Virus record (IMG/VR): IMGVR_UViG_3300017903_000243
Location: 1-43,589 of that record
Direction: 5' to 3' (one strand)
Source: a virus
Lineage: Duplodnaviria > Caudoviricetes
DNA: 43,589 nt
Shown here in pieces: positions 1 through 43,589 of the stretch. Position 1 is the first letter of the stretch. Each line of letters begins with the position of its first letter. The translations under genes and the position numbers were made by a program. Below the pieces are notes generated by a model. The model saw only the letters and a list, made by a program, of their open reading frames with translations, was not told the DNA's origin and did not search any database.

Positions 1-18
1 AAATATAACGCAGCTTAA
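1..18 (+). CDS. 3' end of upstream gene (KYNAA*), probably major capsid protein (partial)
   Basis: In-frame AAA TAT AAC GCA GCT TAA just before the GGGAGG RBS of the next gene. Capsid identity is inferred only from position before the structural/tail genes. Confidence 0.35.
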   Translation, partial: KYNAA

Positions 19-32
19 GGGAGGATTGACTT

Positions 33-560
33 ATGGCTACTTATGATATGACAGCAAAAGCAACTACTGGCGTAAACTCCGACAGTATTGCTGAAGCACG
101 ATCACGATTCCAATCAAATGGCATGTACATGCGTGAGGCTGTACTTGACTTTGATAAGATGACTGCCGCAGGTTGGACTGCTGCTAATGGTGACATCTTT
201 CAACTACTAGAGATTCCTGCTGACACTATGGTGTTATTTGCAGGTGCTTACGTTGAAGCTGCTGCTGATGGTACAACTCCAACTGTTGACATTGACTTTG
301 CTGAAGGCGATGACATTGTTGATGGTGGTGACATCTCATCTACTGGTTGGTTGGCACAAGGTACTAATGGTACTGCTATGACTACTGCAGGTACTCTTGC
401 ATTTACACAGCACGTAACAACTACAGACACAATTGACGTTAAGTTGATTGCTGCTTCTGCAGACGTTACATCTGGACGCATTCGTGTTGTCGCAGGTTGT
501 GTAGACACAGGTATCTCAGGTCGAGTACGAGCAACTGAAGTATCTCGTGACCAAATATAA
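33..560 (+). CDS. putative structural (capsid-associated/decoration) protein
   Basis: 175 aa, GGGAGG RBS, beta-rich A/G/T/D composition, followed by a strong hairpin. Position is typical of a gene after the capsid gene. Confidence 0.55.
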   Translation: MATYDMTAKATTGVNSDSIAEARSRFQSNGMYMREAVLDFDKMTAAGWTAANGDIFQLLEIPADTMVLFAGAYVEAAADGTTPTVDIDFAEGDDIVDGGDISSTGWLAQGTNGTAMTTAGTLAFTQHVTTTDTIDVKLIAASADVTSGRIRVVAGCVDTGISGRVRATEVSRDQI

Positions 561-567
561 ATACTTT

Positions 568-592
568 AAGGGGCAGGGCAACTTGCCCCTTT
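568..592 (+). terminator. Rho-independent terminator-like hairpin
   Basis: AAGGGGCAGG-GCAA-CTTGCCCCTT stem with GNRA loop and short T run, directly after the stop at 560. Confidence 0.75.
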
Positions 593-615
593 AACCTTAT
601 CTAAGGGATTTTTTC

Positions 616-1347
616 ATGGCAACTTACATAACACTGGTAAATCAACTTCTAAGACGTTTAAATGAAGTTACACTAGATACCGCAGGTGATGGATTTGACA
701 CAGTCCGTAACGTTCAGGCACTTGCTAAAGATGCTATTAATAACTCCATTAGAAATATAATACAAACAGGACAAGAGTGGTCTTTTCTTAAAACAACCTA
801 CACACAAACATTAACAGCAGGAACAAGATTATATTCTTTTCCTGCTGATTTTGCAACTGTAGACTGGGACACTTTCTATTTAAAAGAATTAGGATCTGCA
901 AACAATACACCTAGTTTTCTTCCTACAATATCTTTTGAAGAATACACGCAGAGATTTCGTGGGTTAGATGATCAAGGAGATTCTGGTTCTGGTATATCTG
1001 CACCTGAAAGAGTTTATCAAACACTAGAAGCAAAGTTTGGTGTAACTCCTGTACCAAATAATAGTTATGAAATAGAATATGTATACTGGTCATTTCCATC
1101 TGATTTAGCTTTGTTTAATGATATATCTGTTATTCCAGATAGATTTAATCATGTAGTTATTGATGGTGCTATGATGTACATGATGAGATTTAGATCTAAT
1201 GATCAAAGTGCTGCAATACATCAACAAAACTTTCAAGAAGGTATACGATCAATGAGACGAATACTTATGGATGACCCACTTGATATTAGATCTACAGTAA
1301 TACAAAGAAACAAATCGTTTAGTAACACTATCAGCAGTATTGTATAA
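616..1347 (+). CDS. tail tubular protein A / head-tail adaptor
   Basis: 243 aa. N-terminal 'YITLVNQLLRRLNE', internal 'WSFL' and 'TPVPN...YEIEYVY' are typical of podovirus adaptors; synteny. Confidence 0.7.
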   Translation: MATYITLVNQLLRRLNEVTLDTAGDGFDTVRNVQALAKDAINNSIRNIIQTGQEWSFLKTTYTQTLTAGTRLYSFPADFATVDWDTFYLKELGSANNTPSFLPTISFEEYTQRFRGLDDQGDSGSGISAPERVYQTLEAKFGVTPVPNNSYEIEYVYWSFPSDLALFNDISVIPDRFNHVVIDGAMMYMMRFRSNDQSAAIHQQNFQEGIRSMRRILMDDPLDIRSTVIQRNKSFSNTISSIV

Positions 1348-2891
1348 TGGCCGAAAATCTAGCTTCCTTTAAAGTCTTCTGTCAAGGTGGACTTAACACT
1401 AGCAGGGATGTGCTATCTCAAGGTGAAACACAACCTGGATCAGCTATTGCTCTTATTAACTATGAACCTGCTGTTACTGGTGGTTACAGAAAAATAAATG
1501 GTTTTAGTAACGACTATGGTACAGTAACAGGGCAAGCTAACACATCTGTTTTAGGTGTTTGTGTAGCTAACGGTATTAATGACGGTATATTAGCTTGTAG
1601 AAAACCTGCGTCAGGTAATAACTATTTACACTATTGGAATACTTCTACTTCAGCTTGGGTTGCTGTGACTACTTCTGGCTCACCTACAATGACAGGTGTA
1701 TCTAAAGTTAGATTTACAAGATTTAATTTTGGTAGTCCAAAGGTAATATTAACAGACGGTATAAATCCTGCAGCTACTTATGACGGTACAACATATACCC
1801 AGATTACACATGCTAATGCTCCAACAGACCCTAAGTATTCTGCCGTATTTCAAAACCATATGTTTTTAGCAGGTGATCCTGCAGAAGATACAAACTTATA
1901 TTTTAGTGCTCCTTACGCAGAAACAGACTTTAGTGCAGCAAACGGATCAGGTGTTATAAATGTAGGTTTTCCTGTTGTAGCAATAAAACCTTTTAGAGAT
2001 GCGTTATACATTTTTGGCAGTAACAACATCCGTAAACTTGTTGGAAATAACATAGCTAACTTTGTTTTAGAAACAGTTACTGATGACTTAGGATGCCTAG
2101 CTACAGACAGCGTTATAGAAATCGGTGGTGACTTACTATTCTTATCCCAAGATGGTCTACGTCCAGTTTCAGGTACAGATAAGATTGGTGACGTAAACCT
2201 AGAAACTGTGTCAAAAGATATTCAGTCTATCTTTACAGACATTGTTTTTGACATTGATCTTGATACACTCAATGCTGTAGTAATTAGACAAAAGACACAG
2301 TTTAGATACTTCTTTGGTGCTGCAGACTCACAGGGTGTTATAGGTGGATTTAGACAAACACCAAATGGGTTGCAGTTTGAATATGGGCAGTTACTAGGTA
2401 TTACAGCTACTTGTGCAGACAGCGGTTACATAGGACAGAATGAGTTTGTAATACATGGGGATAGTACAGGTAAAGTACATAGACAAGAACAAGGTAATGA
2501 CTTTGATGGCACAGACATCTTTAGTATATTTCAAACACCGTTCTTTCATATGCAAGACCCAGAGCAACGTAAAGTATTTTATACAGTAGCTACTTACTTA
2601 CGTTCTGAAGGTGATAATACAATTGTTATGTCGGCTGTTTATGATTATGAAGATGTAGATACGCTCAACCCAACAAACTTTAATCTAACAACAGAGGGCG
2701 CAGCAGCATACTATAATGAGGCAATATACGACAGCACTGCAATATTTGATGGTAATCCATCACCAGTTCAAAGAACTAATATTGAAGGATCAGGTAAATC
2801 AGCATCTTTAAAATTCGTTACTAATGATTCCAGTGCATCACACAGTATACAAGGTCTAGTGGTGACATTTGGAGTAGGAGACAGGTTATAA
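1347..2891 (+). CDS. tail tubular protein B / nozzle (beta-propeller)
   Basis: 514 aa. N-terminal 'GGLN', 'LGCLATDSV' and 'LLFLSQDG' motifs; coupled to the adaptor gene. Confidence 0.7.
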   Translation: MAENLASFKVFCQGGLNTSRDVLSQGETQPGSAIALINYEPAVTGGYRKINGFSNDYGTVTGQANTSVLGVCVANGINDGILACRKPASGNNYLHYWNTSTSAWVAVTTSGSPTMTGVSKVRFTRFNFGSPKVILTDGINPAATYDGTTYTQITHANAPTDPKYSAVFQNHMFLAGDPAEDTNLYFSAPYAETDFSAANGSGVINVGFPVVAIKPFRDALYIFGSNNIRKLVGNNIANFVLETVTDDLGCLATDSVIEIGGDLLFLSQDGLRPVSGTDKIGDVNLETVSKDIQSIFTDIVFDIDLDTLNAVVIRQKTQFRYFFGAADSQGVIGGFRQTPNGLQFEYGQLLGITATCADSGYIGQNEFVIHGDSTGKVHRQEQGNDFDGTDIFSIFQTPFFHMQDPEQRKVFYTVATYLRSEGDNTIVMSAVYDYEDVDTLNPTNFNLTTEGAAAYYNEAIYDSTAIFDGNPSPVQRTNIEGSGKSASLKFVTNDSSASHSIQGLVVTFGVGDRL

Positions 2892-2892
2892 C

Positions 2893-4896
2893 ATGGCAGG
2901 TTATTCAAGACAATCCGTAGCTGACATTATCGCTAATGCGGTTATTAAGGCTGCACCAGTAAACGCAGAGTATAACGCAATACGAGATGCGTTTGCTTTC
3001 TCAGGTGGACACAAGCACGATGGTAGTTCTACTGAAGGTGCATATGTACCTCTGATAGCTGATACTGACGCACTAAATAAAGTTGTAATAGATACATCTA
3101 ACAATAGAATAGGATTTTTTAGTGAAGTAGGTGGGGCTGCAGTAGAACAAGTACGTATTCAAGACGGTGCTATTGTTCCTGTAACTGATGATGACGTTGA
3201 CATTGGTACATCTGCATTAAAGTTTAAAGACTTGTATGTTGACGGTGTGGGATATATTGACTCTGTTACTATAACTGGTGTTGCTACACTTTCTAATGTA
3301 GATATTAATGGTGGTGCAGTAGATGGTGTAACCATTGGTGCAGCTTCTGCAGGTGCAGGTACATTTACTGATCTTACTGCTACAGGAACTACAACAGTAA
3401 CCACAGCAGACATTAACGGTGGTAACATAGACGGCACAGTTATTGGTGCTTCCACAGCAGCAGCAGGTACATTTACAGATGTAACAGCCTCTGGTACAAC
3501 TACAGTAACAACTGCAGATATAAACGGTGGTAATATTGATGGTACGGTTATTGGTGCTTCTAGTGCTGCTGCAGGTAGCTTTACAACTGTTACGACATCT
3601 GGACAAGCTACATTGGCAACTGTTGATGTCAATGGTGGTAATATTGACGGTACTATTATCGGTGCATCAAGCGCTGCTGCTATAACAGGTACAACTATTA
3701 CAGCAAGTACAGGATTTGTAGGTGATCTTTCAGGTAATATCACAGGTAATATAACTGGTAACATTACTGGTAATATTACAGGTGACGTGACAGGTAATGT
3801 AACTGCAGCTTCTGGCACATCTACATTTAACAACGTAACAGTCAATGGTACACTAGACGTTACAGGTACAACAATTGCTAACGTTACTGATCCCAGTAAT
3901 GCACAAGATGCTGCCACGAAAAATTATGTTGACACAGAAGTAGCTGCACTTGTTGACTCTGCACCTTCTGCATTAAATACACTAAATGAATTAGCTGCAG
4001 CATTAGGTGACGATGCAAACTTTAGTACAACGATTACAACTAGTATAGCTACTAAGCTACCACTTGCAGGTGGCACTATGTCTGGTGCTATAGCTATGGG
4101 TACAAACAAGATTACAGGTTTAGGTGATCCTACAGCTAACCAAGATGCAGCAACTAAAAAGTATACAACAGATACATTCTTACCACTAGCAGGTGGTACT
4201 CTAACAGGTGCAGTAGATGCAGGTAGTAACAAAATTACCGCAAGTTATACACCAAGTGCAAATTCGGACTTGACAACCAAAACATATGTTGATAGTATTC
4301 TGGGAAGTGCAACTGCAGCTTCTACTTCAGCTACAGCAGCCGCTACAAGTGCTACAGCAGCAGCAACAAGTGCAACTAACTCAGCAAATAGTGCAACAGC
4401 AGCAGCTTCTAGTGCAACATCTGCAGCAGCCAGTTTTGATTCGTTTGATGATAGATACCTTGGTGCTAAATCATCTGCACCTACTACAGACAATGACGGT
4501 GATGCCCTTCAGGTAGGAACTCTTTATTTTAACACTACTAGTAACTCTATGCAGGTCTACGGTTCTAGTGGATTTCAAGCCGCAGGTTCATCCGTAAATG
4601 GAACTTCATCAAGACAAACTTATACAGCCACAAGTGGGCAGACTACCTTTAGCATAACTTATGATGCAGGATTTGTAGATGTTTACTTAAACGGTGTAAA
4701 ACTATTAGCAGGTACAGATTTTACTGCTACGTCAGGTACAGCAGTTGTACTGGCATCGGGTGCTACAGCAGGAGATATTGTAGACATTGTAGCCTACGGT
4801 ACTTTCTCATTGTCAACCCATTATACAAAAACAGAAAGTGATGCTCGTTTTGCCCCAATAGACGATCCCATTGCTTTTGCTATTGCGTTAGGATAA
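2893..4896 (+). CDS. tail fibre protein
   Basis: 667 aa. 'GHKHDG' N-terminal anchor, ~36-aa INGGNIDGTVIGA repeats, GNIT repeats, 'APSALNTLNELAAALGDDANF', DAATK repeats and an Ala/Ser/Thr tract. Confidence 0.85.
   Translation: MAGYSRQSVADIIANAVIKAAPVNAEYNAIRDAFAFSGGHKHDGSSTEGAYVPLIADTDALNKVVIDTSNNRIGFFSEVGGAAVEQVRIQDGAIVPVTDDDVDIGTSALKFKDLYVDGVGYIDSVTITGVATLSNVDINGGAVDGVTIGAASAGAGTFTDLTATGTTTVTTADINGGNIDGTVIGASTAAAGTFTDVTASGTTTVTTADINGGNIDGTVIGASSAAAGSFTTVTTSGQATLATVDVNGGNIDGTIIGASSAAAITGTTITASTGFVGDLSGNITGNITGNITGNITGDVTGNVTAASGTSTFNNVTVNGTLDVTGTTIANVTDPSNAQDAATKNYVDTEVAALVDSAPSALNTLNELAAALGDDANFSTTITTSIATKLPLAGGTMSGAIAMGTNKITGLGDPTANQDAATKKYTTDTFLPLAGGTLTGAVDAGSNKITASYTPSANSDLTTKTYVDSILGSATAASTSATAAATSATAAATSATNSANSATAAASSATSAAASFDSFDDRYLGAKSSAPTTDNDGDALQVGTLYFNTTSNSMQVYGSSGFQAAGSSVNGTSSRQTYTATSGQTTFSITYDAGFVDVYLNGVKLLAGTDFTATSGTAVVLASGATAGDIVDIVAYGTFSLSTHYTKTESDARFAPIDDPIAFAIALG
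3301..3700 (+). repeat. coding repeat, 4 x ~36 aa (DINGGNIDGTVIGA...)
   Basis: Four degenerate copies are visible in the tail fibre translation. Confidence 0.8.
3721..3804 (+). repeat. coding tetrapeptide repeat G(N/D)(I/V/L)(T/S) x7
   Basis: GDLS GNIT GNIT GNIT GNIT GDVT GNVT. Confidence 0.8.
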
Positions 4897-4906
4897 GGAT
4901 TAAAAC

Positions 4907-5239
4907 ATGGCTAACACTTTTAAAAACGCAGTTAGTTCAGCAATAGGCACATCTCAGACAAGTGTTTATACTGTACCTGCGTCTACTACATCGACAGTCA
5001 TAGGTTTGACTGTATCAAATATACATTCATCTGCTATTACAGTAGATGTAGTTGTAACAGACACCTCTGCTTCTGCTAGTGTACACATAGTAAAAGCAGC
5101 TACTATTCCAGTAGGAGGAGCGTTAGTTCCGATAGGTGGTGATCAAAAAGTAGTATTAGAAACTACAGACATAATTAAAGTTACAAGTAATACAGCTTCA
5201 AGTGCAGATGTTATTGTGTCTGTATTAGAGCAGACGTAA
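4907..5239 (+). CDS. small tail-fibre-associated beta-sandwich protein
   Basis: 110 aa 'MANTFKN...YTVP...KVVLETTD'. This type commonly follows marine phage tail fibres; AGGA RBS. Confidence 0.6.
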   Translation: MANTFKNAVSSAIGTSQTSVYTVPASTTSTVIGLTVSNIHSSAITVDVVVTDTSASASVHIVKAATIPVGGALVPIGGDQKVVLETTDIIKVTSNTASSADVIVSVLEQT

Positions 5240-5251
5240 GGGAGATAATAG

Positions 5252-6340
5252 ATGGCGTATATAGGAAATCAACCTGCACCAGTAAATGTTGGTAGCGATA
5301 GTATCACAGACGGTTCTATTGTTAATGCTGACATTAACGCAAGTGCAGCTATTGCTATAAGTAAACTTGATGGTGTTACAGCAACTAATACAGAACTAAA
5401 TTTACTTGACGGTGTAACAGCGACAACTGCTGAATTAAATTATGTTGATGGTGTAACATCAAACGTACAAACTCAGTTAAATGCTAAACAACCTTACGCA
5501 ACAATTGCAGTTACTGTAGCTAATCCTGGATCAGGTAATAAATATTATCTTGATGGTAGTCTTCAACAATTAGCTTTACTTACACCTTCAGTAACATACA
5601 GGTTTGATCAGTCAGATAGTTCTAACTCAGGACATCCACTACTATTAAGTACAACTTCAGATGGTACTCATGGTGGTGGTAGTGCATTTACCACAGGTGT
5701 AACTGCAGTAGGTACTCCAGGTTCTGCAGGAGCTTATACAGAAGTTAAACTAGAACAAGATGCTCCCGATACTTTATACTACTACTGTTCTAGTCATAGT
5801 GGTATGGGTGGAGAGATTGATGTAAGAGCTACAGTTTCAAGTTTAAGTGACCTTAGTGTAACTGCCACAGCTTCTGAATTAAATTTACTTGACGGTGTAA
5901 CGGCAACAACTACTGAGTTAAATTATAACGATGTTACAACTTTGGGTTTAACTGAAGCAAGTAAAACTGTAACAGCAGATGCTAATGGTGTTGTAAGTTT
6001 TGACAATGGTACAATAGAAGAAAGCACAGCAGTTACTTCTAGTTCAAATGCAGCTACAATTAATCTACGTGATGGTAACGTATTTACACATACACTAACT
6101 GAAAATGTAACTTACACATTTAGTAACCCTGCTGCATCTGGTAGAGCTTCAGCATTTATTTTAAAGGTAACTCAAGATAGCACAGCAAGAACAATAACAT
6201 GGCCTACAAGTGTAGATTGGGCTGCAGCAACTGCACCTACTTTAACTACAACAAACGCAGGTGTTGATGTATTTGCATTTCTTACAGTAGATGGTGGAAC
6301 TACATATTATGGGTTCACACTAGGACAAGCAATGGGATAA
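5252..6340 (+). CDS. tail fibre-like protein A1 with 13-aa ELNLLDGVTATTA repeats and cupredoxin-like insert
   Basis: 362 aa. MAYIGNQP start, repeats, 'GHPL...YYYCSSHSGMGG', and a C-terminal domain shared with 8903-9823. Confidence 0.75.
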   Translation: MAYIGNQPAPVNVGSDSITDGSIVNADINASAAIAISKLDGVTATNTELNLLDGVTATTAELNYVDGVTSNVQTQLNAKQPYATIAVTVANPGSGNKYYLDGSLQQLALLTPSVTYRFDQSDSSNSGHPLLLSTTSDGTHGGGSAFTTGVTAVGTPGSAGAYTEVKLEQDAPDTLYYYCSSHSGMGGEIDVRATVSSLSDLSVTATASELNLLDGVTATTTELNYNDVTTLGLTEASKTVTADANGVVSFDNGTIEESTAVTSSSNAATINLRDGNVFTHTLTENVTYTFSNPAASGRASAFILKVTQDSTARTITWPTSVDWAAATAPTLTTTNAGVDVFAFLTVDGGTTYYGFTLGQAMG

Positions 6341-6344
6341 TAAT

Positions 6345-8342
6345 ATGACAGCTTCCAAAATAGTAGCCGCAGCAGCTTCTGGTGCAGGTGGCGCAGGTCT
6401 TGATGTAAATGAGGTGTTTAGCGCAACTACGTATGAGGGAAACGGCTCCTCACAAACAATTACTAACAACATTGACCTTAGTGGCGAAGGTGGTCTAGTT
6501 TGGACTAAAACTAGAGATATATCTGATTCCCATAGATTATTTGATACAGCAAGAGGTGGAAGTGTTGAGTTAGGCTCTCATGGCACAGCAGGTAATGGCG
6601 GTGGAATGAATGTCACCTTTAACTCAAATGGTTTTACGTTAGGCAATTCATCTTCAAGTAACTCTAATGGTAACGATTTTATTTCTTGGACCTTTAGAGA
6701 GCAGCCTAAATTTTTTGATATAGTTACGTATACTGGAGATGGAACAGACGCAAGACAGGTAAGCCATAACCTTGGATCATCTCCAGGTATGATTATTGTT
6801 AAAAGATATAATGACAGCGGTTATTCATGGGTAACATATCATAGAAGTTTATCTGATGGAGAGTATCTAACTCTAAATAGTTCAGATTCTGCCACTGATC
6901 CTGGGTCTAACACTATGTTTGGCACAAATGCACAACAAACAAGTGCTCATTTTACGCTTGGCAGTAATGCTAACAAAAACTTTTATAATGGTAGTGGAGC
7001 ATCTTATATAGCCTATCTATTCGCACATAACAATAACGATGGTGAGTTTGGTCCTAATGGTGATCAAGATATAATTAAGTGCGGTGGTTACTATGGTAGT
7101 AATAGTGATCAAAAAATAACACTTGGTTTTAGACCACAGCTTGTAATGGTTAAAGGACTTGGCGCTAATAGTGCGGCAGGTTGGCGTGTTGTTGATGATT
7201 TAAGAGGTGTAGAATATGATGGTGATGACTATAATTTATTCTGGAACGCTCAAGTAGAAGAAAGTGGCTTTAATTTTATAAAATTCGAAAGTGACGGTTT
7301 TACTCTACTTGGAGATATTCAATCAACCAATAGATCATACACAAGCGAATCAAACCCAAATTACATTTACGTGGCAATACGCAAAGGTTCATTAAATCCC
7401 CCATCAGCTTCAACCGATGTGTTTGATGTGAGATCAATGTCTTCATCTGAAGGTACAAAATACACCACAGGATTTAAGTCAGACTTATTTCTTAGCAGAA
7501 CAACAGCTTCATCTGGTGACTGGAGAGTGATTGACAGAGGTCGTGAGATGGGTCGTGCTTTGCCTGGAACACAAGTTGATGTGGGTATACTTAAAACAAA
7601 CGGAACTAATTCAAAGTCAGACTCAGGTCAGCCTTATTGGGTTTGGGATAACACTGGATTTTACCAAGACGGAGGAAGTGTTGGCAGTAGTCATATTGGC
7701 TATAATTGGGCGGCTGCTCCAAGTTTTTGTGATGTTGTACCTTATGCAGGAAATGGATCAAACAGAGAAATAGCTCACAGTTTAGATGCAACTCCTGAAA
7801 TGATGTGGGTAAAATGTTTTACTGATACCGCAGGTTGGATGGTCTACCATAAAGATTTAGATTCATCGAGTCCTGGTACTAAGTATTTATCCTTAAATAG
7901 TAATGGTTCAGTAGGTACTGATAACACATTTTTTAATGGTGGTAATTATCCAGGAGGCCCAAATGCAGATACATTTCATTTAGGCACAGCCACTCAGGTT
8001 AATAAAAGTGGTGAGCAATTTGTAGCCTATCTTTTTGCGAGTACTGCAGGTGTGTCTAAAGTAGGAAGCTACACTGGAAATGGAAGCACACAAACGATAG
8101 ACTGTGGTTTTAGTAGTGGAGCAAGGTTTGTTGTAATAAAAAGAGTTGATGGTAATAGTGAATGGTATACTTTCGATACAGCTAGAGGAATAGCTTCTGG
8201 AAATGAAAAAGCTTTTTATTTAAATGGAACAACCGAAGGAGTTACTGCAGATTGGATAGACCCTACCTCATCTGGATTTATAGCAGCAAATACTAGTGTT
8301 AACTTATCAGGCGCAGACTACGTCTTCTACGCAATCGCATAG
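6345..8342 (+). CDS. putative receptor-binding / tail-appendage protein B1 (YTGNG repeat domains)
   Basis: 665 aa. Repeated 'Y(T/E)G(N/D)G...HNLG..P.M...K' beta modules; paralogue of 9830-11818. Confidence 0.7.
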   Translation: MTASKIVAAAASGAGGAGLDVNEVFSATTYEGNGSSQTITNNIDLSGEGGLVWTKTRDISDSHRLFDTARGGSVELGSHGTAGNGGGMNVTFNSNGFTLGNSSSSNSNGNDFISWTFREQPKFFDIVTYTGDGTDARQVSHNLGSSPGMIIVKRYNDSGYSWVTYHRSLSDGEYLTLNSSDSATDPGSNTMFGTNAQQTSAHFTLGSNANKNFYNGSGASYIAYLFAHNNNDGEFGPNGDQDIIKCGGYYGSNSDQKITLGFRPQLVMVKGLGANSAAGWRVVDDLRGVEYDGDDYNLFWNAQVEESGFNFIKFESDGFTLLGDIQSTNRSYTSESNPNYIYVAIRKGSLNPPSASTDVFDVRSMSSSEGTKYTTGFKSDLFLSRTTASSGDWRVIDRGREMGRALPGTQVDVGILKTNGTNSKSDSGQPYWVWDNTGFYQDGGSVGSSHIGYNWAAAPSFCDVVPYAGNGSNREIAHSLDATPEMMWVKCFTDTAGWMVYHKDLDSSSPGTKYLSLNSNGSVGTDNTFFNGGNYPGGPNADTFHLGTATQVNKSGEQFVAYLFASTAGVSKVGSYTGNGSTQTIDCGFSSGARFVVIKRVDGNSEWYTFDTARGIASGNEKAFYLNGTTEGVTADWIDPTSSGFIAANTSVNLSGADYVFYAIA

Positions 8343-8385
8343 AGTGATCAAGATAACAATCAACTGACGAAAGGAGTATCAACTA

Positions 8386-8883
8386 ATGTCAGAATACAGA
8401 AACAGAACAACAGGCGAAGTTAAAAGCCAAGGGCAATGGAGAGCAGCCTTTCCAAATATGTCTCTTCCAAAAGTGTGGAACAGCAATGTCTGTGACGCTA
8501 TGAATCTAGACCCAGTGTTAGCAAGCCCTGCGGCTACAACAACAGCATACCAGACAAGTGTACGTGATGGTGTCGAGCAAGACAGCAATGGCAACTGGGT
8601 TGAGAAGTATGTAGCTAGAGAGATGTTTGCTGATACTACTGAGGATGGAGTAACTACTACCAAAGCAGAACACGAAGCAGCGTATCAAGCTACACTAGAT
8701 GCTAATACTGCAACTACAAATAGAGCCACACGAAATGCTAAACTCGCAGAGACAGACTTCTATGCACTGTCAGATGTTACAATGTCTAGCGAAATGACAA
8801 CATACAGACAGGCACTACGTGATCTACCTGATCATAGCAACTGGCCTAACTTGGAAGATGTTGACTGGCCTACAAAGCCGTAA
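8386..8883 (+). CDS. tail fibre assembly chaperone
   Basis: C-terminal 'RATRNAKLAETDF...YRQALRDLP...WPTKP' signature; AAGGAG RBS. Confidence 0.8.
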   Translation: MSEYRNRTTGEVKSQGQWRAAFPNMSLPKVWNSNVCDAMNLDPVLASPAATTTAYQTSVRDGVEQDSNGNWVEKYVAREMFADTTEDGVTTTKAEHEAAYQATLDANTATTNRATRNAKLAETDFYALSDVTMSSEMTTYRQALRDLPDHSNWPNLEDVDWPTKP

Positions 8884-8902
8884 TAAATAGAGGATAAACA
8901 AC

Positions 8903-9823
8903 ATGGGTAAACCTAGAGATTTAGCAGATTTAGTTGCTACTGGAAATATATTAGCTGACGGTGCAGTTGCTCCTGCTGAATTGACAGGTGTTACGTCTAC
9001 AGCATCAGAACTAAACATACTAGATGGAGTAACTGCAACTGCAGCAGAGTTGAACTTACTTGATGGTGTCACTGCTACCACTGCAGAACTTAATCATGTA
9101 GACGGTGTTACATCTAATGTGCAAACACAGATGGATGCTAAAGCTCCTATAGCAAGCCCAACGTTTACTGGCACTGCTACTGCCCCTACTGTCAATGCCT
9201 CTACAGCCTTACAGATAGGTGGTGTAGCAGTAACAGCTACGGCTGCAGAGCTAAACAAGATGGACGGTGTAACTGTTAGTGCATCTGATATAAACTCTGT
9301 AACAACAAAAGTTGCTTCTTTGTCAGATTTAAGTGTAACTGCTACAGCATCAGAACTTAATATTATGGATGGGGTTACAGCTACTACAGCAGAACTTAAC
9401 TATAATGACATTACAACTCTAGGCACATCACAAGCTAGTAAAGTAGTTACTGCAGATGCAAATGGTGATATAACTTTATTAGAAGAACTAAAAGCTAAAT
9501 CATATAACGAAACATATGTAAGTTTATCTGCTGCTTCTAGTGTTACCATTGACTGTGAAACAGGAAACGTATTTGCTTTAACTACAGGACAAAATACAAC
9601 GTTTACATTTAGTAACCCACCTGCTTCAGGTACAGCTTATGGCTTTACACTTAAACTAACATCAGGTGGATCACACACTATAACATACCCTGCTAGTGTA
9701 GACTTTGCAGGTGGTACAGCCCCAGATGCTCCTGCATCAGGTGAGACTGACGTACTTGTATTTATTACAGTAGACGGTGGCACTAACTGGTATGGTGCTT
9801 TAGCAATTGATGCGGCAGGATAA
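8903..9823 (+). CDS. tail fibre-like protein A2 (paralogue of 5252-6340)
   Basis: 306 aa. Same 13-aa repeats and the same 'FSNP..SG...TVDGGT' C-terminal domain. Confidence 0.75.
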   Translation: MGKPRDLADLVATGNILADGAVAPAELTGVTSTASELNILDGVTATAAELNLLDGVTATTAELNHVDGVTSNVQTQMDAKAPIASPTFTGTATAPTVNASTALQIGGVAVTATAAELNKMDGVTVSASDINSVTTKVASLSDLSVTATASELNIMDGVTATTAELNYNDITTLGTSQASKVVTADANGDITLLEELKAKSYNETYVSLSAASSVTIDCETGNVFALTTGQNTTFTFSNPPASGTAYGFTLKLTSGGSHTITYPASVDFAGGTAPDAPASGETDVLVFITVDGGTNWYGALAIDAAG

Positions 9824-9829
9824 TAACGA

Positions 9830-11818
9830 ATGAGCAATATTGCAAGAATGATGCAAAGAGCTACTGCAGGTGCAGGTGGTGCAGGTTTAGATATAGACGA
9901 GGTGTTCAGCACTTATTTGTATACTGGGACAGGTTCTGCGCACACTATACAAAATGGTATTGATTTAACAGAAGGTGGCTTGGTTTGGACTAAATCGAGA
10001 GGGGCGCATAATCACTCGTTACACGATAGTGCTAGAGGCGTTACATGTTTACTAAAATCAAATGCAACAAACGCTCAATATTGTGATAGCACCCAAATAT
10101 CAGCATTTACTTCAAACGGTTTTACTGTTGGAACAGATGGTTCCAGTAACACAAGCGGCAGAGACTACGCCTCTTGGACATGGCGCAAAGCCCCTAAATT
10201 TTTTGATGTTGTGACATATACTGGGGATGGAACTAATTATAGAAATATAAGTCATAATTTAGGAACTACTGTAGGTCATGTTATTGTAAAAAAAGTAAGT
10301 GGTGGTTCAGCAGCAGGTTGGATAAATTGGCATAGAACTTTTAGCGATTATCAGTCTGTATTTTTAAATACAACTGAAGCAGTTTACAGTGGTGGTAGTA
10401 ATGGTGGAGTATTTGGTCAAACCTCTGGTTTTACAAGCACACAGTTTCAATTAGGTGGCCCAGATAACATAACTTATCATAATGAAAACGGTTCGAGTTA
10501 CGTAGCCTATTTATTCGCACACAACGATGGTGACGGAGAGTTTGGCCCTGATGCTGACCAAGATGTTATTAAGTGTGGGAGTTATGCAGGTCAAAGTTCT
10601 GGCGGTACTGATATAGATGTTAATTTAGGATTTGAACCTCAATGGCTTTTGTTAAAGCCAAATGCGTCAGCTTCTTGGTACATTCTTGATAATATGCGTG
10701 GTATAGCCACTGGTGGTAATTCAGAAAGATTATTTCCAAATAATACAAATGCGGAAAGTAGCACTACTGGCGTTGCGCTCACGCCAACTGGTTTTACTGT
10801 AACAGCAGGTTCTGAATTAGCTTATGCATCAGGTTATGACATAATATACATGGCAATCAGACGTGGCCCACTCGCAGAGCCTACCAGTGCGACTGATGTG
10901 TTTGGTAGTTTAGCTTATACTGGAAATGGTGCTAGCACCAGAGAATTTACAGTTGGAAGTGCTGTTTCTGATATGTTGCTTCAAATGTGTCGTTCAAGTT
11001 CTAGTTATAATTATCCTAATATAGGAAGTCGTTTAACTGGTAAAGGCATAAACACCTCTTCATCAGCAAGTGAAATTATTCTGGCATATGACTTTGATAA
11101 AATGGATGGTGTACATGAAACTGGTTTTGAAAATACATTAAATCAATCATCTGAAACATACATAATGCACTCATGGAAACGTGCACCCTCGTATTTCGAT
11201 GTGGTTGCTTACACAGGCACAGGAAGCGCAAGAACTGTAAGTCATAACTTAGGTGTAGCACCAGAGATGATGTGGGTAAAACCAAGGGAAACAGGGTTAG
11301 CCTCTAGTGATTGGTGGGTTTTTCACAAAGACTTATCAACTCCTGCTGATGACTCTTTAGTTTTAAATTCAAATGGTGCAGAAAACACAGGTAACGGTGC
11401 TCTGCTGTGGAATAGCACAATGCCGACAAACAGTGTTTTTTCACTTGGTACGTACAATGGCATAAATCAATCAGGTAGAGACTTCATAGCCTACCTTTTC
11501 GCTACCGTAGCAGGTGTATCCAAGGTGGGAAGCTATACTGGGACAGGTGGAACAAACACTCAAGTTATCGACTGTGGTTTTAGTGCAGGTGCTAGGTTTG
11601 TTCTTTTAAAAAGATACAATGCTTCTGGTTATGACTGGCAGGTTTTTGATACAGAACGAGGGATCACATCTGGCAACGATGCAAAACTTGCTCTTAATAC
11701 TACTGCCGCTGAAAGCACTATAAACTGGGGTATCAATCCAAATAGTTCTGGTTTTGAAGTCACTGGAAACGGTCTTAATGAAAGTGGTGGAGAATGGATT
11801 TTCTACGCAATCGCATAG
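9830..11818 (+). CDS. putative receptor-binding / tail-appendage protein B2 (paralogue of 6345-8342)
   Basis: 662 aa. Shares 'GAGGAGLD..EVFS', 'AYLFAHN..DGEFGP..DQD.IKCG', 'AGVSKVGSYTG', 'IDCGFS.GARFV' and 'FYAIA*'. Confidence 0.7.
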   Translation: MSNIARMMQRATAGAGGAGLDIDEVFSTYLYTGTGSAHTIQNGIDLTEGGLVWTKSRGAHNHSLHDSARGVTCLLKSNATNAQYCDSTQISAFTSNGFTVGTDGSSNTSGRDYASWTWRKAPKFFDVVTYTGDGTNYRNISHNLGTTVGHVIVKKVSGGSAAGWINWHRTFSDYQSVFLNTTEAVYSGGSNGGVFGQTSGFTSTQFQLGGPDNITYHNENGSSYVAYLFAHNDGDGEFGPDADQDVIKCGSYAGQSSGGTDIDVNLGFEPQWLLLKPNASASWYILDNMRGIATGGNSERLFPNNTNAESSTTGVALTPTGFTVTAGSELAYASGYDIIYMAIRRGPLAEPTSATDVFGSLAYTGNGASTREFTVGSAVSDMLLQMCRSSSSYNYPNIGSRLTGKGINTSSSASEIILAYDFDKMDGVHETGFENTLNQSSETYIMHSWKRAPSYFDVVAYTGTGSARTVSHNLGVAPEMMWVKPRETGLASSDWWVFHKDLSTPADDSLVLNSNGAENTGNGALLWNSTMPTNSVFSLGTYNGINQSGRDFIAYLFATVAGVSKVGSYTGTGGTNTQVIDCGFSAGARFVLLKRYNASGYDWQVFDTERGITSGNDAKLALNTTAAESTINWGINPNSSGFEVTGNGLNESGGEWIFYAIA

Positions 11819-11826
11819 GCTAATCA

Positions 11827-12081
11827 ATGAACGACATTACACTTACAGTAGAACAGTTAGAAGACATGCTAGATAATGCAGCTAGACGTGGAGCTAAAGA
11901 GGCATTACGTTCTATTGGATTACTTGATGATGACGCACAAAAAGATATTATAGAAATGAGAAGTTTGCTAGAGGCATGGCGTGACACACGTAAATCGTTC
12001 TGGTCAACTGTAGTTAAATTAACCACTGTCGCACTGCTAACTTTTATTGCAGGTGCAGTGTGGATGACAATGGGTAAATAA
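11827..12081 (+). CDS. small membrane protein (holin-like, DUF6127-like)
   Basis: 84 aa. 'AARRGAKEAL..IGL.D..A..DI.EMRSLLEAWR' followed by one C-terminal TM helix. Confidence 0.6.
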   Translation: MNDITLTVEQLEDMLDNAARRGAKEALRSIGLLDDDAQKDIIEMRSLLEAWRDTRKSFWSTVVKLTTVALLTFIAGAVWMTMGK

Positions 12082-12091
12082 GGAATAGATT

Positions 12092-15000
12092 ATGGCAGAA
12101 GAAAATACAACAGATAATATACCTGCATGGGTAGACCCTGACTACAGTTATGATCCTGCTAATCCACGTAAGCCTAACATGCGTGAAATGATGGAAATGA
12201 TTGCAGGTAAAACTGTAGAAGAACTTTATGCTGACCCTAATTCTAATTGGCAAGATATTTCAAAACAAGCATCTGATCTTATATATGGTTCTGTTGGTTC
12301 TAATACAGACACACGTGATTTTGTTGCTATTACTAATGCAGCTACCGATCCTGTTACAGGAGAAATAGATGCAGATAAATTTGTTGCAGCTACACAAATT
12401 GCTACATCACAAATGTACGGTGGTACAACTGTAGCTTATCAGGCAGGTGGTTATCAAACAGATGAAGCAGGTAATACCGTTATAGATACAGATGGTAATC
12501 CTGTACTGCTACCACCCAGTTTATATGTTGTAGGTAACAACGGTACAATTTTAAGAGGTTTGTCTGGTAATGCAGAACAAATGTCTAATACACTAAAAAC
12601 TTTTGGTGTACAAGATGCGTCTTGGATAGACTCTGTTTCTGCATCTATGGGAGATGCTATAAACCCAAATACTCAACAGGCTTTTGATGCATTAAAAGAA
12701 ACATATAATCCTTTTGCGAATTATCAAGACCTTTTAAATATATCAGGTTTAATTACAAGTGAAGCACCTAAAATAGATAATTTTAAAATTGTATCTGGTA
12801 TGACTCCAAAAGAAGATACAAAAGTTGTAGAAGAAACTATTACTACCCCTCAAGCTACTACTACAACTACTACTCCTCAAACTACTACACCAGATATAGC
12901 TTTAACTACACCTCAAGCTGCACAAGCAGTGCCTACAACTACTTATACTCCAACAACTCCTCAAGTAACTCCTCAAACAGTAGCTACAAACATTGTTACA
13001 CCTGCTACTCCTACTACTACAGGAACTATGGGTACACCTTTACAGACAGCAGGTTTATCTGCAGTACCATCAACTATTCAGGTAAATCCAAATGTAACTG
13101 GTACTACTATGGCTAATCTTACTTCTCAATCTCAAACAGGTTTTGGGGGTATAAGAAAATATAGAAATAATACGACAGGATTAGAGATGATGATTTCAGT
13201 AGATGCTCAAGGTAATCCATTAACAATGGTACCACCTGGATATACTCAGGTTCAAGGTCAATTTGAGGGTGGTTCTGTTTCAGAAGATTCTCCAGATGTA
13301 AAACTTGCAAGAAAATTTTTAGGGTTTGATGGTCCATCATCTCAACTTACAAACTTTTTAGCTGCAAATCCTGCAGCAGCAGCTCGTATGGGTAAATATC
13401 AACAAGCTATGTCTGGTATGGCACAAAACAGAGTTGGTGCTCAAACAGGTGTTGCAGGAACATCTCTTGAAGATTTTCAAAAAATGCAACAAAACCTTAT
13501 CACTCAAACCATGCAACCTACTACAGGAACTGTTAGTCAGATTACACCTCAAGCTGCAGACTTTATTGCACCTACTGCAGGTCAGGCTGCTCCTGTAGCT
13601 CCTATGGCTGAGGTTGCTACAGTAGGTACTGTACAACAAGCTGCTATGCCTACAGCAATAACTCCAGGTACTATAACTGCTGATACTGCTGCAGCAGATG
13701 TAGCTGCAGAAGCTGCAAAGTTTACTCCACAAGTAGGCACAATAACACCAGGGGCTACTATTACTGCTGCACAACAGCAAACAACTTCTGTTGCTAATGT
13801 AGAGGCTGCTCAAGGTACAGCTACTATGGTTAATGCACCTGATAAAAGAGATATACAAGAAGGTGAAATAATATCTGGTGCTGCTGATGCAGAAAAAGCT
13901 GCTACATTTAATGAACAGATACAAGCTGCTACAGCTACACCAAGTAAACAGGCTACAGTTGCAGGTCAACTAGAAGGACTTATGGCTCAATTTGAAGGTG
14001 GTGCTACACCTGCTTGGGCTGCAGGATCTATGCGTACCGCAATGGCTACACTCTCTGCTCGTGGTCTTGGTGCATCTAGTTTAGCAGGACAAGCAGTTAT
14101 ACAGGCAGCTATGGAAGCTGCATTGCCTATTGCTCAAATGGATGCTTCAGTACAAGCACAATTTGAAGCACAAAACTTGACAAACAGACAACAACGTGCT
14201 ATGCTTGCAGCACAACAAAGAGCGCAATTTCTAGGTCAAGAGTTTGATCAAGAGTTTCAAGCTCGTGTTCAAAACTCAGCACGTATCGGTGACATTGCTA
14301 ATTTAAATTTTACTGCAGAACAAAACATTGCTTTAGAAAACTCTCGTGCAGTTAATACTATGAATTTAAATAACTTGTCAAATAGACAAGCATTAGTAAT
14401 GGCAGAAGCTGCTGCACTATCTCAGTTAGATACGCAAAATTTAAATAATAGACAACAAACTGCTGTACAAAATGCTCAAAACTTTTTGCAGATGGATATG
14501 ACTAATCTTGCAAATGCACAGCAAACAGAGTTGTTTAAAGCTCAACAAAACATACAAGCTTTGTTTACTGATCAAGCTGCTACAAATGCTGCTGCACAGT
14601 TTAATGCTACTAGTGAAAATCAAACTAATCAGTTCTTTGCTAATCTTTCTGCACAGACATCTCAGTTTAATGCTTCACAACAAAATGCTATGGATCAGTT
14701 TAATGTAAACACTACTAATGCTATGCGTCAGTTTAACTCTGAAGTGCAGCAACAACGTGATTTGTTTAATGCACAAAATGGTTTAGTTATTGCTCAGGCT
14801 AATGCACAGTGGAGACAGAACATAGCAACGTTAAATACTGCTGCTGTTAATGAAGCAAACATGGACTTTGCCAAAACTATAAATGCTATGAGTGCTAAAA
14901 ACTTAGATGAGATCTGGCAACGTGAACGTGATATTATGTCGTTTGCATTCACTGCTGATCAGTCTGCAATGGATAGAGCATTGCAAATTATTCTTGGTGA

Positions 15001-15136
15001 TAAAGAATTAGAAGTAGCTAGAGAAAAACTTTCTGCGGCTGAAAGTGCAGCTGATACAGAGCTTGCTATGAGATTCTTGTTTGGTACAAGTCCTGGCGGT
15101 ATTTTAGGTACACTTGGAAAAATAGCAGGTGGCTAG
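12092..15136 (+). CDS. internal virion (ejection) protein
   Basis: 1014 aa with a Thr/Pro linker and a long Q/N/A-rich helical repeat C-half; located after the tail genes. Confidence 0.7.
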   Translation: MAEENTTDNIPAWVDPDYSYDPANPRKPNMREMMEMIAGKTVEELYADPNSNWQDISKQASDLIYGSVGSNTDTRDFVAITNAATDPVTGEIDADKFVAATQIATSQMYGGTTVAYQAGGYQTDEAGNTVIDTDGNPVLLPPSLYVVGNNGTILRGLSGNAEQMSNTLKTFGVQDASWIDSVSASMGDAINPNTQQAFDALKETYNPFANYQDLLNISGLITSEAPKIDNFKIVSGMTPKEDTKVVEETITTPQATTTTTTPQTTTPDIALTTPQAAQAVPTTTYTPTTPQVTPQTVATNIVTPATPTTTGTMGTPLQTAGLSAVPSTIQVNPNVTGTTMANLTSQSQTGFGGIRKYRNNTTGLEMMISVDAQGNPLTMVPPGYTQVQGQFEGGSVSEDSPDVKLARKFLGFDGPSSQLTNFLAANPAAAARMGKYQQAMSGMAQNRVGAQTGVAGTSLEDFQKMQQNLITQTMQPTTGTVSQITPQAADFIAPTAGQAAPVAPMAEVATVGTVQQAAMPTAITPGTITADTAAADVAAEAAKFTPQVGTITPGATITAAQQQTTSVANVEAAQGTATMVNAPDKRDIQEGEIISGAADAEKAATFNEQIQAATATPSKQATVAGQLEGLMAQFEGGATPAWAAGSMRTAMATLSARGLGASSLAGQAVIQAAMEAALPIAQMDASVQAQFEAQNLTNRQQRAMLAAQQRAQFLGQEFDQEFQARVQNSARIGDIANLNFTAEQNIALENSRAVNTMNLNNLSNRQALVMAEAAALSQLDTQNLNNRQQTAVQNAQNFLQMDMTNLANAQQTELFKAQQNIQALFTDQAATNAAAQFNATSENQTNQFFANLSAQTSQFNASQQNAMDQFNVNTTNAMRQFNSEVQQQRDLFNAQNGLVIAQANAQWRQNIATLNTAAVNEANMDFAKTINAMSAKNLDEIWQRERDIMSFAFTADQSAMDRALQIILGDKELEVAREKLSAAESAADTELAMRFLFGTSPGGILGTLGKIAGG

Positions 15137-15151
15137 CATAAGGAATAAAAA

Positions 15152-15892
15152 ATGTCTGAATTAGAATATAAAGATAACTATTTGAGTCTTGTTCAAGCTC
15201 TACAAATGGGTGGAACTGCAGGTTTAGAAGCTTTAAAATCTTCTAGAGGTGCTAGAGGTCTTGGAAGACGTTTAGACCCTAATAGGTACGTATCAGATGA
15301 AGAAGTTGAAGAGTCATCTTTATCTAAAAGATTACTGGATAAAATGGATAGTGTCCAAAAAGAAAATGAAAGTATGCTAGCACAACTGGCAGATATAGAT
15401 GTTGAACAAGATCCTGTAACTGGAGATTTAAAACCTTATATGCGAGACCCCAATATGAAAACTTCTGGGGATATAGCAAAGTTTATTGCAGAGTTTGAAA
15501 AATTTAGTCCTAAAGCATATGATGACTATGGTAGACTATCTATTGGATATGGTACAAAAGCAAGTAGCCCTGATCAAACTATAACTAAAGAAGAAGCTTT
15601 AGCTGCTATGAATAAAGAAATCGAAAAGGCTAGAAATATTGTTTTAAAAGCTAAAGAAGAACATGGTTACGATTGGTCTCAAAATCAAATTGATGCTTTA
15701 ACCAGTTTTACTTATAACGCAGGTGGAACAAACTTTAAAAGACTTCTTACAGGTGATGAAGGTGGTATGCGAGGGGATGAAGAAATTGCTTTGATGATTA
15801 CAGAGTATAATACTGCAGGGGGTAAAGTACTTCCAGGACTTACAAAACGTAGAGAAGCAGAACTTAAATTATTCGAAGAGGGGTATAGCTAA
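15152..15892 (+). CDS. virion-associated lysozyme (GH24 phage lysozyme domain)
   Basis: 'FE.F...AYDD...SIGYG', 'QIDALTSFTYNAG' and 'LPGLTKRREAE..LF'; lies among the internal virion genes. Confidence 0.85.
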   Translation: MSELEYKDNYLSLVQALQMGGTAGLEALKSSRGARGLGRRLDPNRYVSDEEVEESSLSKRLLDKMDSVQKENESMLAQLADIDVEQDPVTGDLKPYMRDPNMKTSGDIAKFIAEFEKFSPKAYDDYGRLSIGYGTKASSPDQTITKEEALAAMNKEIEKARNIVLKAKEEHGYDWSQNQIDALTSFTYNAGGTNFKRLLTGDEGGMRGDEEIALMITEYNTAGGKVLPGLTKRREAELKLFEEGYS

Positions 15893-16398
15893 TGCTGACA
15901 TTTGAAAGACCTATACCAGGCCAGTCATTGACTGCAGAACCAAAGAGTCAAGCTTTTGAAAGACCTCCAGAAATAACTGACCCTATCGAAGCTCTAGATT
16001 TACATATAGATAATCTTTCTAGAGAAGGTGCGATGGAAGATGTCTTGTACTTTTTAGAATTTGGTGTAGATCTTGTAACACTTGTTCAAGGTATACTTCG
16101 CAGTGCTGTTATGGAAGGCTTACACAGCATTGATGTAAGTCTTATTATAGCACCTGTTTTACATGAACATATAAAAGGTTATGCTGAGGCAGCTAAACTA
16201 GATTATGACGAAGGCTTTGAAAATAAAGAAGGTAAAAAAGCTTTAGCTTATAAACGTGATGTTGCTCGTGCTAAAGAAATGATGAAAAAACTTAAAGAAG
16301 AAGAGGGTGAAGCTCCAACTCCAGAGCCTATGGAAGAGCCAGAGCCAGAGGTACAAGAACAAGAACCAGTTAAAACTGGTCTAATGGCGAGGATGTAA
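15892..16398 (+). CDS. conserved virion-module protein
   Basis: 168 aa 'PIPGQSLT.EPK...ERPPE', ending 'GLMARM'; translationally coupled to neighbours. Confidence 0.6.
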   Translation: MLTFERPIPGQSLTAEPKSQAFERPPEITDPIEALDLHIDNLSREGAMEDVLYFLEFGVDLVTLVQGILRSAVMEGLHSIDVSLIIAPVLHEHIKGYAEAAKLDYDEGFENKEGKKALAYKRDVARAKEMMKKLKEEEGEAPTPEPMEEPEPEVQEQEPVKTGLMARM

Positions 16399-16400
16399 CT

Positions 16401-17366
16401 ATGGGAATTAGCTCACTAGGAATGCTAAACTACTTTGATAAAGTAGATGCAGAAAGACTTCGTATTGAAGAACTAAAAAATAGACGAGAGGACTTTATAT
16501 TGCAGCTAGGTTTAGCTGGAGGTGGTGGTAGTGCAAGCTCTACAAAAAAGAGTGAGGGTGCTGCTGAAAAAGCTTTAAAAATGCAGACGAGGTTAAGTAG
16601 CTCAGATATAAAAGATGAAGATACTTTAAGTTGGTATAACAATCTTTTTGAAGATCCTATGGCAACAGCTGAAGTATATGACTTTGTAGAGGATCAAGCT
16701 AAAAATTATGATCGTAATATTAACCTCAGAGATCTTCCAACTTTAATAAGTATTATACAAGCACCTACATCTGTAGAAGATAAAATAGACTTGTTTAGGG
16801 AGTTTGAAATTGTAGATTTAACAAACAAAGAAGAGTTTTATAACTTAGCAAAAAGAGTTAAAAATATGACTGCTCAAAGTGGTCGTACAGTTTTTATTGA
16901 TATAGATCCACAGACTATACAAAAAACTGATTTTACAGCTAGACAACAACAATTTGACGGTGTCCTACAAAATGTAGTTAGAACTGCTCGTGCAGGTTTA
17001 GAAAATGATCCTGATAGGATAAATACACAGAATGCTTTAAATAACTTAACGAGTAGTGATTCAGGAACTAGAGCCGATGCTAGAGATTATTTATTATCTA
17101 GATTTATAACACCTGAATTTATTGAAAGTCTTGAGGCAGAAAATAAATCTGCTTATCGTGGATTATCTGAAAATTTTATGATTAAGCCTTACTTAAAATC
17201 TTCTATGCCTACTTCTGATATGGTTCCGCCATCACCAACAAATACTACTCGTGTAGTAACACAAGAAATGGCAAATAAAGATCGTAGACTTAGACCTTAT
17301 GTAGGTCAAGAAATTGAATTTGAATTAAAAGAGGATGGTCAATATTATCCTATACTAGGAGATTAA
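16401..17366 (+). CDS. putative internal virion protein
   Basis: 321 aa helical ORF in the ejection-protein block. Confidence 0.55.
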   Translation: MGISSLGMLNYFDKVDAERLRIEELKNRREDFILQLGLAGGGGSASSTKKSEGAAEKALKMQTRLSSSDIKDEDTLSWYNNLFEDPMATAEVYDFVEDQAKNYDRNINLRDLPTLISIIQAPTSVEDKIDLFREFEIVDLTNKEEFYNLAKRVKNMTAQSGRTVFIDIDPQTIQKTDFTARQQQFDGVLQNVVRTARAGLENDPDRINTQNALNNLTSSDSGTRADARDYLLSRFITPEFIESLEAENKSAYRGLSENFMIKPYLKSSMPTSDMVPPSPTNTTRVVTQEMANKDRRLRPYVGQEIEFELKEDGQYYPILGD

Positions 17367-17369
17367 TAG

Positions 17370-20300
17370 ATGACTGGATTTACTCTAGAAGAACTAGGAC
17401 CGCAACAACAACCAAAAGGTTTTAGTCCCGAAGAGTTAGGTATTGGATTACCTAAACCACAACCTGCTCTTCCTGAGCCAGGAACTTATTCAGAGAATGA
17501 AATGGTGGAAGATGACCGTATGTTTTCCATCATTAATAATTACATGATTGACCGCTATGGATTACAATCTATAGAGGGTCAAAGTCGTGCAAAAATTGTA
17601 GATGATTTTTTAGATAATAGACGTGGTGTAGCAGGTGGTAACACTGTACGTGGTTTATCTGAAATGGATTATCTAAATGATATAGAAGATGATGAAGATA
17701 AGATGGCTCATGCACATGCTGCTGCAGCTTTGTATGAAAACATGGCAGGTTTGTATACTAAAGAAACCACACTTGGTGAAAAAGTTCGTGGTACAGGAGA
17801 TTTTATACGCCAAGGTATTCTTGATCCAGTAAACATAGTAGGTGGACTTGTAGGTAAATTTGTTGGTGGTGGTGCTATAAGAGTAGGTACTAACGTTGCT
17901 AAGAAAAAAGCACTGCAAAAGATGGCTGAAAAACAAGCCACAGGTGCTAGTGCTAAAGCTGTTTCACAAACTGGTAAAAAGGTTTTTGTTAAAGCAATAG
18001 ATGAAGCAGGTAAAGCTACTACTAATCAAGTTAAAAACTATTCAGCCCAACTACTATCATCTCGTGGTCTCAAACGTCTAGCACAAAAAGGAGCACTTAC
18101 TGAAATTGCTACCACTGCTAGCATTGATGCTGTAGTAAACGTTGGTATGGAATACTTATATCAAAATGGTTTGATAGAGTTAGGTGTTCGTGACAATTAC
18201 GATAAGTTTGCTATGGGTATTGCTGCTGTAGGTGCAGTTGGAATAGGTGGTATTCAAGCAGGTAAGGTTATGCTTAGAGGTGAGTCTAAGGTAGCTGCAC
18301 CGTCTGTATCTGTAACTCAACCAGAAGCTAAAGATGTAATGAAAACTTTGTCTGAGTCTATACGAGATTATGTAAACTCAGTAGTACCAAAAAGTGGTAC
18401 TTGGACTAAAAAGGTAAAAGGTGGTGTAGAACTTAAAGATCTTGACACAGACTTTTTTGTAGATTTACTTCTTGGTCATGTAGACGATGAGGGTAATGTT
18501 GTTCTTAAAGGTCTAGCTCAGATTGCACAAGAACGTGGACTTGTGTATATTTCAAGAGGAGAGGGTGATCTTTATAGTAACTGGATGGCTGATGTAATTA
18601 AACAATCAGATCCAAAAGATATAAAGACTTTTATCAAAGCTTTTGAAAAGTCCACTGGTAATAAACTTAAAGAAGCTAAGACTCTTACGATAGAAGATTT
18701 TGCTAATACTTTTGCACTTAAGATGAATGCCTCTGCCAGAGTTCTTAATGCAGCATCTCAGGGTTCAAAGCTAAACGGTACATCAATTAAAGATGTACAG
18801 ATAGCTGAGATGATAGACACAGCTTTAGATCTAGGATTTTTAAAAGGTGATAAAACTAAAGCAGAAGGTTTATCAGAAAAACTTCCAGACTTTATTCGTA
18901 ATAATCAAAATAGATTGATTAGATTACTTGTATCTAACCCATCAACCAGTGCTCTTAACATGATTGGTTGGGGTGCTAATGCAGGTATTAATACAGTATC
19001 TGATATGGCCCTAATGACTCTTCATGCAGGTAGAGGAACATTAGCTAAAGCCATTGGTATGGAACAAGCAGGAGAAAAATCATACAAAATTGCAAGAAGT
19101 ATACTTGACTCTAATTATTTTCGTATGAGGTTATTATTAGATCCTGACATGACTCATGCAGCATTTGAGTCAGCTTTAACTAGAAACTCAAAAGCATTAC
19201 AAACACTTGCAAGCACATTACCAGGTGGTATTGATAATGTAACTAAACTTGTTACGGATGGTAAGTTTACACCCAATCAAAAACTTGTTGGGCAAAAAGC
19301 AGAAGATGCTGTAGACCTCATTCAAACATTATCATTTGTTAAAGCTCAAGATAACTTTACTAAGTCTCAAGAGTTTATTTTTCAAATGGATAAACAGTTA
19401 AGACTTGTAACTGGTAAAGGTTGGTCAGAGTTTTACAACTGGGAAGATGCTGCCAAGTTTATGTCTACTAAAGCTTATACAGAAATAGAAACAAAAGCTG
19501 TTAGTAGAACTCTAGAAAATATTTTTTCTAAATCCTACAAAGGCTCAGGACTTGTTGGTGAAGTTGCGGCTGTAATTGAAGATGCAAGAAATATTCCTGC
19601 AATTGGTCTACTTATACCTTTTGGTAGATTTTTTAATAATACAGTAGATTTTGGATTACAAGCATCTGGACTTGCTATTGCAGGTAAAGCTGCAGGTAAA
19701 TATTCAGATAAAGAATACGGAGAACTTTTTACCAAAGCTGCTGTATCTTGGAGCCTTGCTTCACTTATGGTACAACAGGAAAGAGAAGATAGAAAAGCTG
19801 GACTTGGTTTGTATCAATCATCTGTTGGTGGTGAAGTTGTTACTAGGCAGTATGACTATCCTGTTTCAGCATTTAAAGCTGCAGCAAGGGTGGCTTCATA
19901 TTGGATGGATGGAGAAGAGCCACCTGCTGAACTACTTCAGCAAGTTGCACGAGATTTTACTTTACAAGGACTTCTTAGAAACCTAGATAAAACTCAACAA
20001 GATGTTACTGGAATTTTCTTTTATATGTTTCAAGGAGATATGAAAGAATCTTGGAGAGCCTTTGGTAAATCTTTTGGTGGTATAGGTTCTCAAGTTATAT
20101 CTTCAGGAACACGTTTTATAGAACCTGTGAATACACTTGCAGGTATTGCAAGCGGTCAACAAGCTAGACCTATTGATCGTTATCAGGGGAGTAAGTTTTA
20201 TAATGACTCTACTCGTTATATAGATAATATCCTACCTTTGTTTCTTGGAGAGTCAATAAGAGGAGAAACACTTAAACAGGCAGCTATAGGTGAGGCTGAC

Positions 20301-20822
20301 ATTACATCTACAAAGTCTTTAGGTATAAGACCAATCAGGCTTACAGATACTCAACGTGTAATGAATATGTTAGGTTACGATACCTTTAGTTTGAATGCTG
20401 CAAGAAAAATTAGAATGAAAGCACCAGAAGCTGCTAACGAATATAATGGCATATTATTTGATATTATTGAAGCTAAATCTTCAGCTCTTATGGATAGTAA
20501 AGCTTTTAGAGGTATGCCACTTAAAAAACAAAGGCTCTATTGGCAACAAGAAATACTACCTGAAGCTAAAGAGTTAGCTAAAAGTTTTTTATATTTACAA
20601 TACTCAGGTCCACTTGATACAATTGATTTGCAGTATGAACTGTCCAGTAAATATAATAATAAAAAAATTGACGATGCTGTAGAAGAATTGAACTTTGACG
20701 GTGATATAGGGGATATGACTAGAGCTGAACTCTATGTATTAAAAGAATATCTTTCAACAGTAGAGCAGATAGAAATGCTCAAAATTCCTGCGGAGGTTGG
20801 GGCAAAACAATACGAAAGATAG
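17370..20822 (+). CDS. large internal virion protein
   Basis: 1150 aa, last gene of the + arm, with an 'IPFGRFFNN' motif typical of large podovirus ejection proteins. Confidence 0.7.
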   Translation: MTGFTLEELGPQQQPKGFSPEELGIGLPKPQPALPEPGTYSENEMVEDDRMFSIINNYMIDRYGLQSIEGQSRAKIVDDFLDNRRGVAGGNTVRGLSEMDYLNDIEDDEDKMAHAHAAAALYENMAGLYTKETTLGEKVRGTGDFIRQGILDPVNIVGGLVGKFVGGGAIRVGTNVAKKKALQKMAEKQATGASAKAVSQTGKKVFVKAIDEAGKATTNQVKNYSAQLLSSRGLKRLAQKGALTEIATTASIDAVVNVGMEYLYQNGLIELGVRDNYDKFAMGIAAVGAVGIGGIQAGKVMLRGESKVAAPSVSVTQPEAKDVMKTLSESIRDYVNSVVPKSGTWTKKVKGGVELKDLDTDFFVDLLLGHVDDEGNVVLKGLAQIAQERGLVYISRGEGDLYSNWMADVIKQSDPKDIKTFIKAFEKSTGNKLKEAKTLTIEDFANTFALKMNASARVLNAASQGSKLNGTSIKDVQIAEMIDTALDLGFLKGDKTKAEGLSEKLPDFIRNNQNRLIRLLVSNPSTSALNMIGWGANAGINTVSDMALMTLHAGRGTLAKAIGMEQAGEKSYKIARSILDSNYFRMRLLLDPDMTHAAFESALTRNSKALQTLASTLPGGIDNVTKLVTDGKFTPNQKLVGQKAEDAVDLIQTLSFVKAQDNFTKSQEFIFQMDKQLRLVTGKGWSEFYNWEDAAKFMSTKAYTEIETKAVSRTLENIFSKSYKGSGLVGEVAAVIEDARNIPAIGLLIPFGRFFNNTVDFGLQASGLAIAGKAAGKYSDKEYGELFTKAAVSWSLASLMVQQEREDRKAGLGLYQSSVGGEVVTRQYDYPVSAFKAAARVASYWMDGEEPPAELLQQVARDFTLQGLLRNLDKTQQDVTGIFFYMFQGDMKESWRAFGKSFGGIGSQVISSGTRFIEPVNTLAGIASGQQARPIDRYQGSKFYNDSTRYIDNILPLFLGESIRGETLKQAAIGEADITSTKSLGIRPIRLTDTQRVMNMLGYDTFSLNAARKIRMKAPEAANEYNGILFDIIEAKSSALMDSKAFRGMPLKKQRLYWQQEILPEAKELAKSFLYLQYSGPLDTIDLQYELSSKYNNKKIDDAVEELNFDGDIGDMTRAELYVLKEYLSTVEQIEMLKIPAEVGAKQYER

Positions 20823-20824
20823 AT

Positions 20825-20852
20825 AAAGGGGGCTAAACGCCCCCTCTTTTTT
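20825..20852. terminator. terminator between the convergent arms (probably bidirectional)
   Basis: AAAGGGGGC-TAAAC-GCCCCCTCTTTTTT between convergent stops at 20822 and 20851. Confidence 0.85.
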
Positions 20853-21099
20853 ATGTATCATCCTCTAACATATAGTCTGCCCAATCATACGATGCTTTTT
20901 TAATTTCTTCCATTCGCCAAGTTTGTCTACCTGCTGCAAGAAAACCACCCATAGCTTGACCTGCTAAGTATAATCGAGGTGTTAATTCTTTTATCTTAGC
21001 AGGTTTACGTTTTTGTTGAGCAAACTTTTTAGCTTCTTCTTCGAGACTCTTTGTCAAGTACTTGCTCCTTGTTTTTGAAGTAGGCTTTGTTAAAGCCAA
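20851..21099 (-). CDS. hypothetical protein
   Basis: 82 aa with 'R.YLAGQAM.G.LA...ASYDWADYML', a common small phage protein pattern. The true start may be downstream. Confidence 0.6.
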   Translation of the reverse strand: MALTKPTSKTRSKYLTKSLEEEAKKFAQQKRKPAKIKELTPRLYLAGQAMGGFLAAGRQTWRMEEIKKASYDWADYMLEDDT

Positions 21100-21235
21100 A
21101 CTCCCAATCCCTATACTCTTTAGAGTTTTGAGGATAGGGGTTAGTTAGGTTTCCTACTAAGAAACCTCTGTAGCCTTGATTAAAAGGCTTGGCTACTTTC
21201 GCTTTTGTAGTTGGATTAGTGCGTCTAGATACCAT
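21029..21235 (-). CDS. RMF (ribosome modulation factor)-like small protein
   Basis: 'FNQGYRGF..G..TNPY.......DWEFGF..A' resembles the RMF pattern 'RGYQAG..G...CPY......WLGGW..A'. Confidence 0.5.
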   Translation of the reverse strand: MVSRRTNPTTKAKVAKPFNQGYRGFLVGNLTNPYPQNSKEYRDWEFGFNKAYFKNKEQVLDKESRRRS

Positions 21236-21501
21236 TGTGCTTTCTCCAAATCTTGAACACCATTTTTATATCTCCAACGGTGAAGATACTTTGCAACATT
21301 ACCTCTATAATAACCTATCAACTCTTCATCTGTTAAAAAGTCTTCTATATATTTAATACACTCTATTGTGCCTTGACCGTAGTGTTGAGGCTTTTTTACT
21401 GGATCATAGTCATTACCCATAGTTAATGTTGTAGGACTATCGTCAGTTATAGTTATAGTATCTTTAGATAACTCTGCTATTGCATCATCTAGATTTATCA
21501 T
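21193..21501 (-). CDS. DUF3310 (T7 gp1.7-like nucleotide kinase family) protein
   Basis: 'DPVKKPQHY...IECI...GNVAKYLHRW..KNG.QDLEKAQWYL'. Confidence 0.85.
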   Translation of the reverse strand: MINLDDAIAELSKDTITITDDSPTTLTMGNDYDPVKKPQHYGQGTIECIKYIEDFLTDEELIGYYRGNVAKYLHRWRYKNGVQDLEKAQWYLDALIQLQKRK

Positions 21502-21944
21502 AAGTTTATTAACTCCGCTTCTTGATATGGAATGTGAAAGAATGTTTCACCTTTTGGGATTCTCCTACCGACAGCAACCTTGAGTGTATCATCTGTCATA
21601 AGAGTATCTTTTATACGCCATGCTTTGTCCATAAATTTATTTAAGACGTAAAAGTTTAACACTCCGTTTTGATCTTTATATTTTTCAACAAGTCTCCTTT
21701 TTCTTCCTGGAATTCTAATCTCAGCCCAGTGCTCAGGCCATTCGTCTTTCCAAGATGACTTAACTTCTACTTCGTTAAAATAGGTAAACCCATCTTTTGT
21801 AGAAACTATATCAGCATCAAAAGTTTCTTTATCTTTAACAATAGTGTGACCTTTTGATATTAGGTAATCTGATAAAGTTTTCTTTGATGGTTCATCTACC
21901 AGATCATAAATGTCTTTTCTAAAAGGTCTAATGTGAACTTGCAT
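21498..21944 (-). CDS. PD-(D/E)XK nuclease-like protein
   Basis: 'ADIVS...FNEVEVK' catalytic-like motif, 148 aa. Confidence 0.55.
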   Translation of the reverse strand: MQVHIRPFRKDIYDLVDEPSKKTLSDYLISKGHTIVKDKETFDADIVSTKDGFTYFNEVEVKSSWKDEWPEHWAEIRIPGRKRRLVEKYKDQNGVLNFYVLNKFMDKAWRIKDTLMTDDTLKVAVGRRIPKGETFFHIPYQEAELINL

Positions 21945-21945
21945 A

Positions 21946-23847
21946 CTATGCTCCTATATCTACTATTTCACAAACGTCACCAGTACAAGCAAAGGTTTGG
22001 CTGCTCGCAGTAGTGTCTTCTTTTTCATACTCTGAAAGCTTTGCCCAGTCAATACTTTTTGGCATTATTTTTAATAATTTTTTATAATCGTCTTTTGTGC
22101 AACTTTGGTATGGAGCCTGTTGATAAGTATGTTCGTTGTAAGGTAAAAAACTTACTCCAGACATCTCATCAAAATGCTCATAAACAAATGCACCTACTTC
22201 AAACCATTCATCCTTTCTTACATTGATTGTTACACTTGGTTTATGCTCACACCAATGTCTCTGATACACTAACCACGTTTTTAATTGTTCGATAGCTGAG
22301 ACATTGTCAGTGACAACTGCTCCTTGAGGAGCTTTAACTGGAAATGAAAACACAGTTGTTTGATCTGGCTTAAACACATCAGGCTCACTTGGTATACCTT
22401 GTTCTTTCATAAAGGTAGTAAGTGGATCTTTATTATCACCTCGCACAGTTCTTATGTAATGTGGTGAGTGACGTGGGTGTATACCTGATGCTGAGTCAAC
22501 AAGCTGTGAAACTGTACCACTTGGCTTCACACAGGTGATTGCTGCACTTGTTGGAATGCCAAGGCTGTTAGCCCAGTCAGAATTAGTACGAACAGCAACT
22601 TCTCGTAAATGTTCAAGAGTTTTTTCCAATCCTTTATTTTTAGTAGTTAGTAATGGGTTATCCATTATCCCTGTGATAGACACACCGAGCAATCGTTCTT
22701 CTTCGGTATTTCGCTGCCACACCTTTCGCAGATATGGGAACTTAGTATATTGGGACTGAATCGTTCCAAGAATTGTTGCAAGCCTGACTTTTCTCGCAAT
22801 AGAATCCACATCGTCAGTAGCCCTGACAACAACCTCTGTAAGATTGCAGAACTGATACGGCCTAAGAATGATTTCACTACAGGGATTAGTTCCAAAGTCA
22901 TAGTCAGAGTCACGTCTCCCATTTTTTTTTTTTTTTTTTTTAGATGCTTCCCTATTAAATACACCTCTTTCTCCACTTCCTGATTCTACCAGTGCCATCC
23001 ACTCACGCATGAATGATACACTGTCTGGTTTCTCTGTATAAGAAACAGAGTTATTTGCTAAGGCTCTTTGTGGATTGTTGTCCCACCAGTTGCCTGATTT
23101 AGCATGACGCATTCTGTCATCTGACAAGTTAGATAAACTTATCATTGCAGATCTTCGAACACCACCGACAACAACAACCTCACCAATTTTACACATTAGA
23201 TCGTGACACTCAATTGATGATAACTTACGTCCTTGTGCCTCCTTGAATATTGTAACCGCAAAGTTAAACAAGTCAACCAGTGGTGCTGGACCTGATGCTC
23301 TACCACCAAAGGTTTTAAGTCTTGCACCTGCAGGACGAACTTTAGAGACATCCCATTTAGGAATCTCTCCTGCCCATAGAAGAGCTAGCAATTGTCTAAA
23401 CGCCTTAGCCCACCCTTCCTTGCTGTCCTTTACCACAATGGTAGTATCACTCTCGAACAGTTCAGGCACTTCGGGAAGCTTGCTAATGAACTGTCTTTCG
23501 ACACTGAATCCGACACCAGTGCCGCAGAGGAGAATAAACATAGCCTCATCGAAGGACTTTGGGTCATCTACAGGTAAATAGCTACAGTTATATCCTGCAG
23601 TATTATCTCTTTCTAGTGCTGGACCTGCAGTCATCATGGCTCGCATAGAAGGCATTACTTCTAGTCCAAGTATAGCCTCTCTTATTTCGTTATAAGTGTC
23701 ATGATCTATGTCGTAGCCTACAACGTTACCCATGTAGCGATCTACTGTTTCTGACCAAGACTCTCGTCTTCCCTCATCCTCAAGCCAACGAGCATACCTT
23801 GAAGTATGTATAAAAGCTTGATAGTCAGTTGGTAAATAGTTATTCAT
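21946..23847 (-). CDS. nrdJ: class II adenosylcobalamin-dependent ribonucleotide reductase
   Basis: 'PSMR', 'YNCSY', 'GGVRRSA', 'TNPCSEI', 'FCNLTE', 'TCVKPSGTVSQL' and C-terminal 'CTGDVC'; no nrdB partner. Confidence 0.95.
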   Translation of the reverse strand: MNNYLPTDYQAFIHTSRYARWLEDEGRRESWSETVDRYMGNVVGYDIDHDTYNEIREAILGLEVMPSMRAMMTAGPALERDNTAGYNCSYLPVDDPKSFDEAMFILLCGTGVGFSVERQFISKLPEVPELFESDTTIVVKDSKEGWAKAFRQLLALLWAGEIPKWDVSKVRPAGARLKTFGGRASGPAPLVDLFNFAVTIFKEAQGRKLSSIECHDLMCKIGEVVVVGGVRRSAMISLSNLSDDRMRHAKSGNWWDNNPQRALANNSVSYTEKPDSVSFMREWMALVESGSGERGVFNREASKKKKKKNGRRDSDYDFGTNPCSEIILRPYQFCNLTEVVVRATDDVDSIARKVRLATILGTIQSQYTKFPYLRKVWQRNTEEERLLGVSITGIMDNPLLTTKNKGLEKTLEHLREVAVRTNSDWANSLGIPTSAAITCVKPSGTVSQLVDSASGIHPRHSPHYIRTVRGDNKDPLTTFMKEQGIPSEPDVFKPDQTTVFSFPVKAPQGAVVTDNVSAIEQLKTWLVYQRHWCEHKPSVTINVRKDEWFEVGAFVYEHFDEMSGVSFLPYNEHTYQQAPYQSCTKDDYKKLLKIMPKSIDWAKLSEYEKEDTTASSQTFACTGDVCEIVDIGA

Positions 23848-24200
23848 CTGTTGTCTCCTGATCCAGATATTACACCACGTTTTTTTCTGTCTTGCAGCTT
23901 GCTAAGATTAGCACGAGCTACATCATTCATATTTACATTTAGATCTCTGCACAATGCGGCAATGTACCACAGGCAATCTCCGATTTCATCGGCTATAGCT
24001 TTACGATCAAAGTCACCATCACGTAAGATCTTTTTTACTTTGTTTGCAACTTCACCTGCTTCAGCAGCTAGACCAAGAGCAGGATAGATAACAGCGTGTT
24101 TACTACTGTAGATGGCAGTCTCAGCGGCTGTTTTTTGATACTCTTCCATATCCATTGAATTATAATACTTAAAAGCTTCTATATCAGTTTCATTTATCAC
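23844..24200 (-). CDS. mazG: MazG-like nucleotide pyrophosphohydrolase
   Basis: 'LGLAAEAGEVANKVKK...DEIGDCLWY...N..KL.DR..RG...GSGDNR'. Start set at GTG 24200 behind GAGGT. Confidence 0.85.
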   Translation of the reverse strand: MINETDIEAFKYYNSMDMEEYQKTAAETAIYSSKHAVIYPALGLAAEAGEVANKVKKILRDGDFDRKAIADEIGDCLWYIAALCRDLNVNMNDVARANLSKLQDRKKRGVISGSGDNR

Positions 24201-24351
24201 GGTTAACCTCACACTCTTCTACGACAATATCATCTATATCATACAAGCTTGTCATAAGTAAGTCTTGTATGACTTCACAGTTATTTCCGAATGTTTCTAA
24301 AAAGTTGGCATCAGGGTCAACTTTTATTTTTAAAGATATTTCAAACTCCAT
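24190..24351 (-). CDS. small acidic hypothetical protein, 53 aa (not in ORF track)
   Basis: MEFEISLKIKVDPDANFLE...LYDIDDIVVEECEVNRDK*; fills the gap and overlaps the mazG start. Confidence 0.65.
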   Translation of the reverse strand: MEFEISLKIKVDPDANFLETFGNNCEVIQDLLMTSLYDIDDIVVEECEVNRDK

Positions 24352-24362
24352 CGGAAAGACCC

Positions 24363-24602
24363 CTAGTTATACTCAGGAACATCTGGCATGTCAACAACTA
24401 ATGGTTCGATACTTTTCATAAAATGTTTTTTCCATTCGTATGCAGAATCAAAGTCATCAAACCAAAAATTATCTTCACCCATCACACCATCTATCTCTGA
24501 TTTACAGACGAGGAAATAGTTAGACCCTATCGGTACATCACTATCTTCTATATCCTCTACTGCTATTGGACCTTCCATAACGCCCCATACTTTTACCTTC
24601 AT
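24363..24602 (-). CDS. hypothetical protein
   Basis: 79 aa ORF tightly packed in the operon. Confidence 0.65.
   Translation of the reverse strand: MKVKVWGVMEGPIAVEDIEDSDVPIGSNYFLVCKSEIDGVMGEDNFWFDDFDSAYEWKKHFMKSIEPLVVDMPDVPEYN
24366..24394 (-). promoter_or_regulatory. sigma70-type promoter
   Basis: TTGACA-N17-TATAAC on the minus strand, facing the 53-aa ORF, mazG and nrdJ. Confidence 0.7.
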
Positions 24603-24603
24603 A

Positions 24604-24945
24604 CTATTTCCAATTTTTTAATAAGTCCATGTAGTGATCAAGACTTACCATTGTTATCCAATTCTTTCTATCAGCTCGAAAGAACACTACTGGTTCACCC
24701 TTCCCATGTTTACTAGCTTGCTCCATGTAATCATAGGCTGTTTTCATACCAGACTTTCTACGTTTAACTTCAATAGTTATCGGTAGCTTTTTTCTGGCTG
24801 CAGGAGATAGTTGAATATCCTCACCTGTATCTCCCATAGTTGTAGACTTGATGTCATCTTCTTCAAACTCTGGAAATGTTTCTAGCAGCTTGTCTCTGAT
24901 TTCATTCTGTCCAGTTCTACCTTTTGCTTTAGCTGCTCTTGACAT
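24604..24945 (-). CDS. Holliday-junction resolvase-like endonuclease
   Basis: 'AKAKGR..Q', 'MG..GEDI.LSPAA....P..IEVK' and 'EPVVFFR.DR'. Confidence 0.75.
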   Translation of the reverse strand: MSRAAKAKGRTGQNEIRDKLLETFPEFEEDDIKSTTMGDTGEDIQLSPAARKKLPITIEVKRRKSGMKTAYDYMEQASKHGKGEPVVFFRADRKNWITMVSLDHYMDLLKNWK

Positions 24946-25792
24946 TTGTTATCTCAGGAACTTTTGGTTCTTTCTCAACATGAACCAGATATTCAACACC
25001 GTAAGAGTATTGAAACTGTCTTAAATTAGGCCAACAAACTTTTTTGTATTCACAGAACTGACAAGACTTGTCTAGTTTAGTATTAGGACTGTTCTTACCT
25101 GCAGGTACTGGTTGAATACGATCCGCAGGTAGATCACCTGCAACTAACTCTTTAGCAGCTAGCATCTCAGCTTCTTTAGTCTCCAGATCTTTTGTAAAGT
25201 CATATACATCTAGACACATCTCACCACTAACTTTGTCAACTGCAAGAAATGCTCCGTGTGTCTTATTTGTCACAAGTGGATCATCTTTACCTGCATAGAC
25301 ATAAGAACTAAGTTGACTAATGTAACCAAAGGCATCGTTGTCTCGAAGACTACCTTCCTTAAACTTTTTAAAAGCATAAGAGCTGCAGGACTTAACATCA
25401 ACAGTCATACCATCAATAATACAGTCTCTGTGACCACGGATGCCATGAACATCAAGTCTGTCCTGAGAACCTTCAAGCTTATGACCAGAGGCTCGTACCA
25501 TAGCAAGAACTAACTCTTCGATCATATCACCATAGAAAAACCTAAGTAGTAAGTTAGCTGACAGTGGTTCACCAAGTGCAGGTTGATTTACTTTGTACCA
25601 AAGCTTACGTTTACAGGGTGTACCAACAGACGAAAGAGATAGATACCCACGAGGTTCTTGTGGCTTACTAAATCTTTTGTTGGCACTTATACCAATATTC
25701 TGACCAAGGTTCAGAGCAATTGAACGAGTCCAACCACCGAGTCCATATATCACAGACTCTATATCATCTATTAAAGTATCAATCTTTTTCAT
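24929..25792 (-). CDS. Cas4/RecB-like PD-(D/E)XK exonuclease
   Basis: 'CKRKLWY', 'GHRD..IDG..VDVKS', 'GY..QL..Y' and C-terminal 'CQFCEYKKVC'. Confidence 0.8.
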   Translation of the reverse strand: MKKIDTLIDDIESVIYGLGGWTRSIALNLGQNIGISANKRFSKPQEPRGYLSLSSVGTPCKRKLWYKVNQPALGEPLSANLLLRFFYGDMIEELVLAMVRASGHKLEGSQDRLDVHGIRGHRDCIIDGMTVDVKSCSSYAFKKFKEGSLRDNDAFGYISQLSSYVYAGKDDPLVTNKTHGAFLAVDKVSGEMCLDVYDFTKDLETKEAEMLAAKELVAGDLPADRIQPVPAGKNSPNTKLDKSCQFCEYKKVCWPNLRQFQYSYGVEYLVHVEKEPKVPEITNVKSS

Positions 25793-25803
25793 TTTGTATC
25801 CTT

Positions 25804-25830
25804 AAAAGGTAGCCCCCCGAAGGGGGCCAC
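25804..25830 (-). terminator. terminator after ssb
   Basis: Minus strand GTGGCCCCC-TTCG-GGGGGCTAC-CTTTT (cUUCGg loop). Confidence 0.8.
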
Positions 25831-25849
25831 TAGTTGTTTTTGGAGGAGG

Positions 25850-26356
25850 TTAAAACAACACTTCGCTTTGTTTTTCTGATTCAACTACAGGTGGTGGCGA
25901 AGCTTCATCCCCTGTAGTATCCGCTACGTAGGCAACATGATCAATAACCTTGACCTTGTCAAGTCGTGTGCCTACAATATTTGGTCGGCTTGTATCGTAA
26001 ACGGATAGCTCTACTTCTACAGTAGATCCGTTACCAATGGTGCCATCATCACTAAGGCTCCAAGTAGAACCATCAGACTTTTGAACAATAGGTGCACCAC
26101 TATCCCAATCCTTTCCTGTATTAAATTTACGTATAAACTTTACTTTAGTTCCACGTCCTTGTGGATCTGGTGATCCTTTTTTCATTGAACGAGAAGCTTT
26201 CAATGCAGTTAGATTATCATCATCCATGATAAGATCAATAGTGCAAGCACCGTCATGATCTCTATAGACTCCGTCAAAACCGTCCATGTCACGGTTAGAT
26301 TCAAATACTCTTGCCCATTCAGCAATTCCAGTCAATTTAACTTTACGTGTAGCCAT
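25850..26356 (-). CDS. ssb: single-stranded DNA-binding protein (T7 gp2.5-like)
   Basis: 'IGNGSTV' and 'RLDKVKVID' motifs, acidic tail ending in Phe; follows the DNA polymerase and has an AAGGAGG RBS. Confidence 0.75.
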   Translation of the reverse strand: MATRKVKLTGIAEWARVFESNRDMDGFDGVYRDHDGACTIDLIMDDDNLTALKASRSMKKGSPDPQGRGTKVKFIRKFNTGKDWDSGAPIVQKSDGSTWSLSDDGTIGNGSTVEVELSVYDTSRPNIVGTRLDKVKVIDHVAYVADTTGDEASPPPVVESEKQSEVLF

Positions 26357-26370
26357 TTGGCCCTCCTTTG

Positions 26371-28221
26371 TTAATGCACGTCACTATAACGTTGACCATA
26401 CTGTATGTCAATACCTAAGTCAACATTTAATTTCAATTCTTGGTTAAGTTTTTCAATAGCCCAGTTTAATGCATTACTGTGCTCATTTTGCTCTCCTTCT
26501 TTTACTAGGTTAATAGACTCGTCATGAAACTGACCAATGATGTTTGGTCTACGTGTTCGGTAGTAAGCAACCCACTTGTCAAAACAATATGCACCAGTAG
26601 ATTGATTAAGCGTAGAGAACACATCTTTTTCATAACGAAGCGAATGCCAGAAGCCACTTACAGGATTTTGTACCCACATCTCACCGTTGATCTGTCTTAC
26701 CTTTTGACCTTCAGAAAACTTTTTGACTGCCCAGTTACGTTTCCAATATGCGCCAAGTAAGCCTTGTGCTATTGGAAGGGGCATTCCAGTGGTTCGAGAT
26801 AACTTAGCTGCACCTACGCCATAAGTAGCTGAGTAATTTACAACTTTGTAATTTTTACGCATTGCTTTTAAATCATCTCGTTCATTTCTGTTATAAGCAT
26901 CAATGTCAGACTGGCTGATTTCACCTGCATGTTTAGCTAAATCAAGATGTGGGTCAAAACCTGCTTGAGACATTTCATGTACATACTTTGGATCATATGG
27001 CTGCATGTAGTGTCTCTTGGTCGTATCCTCAAGAGAAGTCATATCCGCACCACAAAGAACATAACCAGTTGGTGCTGTTAAGCAACCACGTATCTCTTTG
27101 CCCCACGGTCTGTCAACTCCTGGAAGATTGACCAAAGGTTTTTTATGTTTAAACCGTAAGGTGTTAGTAAGACCATCAATCTCAGCCCTAACGTAACCGT
27201 CTTGTTCGCAATCAAGAAATCCTTGAAAGATTCCAAGTCGGTGTTGCATCATAGTCAAACCCTCAAGCACTTGTACCTTTGGATTAGTTTCTGCGATTAG
27301 TTTTACTGAGTCTGTAAGTTCATTATCCTCACGAACTTGAGGTATTGTGCGTTCTGATCCATCATCTTCTTTTACATATTTAAATGTGCAAGGTTCCCAC
27401 CCTAAAGAGTAGAGCCAGTCCTTAACTTGGTCTGTAGAGTTAGGATTTGGATCTTCCCACTTCTTGATGACCTCTACTTCGCCATCAAAGTGTAAAGGCA
27501 AACCATTCTCTTGTAGGAGATCAAACCAACGTTGTCCATGAGCTGATGCAGTACCATCTTTTCTGAAACAATTCTTGGGTCTACTCTTTTTGGTGGTCAC
27601 TTTCCGCTTTGGCATTACGCTAATCAATTCAGCTTCTTTGTCAGCTTTTTGTTTTGTAAGATCGGCAACACACTTTTGTGCCAACTCTACATCTAACTTC
27701 CAACCAACTTTTTCAGCTGATGCTGCGCAATCCATTTTAAATTCAAGGTAGCGGAAAAACTTGTCTAGTTCGGATTTGCTTTTGTATAGAAACATAAACC
27801 TTTTTAGAAGATCTTGCCACAGGTACCAATTTATCTTTACATCTTCCGTACATCTATGTGCATACTCCTCCTGAGTTAAATTATTCCAGTCATTAATCTT
27901 AGGTTTTGGTATGTTAAAGTCCTCACCAAATGCTTCAAGATTGTGTTTATTTCCTGCACGAGTATAGTTAAGTACCCAAGACATAGGCAGAGTATCGAAC
28001 AAGCGAGCCTTGATCTTAATACCTAATATCTTTTCTATAAGCGGTACATCATATCTAATAATATTGTGACCAACCAACCCATGCTGAGACAGTATAAGAT
28101 CACGCATATCAGAATAATCGAAGATAGTTTTATAATCCTTTCCATCACTGGTATAAGACAGGCAGTGTATCTTTGTTGCTTTGTCCAACAATCCGTTAGC
28201 TTCTACATCAAATACAATCAT
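26371..28221 (-). CDS. polA: family A DNA polymerase with 3'-5' exonuclease
   Basis: ExoI 'FDVE', ExoII 'GHNIIRYD', ExoIII 'CTEDV'; motif A 'DMTSLE', motif B 'KVVNYSATYG', motif C 'FHDE'. Confidence 0.95.
   Translation of the reverse strand: MIVFDVEANGLLDKATKIHCLSYTSDGKDYKTIFDYSDMRDLILSQHGLVGHNIIRYDVPLIEKILGIKIKARLFDTLPMSWVLNYTRAGNKHNLEAFGEDFNIPKPKINDWNNLTQEEYAHRCTEDVKINWYLWQDLLKRFMFLYKSKSELDKFFRYLEFKMDCAASAEKVGWKLDVELAQKCVADLTKQKADKEAELISVMPKRKVTTKKSRPKNCFRKDGTASAHGQRWFDLLQENGLPLHFDGEVEVIKKWEDPNPNSTDQVKDWLYSLGWEPCTFKYVKEDDGSERTIPQVREDNELTDSVKLIAETNPKVQVLEGLTMMQHRLGIFQGFLDCEQDGYVRAEIDGLTNTLRFKHKKPLVNLPGVDRPWGKEIRGCLTAPTGYVLCGADMTSLEDTTKRHYMQPYDPKYVHEMSQAGFDPHLDLAKHAGEISQSDIDAYNRNERDDLKAMRKNYKVVNYSATYGVGAAKLSRTTGMPLPIAQGLLGAYWKRNWAVKKFSEGQKVRQINGEMWVQNPVSGFWHSLRYEKDVFSTLNQSTGAYCFDKWVAYYRTRRPNIIGQFHDESINLVKEGEQNEHSNALNWAIEKLNQELKLNVDLGIDIQYGQRYSDVH
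26383..26411 (-). promoter_or_regulatory. sigma70-type promoter for ssb inside the pol 3' end
   Basis: TTGACA-N17-TATAGT on the minus strand. Confidence 0.75.
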
Positions 28222-29831
28222 GCTGCCATATCACTCCTTTCATATGGAATCTCTTCAGATAAGATCGTAGTCTCTGGGTCGTAGTAGACTGAACCTGCTC
28301 TGCCAAGTTTAGCAAAGGGTCGGTTCTTATCAACTATAAACTCAGTCGTATTCTGCAGTATCTCATCTTCTGATTCTACATCTCTTTCGATCTTTATACA
28401 TATTATTGCTTCTTCTTCAAGAGAGGCTGCGTATTTTGTTCTACCATCATCATTAACCTGTGATATAAATACCACACCTATGTTTAGCTCTTTGGCTAAT
28501 TGTGCCATGCGTGAGCCAAGTGTAGTTAATGTACTGGTAGCACCGTCAACACCACTGTTAGATAGATAGGCTAGTCGTTGAACGTGATCAACAAAGACGT
28601 AGTCTGCACCAAAAGAAGTTACAGCCATTCGGGTGTAATCTAGTAAGCTCAGAGGATCATCGTGAGACTGCATCTCAAAAATGATCGTTCTGTTGTTCTC
28701 TGAGTCAGCAATCTTGTTTGCTGCTTCTTCTACTTGATCTAGGGTGTAGCCGTTGCGGTCAGCATCTTCATGAGTCCTAACATTACAGCCAAGGTGATAG
28801 GTAGCCATAGCTCGAAGAGTTGTAGACTTCATCTCCTCCATATGTAGTAATGCTATCTTAACGTTCTCATTGGATAATAGACCAGTCTCGAAGTATCGGA
28901 TCACCTCAGTCTTACCAGTACCACGAGGTGCTTTGATAAACGTCAAGCCACCCTTGACCATGCCACGGATCTTCTCATCAAGTCCTGAGTGACCAGTTGA
29001 TATATACTCGTATGGATTCTCGTTTCGCAAGGCAAGAGAAAAGTCATCACGAGAACAGAAGAAGTTCTCAGGGCTATACCGTTGAGGCTTCTTAGCTGCC
29101 CACATCAAGTCTTTACCATCACCTGCTTGTAAGAAGTCATTAGCATCTTTATGCTTAGACATCGGCACATACCAGAACTTATCTGGAAAGGCTTGATACA
29201 ACTTGTCTGCGGCTCTACGTCCTGCAGGATCTAATTCACCTGCATAGATAATCTCTTTGAAGGACGACAGATATAGGTAGTTGTGTTTAATAAACTTCTC
29301 ACCGATACTAGCAGACGGCAATGACTTTACAGGAAATGTCTTACCAAGTATCTGATAGAGTGATGCAGCATCGAACTCACCTTCAGTAAGATAGATGCGT
29401 TGGCTTGTCCCTGCGTTAAACTCAGGACCAAACAGGTGGTTCATACCCATGCCACGATCTTTTGTCCAAGACTTAGACTTATCATCTACCAGTCGATACT
29501 TGACTGTGTGTGGGTATTTGTATGCATACCTGACTGGTCTACCATCCTCACCGTTCTGTACAGCAATGCCATACAGTTCAGCAACGTCAGCGTCTAGCCC
29601 ACGTATGCCCTCATGCGTCTGGGACGCAATTGTTATATCCATAGGGTTTCTCCTCTCCTTTAATGGATACTCACTTTTTACCCAATCGAATACCTCTGGC
29701 ATATCTTTCATTGGGTAAGACCTAGAACAGGAGTGACAGTGACCATAGCCATCATCATTCCAGTTAAAGGCATCACTTGATCCACACTCAACATACGGAC
29801 ATGCCAGATGTGGATTATCGTTGCTCGCCAT
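28218..29831 (-). CDS. DNA primase-helicase (T7 gp4-like)
   Basis: Zn finger CPYVEC...CHSC, TOPRIM 'TEGEFD', 'KDAND', Walker A 'APRGTGKT', Walker B 'FVDH'. Start at ATG 29831 behind AGGAGG. Confidence 0.92.
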   Translation of the reverse strand: MASNDNPHLACPYVECGSSDAFNWNDDGYGHCHSCSRSYPMKDMPEVFDWVKSEYPLKERRNPMDITIASQTHEGIRGLDADVAELYGIAVQNGEDGRPVRYAYKYPHTVKYRLVDDKSKSWTKDRGMGMNHLFGPEFNAGTSQRIYLTEGEFDAASLYQILGKTFPVKSLPSASIGEKFIKHNYLYLSSFKEIIYAGELDPAGRRAADKLYQAFPDKFWYVPMSKHKDANDFLQAGDGKDLMWAAKKPQRYSPENFFCSRDDFSLALRNENPYEYISTGHSGLDEKIRGMVKGGLTFIKAPRGTGKTEVIRYFETGLLSNENVKIALLHMEEMKSTTLRAMATYHLGCNVRTHEDADRNGYTLDQVEEAANKIADSENNRTIIFEMQSHDDPLSLLDYTRMAVTSFGADYVFVDHVQRLAYLSNSGVDGATSTLTTLGSRMAQLAKELNIGVVFISQVNDDGRTKYAASLEEEAIICIKIERDVESEDEILQNTTEFIVDKNRPFAKLGRAGSVYYDPETTILSEEIPYERSDMAA

Positions 29832-29949
29832 TATTAGCCTCCTCTCGTTCTTTGGCTCTCTCACGTTCTTCTTTAGTCATAGGGCGTATCTCTTTTGATA
29901 TACCCTTTTTACGATCAATGTGCCACTCTCGTGGTTCCTGCTTTACCAT
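29815..29949 (-). CDS. small charged protein, 44 aa (not in ORF track)
   Basis: MVKQEPREWHIDRKKGISKEIRPMTKEERERAKEREEANNGEQR*; overlaps both neighbours. Confidence 0.5.
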   Translation of the reverse strand: MVKQEPREWHIDRKKGISKEIRPMTKEERERAKEREEANNGEQR

Positions 29950-29968
29950 AGCGGATTCATCATGTCAA
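29940..29968 (-). promoter_or_regulatory. possible sigma70 promoter upstream of primase
   Basis: TTGACA-N17-TAAAGC with extended TG. Confidence 0.5.
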
Positions 29969-30101
29969 ACAATTTATACCATGATGCTCCTTCTAAAGCT
30001 AGCCACATGAGAATCGGTACACCAAGTAAAAAGAATACGCAAGCTAAAAATGCCCAACCGAGACCTTTTGTCGTACAATAGTGTTCTTTATGTATCATCA
30101 T
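29943..30101 (-). CDS. small membrane protein, 52 aa (not in ORF track)
   Basis: MMIHKEHYCTTKGLGWAFLACVFFLLGVPILMWLALEGASWYKLFDMMNPLW*; GAGGG RBS and one TM helix. Confidence 0.65.
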   Translation of the reverse strand: MMIHKEHYCTTKGLGWAFLACVFFLLGVPILMWLALEGASWYKLFDMMNPLW

Positions 30102-30780
30102 ACGCCCTCAACGCTGTCCATGACTCAGGAAATAACTCCGTCATCTTATCTTCTATTTGTTCTGCCACAAGCCTAGTCTCATACTGAGTATCAGGCTTGA
30201 GCCGTAGTCCACACATTTTTGCAAATGCATACAGTGACCCTGACCAATACCATTCAGTCATCAAAGACAATGGCAGTACCATACGTGCCTGTTCGGGTGC
30301 AACACCTGCATCAATTAGATTGCGGTATGCTTCTAGAGTTTTACCATCTGATAAAGTTTGCACCGTTAGCGGTGATAGAGGAAACCTACCGTTTATATCT
30401 ACCATCTCAACAGTACCCTCACTACCTTGCTTCTTGTCGCTGCTTCTACCACGCCATACTTTAGGTTGATAAAACTCAGGCTCACTGTCAACATAACGTC
30501 TACTAATCTCATTCCAAGGCATATACTCATGCTTCTGTAGCTGACGTGCTACAAAGATAGGAGCTTTAACATGGAACGTAGCAAAGCAGTGGTTGAACGG
30601 TGACTTATGGTGATGCCTAGCTAGATAGGATATTAACTTAACATCGTTGTGCTCTAACACTAACTGTTCACCAGTGTGAATCCTTGGCATCCAACTAGAC
30701 TCTTTACCAAAGCTGACTCTCGCTGCATTGACCACAGACAAGTCACTACCCATATGGTCAATATAAGTTACTTCAATCAT
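30088..30780 (-). CDS. thyX: flavin-dependent thymidylate synthase
   Basis: 'VNAARVSF', 'HKSPF', 'APIFVARQL.KH....NEISRRY', 'APEQARMVLP' and 'QYETR'. Confidence 0.95.
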   Translation of the reverse strand: MIEVTYIDHMGSDLSVVNAARVSFGKESSWMPRIHTGEQLVLEHNDVKLISYLARHHHKSPFNHCFATFHVKAPIFVARQLQKHEYMPWNEISRRYVDSEPEFYQPKVWRGRSSDKKQGSEGTVEMVDINGRFPLSPLTVQTLSDGKTLEAYRNLIDAGVAPEQARMVLPLSLMTEWYWSGSLYAFAKMCGLRLKPDTQYETRLVAEQIEDKMTELFPESWTALRAYDDT

Positions 30781-31178
30781 TTATCCTCCTTATAAAATAT
30801 GTGTGAACCTAAAGTCACAGTTTTTTGATAGTGTTTACTCCAGAATGGTCTAACATAATTAGCATGGTAATACAAAGATCCATCGGTATTGTCCTTCATA
30901 TACCCACGCACTACGTTATGTGCAACCAGTTTAGAAAGTGCCCATGCTATTTCATCTTTTGGTTTATCTGACTTACCGTCACAGTACCAACTGAACTGGC
31001 ACTTACCTCTACCTTTTTCCAGACCTTGATATATCACAGAGCATGCATCATCGGGAAACTTGTCACTGGCTACACGATTAAGCACAACGTGAGCCACACC
31101 TACTTGGCTTTCCAATGGCTCACTACGTGCCTCGTAATATACGTTGAGTGCTATACATGTAAGCATCTCAGCTATCAT
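30777..31178 (-). CDS. SleB-like cell wall hydrolase (Hydrolase_2)
   Basis: 'CIALNVYYEARSE...VAHVVLNRV...FP...C.VIYQ...CQFSW...YYHA.YV.P.W...G.HIFY'. Confidence 0.9.
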   Translation of the reverse strand: MIAEMLTCIALNVYYEARSEPLESQVGVAHVVLNRVASDKFPDDACSVIYQGLEKGRGKCQFSWYCDGKSDKPKDEIAWALSKLVAHNVVRGYMKDNTDGSLYYHANYVRPFWSKHYQKTVTLGSHIFYKEDK

Positions 31179-31348
31179 TGCTGCACATCCACCTCTAGAC
31201 AAGCCACTGTCTCAGACTTGTGCGTTATCATCTTAGCTGCTTTACTCAACTCAATCTGACACTCTTCCAGTGTGGCATAAGTACCAAGTTGGTAGTGTTC
31301 AACAGACTGTGTGCTGAACAGTTGCATCCATACTAATACATACATCAT
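31175..31348 (-). CDS. small protein, 57 aa (not in ORF track)
   Basis: MMYVLVWMQL...Y.TLEEC...VACLEV; AGGAG RBS and ATGA overlaps at both ends. Confidence 0.65.
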   Translation of the reverse strand: MMYVLVWMQLFSTQSVEHYQLGTYATLEECQIELSKAAKMITHKSETVACLEVDVQQ

Positions 31349-31482
31349 TCTTCTATCTCCTTTCCTTTATGCTTCTTCTTTCTAGGCACTACACCTTTCT
31401 TTCGATCAGGTATAGCTCGTTGTTTATACTTTGGTTGCCGAAGGTCTTTTGCCATCGGGTTTTTAATGTATCGGTCCTTCAT
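31345..31482 (-). CDS. basic 45-aa protein, ArfA-like (not in ORF track)
   Basis: MKDRYIKNPMAKDLRQPKYKQRAIPDRKKGVVPRKKKHKGKEIEE*. Confidence 0.55.
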   Translation of the reverse strand: MKDRYIKNPMAKDLRQPKYKQRAIPDRKKGVVPRKKKHKGKEIEE

Positions 31483-31657
31483 ACCAGTCATCCCAGTTTA
31501 CCTCAAGCTCTTTGTGAAACCTAATATCAGCCGCCATTAAAAAGAATAAGGCGGCAAGCTCCATTGCATACTCATCTTTAATCACACCTTCTGAGAATAG
31601 CCTACCATATTTTTCAAAAGTTTCTACAGGTATCTCCCTATCTTTTCTTTTCTTCAT
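31463..31657 (-). CDS. hypothetical protein
   Basis: 64 aa with an ATGA overlap with the recombinase stop. Confidence 0.6.
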   Translation of the reverse strand: MKKRKDREIPVETFEKYGRLFSEGVIKDEYAMELAALFFLMAADIRFHKELEVNWDDWYEGPIH

Positions 31658-32538
31658 TCTCTTTGTCTCCTCTCTAGTGCAGACTTTGCGGTTTTTAAAC
31701 TAAATTTATTATACGGATTTAGACTGGTTACGTTCTTATGACCAGACACAGATTGTATTGCCAGATGATCAACTCCACTCTCAATCATTTGTACAATTGC
31801 AGTCTTACGTAGATCACCTACTCTCAGCTCATCAGGAAGCCCTGCAGTAGCCTTAACTTCTGCCAGTAGTCCAGTCATCTGGGAAACCGTTAGCGGTCTG
31901 TAGGCATCATCTGAGGCTCTGTGGTGAGGTACTACGTATTCCTGAAAGTCCCAGTCACCTTTCTGCTCAGTGAGCATGGTATGTAAGTTGTCAGGTATTG
32001 GCAACTCTACCTCAGCTCCACGTTTAGTCTGTTTGATTTCTACAACTCTCTTATCAAGGTCAATATTGTCCCAAGTTAGATTACGAATATCTATTGGGCG
32101 TTGACCCCACTCATAGCACATCAATACGATCAGCCCGATATTACGCCATTCAAATTTAGTAAAGGCGGTATCGAGAAATGATAATACCTGATCATGCGTC
32201 CATATGACAGACCGAGGTTCGCTCTGACGTTTCTTAACTCTAGCCATTGGATTGAGTATCATTATCTCCATTGCGATAAGATAATTAATGAGAACTGAAA
32301 ACACCCTAGCGTTATGGTTCGCATTAGCAGTGGATGTTTCCAACTCCCACGTATCGTATATCTCAGAGCACATTGCTACACTCAGTCTGTCTAGCTGAAC
32401 GTTGCCGAGCTTTCTTCCCATAACAGACATACGACAGAAAGCTAGTAGACACGACTCGTAGTTCTTTTGCGAGGAACTAGAGAGAGAGTTGAACTGACGA
32501 GTGTGGAGATAATTGTCTACAGCTTTATTAAATTTCAT
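31654..32538 (-). CDS. tyrosine recombinase / integrase
   Basis: N-terminal SAM-like core-binding region; catalytic R (GQR), K (QTKR), 'GDLRKT' in place of HxLR, H (SGHK) and Y (NPY). Confidence 0.9.
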   Translation of the reverse strand: MKFNKAVDNYLHTRQFNSLSSSSQKNYESCLLAFCRMSVMGRKLGNVQLDRLSVAMCSEIYDTWELETSTANANHNARVFSVLINYLIAMEIMILNPMARVKKRQSEPRSVIWTHDQVLSFLDTAFTKFEWRNIGLIVLMCYEWGQRPIDIRNLTWDNIDLDKRVVEIKQTKRGAEVELPIPDNLHTMLTEQKGDWDFQEYVVPHHRASDDAYRPLTVSQMTGLLAEVKATAGLPDELRVGDLRKTAIVQMIESGVDHLAIQSVSGHKNVTSLNPYNKFSLKTAKSALERRQRE

Positions 32539-32588
32539 ATCTTTCCTATCCAATGTGAGCAGTCATCATGTGGGTCATCTACTTCCAT
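32535..32588 (-). CDS. 17-aa micropeptide MEVDDPHDDCSHWIGKI coupled to the recombinase
   Basis: AGGAGGT RBS at 32593-32599; its TGA overlaps the recombinase ATG (ATGA). Confidence 0.55.
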   Translation of the reverse strand: MEVDDPHDDCSHWIGKI

Positions 32589-32598
32589 AGGCACCTCC

Positions 32599-32680
32599 TA
32601 CTCTAAGGAACCTATAGTTATACTTAAAGTATTTAATATTACTACTATAAATATTAAAAAACTTTAAGTTACTTAAAGTA
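32599..32680. repeat. palindrome array 1 (WACTTWAAGTW units flanking an AT-rich spacer)
   Basis: TACTTAAAGTA at 32621 and 32670, AACTTTAAGTT at 32660, degenerate units at 32599 and 32609; spacer contains ATTACTACTAT. Confidence 0.8.
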
Positions 32681-32726
32681 TATATAAAATATACTATTCC
32701 TACAAAAGATCAAGTGTGACATGTCG

Positions 32727-33695
32727 TCACATGTATTTCTTCCAATACTTATCATTACCATAATTGTCTGAATAGTTGTAGTAAGCAGACATATCATCAA
32801 TGTGGCATTCTTCCATAAGACTGTGCGGAGTAAAGCCATATTGGTCAAGCAGCTCTGCAACTCTGGTTGGGTAGTCAATGATAAGTTGCTCAAGAGCAAA
32901 AGTATTATCGTCATCGTAATCATACTTGTAACCGTACTTGTCATCACGTTGATACAAGTCCTCAACCTTGGATGCATCACGCTCGAACACTAGACCAGAC
33001 CAGTCAGCTTGACACAGTGCAATCAGTAATTCATCAGCATAATCAAGGTCTTGCACCTCATTCTTAGTGTGTTGATTGTAGTAGCCAACACTGATATTTG
33101 TACACTCAGATACCACTGAAGCATACTCATTGCTGTCAGTATAAGAGCCAGTATTGTCAGGTTGTAGTAGTGGCATATTTACAACACTTGCAAAAGATTT
33201 TGCAAAGTTATCGGATGCAGTACGCAGTCCCATCTGGTGTGTGATTACAGAGTTCTGACCCTTGCGATCAAAAGATATTACTGCGTCAATATGACCCAAC
33301 CAATCAGGCTCAGACATTATCAGATTAGAGCTACCCTGACAGCCAGATTCTTCTGCTGCATGGATAACATAGACACCTTGTACACCGAACTCAATCATGC
33401 CGAGGATCAGCCATACACCAGTGGTGCAGTCAGCACCTAGACAGTTAGAGTCAGAGTGATTAGATATAGATATTACATCATTCATAATGATCAGCTTTTG
33501 GAAGCCATCATCTTTGTGTACAGTGTCATGGTGTGCGGTAAAACATAGATTAGGTTCGTCACCTATGATCTTGATATAATTACCGAATTGGTCAGGCTTA
33601 CCGAATGTAGGTTCGAGAAACCTCTTACAAAAAGCTCGCTGCGTAGCACTACCCTCTGGGCGTTTGTAACGCAACATTTCTACTAGACTATGCAT
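32727..33695 (-). CDS. M28/M20-like zinc metallopeptidase
   Basis: 'AHHDTVH', 'LGADCTTG', 'AAEESG', 'FDRKG', 'YTDS' and 'GYYNQHT' metal-ligand pattern. Confidence 0.8.
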   Translation of the reverse strand: MHSLVEMLRYKRPEGSATQRAFCKRFLEPTFGKPDQFGNYIKIIGDEPNLCFTAHHDTVHKDDGFQKLIIMNDVISISNHSDSNCLGADCTTGVWLILGMIEFGVQGVYVIHAAEESGCQGSSNLIMSEPDWLGHIDAVISFDRKGQNSVITHQMGLRTASDNFAKSFASVVNMPLLQPDNTGSYTDSNEYASVVSECTNISVGYYNQHTKNEVQDLDYADELLIALCQADWSGLVFERDASKVEDLYQRDDKYGYKYDYDDDNTFALEQLIIDYPTRVAELLDQYGFTPHSLMEECHIDDMSAYYNYSDNYGNDKYWKKYM

Positions 33696-35308
33696 TAGTC
33701 ATTCTCCTCTTTCTTTTTCCATATATTTTTTTCTTCATCATATTCACGATTATCATCTTTAGCCTCATCAATGGATACGGTATCACCAGTATCTGTGGTA
33801 GCCATAAGCTCATCGGGATATATCTCACCATCCCAGTCAGATATGAAGTAAGTACCTGCATCAAGAGCACGTTGACTGATGTAGGTGTCCTCATGCTCAC
33901 AGTAGTAGGCTAGGTCAATATGCCAATACTCTTGATCATTCTCACAGTACATGAAGTAGTCACCATACTCAACAGCCCACTCACTGACAATCTCTTGAGC
34001 ATAGCCATTTCTATTAGAGTAAGGTACATAGACCGTGTAAGATTCGTTGCGATGGTAATCTGCATCTGCATACTCACAGTAGAAGTGCTCGTCATAGTAG
34101 CAGTCATTGCAGTAATAGGCATCATTGTACTCGCTGTAGTATGACTCATCCTCACTCAAACCTGAGTTGCAAGACTCACAGTAACATGCATGGTCATTGA
34201 GGATACCTGAGTAGCCATTGGCATCAATACAACCGTGAGAATCAATAACAAGATACTCACCATCATCAGTCAGTCTGCGTGGCTCAGGGTCAAGGTATGG
34301 TGCATAGAAAGCATCAGGATCATCTTCTGTGGGTTGACGTAGCAACCTAGCACCTACCCATGCATCATCAGCACCATACTCACCGTTGGGTGTAGCTAGG
34401 ATATGTTGCTCTAGCATATCTATTGCTTGCTCTGACACACCATATATCGGACCGCCTCTGTATTGTCCGTCAGGCATGACACGAACCACACAACGAGATG
34501 CGATCTTACCGTCTGAGTCCTCTGTCCATAGCATCTGGAAGTCACCACTTGCGTATGCTGTGACTGGATGTACAGGCAAGTGATCGAAGTCATACCGCAT
34601 ACATGATGATGCACTAGACTTACGTTGATAAGTGGTACTGATGTTGTCAGTAGGGGCTTGCGTCCATGAATAGGCTTTGACAAAATCTTTGGCATCTGCG
34701 CCCTCCCTAATAAATAACTCACGTTTAGCAAACCTGTTAAGGTACATGTCAGTGAGTTCAATAACTTGTTTGTGTTCTAGCTCAGGAAACATCATAGAAA
34801 ATGCACGAGCTGGCTTCATGGCAACCTCACGGTCACGCTCAAAGCGATCACGAGCAGATTGATACATGGTAATCTTAGGTGCAAACCGTTTGGATCTGCG
34901 AGGTGCAAAGCATCGTAGACGTAATGTACCCTTGACCTCAGCCTTTTGACCATGACCAGTGACTTGAAGATAGGCACGATCAAACCATGCGATGAATGTA
35001 TCGTCACGATTACGAAACATATCCACATCATCATAGTTGCCCCATGCCTTGAGCACAGGGTCAATCTCGTCAGGTGCAGACCAGTCACGCTTGACTACAA
35101 AGCCATTCTGTTGTGGATAAGACACCAAGTAACGAAACTCACCGATGTAGATAACAGCACCACGCAACTCTTTGGTGTTGTCGTAGTGTACGTTTATCTC
35201 AGGATGAGATACATCGTAGTTCTCGTACAATGTAACCTGTTCGGCAAGATGTGCATTGTATGCAGCAATCTTGTCCATATCATTAGGCATGATCCAATAT
35301 TTAGCCAT
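33695..35308 (-). CDS. uncharacterised protein with SCM motif and acidic Cys/Tyr-rich Zn-finger-like repeats
   Basis: 537 aa: 'SSCMRY', 'IASRCVV', 'APYLD', 'CESC...YYCNDC...FYCEY'. Confidence 0.7.
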   Translation of the reverse strand: MAKYWIMPNDMDKIAAYNAHLAEQVTLYENYDVSHPEINVHYDNTKELRGAVIYIGEFRYLVSYPQQNGFVVKRDWSAPDEIDPVLKAWGNYDDVDMFRNRDDTFIAWFDRAYLQVTGHGQKAEVKGTLRLRCFAPRRSKRFAPKITMYQSARDRFERDREVAMKPARAFSMMFPELEHKQVIELTDMYLNRFAKRELFIREGADAKDFVKAYSWTQAPTDNISTTYQRKSSASSCMRYDFDHLPVHPVTAYASGDFQMLWTEDSDGKIASRCVVRVMPDGQYRGGPIYGVSEQAIDMLEQHILATPNGEYGADDAWVGARLLRQPTEDDPDAFYAPYLDPEPRRLTDDGEYLVIDSHGCIDANGYSGILNDHACYCESCNSGLSEDESYYSEYNDAYYCNDCYYDEHFYCEYADADYHRNESYTVYVPYSNRNGYAQEIVSEWAVEYGDYFMYCENDQEYWHIDLAYYCEHEDTYISQRALDAGTYFISDWDGEIYPDELMATTDTGDTVSIDEAKDDNREYDEEKNIWKKKEEND

Positions 35309-35309
35309 G

Positions 35310-35801
35310 TCAGTTCCTCCATTCTGGCTCTCTACCCCAACGCCATGTCAAGGTAATATTGTTTTCTTTCCAACGATCATTCATATACATACGATATGCT
35401 TCATGCACATCTGGATGTTCTGAATAATCAACTCCACGTTCTAAATTCCTAGCACAGTTAGCAAACGGTGTCAAGTCTTCACTAGGAAAATATCCAGTAA
35501 AACTATATTGATCCAAGTCTGGTATGAGTTCACCAGATTTATGATTGCCACCTTTTTGTAGATAAAGGTGAGCCATATGACTAAGCAACCACTTGAAGTT
35601 TTCTCGTGATTGCCTAGCCCAGATTGTACAAGGGTGGTTCAAGTACGCAACCTTGTACACTGATAAGTCAGTATCTGGACACAGTACACGCACTGCGGTA
35701 GACAACATCTGTGCAGACTCAAGAATCATCTTGTTCTTACGGATGTCGTCTAACCACCATGCAGACTGCATCGGACACTTATCCAATGCGAATATATTCA
35801 T
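35310..35801 (-). CDS. pyrimidine dimer DNA glycosylase-like protein
   Basis: 'MNIF.LD..P..SA..LDD...KMILESAQMLST...NHPCTIWARQS..NF.WL'. Confidence 0.75.
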   Translation of the reverse strand: MNIFALDKCPMQSAWWLDDIRKNKMILESAQMLSTAVRVLCPDTDLSVYKVAYLNHPCTIWARQSRENFKWLLSHMAHLYLQKGGNHKSGELIPDLDQYSFTGYFPSEDLTPFANCARNLERGVDYSEHPDVHEAYRMYMNDRWKENNITLTWRWGREPEWRN

Positions 35802-36296
35802 TTACATTAAGTCCTTTCCATTTAGATCTTGAACTACTTGCTCTAGCAGATAGGTTGCATCTTTCAACTTATCTTCTAAAACTGCTATCCTACCTTTGAG
35901 ATCACCATTCTCCATCTTGGTCATAACAAAGTCACGTCTCTCACGCTTTTGCATGGTAGGTTGTAGACCCTCCATGTATAGATTGTAACCAAGAGACTTG
36001 TTGCGATAGCCTAGTTCTCTACGCCATTTACACACCGTATCTATTGATATATCAAACATTTTAGAGGTCTCAATTCCTGTGTGATTATCATAATATTGAC
36101 ACACCTCATGTTTAAAGTCAGAACTAAACCTAGAACGACCTTTGATAAAGCCTAGCTTTTTTGACCAATTAACCACACTACAGACTGACACATTAAACTC
36201 TCTAGCTGTGTTATAAACATCGTGCGTTTTATAAAAGTCAACGACTATTGCTTTGTACTCATCAGAAAAACGCTTACCATTTTTAGAATTACCCAT
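35802..36296 (-). CDS. tandem HTH DNA-binding protein with coiled coil
   Basis: Two repeats 'RFS..(Y/F)K..V..(F/Y)Y..H....T...F.(V/I)S...V..W...LG' plus a leucine-zipper-like C-terminus. Confidence 0.7.
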   Translation of the reverse strand: MGNSKNGKRFSDEYKAIVVDFYKTHDVYNTAREFNVSVCSVVNWSKKLGFIKGRSRFSSDFKHEVCQYYDNHTGIETSKMFDISIDTVCKWRRELGYRNKSLGYNLYMEGLQPTMQKRERRDFVMTKMENGDLKGRIAVLEDKLKDATYLLEQVVQDLNGKDLM

Positions 36297-36306
36297 AATA
36301 AATCTC

Positions 36307-36432
36307 CTACAATTTGGGTTTCACTTCTACCTTAAATCCTTTGGACTTAAGCACTCTTACGGTCTTATCGACCTCACGCAATGGGAATGAGCAAATGCAC
36401 TTCCCATCTACATACAACCAGACGTATCTCAT
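36307..36432 (-). CDS. small early protein, 41 aa (not in ORF track)
   Basis: MRYVWLYVDGKCICSFPLREVDKTVRVLKSKGFKVEVKPKL*; ATGA overlap with the upstream gene. Confidence 0.55.
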   Translation of the reverse strand: MRYVWLYVDGKCICSFPLREVDKTVRVLKSKGFKVEVKPKL

Positions 36433-36647
36433 TCGTTAGACACAATACGACTGACGGTATCCTCTACTAACTTTATTTCACCATCGGGCAAATGCAACTC
36501 AAGTTCCATATCGGTATGCCCGAAGTCACTATCCATGCGTTGTAGTCTTTGCACGATTTCATTGAGACTGCTACCAGTTTCATCCAACATTACTGCACCG
36601 TTGTCAGTCTCATACCAACCAGTTAAAATTACACTATGATTTTGCAT
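36429..36647 (-). CDS. hypothetical early protein
   Basis: 72 aa in a packed operon. Confidence 0.6.
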   Translation of the reverse strand: MQNHSVILTGWYETDNGAVMLDETGSSLNEIVQRLQRMDSDFGHTDMELELHLPDGEIKLVEDTVSRIVSNE

Positions 36648-36750
36648 TTTTCATTATCCCTTCACAGATTGCACGGATGCGAGTGATGACAATAACTTTA
36701 CCATTGTCACCATACAGCACCCACTTTTTACCATTATACACTAATTGCAT
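36634..36750 (-). CDS. small early protein, 38 aa (not in ORF track)
   Basis: MQLVYNGKKWVLYGDNGKVIVITRIRAICEGIMKNAKS*; fills the gap between ORFs. Confidence 0.5.
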   Translation of the reverse strand: MQLVYNGKKWVLYGDNGKVIVITRIRAICEGIMKNAKS

Positions 36751-36752
36751 AA

Positions 36753-37040
36753 CTACACTAATTCAGATGGTTTATGCAAGCTATAATATTGTGCCCCATC
36801 AGCCCAATAATAATAGTCACGTTCAAAGTTAATGACTTCCATTACAGACGCATTGACTGTGAATGACCGTTCAAACTTTTGCCCATCGCAGTCACTTCCC
36901 CAAGTAAACACACCTATTTTACCACCTTCCTTAAATGAGTTGATACGATACCATAGGTGTTCTCTAGCTAGTAACCAGTCACCATTACCGTAGCTTTTGC
37001 ACTGTTTACGCAATGCCCTTTTCATCTCTTGAGTTATCAT
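36753..37040 (-). CDS. hypothetical early protein
   Basis: 95 aa with AAGGG RBS. Confidence 0.65.
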   Translation of the reverse strand: MITQEMKRALRKQCKSYGNGDWLLAREHLWYRINSFKEGGKIGVFTWGSDCDGQKFERSFTVNASVMEVINFERDYYYWADGAQYYSLHKPSELV

Positions 37041-37061
37041 GTTTTCCCTTTCTCTCTCAGA

Positions 37062-37114
37062 TTAACATGAGAAAACACCCGACAGAATACTATCGGGTGC
37101 TTATCCAATATTAA
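37062..37114 (-). promoter_or_regulatory. long intergenic hairpin, RNase III site-like
   Basis: ~24-bp stem (GCACCCGATAG/CTGTCGGGTGT core) whose mismatches are G-U pairs on the minus strand. Confidence 0.6.
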
Positions 37115-37135
37115 ACAAAGTGTTATATTATAACA

Positions 37136-37666
37136 TTACGCTGCAAGTTTAGCGGCATCAGCAGCAACTTTTGCAAGTTTAGCATTATTTTCAGCAACTT
37201 TCTGGGCTTGCTGCAATGCTGCAATCATAGCACCAATACGGTCTGGATTGCGCTTGACTTGGTTTTCAGCCCATTTGATAGCGTCAAATTCTTTTGCTTC
37301 AGTATCAATACTGAAAGCTTTAGACCATTTAGAACCACGCATTGAAGTACCATCAGCAACTAACTGGTTTAATGTATCAACTGCACTATTTGTTAGTGTA
37401 GCATTTTTAGTTTTAATGCGATACTGGTTAGTTTTCTTATCAATATTGATACTAACACCAGACCATATTGATCTGATAGTCAATTCAAAGTTAGTAGCAC
37501 CATCTTTTTTAGATTTAATCTTATCTAACATCATAGCGATAATTGAAGTATCACCAGTTTTGATTGCATGGTTTACAGCGTCAAGAGTGTTTTGACCCAT
37601 TGCAATACCGTTGCCTAAGTTACGTGAAAAGTTACCTACGAATTTTGAAATATTTGTTACACTCAT
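37136..37666 (-). CDS. first early-arm protein, unknown function
   Basis: 176 aa, GGAG RBS, ends ...AADAAKLAA. Confidence 0.75.
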   Translation of the reverse strand: MSVTNISKFVGNFSRNLGNGIAMGQNTLDAVNHAIKTGDTSIIAMMLDKIKSKKDGATNFELTIRSIWSGVSINIDKKTNQYRIKTKNATLTNSAVDTLNQLVADGTSMRGSKWSKAFSIDTEAKEFDAIKWAENQVKRNPDRIGAMIAALQQAQKVAENNAKLAKVAADAAKLAA

Positions 37667-37711
37667 TTTTAATCTCCATTTTATATGAGTTTACGTTACC
37701 GATATAACAGA

Positions 37712-37788
37712 ATGTTATACCGTCAATGTACTACATGAATACATTGAAAGTATAACATAGGGCATCAAGTATAAAACTTAATGCCCTA
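37712..37788 (-). promoter_or_regulatory. two adjacent hairpins (processing/termination-like)
   Basis: ATGTTATAC..TCAATGTA/TACATTGA..GTATAACAT (37712-37758) and TAGGGCATCAAGT/ACTTAATGCCCTA (37758-37788). Confidence 0.55.
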
Positions 37789-37789
37789 A

Positions 37790-38298
37790 AACTTTTTATC
37801 TTATAGCGTTTATTCGTACTGATTAAACCTAGTTAATGGCTCAATCAAAATAGCCGTTTGATATAGAAAGTTTGCCTATACCGCACCACTATTTAGAACT
37901 ATTACTTTTTTCGTTTCGAGTTTTGCGTTTGCTACCCGTGACCCTTTATCAACCTATTGTCTATACTTAGGCATCTCAAATACTGAGGACTGTTTCTATA
38001 TGAAACCACGCTTTTCGCTTAGACATAATCTAAACTAGTTTGAGCTATACCCTAAGACACTATTTGAATACTTACCTTCGGAGTAAGTAACAACTAGAAT
38101 TGTTTTAGCTGAATATCGGTCAATGCGGTGTTACCATAACCGCATGTCAGTTTACTGTAACTAAATGTTACTATGGATAGATCTACTAGTTAAATCACTG
38201 ACTAAAAATAACCGTGCAGTGTAGACCTAAAATTTCAAATAACGTGGACTTACAAGTGAGGCCTAATGCTAAAACAGCTCCGACTAATGCTATGCCAT
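37790..38298 (-). ncRNA. candidate large structured non-coding RNA / leader
   Basis: No credible ORF; nested long-range pairings and many hairpins downstream of a promoter. Family unknown. Confidence 0.45.
38231..38244 (-). promoter_or_regulatory. boxA-like antitermination motif
   Basis: CGTTATTTGAAATT ~55 nt after the predicted start, resembling rrn boxA (GCTCTTTAACA/GTTCTTTGAAA type). Confidence 0.4.
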
Positions 38299-38304
38299 AA
38301 GACC

Positions 38305-38370
38305 GTGTTAAACTAATTGAAAAATAGCGTCAAGTAAAAAAATAAAAAAAAGATAAAAATAATTTTTCAT
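38305..38370 (-). promoter_or_regulatory. early promoter with UP-element-like tract
   Basis: TTGACG (38328-38333)-N17-TAACAC (38305-38310), preceded by a long T-rich tract on the minus strand. Confidence 0.55.
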
Positions 38371-38710
38371 AGTACAAAAACGACAAGTAAATGTTCTGTT
38401 TACGACATAAAATGAGCTGGAATTAGTCATATTCAAATTATTGAATTTACTCTCAGACTGGCTGTATTAGCTCGCTATGAGTTTCCTATGAGCTGCGGTA
38501 TAACTGATGCTGAATTTTTAAGGTAACTCAGCGGTCTTTATATTGGCGCTATGTTCAAATTTATTTTGTAATTCTGGCTGTATTTTGGCTATGTTCACTC
38601 TCAGGAAACTTTCCTAGTAGGAACATTCGTGCACCCACAGGAACTATGATAGTATTCACGGTTTGTTCTCTTGTTCTTGTTCTGTTCTGATGTACATAAA
38701 CTTTTTGTTT

Positions 38711-38873
38711 TTGCGAATGGTTCGCAAGTATAACGTAATGTTATAACATAACAGCCCCCATCTAATAGTATATTGTATAAAATATTCAATGTTTTGAATA
38801 TGTTACGTATTCGAATATGTGAATATGTTTTTTGATAGTAGTCTGTGAGATAAATGTTATGTTATAACGTAAC
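38711..38873. repeat. cluster of palindromes and inverted repeats (probable genome-end region)
   Basis: TTGCGAA-TGG-TTCGCAA; 19-bp inverted pair 38735-38753 / 38855-38873 (17/19) built on TGTTATAAC; GAATATGT x3. Confidence 0.6.
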
Positions 38874-39046
38874 GGGTGCATGGGTCACTGGGGGTATGCC
38901 CGTATGTATATATACCCAATGACAGAAATGGGGTTTTTTAGTTTGGACAAATTGTCGCACCTTTTACTAAAAATACCCTGTTAACCTTTATTTTGTGATC
39001 ACATTTAGTAAATTACAACGTTTTTAAAAATAAATAAAAATAGGAC

Positions 39047-39075
39047 TTGACTTCGGGGGCAACATACATTATAAT
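39047..39075 (+). promoter_or_regulatory. sigma70 promoter
   Basis: TTGACT-N17-TATAAT with an A-tract upstream. Confidence 0.8.
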
Positions 39076-39077
39076 TA

Positions 39078-39185
39078 TACTTAATGTATTACTTAAAGTA
39101 ACCTTAAGTAACTTAAAGTTTATTAATTACTACTATTATTAATAGTTATTAAATACTTAAAGTAACTTTAAGTATACTTAAAGAC
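39078..39185. repeat. palindrome array 2 (WACTTWAAGTW units flanking an AT-rich spacer)
   Basis: Units at 39078, 39090, 39100, 39110, then a spacer with ATTACTACTAT, then units at 39154, 39164, 39175. Confidence 0.85.
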
Positions 39186-39225
39186 AAAAATTACAATTTT
39201 TTTTTGTCGTAGCACATAAAAAGTG

Positions 39226-39254
39226 TTGACTTTACCAAAAAATTTAGGTATAAC
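39226..39254 (+). promoter_or_regulatory. sigma70-type promoter
   Basis: TTGACT-N17-TATAAC(TAG), the same -10 context as the 24366 promoter. Confidence 0.7.
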
Positions 39255-39257
39255 TAG

Positions 39258-39512
39258 ATGAAGAAACCAGCAATGTATTCTTCTGACAATGTCGTAGAAG
39301 AATTTTACAGAGCATTAGCTTCAGAAGATGAAGGTAAACTACGTAGAGTACACATTCCTAGATCCGATGTGTTCTACATTAGAGAAAAAATACGAAATGA
39401 TACAGGTATAAAGTACTCTCTAGACAGGGTAGAGAGAGCTATGTACCTTGAAGGCTATTTAAAAGCTAAAGATGTATTAGATCCTAGAAGAAAGCGAGAA
39501 TGGGAAAAGTAA
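39258..39512 (+). CDS. hypothetical protein (first gene of + arm)
   Basis: 84 aa. The start may be ATG 39273, given the promoter position. Confidence 0.7.
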   Translation: MKKPAMYSSDNVVEEFYRALASEDEGKLRRVHIPRSDVFYIREKIRNDTGIKYSLDRVERAMYLEGYLKAKDVLDPRRKREWEK

Positions 39513-39516
39513 AATT

Positions 39517-39738
39517 ATGGATAATGCAGAACTTCAAGAGTTACAAGACAATATTAAAGAGATGGAACGAGAGCTTGCAGAAAAAAAGAAGGCTCTAAGA
39601 GAAGCAAAATATGCAGGATTGCGCACAGCTATGCAAGCACGTAAAGAAGCTGATGAAGCTATACGTCAAGAGCTAAAAGATTTAGGTGTACAAGCTACAT
39701 CTTTTGGACAACCCTTTCATTATCACTGGAAATTCTAA
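39517..39738 (+). CDS. coiled-coil hypothetical protein
   Basis: 73 aa, heptad-rich. Confidence 0.7.
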   Translation: MDNAELQELQDNIKEMERELAEKKKALREAKYAGLRTAMQARKEADEAIRQELKDLGVQATSFGQPFHYHWKF

Positions 39739-39741
39739 AAA

Positions 39742-40071
39742 ATGGTAGTAGATTTTGACATTGATGGTGACGGAAAGATCACAGAAGAAGAAGTAGCTAT
39801 GAAAGAACGTATGCTTGAGATAGAGCTACGTGAAGAAAAAGCAGAATCGCAGAAGTTTATGGCTTGGGTAGCTATGGGTATGATGATTATCTTTACTATC
39901 TTCTTATTTACTCCACTAATGTCAGATTCTAGAGTAAACGCCCTTGCAGATTTGCTTGGGCTATTTTATATTGCACAGACTGGTGTAATAGCAGCGTATA
40001 TGGGTGCTACAGCTTACATGGCAGGTAAGCCAATGGGTAATAAAGTAGCTATGAAGAAGGATATGAGATGA
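39742..40071 (+). CDS. putative holin with N-terminal EF-hand loop
   Basis: DIDGDGKITEEE followed by two TM helices; ATGA overlap with the endolysin. Confidence 0.65.
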   Translation: MVVDFDIDGDGKITEEEVAMKERMLEIELREEKAESQKFMAWVAMGMMIIFTIFLFTPLMSDSRVNALADLLGLFYIAQTGVIAAYMGATAYMAGKPMGNKVAMKKDMR

Positions 40072-40535
40072 GTTTTAGATTAAGTCAGAGATCAATGGAC
40101 AGATTAGAGGGTGTACATCCTGCTATGACTGGAGTAGTAGAAAGAGCTATTCAGATTACAGATGTAGACTTTGGAGTTACGCAGGGTGTAAGAACTTTTG
40201 AAGAACAGCAAGCAAATGTAGCTGCAGGAAGATCTCAGACTATGAAATCTAAGCACCTACTACAGGACGATGGGTTTAGTCATGCAGTAGACGTAGTAGC
40301 TTATGTAGGATCAGATGTGTCATGGGAGTTAAATCTCTACGATAATATCTGCGATGCTTTTAAACAAGCAGCAGAAGAAACAGGAGCAGCTATTAAATGG
40401 GGAGCTGCCTGGTCTGAAGGAGATATTAGGTCGTATCCTGGCTCTGCTGAGGATGCTATGATGGCATACGTAGACTTACGTAGGTCACAGGGACGTAGGC
40501 CATTTATTGATGCGCCTCATTTTGAGTTGATGTAA
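40068..40535 (+). CDS. endolysin, M15 family L-Ala-D-Glu peptidase
   Basis: 'SQRS..RLEGVHP', 'GVRT..EQ', 'SKHL......HAVD', 'IKWG' and 'DAPHFEL'. Confidence 0.9.
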   Translation: MSFRLSQRSMDRLEGVHPAMTGVVERAIQITDVDFGVTQGVRTFEEQQANVAAGRSQTMKSKHLLQDDGFSHAVDVVAYVGSDVSWELNLYDNICDAFKQAAEETGAAIKWGAAWSEGDIRSYPGSAEDAMMAYVDLRRSQGRRPFIDAPHFELM

Positions 40536-40900
40536 TGCGATGGTTACTGGTCGCTCTATTCTTATCTTCTTGTGGTTTGAGTACTCTGCTACCGCTAGGC
40601 GGATCAGGCGGGCCTACAGTAAATTCTAATGCACAAATAGGTGCAGAAAATAGACAGGCAGTAATGTCTGTAGAAAATACTACATCTGCAGGAAGAGATA
40701 TAGTTACAAAAGAGGTAGAAACTGGTCAAGTGGAAAACTTAGATATTACCAACACTAATATACCCCCCTGGGTAATGCTACTTTTAATACTTGGTTGGTT
40801 ACTACCTACTCCTACAGAAATAGCTAGAGGTTTTATGAATTTTGTGCTAACATTGTTTGGAAGAAAAGATAATCCCAAATATGAAAGATACAAATCATGA
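40535..40900 (+). CDS. unimolecular spanin
   Basis: Lipobox LSSC at the N-terminus and a TM helix near the C-terminus (PPWVMLLLILGWLLP); follows the endolysin. Confidence 0.75.
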   Translation: MRWLLVALFLSSCGLSTLLPLGGSGGPTVNSNAQIGAENRQAVMSVENTTSAGRDIVTKEVETGQVENLDITNTNIPPWVMLLLILGWLLPTPTEIARGFMNFVLTLFGRKDNPKYERYKS

Positions 40901-41139
40901 GAAACTATAAGAACGAGTATAAAAAGTATCAAGGTACAACTGTACAAAAGAAAAAGAGGGCTTCTCGTAATGCAGCTCGTAATACTTTAAAGAAAGCAGG
41001 AATAGTTAAAAAAGGCGATGGCAAGGACGTAAATCACCGTAACGGTAATCCTATGGACAATCGGGCAAAGAACCTGTCAGTAACAACTAAACGTGCTAAC
41101 AGATCTTTTCCTAGAAATAGTAGAGCAGGAAAAAGATAA
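40897..41139 (+). CDS. small basic HNH-motif protein
   Basis: 'GDGKDVNHRNGNPMDN...NL......NRS'. Confidence 0.7.
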   Translation: MRNYKNEYKKYQGTTVQKKKRASRNAARNTLKKAGIVKKGDGKDVNHRNGNPMDNRAKNLSVTTKRANRSFPRNSRAGKR

Positions 41140-41456
41140 TGGCAATACCCGAACGTGTCAAAAACAAAATGAAAGAGGTTGGACTTAAAGCAGTAAACAA
41201 ACCTCAACGTCTTAATGATAACAGTGGTAAGTCCCATCATGTTATGGCCTCTGAGGGTGGTAAGTACAAATACATCAAGTTTGGACAAAAAGGTGTAAAG
41301 ACAAACCAGACTGTCGGGCAACGTGAAGCTTTTAAGTCACGTCATGCAAAGAATATTAAAAAGGGTAAAATGTCTGCTGCATATTGGGCAGACAAGGTTA
41401 AATGGAGTCCGTCAAAGACAAAGTCTCCATCAAAAAAATGGAAAAAAGGATCATAA
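41139..41456 (+). CDS. basic hypothetical protein
   Basis: 105 aa: 'KSHHV.A......IKFGQ.G...R.AFKSRH...SAAYWA....W'. Confidence 0.7.
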   Translation: MAIPERVKNKMKEVGLKAVNKPQRLNDNSGKSHHVMASEGGKYKYIKFGQKGVKTNQTVGQREAFKSRHAKNIKKGKMSAAYWADKVKWSPSKTKSPSKKWKKGS

Positions 41457-41457
41457 A

Positions 41458-41823
41458 ATGAAAACAACAGCAATCGCAACTGTAGTTGCACTAGCAGCTA
41501 CATCAACATCAGCTATGGATTTTTCTGTCGCAGGACAGACACTATCCATCGGTGCAGACTCTGATATCAACTATACTACTGGTATAGAAGAATGGGAATG
41601 GGAACTAACTCCATCAGCAGGGATAACTGCTATGGGTATTGGATTAAGTGTAGCTACGGATATTGATATGCTAGAGCTAGACGAAGGAGACATCTTTCAA
41701 GGTCTAGACTTTACTGCAAAGTATGAAATACCTAGCACTTTTATGAGTTTATATACTGAAGTATCTACAGATTCTGATCTAGAGTTTGGTGACATTACAG
41801 TAGGGGCTATGGCTAGCTTCTAA
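41458..41823 (+). CDS. secreted outer-membrane beta-barrel-like protein
   Basis: Signal peptide MKTTAIATVVALAATSTSA, alternating beta strands, C-terminal Phe; AAGGA RBS supports the 41458 start. Confidence 0.6.
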   Translation: MKTTAIATVVALAATSTSAMDFSVAGQTLSIGADSDINYTTGIEEWEWELTPSAGITAMGIGLSVATDIDMLELDEGDIFQGLDFTAKYEIPSTFMSLYTEVSTDSDLEFGDITVGAMASF

Positions 41824-42014
41824 TGTGGTTAGCCATAGTTATGTTTTGCATAACACCTGTAGATGCCAGTACGTGTACTCTTACGGTAAACAATGAAAAT
41901 TTATATAATAGCAAACAAAGTTGTCGTAAAGAAATGCGTAATATGGTAGATAATTTTATTAGTAGGGGTATCTTTTCACAAGGTACTTGTATAGAGATAG
42001 GAGTTTCGTTATGA
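41823..42014 (+). CDS. small Cys-containing hypothetical protein
   Basis: 63 aa, hydrophobic N-terminus, four Cys. Confidence 0.6.
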   Translation: MWLAIVMFCITPVDASTCTLTVNNENLYNSKQSCRKEMRNMVDNFISRGIFSQGTCIEIGVSL

Positions 42015-42103
42015 AAATACTAAAAGGAATTTGGACATACGTTAAACGTCTTGTAAAAGCATTATTAAATATGAAGTGTTGTCCAGAGTGTGTGTGTAAG
42101 TAA
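42011..42103 (+). CDS. 30-aa peptide (not in ORF track)
   Basis: MKILKGIWTYVKRLVKALLNMKCCPECVCK*; AGGAG RBS, ATGA overlap. Confidence 0.55.
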   Translation: MKILKGIWTYVKRLVKALLNMKCCPECVCK

Positions 42104-42421
42104 ATGCCTATTAAAAAAGTACCAGGTGGATATAAATGGGGAAGTAAAGGCAAGGTTTATAAAACCCGTGCAGGTGCTGAACGACAAGCAAAAGCTGCTT
42201 ACGCAAGTGGGTATAAAAAACAAGGTATGTCTACTGGCGGAGTTGCAAAGAAGAGTAAGGTAAATGAGGCAGGTAATTATACCAAGCCTGGGATGCGCAA
42301 GAGTCTATTCAACTCAATCAAGGCTGGAAGTAAAGGCGGCAACCCAGGCCAATGGTCAGCCCGAAAAGCTCAGATGTTGGCTAAACAATACAAAGCAAAA
42401 GGCGGAGGCTACAAGTCGTGA
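42104..42421 (+). CDS. basic hypothetical protein (two-module fusion)
   Basis: 'GGYKWG..GK.Y.....AE.Q..A' joined to 'NYTKP..RK......AGSKGG.PGQWSARKAQ.....YK..GGGY'. Confidence 0.7.
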   Translation: MPIKKVPGGYKWGSKGKVYKTRAGAERQAKAAYASGYKKQGMSTGGVAKKSKVNEAGNYTKPGMRKSLFNSIKAGSKGGNPGQWSARKAQMLAKQYKAKGGGYKS

Positions 42422-42654
42422 AAGCCCCTCAAAAAAGTCTAAAAAAGTGGACAAAACAAAAGTGGCGTACAAAGAGTGGGAAGCCTAGTTCTAAAACTGG
42501 TGAGCGTTATCTACCTACTTCGGCTATTAAGTCTCTTAGCAGCGCTGAGTATGCCGCTACAACCAGAGCTAAACGAAAAGGCAAGGCGGCAGGTAAGCAG
42601 CATGTGGCTCAACCTAAGAAGATCGCAAAAAAGACCAGAGCCTTTAGGAAATAA
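42418..42654 (+). CDS. basic hypothetical protein
   Basis: 'QKSLKKWTKQKWRT......GERYLP..A...LS..EY.AT...KR'; GTG start with GGAGG RBS. Confidence 0.7.
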   Translation: MKAPQKSLKKWTKQKWRTKSGKPSSKTGERYLPTSAIKSLSSAEYAATTRAKRKGKAAGKQHVAQPKKIAKKTRAFRK

Positions 42655-42656
42655 AT

Positions 42657-42962
42657 ATGGCGAAGAAACCAGATCCAAAAGTAGGAACAGGTAAAAAACC
42701 CAAAGGTTCTGGACGTAGACTATATACGGATGAGAATCCAAAAGATACAGTACCAATTAAGTTTGCTACTATGGCTGATGCAAAAGCTACAGTGGCTAAA
42801 GTAAAAAAGATAAAAAAACCCTATGCAAGAAAAATTCAGATCTTGACAGTTGCCGAACAACGTGCTAAAGTTATGGGTAAGACAGCAATTGCAAATGTCT
42901 TTAAACAAGCTAAAGCAGAGTTGAGAAGGAAACACAAGAAAGATGCCGTATCTACAAAGTAG
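42657..42962 (+). CDS. basic hypothetical protein
   Basis: 'GTGKKPKGSGRRLYTDENPKDTV.IKF.T'. Confidence 0.7.
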   Translation: MAKKPDPKVGTGKKPKGSGRRLYTDENPKDTVPIKFATMADAKATVAKVKKIKKPYARKIQILTVAEQRAKVMGKTAIANVFKQAKAELRRKHKKDAVSTK

Positions 42963-43589
42963 TATACCTTACTTCAAAGCATGGGTTCGTAAAGAGTATA
43001 CAAAGAATTTAGAAGATTATCACGGAGAGTTCTTACATGCTATGGTAATTGGTGTAACCACCATGCCAAACAGAACTCTAAGTTTTCAAGTTATATTTAC
43101 AGGTTGTGAGTCAGACTTCGATGATTCAGAAAATGTACATGGTGGTGCAATGTGGGCAAGAATGCCTCTAACAGCACTCGTGGCAGATACCCCCCTAGAG
43201 GAATGGCCTACAGAGCTACCACCATATTTAGCACAACCCTGGGATTGTATGTCGCATACACACTCAGTATATAAATTAGAAAGAGCTACACCTGCTCCTT
43301 GGATAGCCAAAGTAGACGGTGAGTTCTATCCTGCAAAGTACTACTTTACAGTAGACTACACTGACAACGAAGTAGCAGACGATCCTGCTCAACACAAACA
43401 GTCACACGTTTTAGAGTTGTTAGATGCAGGAGAATACACAGGTAACATGGTTGCGTTGCCCAATAATAGAGTGAGAGTAACTCACCCTGCATGGTTTGAA
43501 ACTGGAGAAGGTGCACCAGATTTTAAACCTAACCAACATATTTATAACTCGAAAGAAAACGTAGACTATGTATGGGATACGCAACGAGT
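42943..43589 (+). CDS. conserved phage hypothetical protein (3' truncated; not in ORF track)
   Basis: Open frame MPYLQSSIPYFKAWVRKEY...GGAMWARMP...QPWDC...QHKQSH...ALPNNRV to the window end. Confidence 0.75.
   Translation, partial: MPYLQSSIPYFKAWVRKEYTKNLEDYHGEFLHAMVIGVTTMPNRTLSFQVIFTGCESDFDDSENVHGGAMWARMPLTALVADTPLEEWPTELPPYLAQPWDCMSHTHSVYKLERATPAPWIAKVDGEFYPAKYYFTVDYTDNEVADDPAQHKQSHVLELLDAGEYTGNMVALPNNRVRVTHPAWFETGEGAPDFKPNQHIYNSKENVDYVWDTQR

What the first reader, a model, noticed from the sequence alone, without database searches (positions are those of the whole stretch)
37790..38333. Candidate ~500-nt ornate non-coding RNA transcribed first, from an rrn-like promoter with boxA
Seen (minus strand): UP-like tract, TTGACG-N17-TAACAC, then a boxA-like CGTTATTTGAAATT and ~600 nt with no credible ORF before the first gene. 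Domain 1 is closed by 38268-38276 pairing with 38101-38109 (9 bp perfect, extendable via G-U only on the minus strand) and encloses GTCAGT/ACTGAC and ATGCGGT/ACCGCAT stems. A TACTTAC/GTAAGTA hairpin follows (38069-38089). Domain 2 is closed by 38044-38057 with 37799-37807 and 38033-38041 with 37825-37834, and holds several small hairpins plus an alternative CTTAGG/CCTAAG pairing (possible pseudoknot). It ends at strong hairpins. Established: phages encode large structured RNAs of unclear function (GOLLD, ROOL) and RNA antiterminators (put, nut). Inference: a new phage ncRNA class (antiterminator, decoy or anti-defence sponge) and the best candidate for an undescribed system here.
Basis: partly seen in the sequence, partly recalled or inferred. 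Interest (0 to 1): 0.8.

Follow-up and report, generated by a model that had tools for sequence, protein, structure and literature searches.

The report
Pseudoknotted phage leader RNA behind boxA
A group of uncultured marine phages begins its early genes with a copy of the bacterial ribosomal-RNA "keep transcribing" signal (boxA) followed by about 450 bases whose pairing is conserved and that match no catalogued RNA family; this RNA likely helps the host's RNA polymerase read on into the phage's early genes, though it could instead act as a molecule of its own.

Summary
Real and uncatalogued; function untested. The gene-free stretch heads the early arm of a roseophage-like podovirus related to HMO-2011-type phages. 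I found 33 distinct full-length copies, all directly upstream of the same first gene on the same strand. The 3' domain covaries strongly (24 of 39 pairs with compensatory changes, 95% of cells paired), with conserved G-U pairs that fix the strand and favour RNA. The boxA call holds: 30 of 30 rRNA leaders from the family of a Phaeobacter genome carry the motif, two in a form identical to phage copies. No Rfam match. Best reading (0.45): a cis-acting antitermination leader, T7-like in its boxA but far larger than put or nut. Close rival (0.35): an independent non-coding RNA transcribed rRNA-style. No expression data were available. This scan has noted boxA plus a large folded RNA in other phages' early leaders, but not this sequence.

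The parts
38335..38368 (-). A/T tract, UP-element-like
   Evidence: sequence; similar tracts in relatives
38305..38333 (-). candidate early promoter, TTGACG-N17-TAACAC; -35 kept in 5 other copies, -10 not conserved; start site not mapped
   Evidence: not flagged by the sigma-70 scan
38246..38304 (-). variable 5' extension at the rrn boxB position; can form hairpin 38304-38296/38268-38260, or pair 38276-38268 with 38109-38101 in this subclade
38231..38244 (-). boxA of alphaproteobacterial rrn type
   Evidence: 30 of 30 rrn leaders from the family of Phaeobacter genome G001 carry the motif; only minus-strand match in the window
38118..38229 (-). 5' domain: P1 38229-38221/38186-38178, pseudoknot 38202-38197/38151-38146, hairpin P3 38145-38123, 5' strand of long-range helix P4 38122-38118
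37944..38117 (-). variable middle domain (about 105-210 nt among copies) with hairpins 38089-38069, 38034-38018, 38006-37992 and helices 38059-38039/37980-37958
37918..37943 (-). 3' strand of P4 (37943-37939) and hairpin 37937-37918
37805..37906 (-). 3' domain: three-way junction closed by 37906-37896/37815-37805; long arm with conserved U-G/G-U pairs and AA bulge; second arm 37847-37820
   Evidence: de novo covariation; pair counts
37758..37788 (-). hairpin A, covarying, with only a weak T tail
37712..37758 (-). hairpin B, 19-bp arms with a 2x2 internal loop, RNase III-site-like (inferred); seen only in this subclade
37136..37666 (-). gene 1, 176 aa, basic (net +9, pI 9.8), no known family or fold; ribosome-binding site 37677-37672
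37065..37102 (-). hairpin plus T tract after gene 1, intrinsic-terminator-like
   Evidence: found in 28 of 28 copies with enough downstream DNA, and in 12 of 16 relatives with other leaders

Best explanation
The stretch is the untranslated leader of the phage's early arm, made of a host-type rRNA boxA followed by a conserved pseudoknotted fold of about 450 nt, and it likely works in cis on the host RNA polymerase that is transcribing it, so that transcription would continue through the terminator-like hairpin after gene 1 into the 17-kb early arm. Shown: position, strand, fold and identity of the boxA motif with host-family rrn boxA. Inferred step 1: nascent boxA binds NusB-NusE and nucleates the rrn-type Nus complex, which suppresses Rho termination and chaperones folding. 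Inferred step 2: the folded RNA stays tethered to the polymerase and adds processivity, either alone (put- or EAR-like) or as the binding site of the basic gene-1 protein, which sits where lambda N sits. Inferred step 3: the hairpins before gene 1 separate leader from message, possibly by RNase III cleavage.
For: 33 of 33 full-length copies lie directly 5' of a gene-1 homologue on the same strand, including those found by DNA pattern with no positional anchor. The boxA motif matches 30 of 30 host-family rrn leaders; L574 and L562 each equal four phage copies letter for letter over 15 nt. No strong terminator or conserved promoter lies between the RNA and gene 1. The window encodes no recognisable RNA polymerase (48 proteins scanned; record 79% complete). 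A hairpin plus T tract follows gene 1 in 28 of 28 testable copies, and in the window only about 25 nt separate it from the next gene, so that gene probably needs read-through. Precedents: T7 boxA antitermination element after the early promoters (PMC3709561 passage); put, EAR and the rrn elongation complex (PMC8632103 passages). Different leaders occupy the same slot in relatives, as nut/N and put do among lambdoid phages (recalled).
Against: No transcript or read-through data. T7 and contig L123 carry boxA without a large RNA, so antitermination alone does not explain 450 nt. The terminator-like hairpin is not specific: 12 of 16 relatives with other leaders have one, including short-leader L234 and L288, while L048 and L031 have a boxA-led RNA and no strong hairpin (no shuffle control). 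15 of 29 relatives anchored on flanking genes have neither this RNA nor boxA, yet run a comparable early arm. The most conserved core lies 245-443 nt downstream of boxA, and put is only about 65 nt. Gene 1 is predicted well folded (pLDDT 85) with six scattered arginines, unlike the extended lambda N.
Confidence: 0.45

Rival explanations
1. The fold is an independent non-coding RNA, made first and abundantly from the strongest early promoter. BoxA would serve its Nus-assisted synthesis and folding as for rRNA. It would be cut from the gene-1 message at the 3' hairpins and act in trans (counter-defence decoy, host-factor sponge or scaffold), possibly as a particle with the gene-1 protein.
For: Size and architecture (conserved junction core, variable peripheral domain, pseudoknot, conserved G-U pairs) resemble ribozymes and GOLLD/ROOL more than put. 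BoxA tracks the RNA, not the early arm: 14 of 14 loci with leader family 1 or 2 versus 0 of 15 others. The RNA is accessory: none of six cultured relatives' leader regions matches it. Hairpin A could protect a processed 3' end, and RNA plus gene 1 form a unit bounded by a terminator-like hairpin. Leader type broadly follows gene-1 type (3 label changes against a shuffled mean of 12.3), though adjacency alone explains that.
Against: Never found away from the leader position (33 of 33), whereas GOLLD and ROOL often sit near tRNA islands. No terminator of its own with a good U tract. The RNase III-like hairpin B is confined to one subclade. No expression data.
Confidence: 0.35
2. The leader controls gene 1 after transcription (autoregulation by the basic gene-1 protein, or mRNA stabilisation), with boxA only protecting the long untranslated region from Rho.
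For: Invariant adjacency to gene 1. In the window the 3' arm of hairpin B has an alternative partner just upstream of the ribosome-binding site (I23). BoxA-mediated translational repression is known at E. coli suhB (PMC5725501 passages).
Against: boxA lies about 560 nt from the ribosome-binding site, and the covarying core ends about 130 nt before it. The region next to the ribosome-binding site differs between subclades.
Confidence: 0.1
3. The pairing matters as single-stranded or cruciform DNA near the genome end (ejection pause, packaging or origin), not as RNA.
For: The element lies in the gap that holds AT-rich palindromes conserved among relatives (39090-39180).
Against: U-G in 30 of 30 and G-U in 30 of 30 and 27 of 30 rows at three core pairs would be A-C mismatches on the other strand. 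A pseudoknot and a boxA are RNA-level features. The element is absent from half of the relatives.
Confidence: 0.04

Closest known systems
T7 early leader boxA antitermination element
   Same: Host rrn-type boxA between early host-polymerase promoter and first gene (T7 813-823, between A3 at 750 and gene 0.3 at 925; function stated in PMC3709561).
   Different: T7 has about 100 nt between boxA and gene 0.3; here about 565 nt with a pseudoknotted multi-domain fold. Alphaproteobacterial boxA variant. No phage RNA polymerase found in the window.
rrn operon leader (boxB-boxA-boxC; NusA/B/E/G, SuhB, S4)
   Same: Same boxA motif as host-family rrn leaders, hairpin before it, long untranslated structured RNA after it.
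   Different: The RNA after boxA is not rRNA or a 16S leader; no boxC tested; no match to the 3'-domain model in 151 genomes of that family (a search without a positive-control genome).
Lambda pL-nutL-N-tL1 and HK022 put; B. subtilis EAR
   Same: Layout promoter, RNA signal, first gene, terminator; RNA-based antitermination precedent (PMC8632103 passages).
   Different: No small boxB after boxA; gene 1 is predicted folded and lacks an arginine-rich motif; put is about 65 nt with two hairpins and no boxA.
GOLLD and ROOL RNAs
   Same: Phage-encoded, large, ornate, pseudoknotted, conserved 3' part and variable 5' part (as said of GOLLD), function unknown (bioRxiv 2024.12.08.627333 passages).
   Different: No Rfam match; shorter than GOLLD; fixed in an early leader behind boxA; no tRNA in the window.

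Membership tests
rrn-type boxA | sequence matches the host family's rrn boxA | tested here: met
   30 of 30 rrn loci carry G[CTA]TNTTTGANA 241-338 nt before the 16S 5' primer site; two equal phage variants exactly; the window's own 15-mer is not among the 30 exactly
rrn-type boxA | lies near the 5' end of a transcript from a strong promoter | tested here: inconclusive
   candidate -35 lies 89 nt upstream; -10 not conserved; start not mapped
rrn-type boxA | hairpin (boxB) upstream, boxC downstream | tested here: inconclusive
   upstream hairpins are predicted but differ among copies; boxC not looked for
rrn-type boxA | binds NusB-NusE and confers Rho resistance | not testable with these tools
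   needs binding or reporter assays
lambda nut/N system | boxA followed by a small boxB hairpin bound by an arginine-rich N protein | tested here: not met
   boxA runs into a 9-bp helix enclosing a pseudoknot loop; gene 1 has six scattered arginines and a confident fold; no PHROG match
lambda nut/N system | layout promoter, RNA site, first gene, terminator | tested here: met
   the terminator-like hairpin is also present in relatives without this RNA
HK022 put | about 65-nt double hairpin | tested here: not met
   element is about 450 nt with pseudoknot and three-way junction
HK022 put | factor-independent antitermination in cis | not testable with these tools
   needs in vitro transcription
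GOLLD / ROOL / OLE | match to the Rfam covariance model | tested here: not met
   no hit at gathering score in the window; none over 37790-38333 at E up to 10; none in five relatives at E up to 1
GOLLD / ROOL / OLE | large ornate structure with pseudoknots supported by covariation | tested here: met
GOLLD / ROOL / OLE | abundant discrete transcript | not testable with these tools
   no read data were available
group I/II intron, RNase P RNA, tmRNA, riboswitch | match to Rfam models or ARAGORN | tested here: not met
   no conserved tag-like reading frame

The most novel reading that the evidence does not exclude
A new class of large phage RNA, transcribed like rRNA on the hijacked host Nus complex, that pairs with the adjacent fold-orphan gene-1 protein to form a first-made ribonucleoprotein for host takeover or counter-defence; several unrelated RNA families are swapped at this slot in one of the ocean's abundant phage groups.
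Probability: 0.3. Interest if true: 0.85.

Novelty: new variant of a known kind. Interest (0 to 1): 0.62.

Why it matters
Large structured phage RNAs (GOLLD, ROOL) still have no known function, and RNA-only antiterminators are known from very few cases. This family comes with a covariation-supported core, a testable host signal (boxA) and a fixed partner gene, so clean mutants are easy to design. If it is an antiterminator it is several times larger than put. If it acts in trans it is a new phage RNA class expressed the way rRNA is. At least two boxA-led RNA families, and other long leaders, occupy the same slot in relatives of HMO-2011-type phages.

Tried and rejected
Rfam at gathering and E-value thresholds: no relevant hit. 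ARAGORN: none. blastn of three leader versions against 50,697 phage records: only a 40-nt match for the window's version, none for the other two, so no cultured carrier was found. Leader regions of six isolates (CRP-9, -207, -2, -603, -13, HMO-2011): no HMM, model or boxA hit. 3'-domain model R1: no hit in leader family 2 or the other long leaders, and 0 of 151 genomes of the Phaeobacter family (no positive control). Homology of family 2 beyond boxA and a similar loop is therefore not shown. A tmRNA-like tag or small ORF was considered: the frame is not conserved. Group I and group II D5 likenesses were judged by eye from recalled motifs and dropped. Pattern scans returned many chance hits: 10 of 13, most of 120 and of 94. 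Gene-1 fold: no PDB match at E 0.001, weak hits to uncharacterised phage proteins, best Z 6.4 on part of the model, no named Atlas cluster above 0.77; this does not show the fold is new. Sense-strand C/G ratio of the elements (median 0.79) equals that of the early arm (0.76), so it does not discriminate. Supplements of PMC10690425: no motif hit, but 3 of 6 held files were not searched and 3 more were unreadable, so a fragment may be among its 29-151 nt candidates. Expression was left open.

Full report
Context. The window is a 43.6-kb virus record, 79% complete. Structural genes lie on the plus strand (33-20822), a replication arm on the minus strand (20851-37666), and a gap runs from 37667 to 39257. 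The integrase is 42% identical to that of HMO-2011, the 84-aa gene beyond the gap 67% to CRP-9, and the DNA polymerase 53% to CRP-6. That mix fits the recombinant roseophage type described in the abstract of PMC8528129. The host is not shown. The flagged stretch lies directly before the first gene of the minus-strand arm.

Observation. The listed motifs are present. Folding of the single sequence is only modestly better than shuffles (z -2.34; opposite strand -1.87). Rfam and ARAGORN give nothing over the element.

Homologues. Relatives came from flanking proteins and DNA patterns. A profile gave 38 distinct matches above 60 bits. I kept 33 distinct full-length copies, the window included (one start corrected). 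Ten loci were dropped: four were short at the 3' end, five end too close upstream to hold a boxA, and one (L427) has 704 nt upstream with no boxA match. The boxA was a selection criterion for the 33, so the fair count is 33 of 34 with room. All 33 lie directly upstream of a gene-1 homologue on the same strand, with no conserved ORF (longest ATG frames 16-73 aa).

Structure, 3' domain. On an alignment of 30 copies (L003 and L169 left out for a large insertion, L440 as a duplicate in this stretch), my own tree-based covariation test ranked 14 canonical pairs first, six at E 0.05 or less (60 simulations, not R-scape). For the named structure, 95.4% of cells pair and 24 of 39 pairs show changes on both sides; 0 of 500 shuffles reach this, and slid controls pair at 36-41%. 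The domain is a three-way junction at 37906-37805 whose long arm has U-G in 30 of 30 and G-U in 30 of 30 and 27 of 30 rows. Caveat: these core letters were part of the patterns, so invariance is partly by construction. Twelve of the 30 rows (the window and 11 found through flanking proteins) do not depend on those patterns and show the same core.

Structure, 5' and middle. GTCAGT/ACTGAC is a perfect 6-bp match in 25 of 33 copies, in 11 sequence variants, against 3.8% for shuffled upstream sequence. Its 5' strand lies inside helix P1 and its 3' strand outside, so it is a pseudoknot; P1 has 7 bp or more in 24 of the 28 copies where the pairing was located. Five copies carry a different 5' domain, so the leader is mosaic. 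A long-range helix (38122-38118/37943-37939) reaches 5 bp in 26 of 33 (no control) and encloses a variable domain of about 105-210 nt. One hairpin there was found 18 times, in 8 stem variants.

BoxA. A genome scan with a phage variant of the motif returned 120 loci; the two with a 16S gene downstream were both Alphaproteobacteria. I then took the 30 best-scoring rRNA loci from the 82 matching genomes among 121 searched in the family of that Phaeobacter genome. All 30 carry the motif 241-338 nt before the 16S primer site; two equal phage variants over 15 nt; the window's own variant is not among them exactly but fits the pattern, and it is the only minus-strand match in the window. It parallels the gammaproteobacterial consensus given in PMC5725501 (passages). 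T7 carries such a boxA between promoter A3 and gene 0.3, described as an antitermination element in PMC3709561 (one passage).

Relatives with other leaders. Among 29 loci anchored on genes beyond the gap, 10 carry this RNA, 4 a second boxA-led family, and 15 neither; boxA is present in 14 of 14 against 0 of 15. Family 2 (eight loci, five or six distinct) shows its own compensatory changes by eye but does not match model R1. Several others have unrelated 400-600 nt leaders or short ones. Contig L123, of unestablished relation, has boxA directly before a ribosome-binding site. Six isolates' leaders do not match.

Downstream. Hairpin A is conserved but has a weak T tail; hairpin B is confined to the window's subclade. 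A hairpin plus T tract follows gene 1 in 28 of 28 copies with enough DNA (five lacked it), but also in 12 of 16 relatives with other leaders and 1 of 5 isolates, and not clearly in two family-2 loci (no shuffle control). Gene 1 is basic and predicted well folded, with no known family or fold.

Mechanism. Shown: place, strand, fold, boxA identity. Inferred: Nus recruitment by boxA (well precedented; PMC8632103 passages). Open: what the fold does. I favour a cis-acting processivity element (0.45) because it is never displaced from the leader, has no good terminator of its own and is exchanged for other leaders at the same slot. An independent RNA made rRNA-style (0.35) is nearly as good, because boxA tracks the RNA rather than the early arm, the RNA is dispensable in relatives, and its size and core resemble GOLLD and ROOL (bioRxiv 2024.12.08.627333 passages). 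Regulation of gene 1 (0.10) and a DNA-level role (0.04) are weaker. Expression could not be examined.

Novelty. Ten paper searches (listings and abstract starts) found no description of this RNA. PMC10149686 and PMC12629253 contain neither 'non-coding' nor 'intergenic'. PMC10690425 lists phage candidates of 29-151 nt (passages); its alignment files could not be searched, so a fragment may be there. PMC9378689 (put) was seen only as a listing and abstract start. Verdict: an uncatalogued RNA family on a known boxA design; new variant of a known kind; interest 0.62.

Noticed in passing
window 37703-37719, 38729-38753, 38852-38874, 37118-37140: Repeated palindromic TATAAC-N5-GTTATA-type motif, one just before the gene-1 ribosome-binding site and one at the gene-1 stop; operator-like, and the phage has a tyrosine integrase at 31654-32553.
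   Followed up: no
window 39090-39180: AT-rich palindromic cluster conserved in three close relatives, with similar tracts in more distant ones; possible genome end, packaging or late-promoter region.
   Followed up: no
L048:4090-4460 (-), L031, L052, L231, L281, L598: Second boxA-led structured leader family of about 330-400 nt before a different gene-1 type; no match to model R1 or Rfam.
   Followed up: partly
L233, L254/L286, L257/L261, L264/L276/L282/L290/L291 and CRP-9 end (L399): Further unrelated-looking 350-600 nt untranslated leaders at the same slot, without the boxA motif.
   Followed up: no
L123 and L155 (pattern hits): BoxA between a single hairpin and the ribosome-binding site of a first gene, a T7-like short leader.
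   Followed up: partly
G001 (Phaeobacter sp.): 21 boxA-like sites against 4 for the reversed control; boxA may be used beyond rRNA in roseobacters.
   Followed up: no
L461, L471 (Rhodospirillaceae MAG): Two boxA matches behind similar promoter-like sequences, followed by GC-rich hairpins and no 16S gene.
   Followed up: no
L003:3715-3800 and L169: An insertion of about 75 nt extends the apical loop of the conserved long arm without disturbing the model match.
   Followed up: no
L231 gene 1: C-terminal part nearly identical to that of L249 while the N-terminal part and leader differ, suggesting recombination inside gene 1.
   Followed up: partly
window 20825-20847: Bidirectional terminator-like hairpin where the two gene arms converge.
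   Followed up: no
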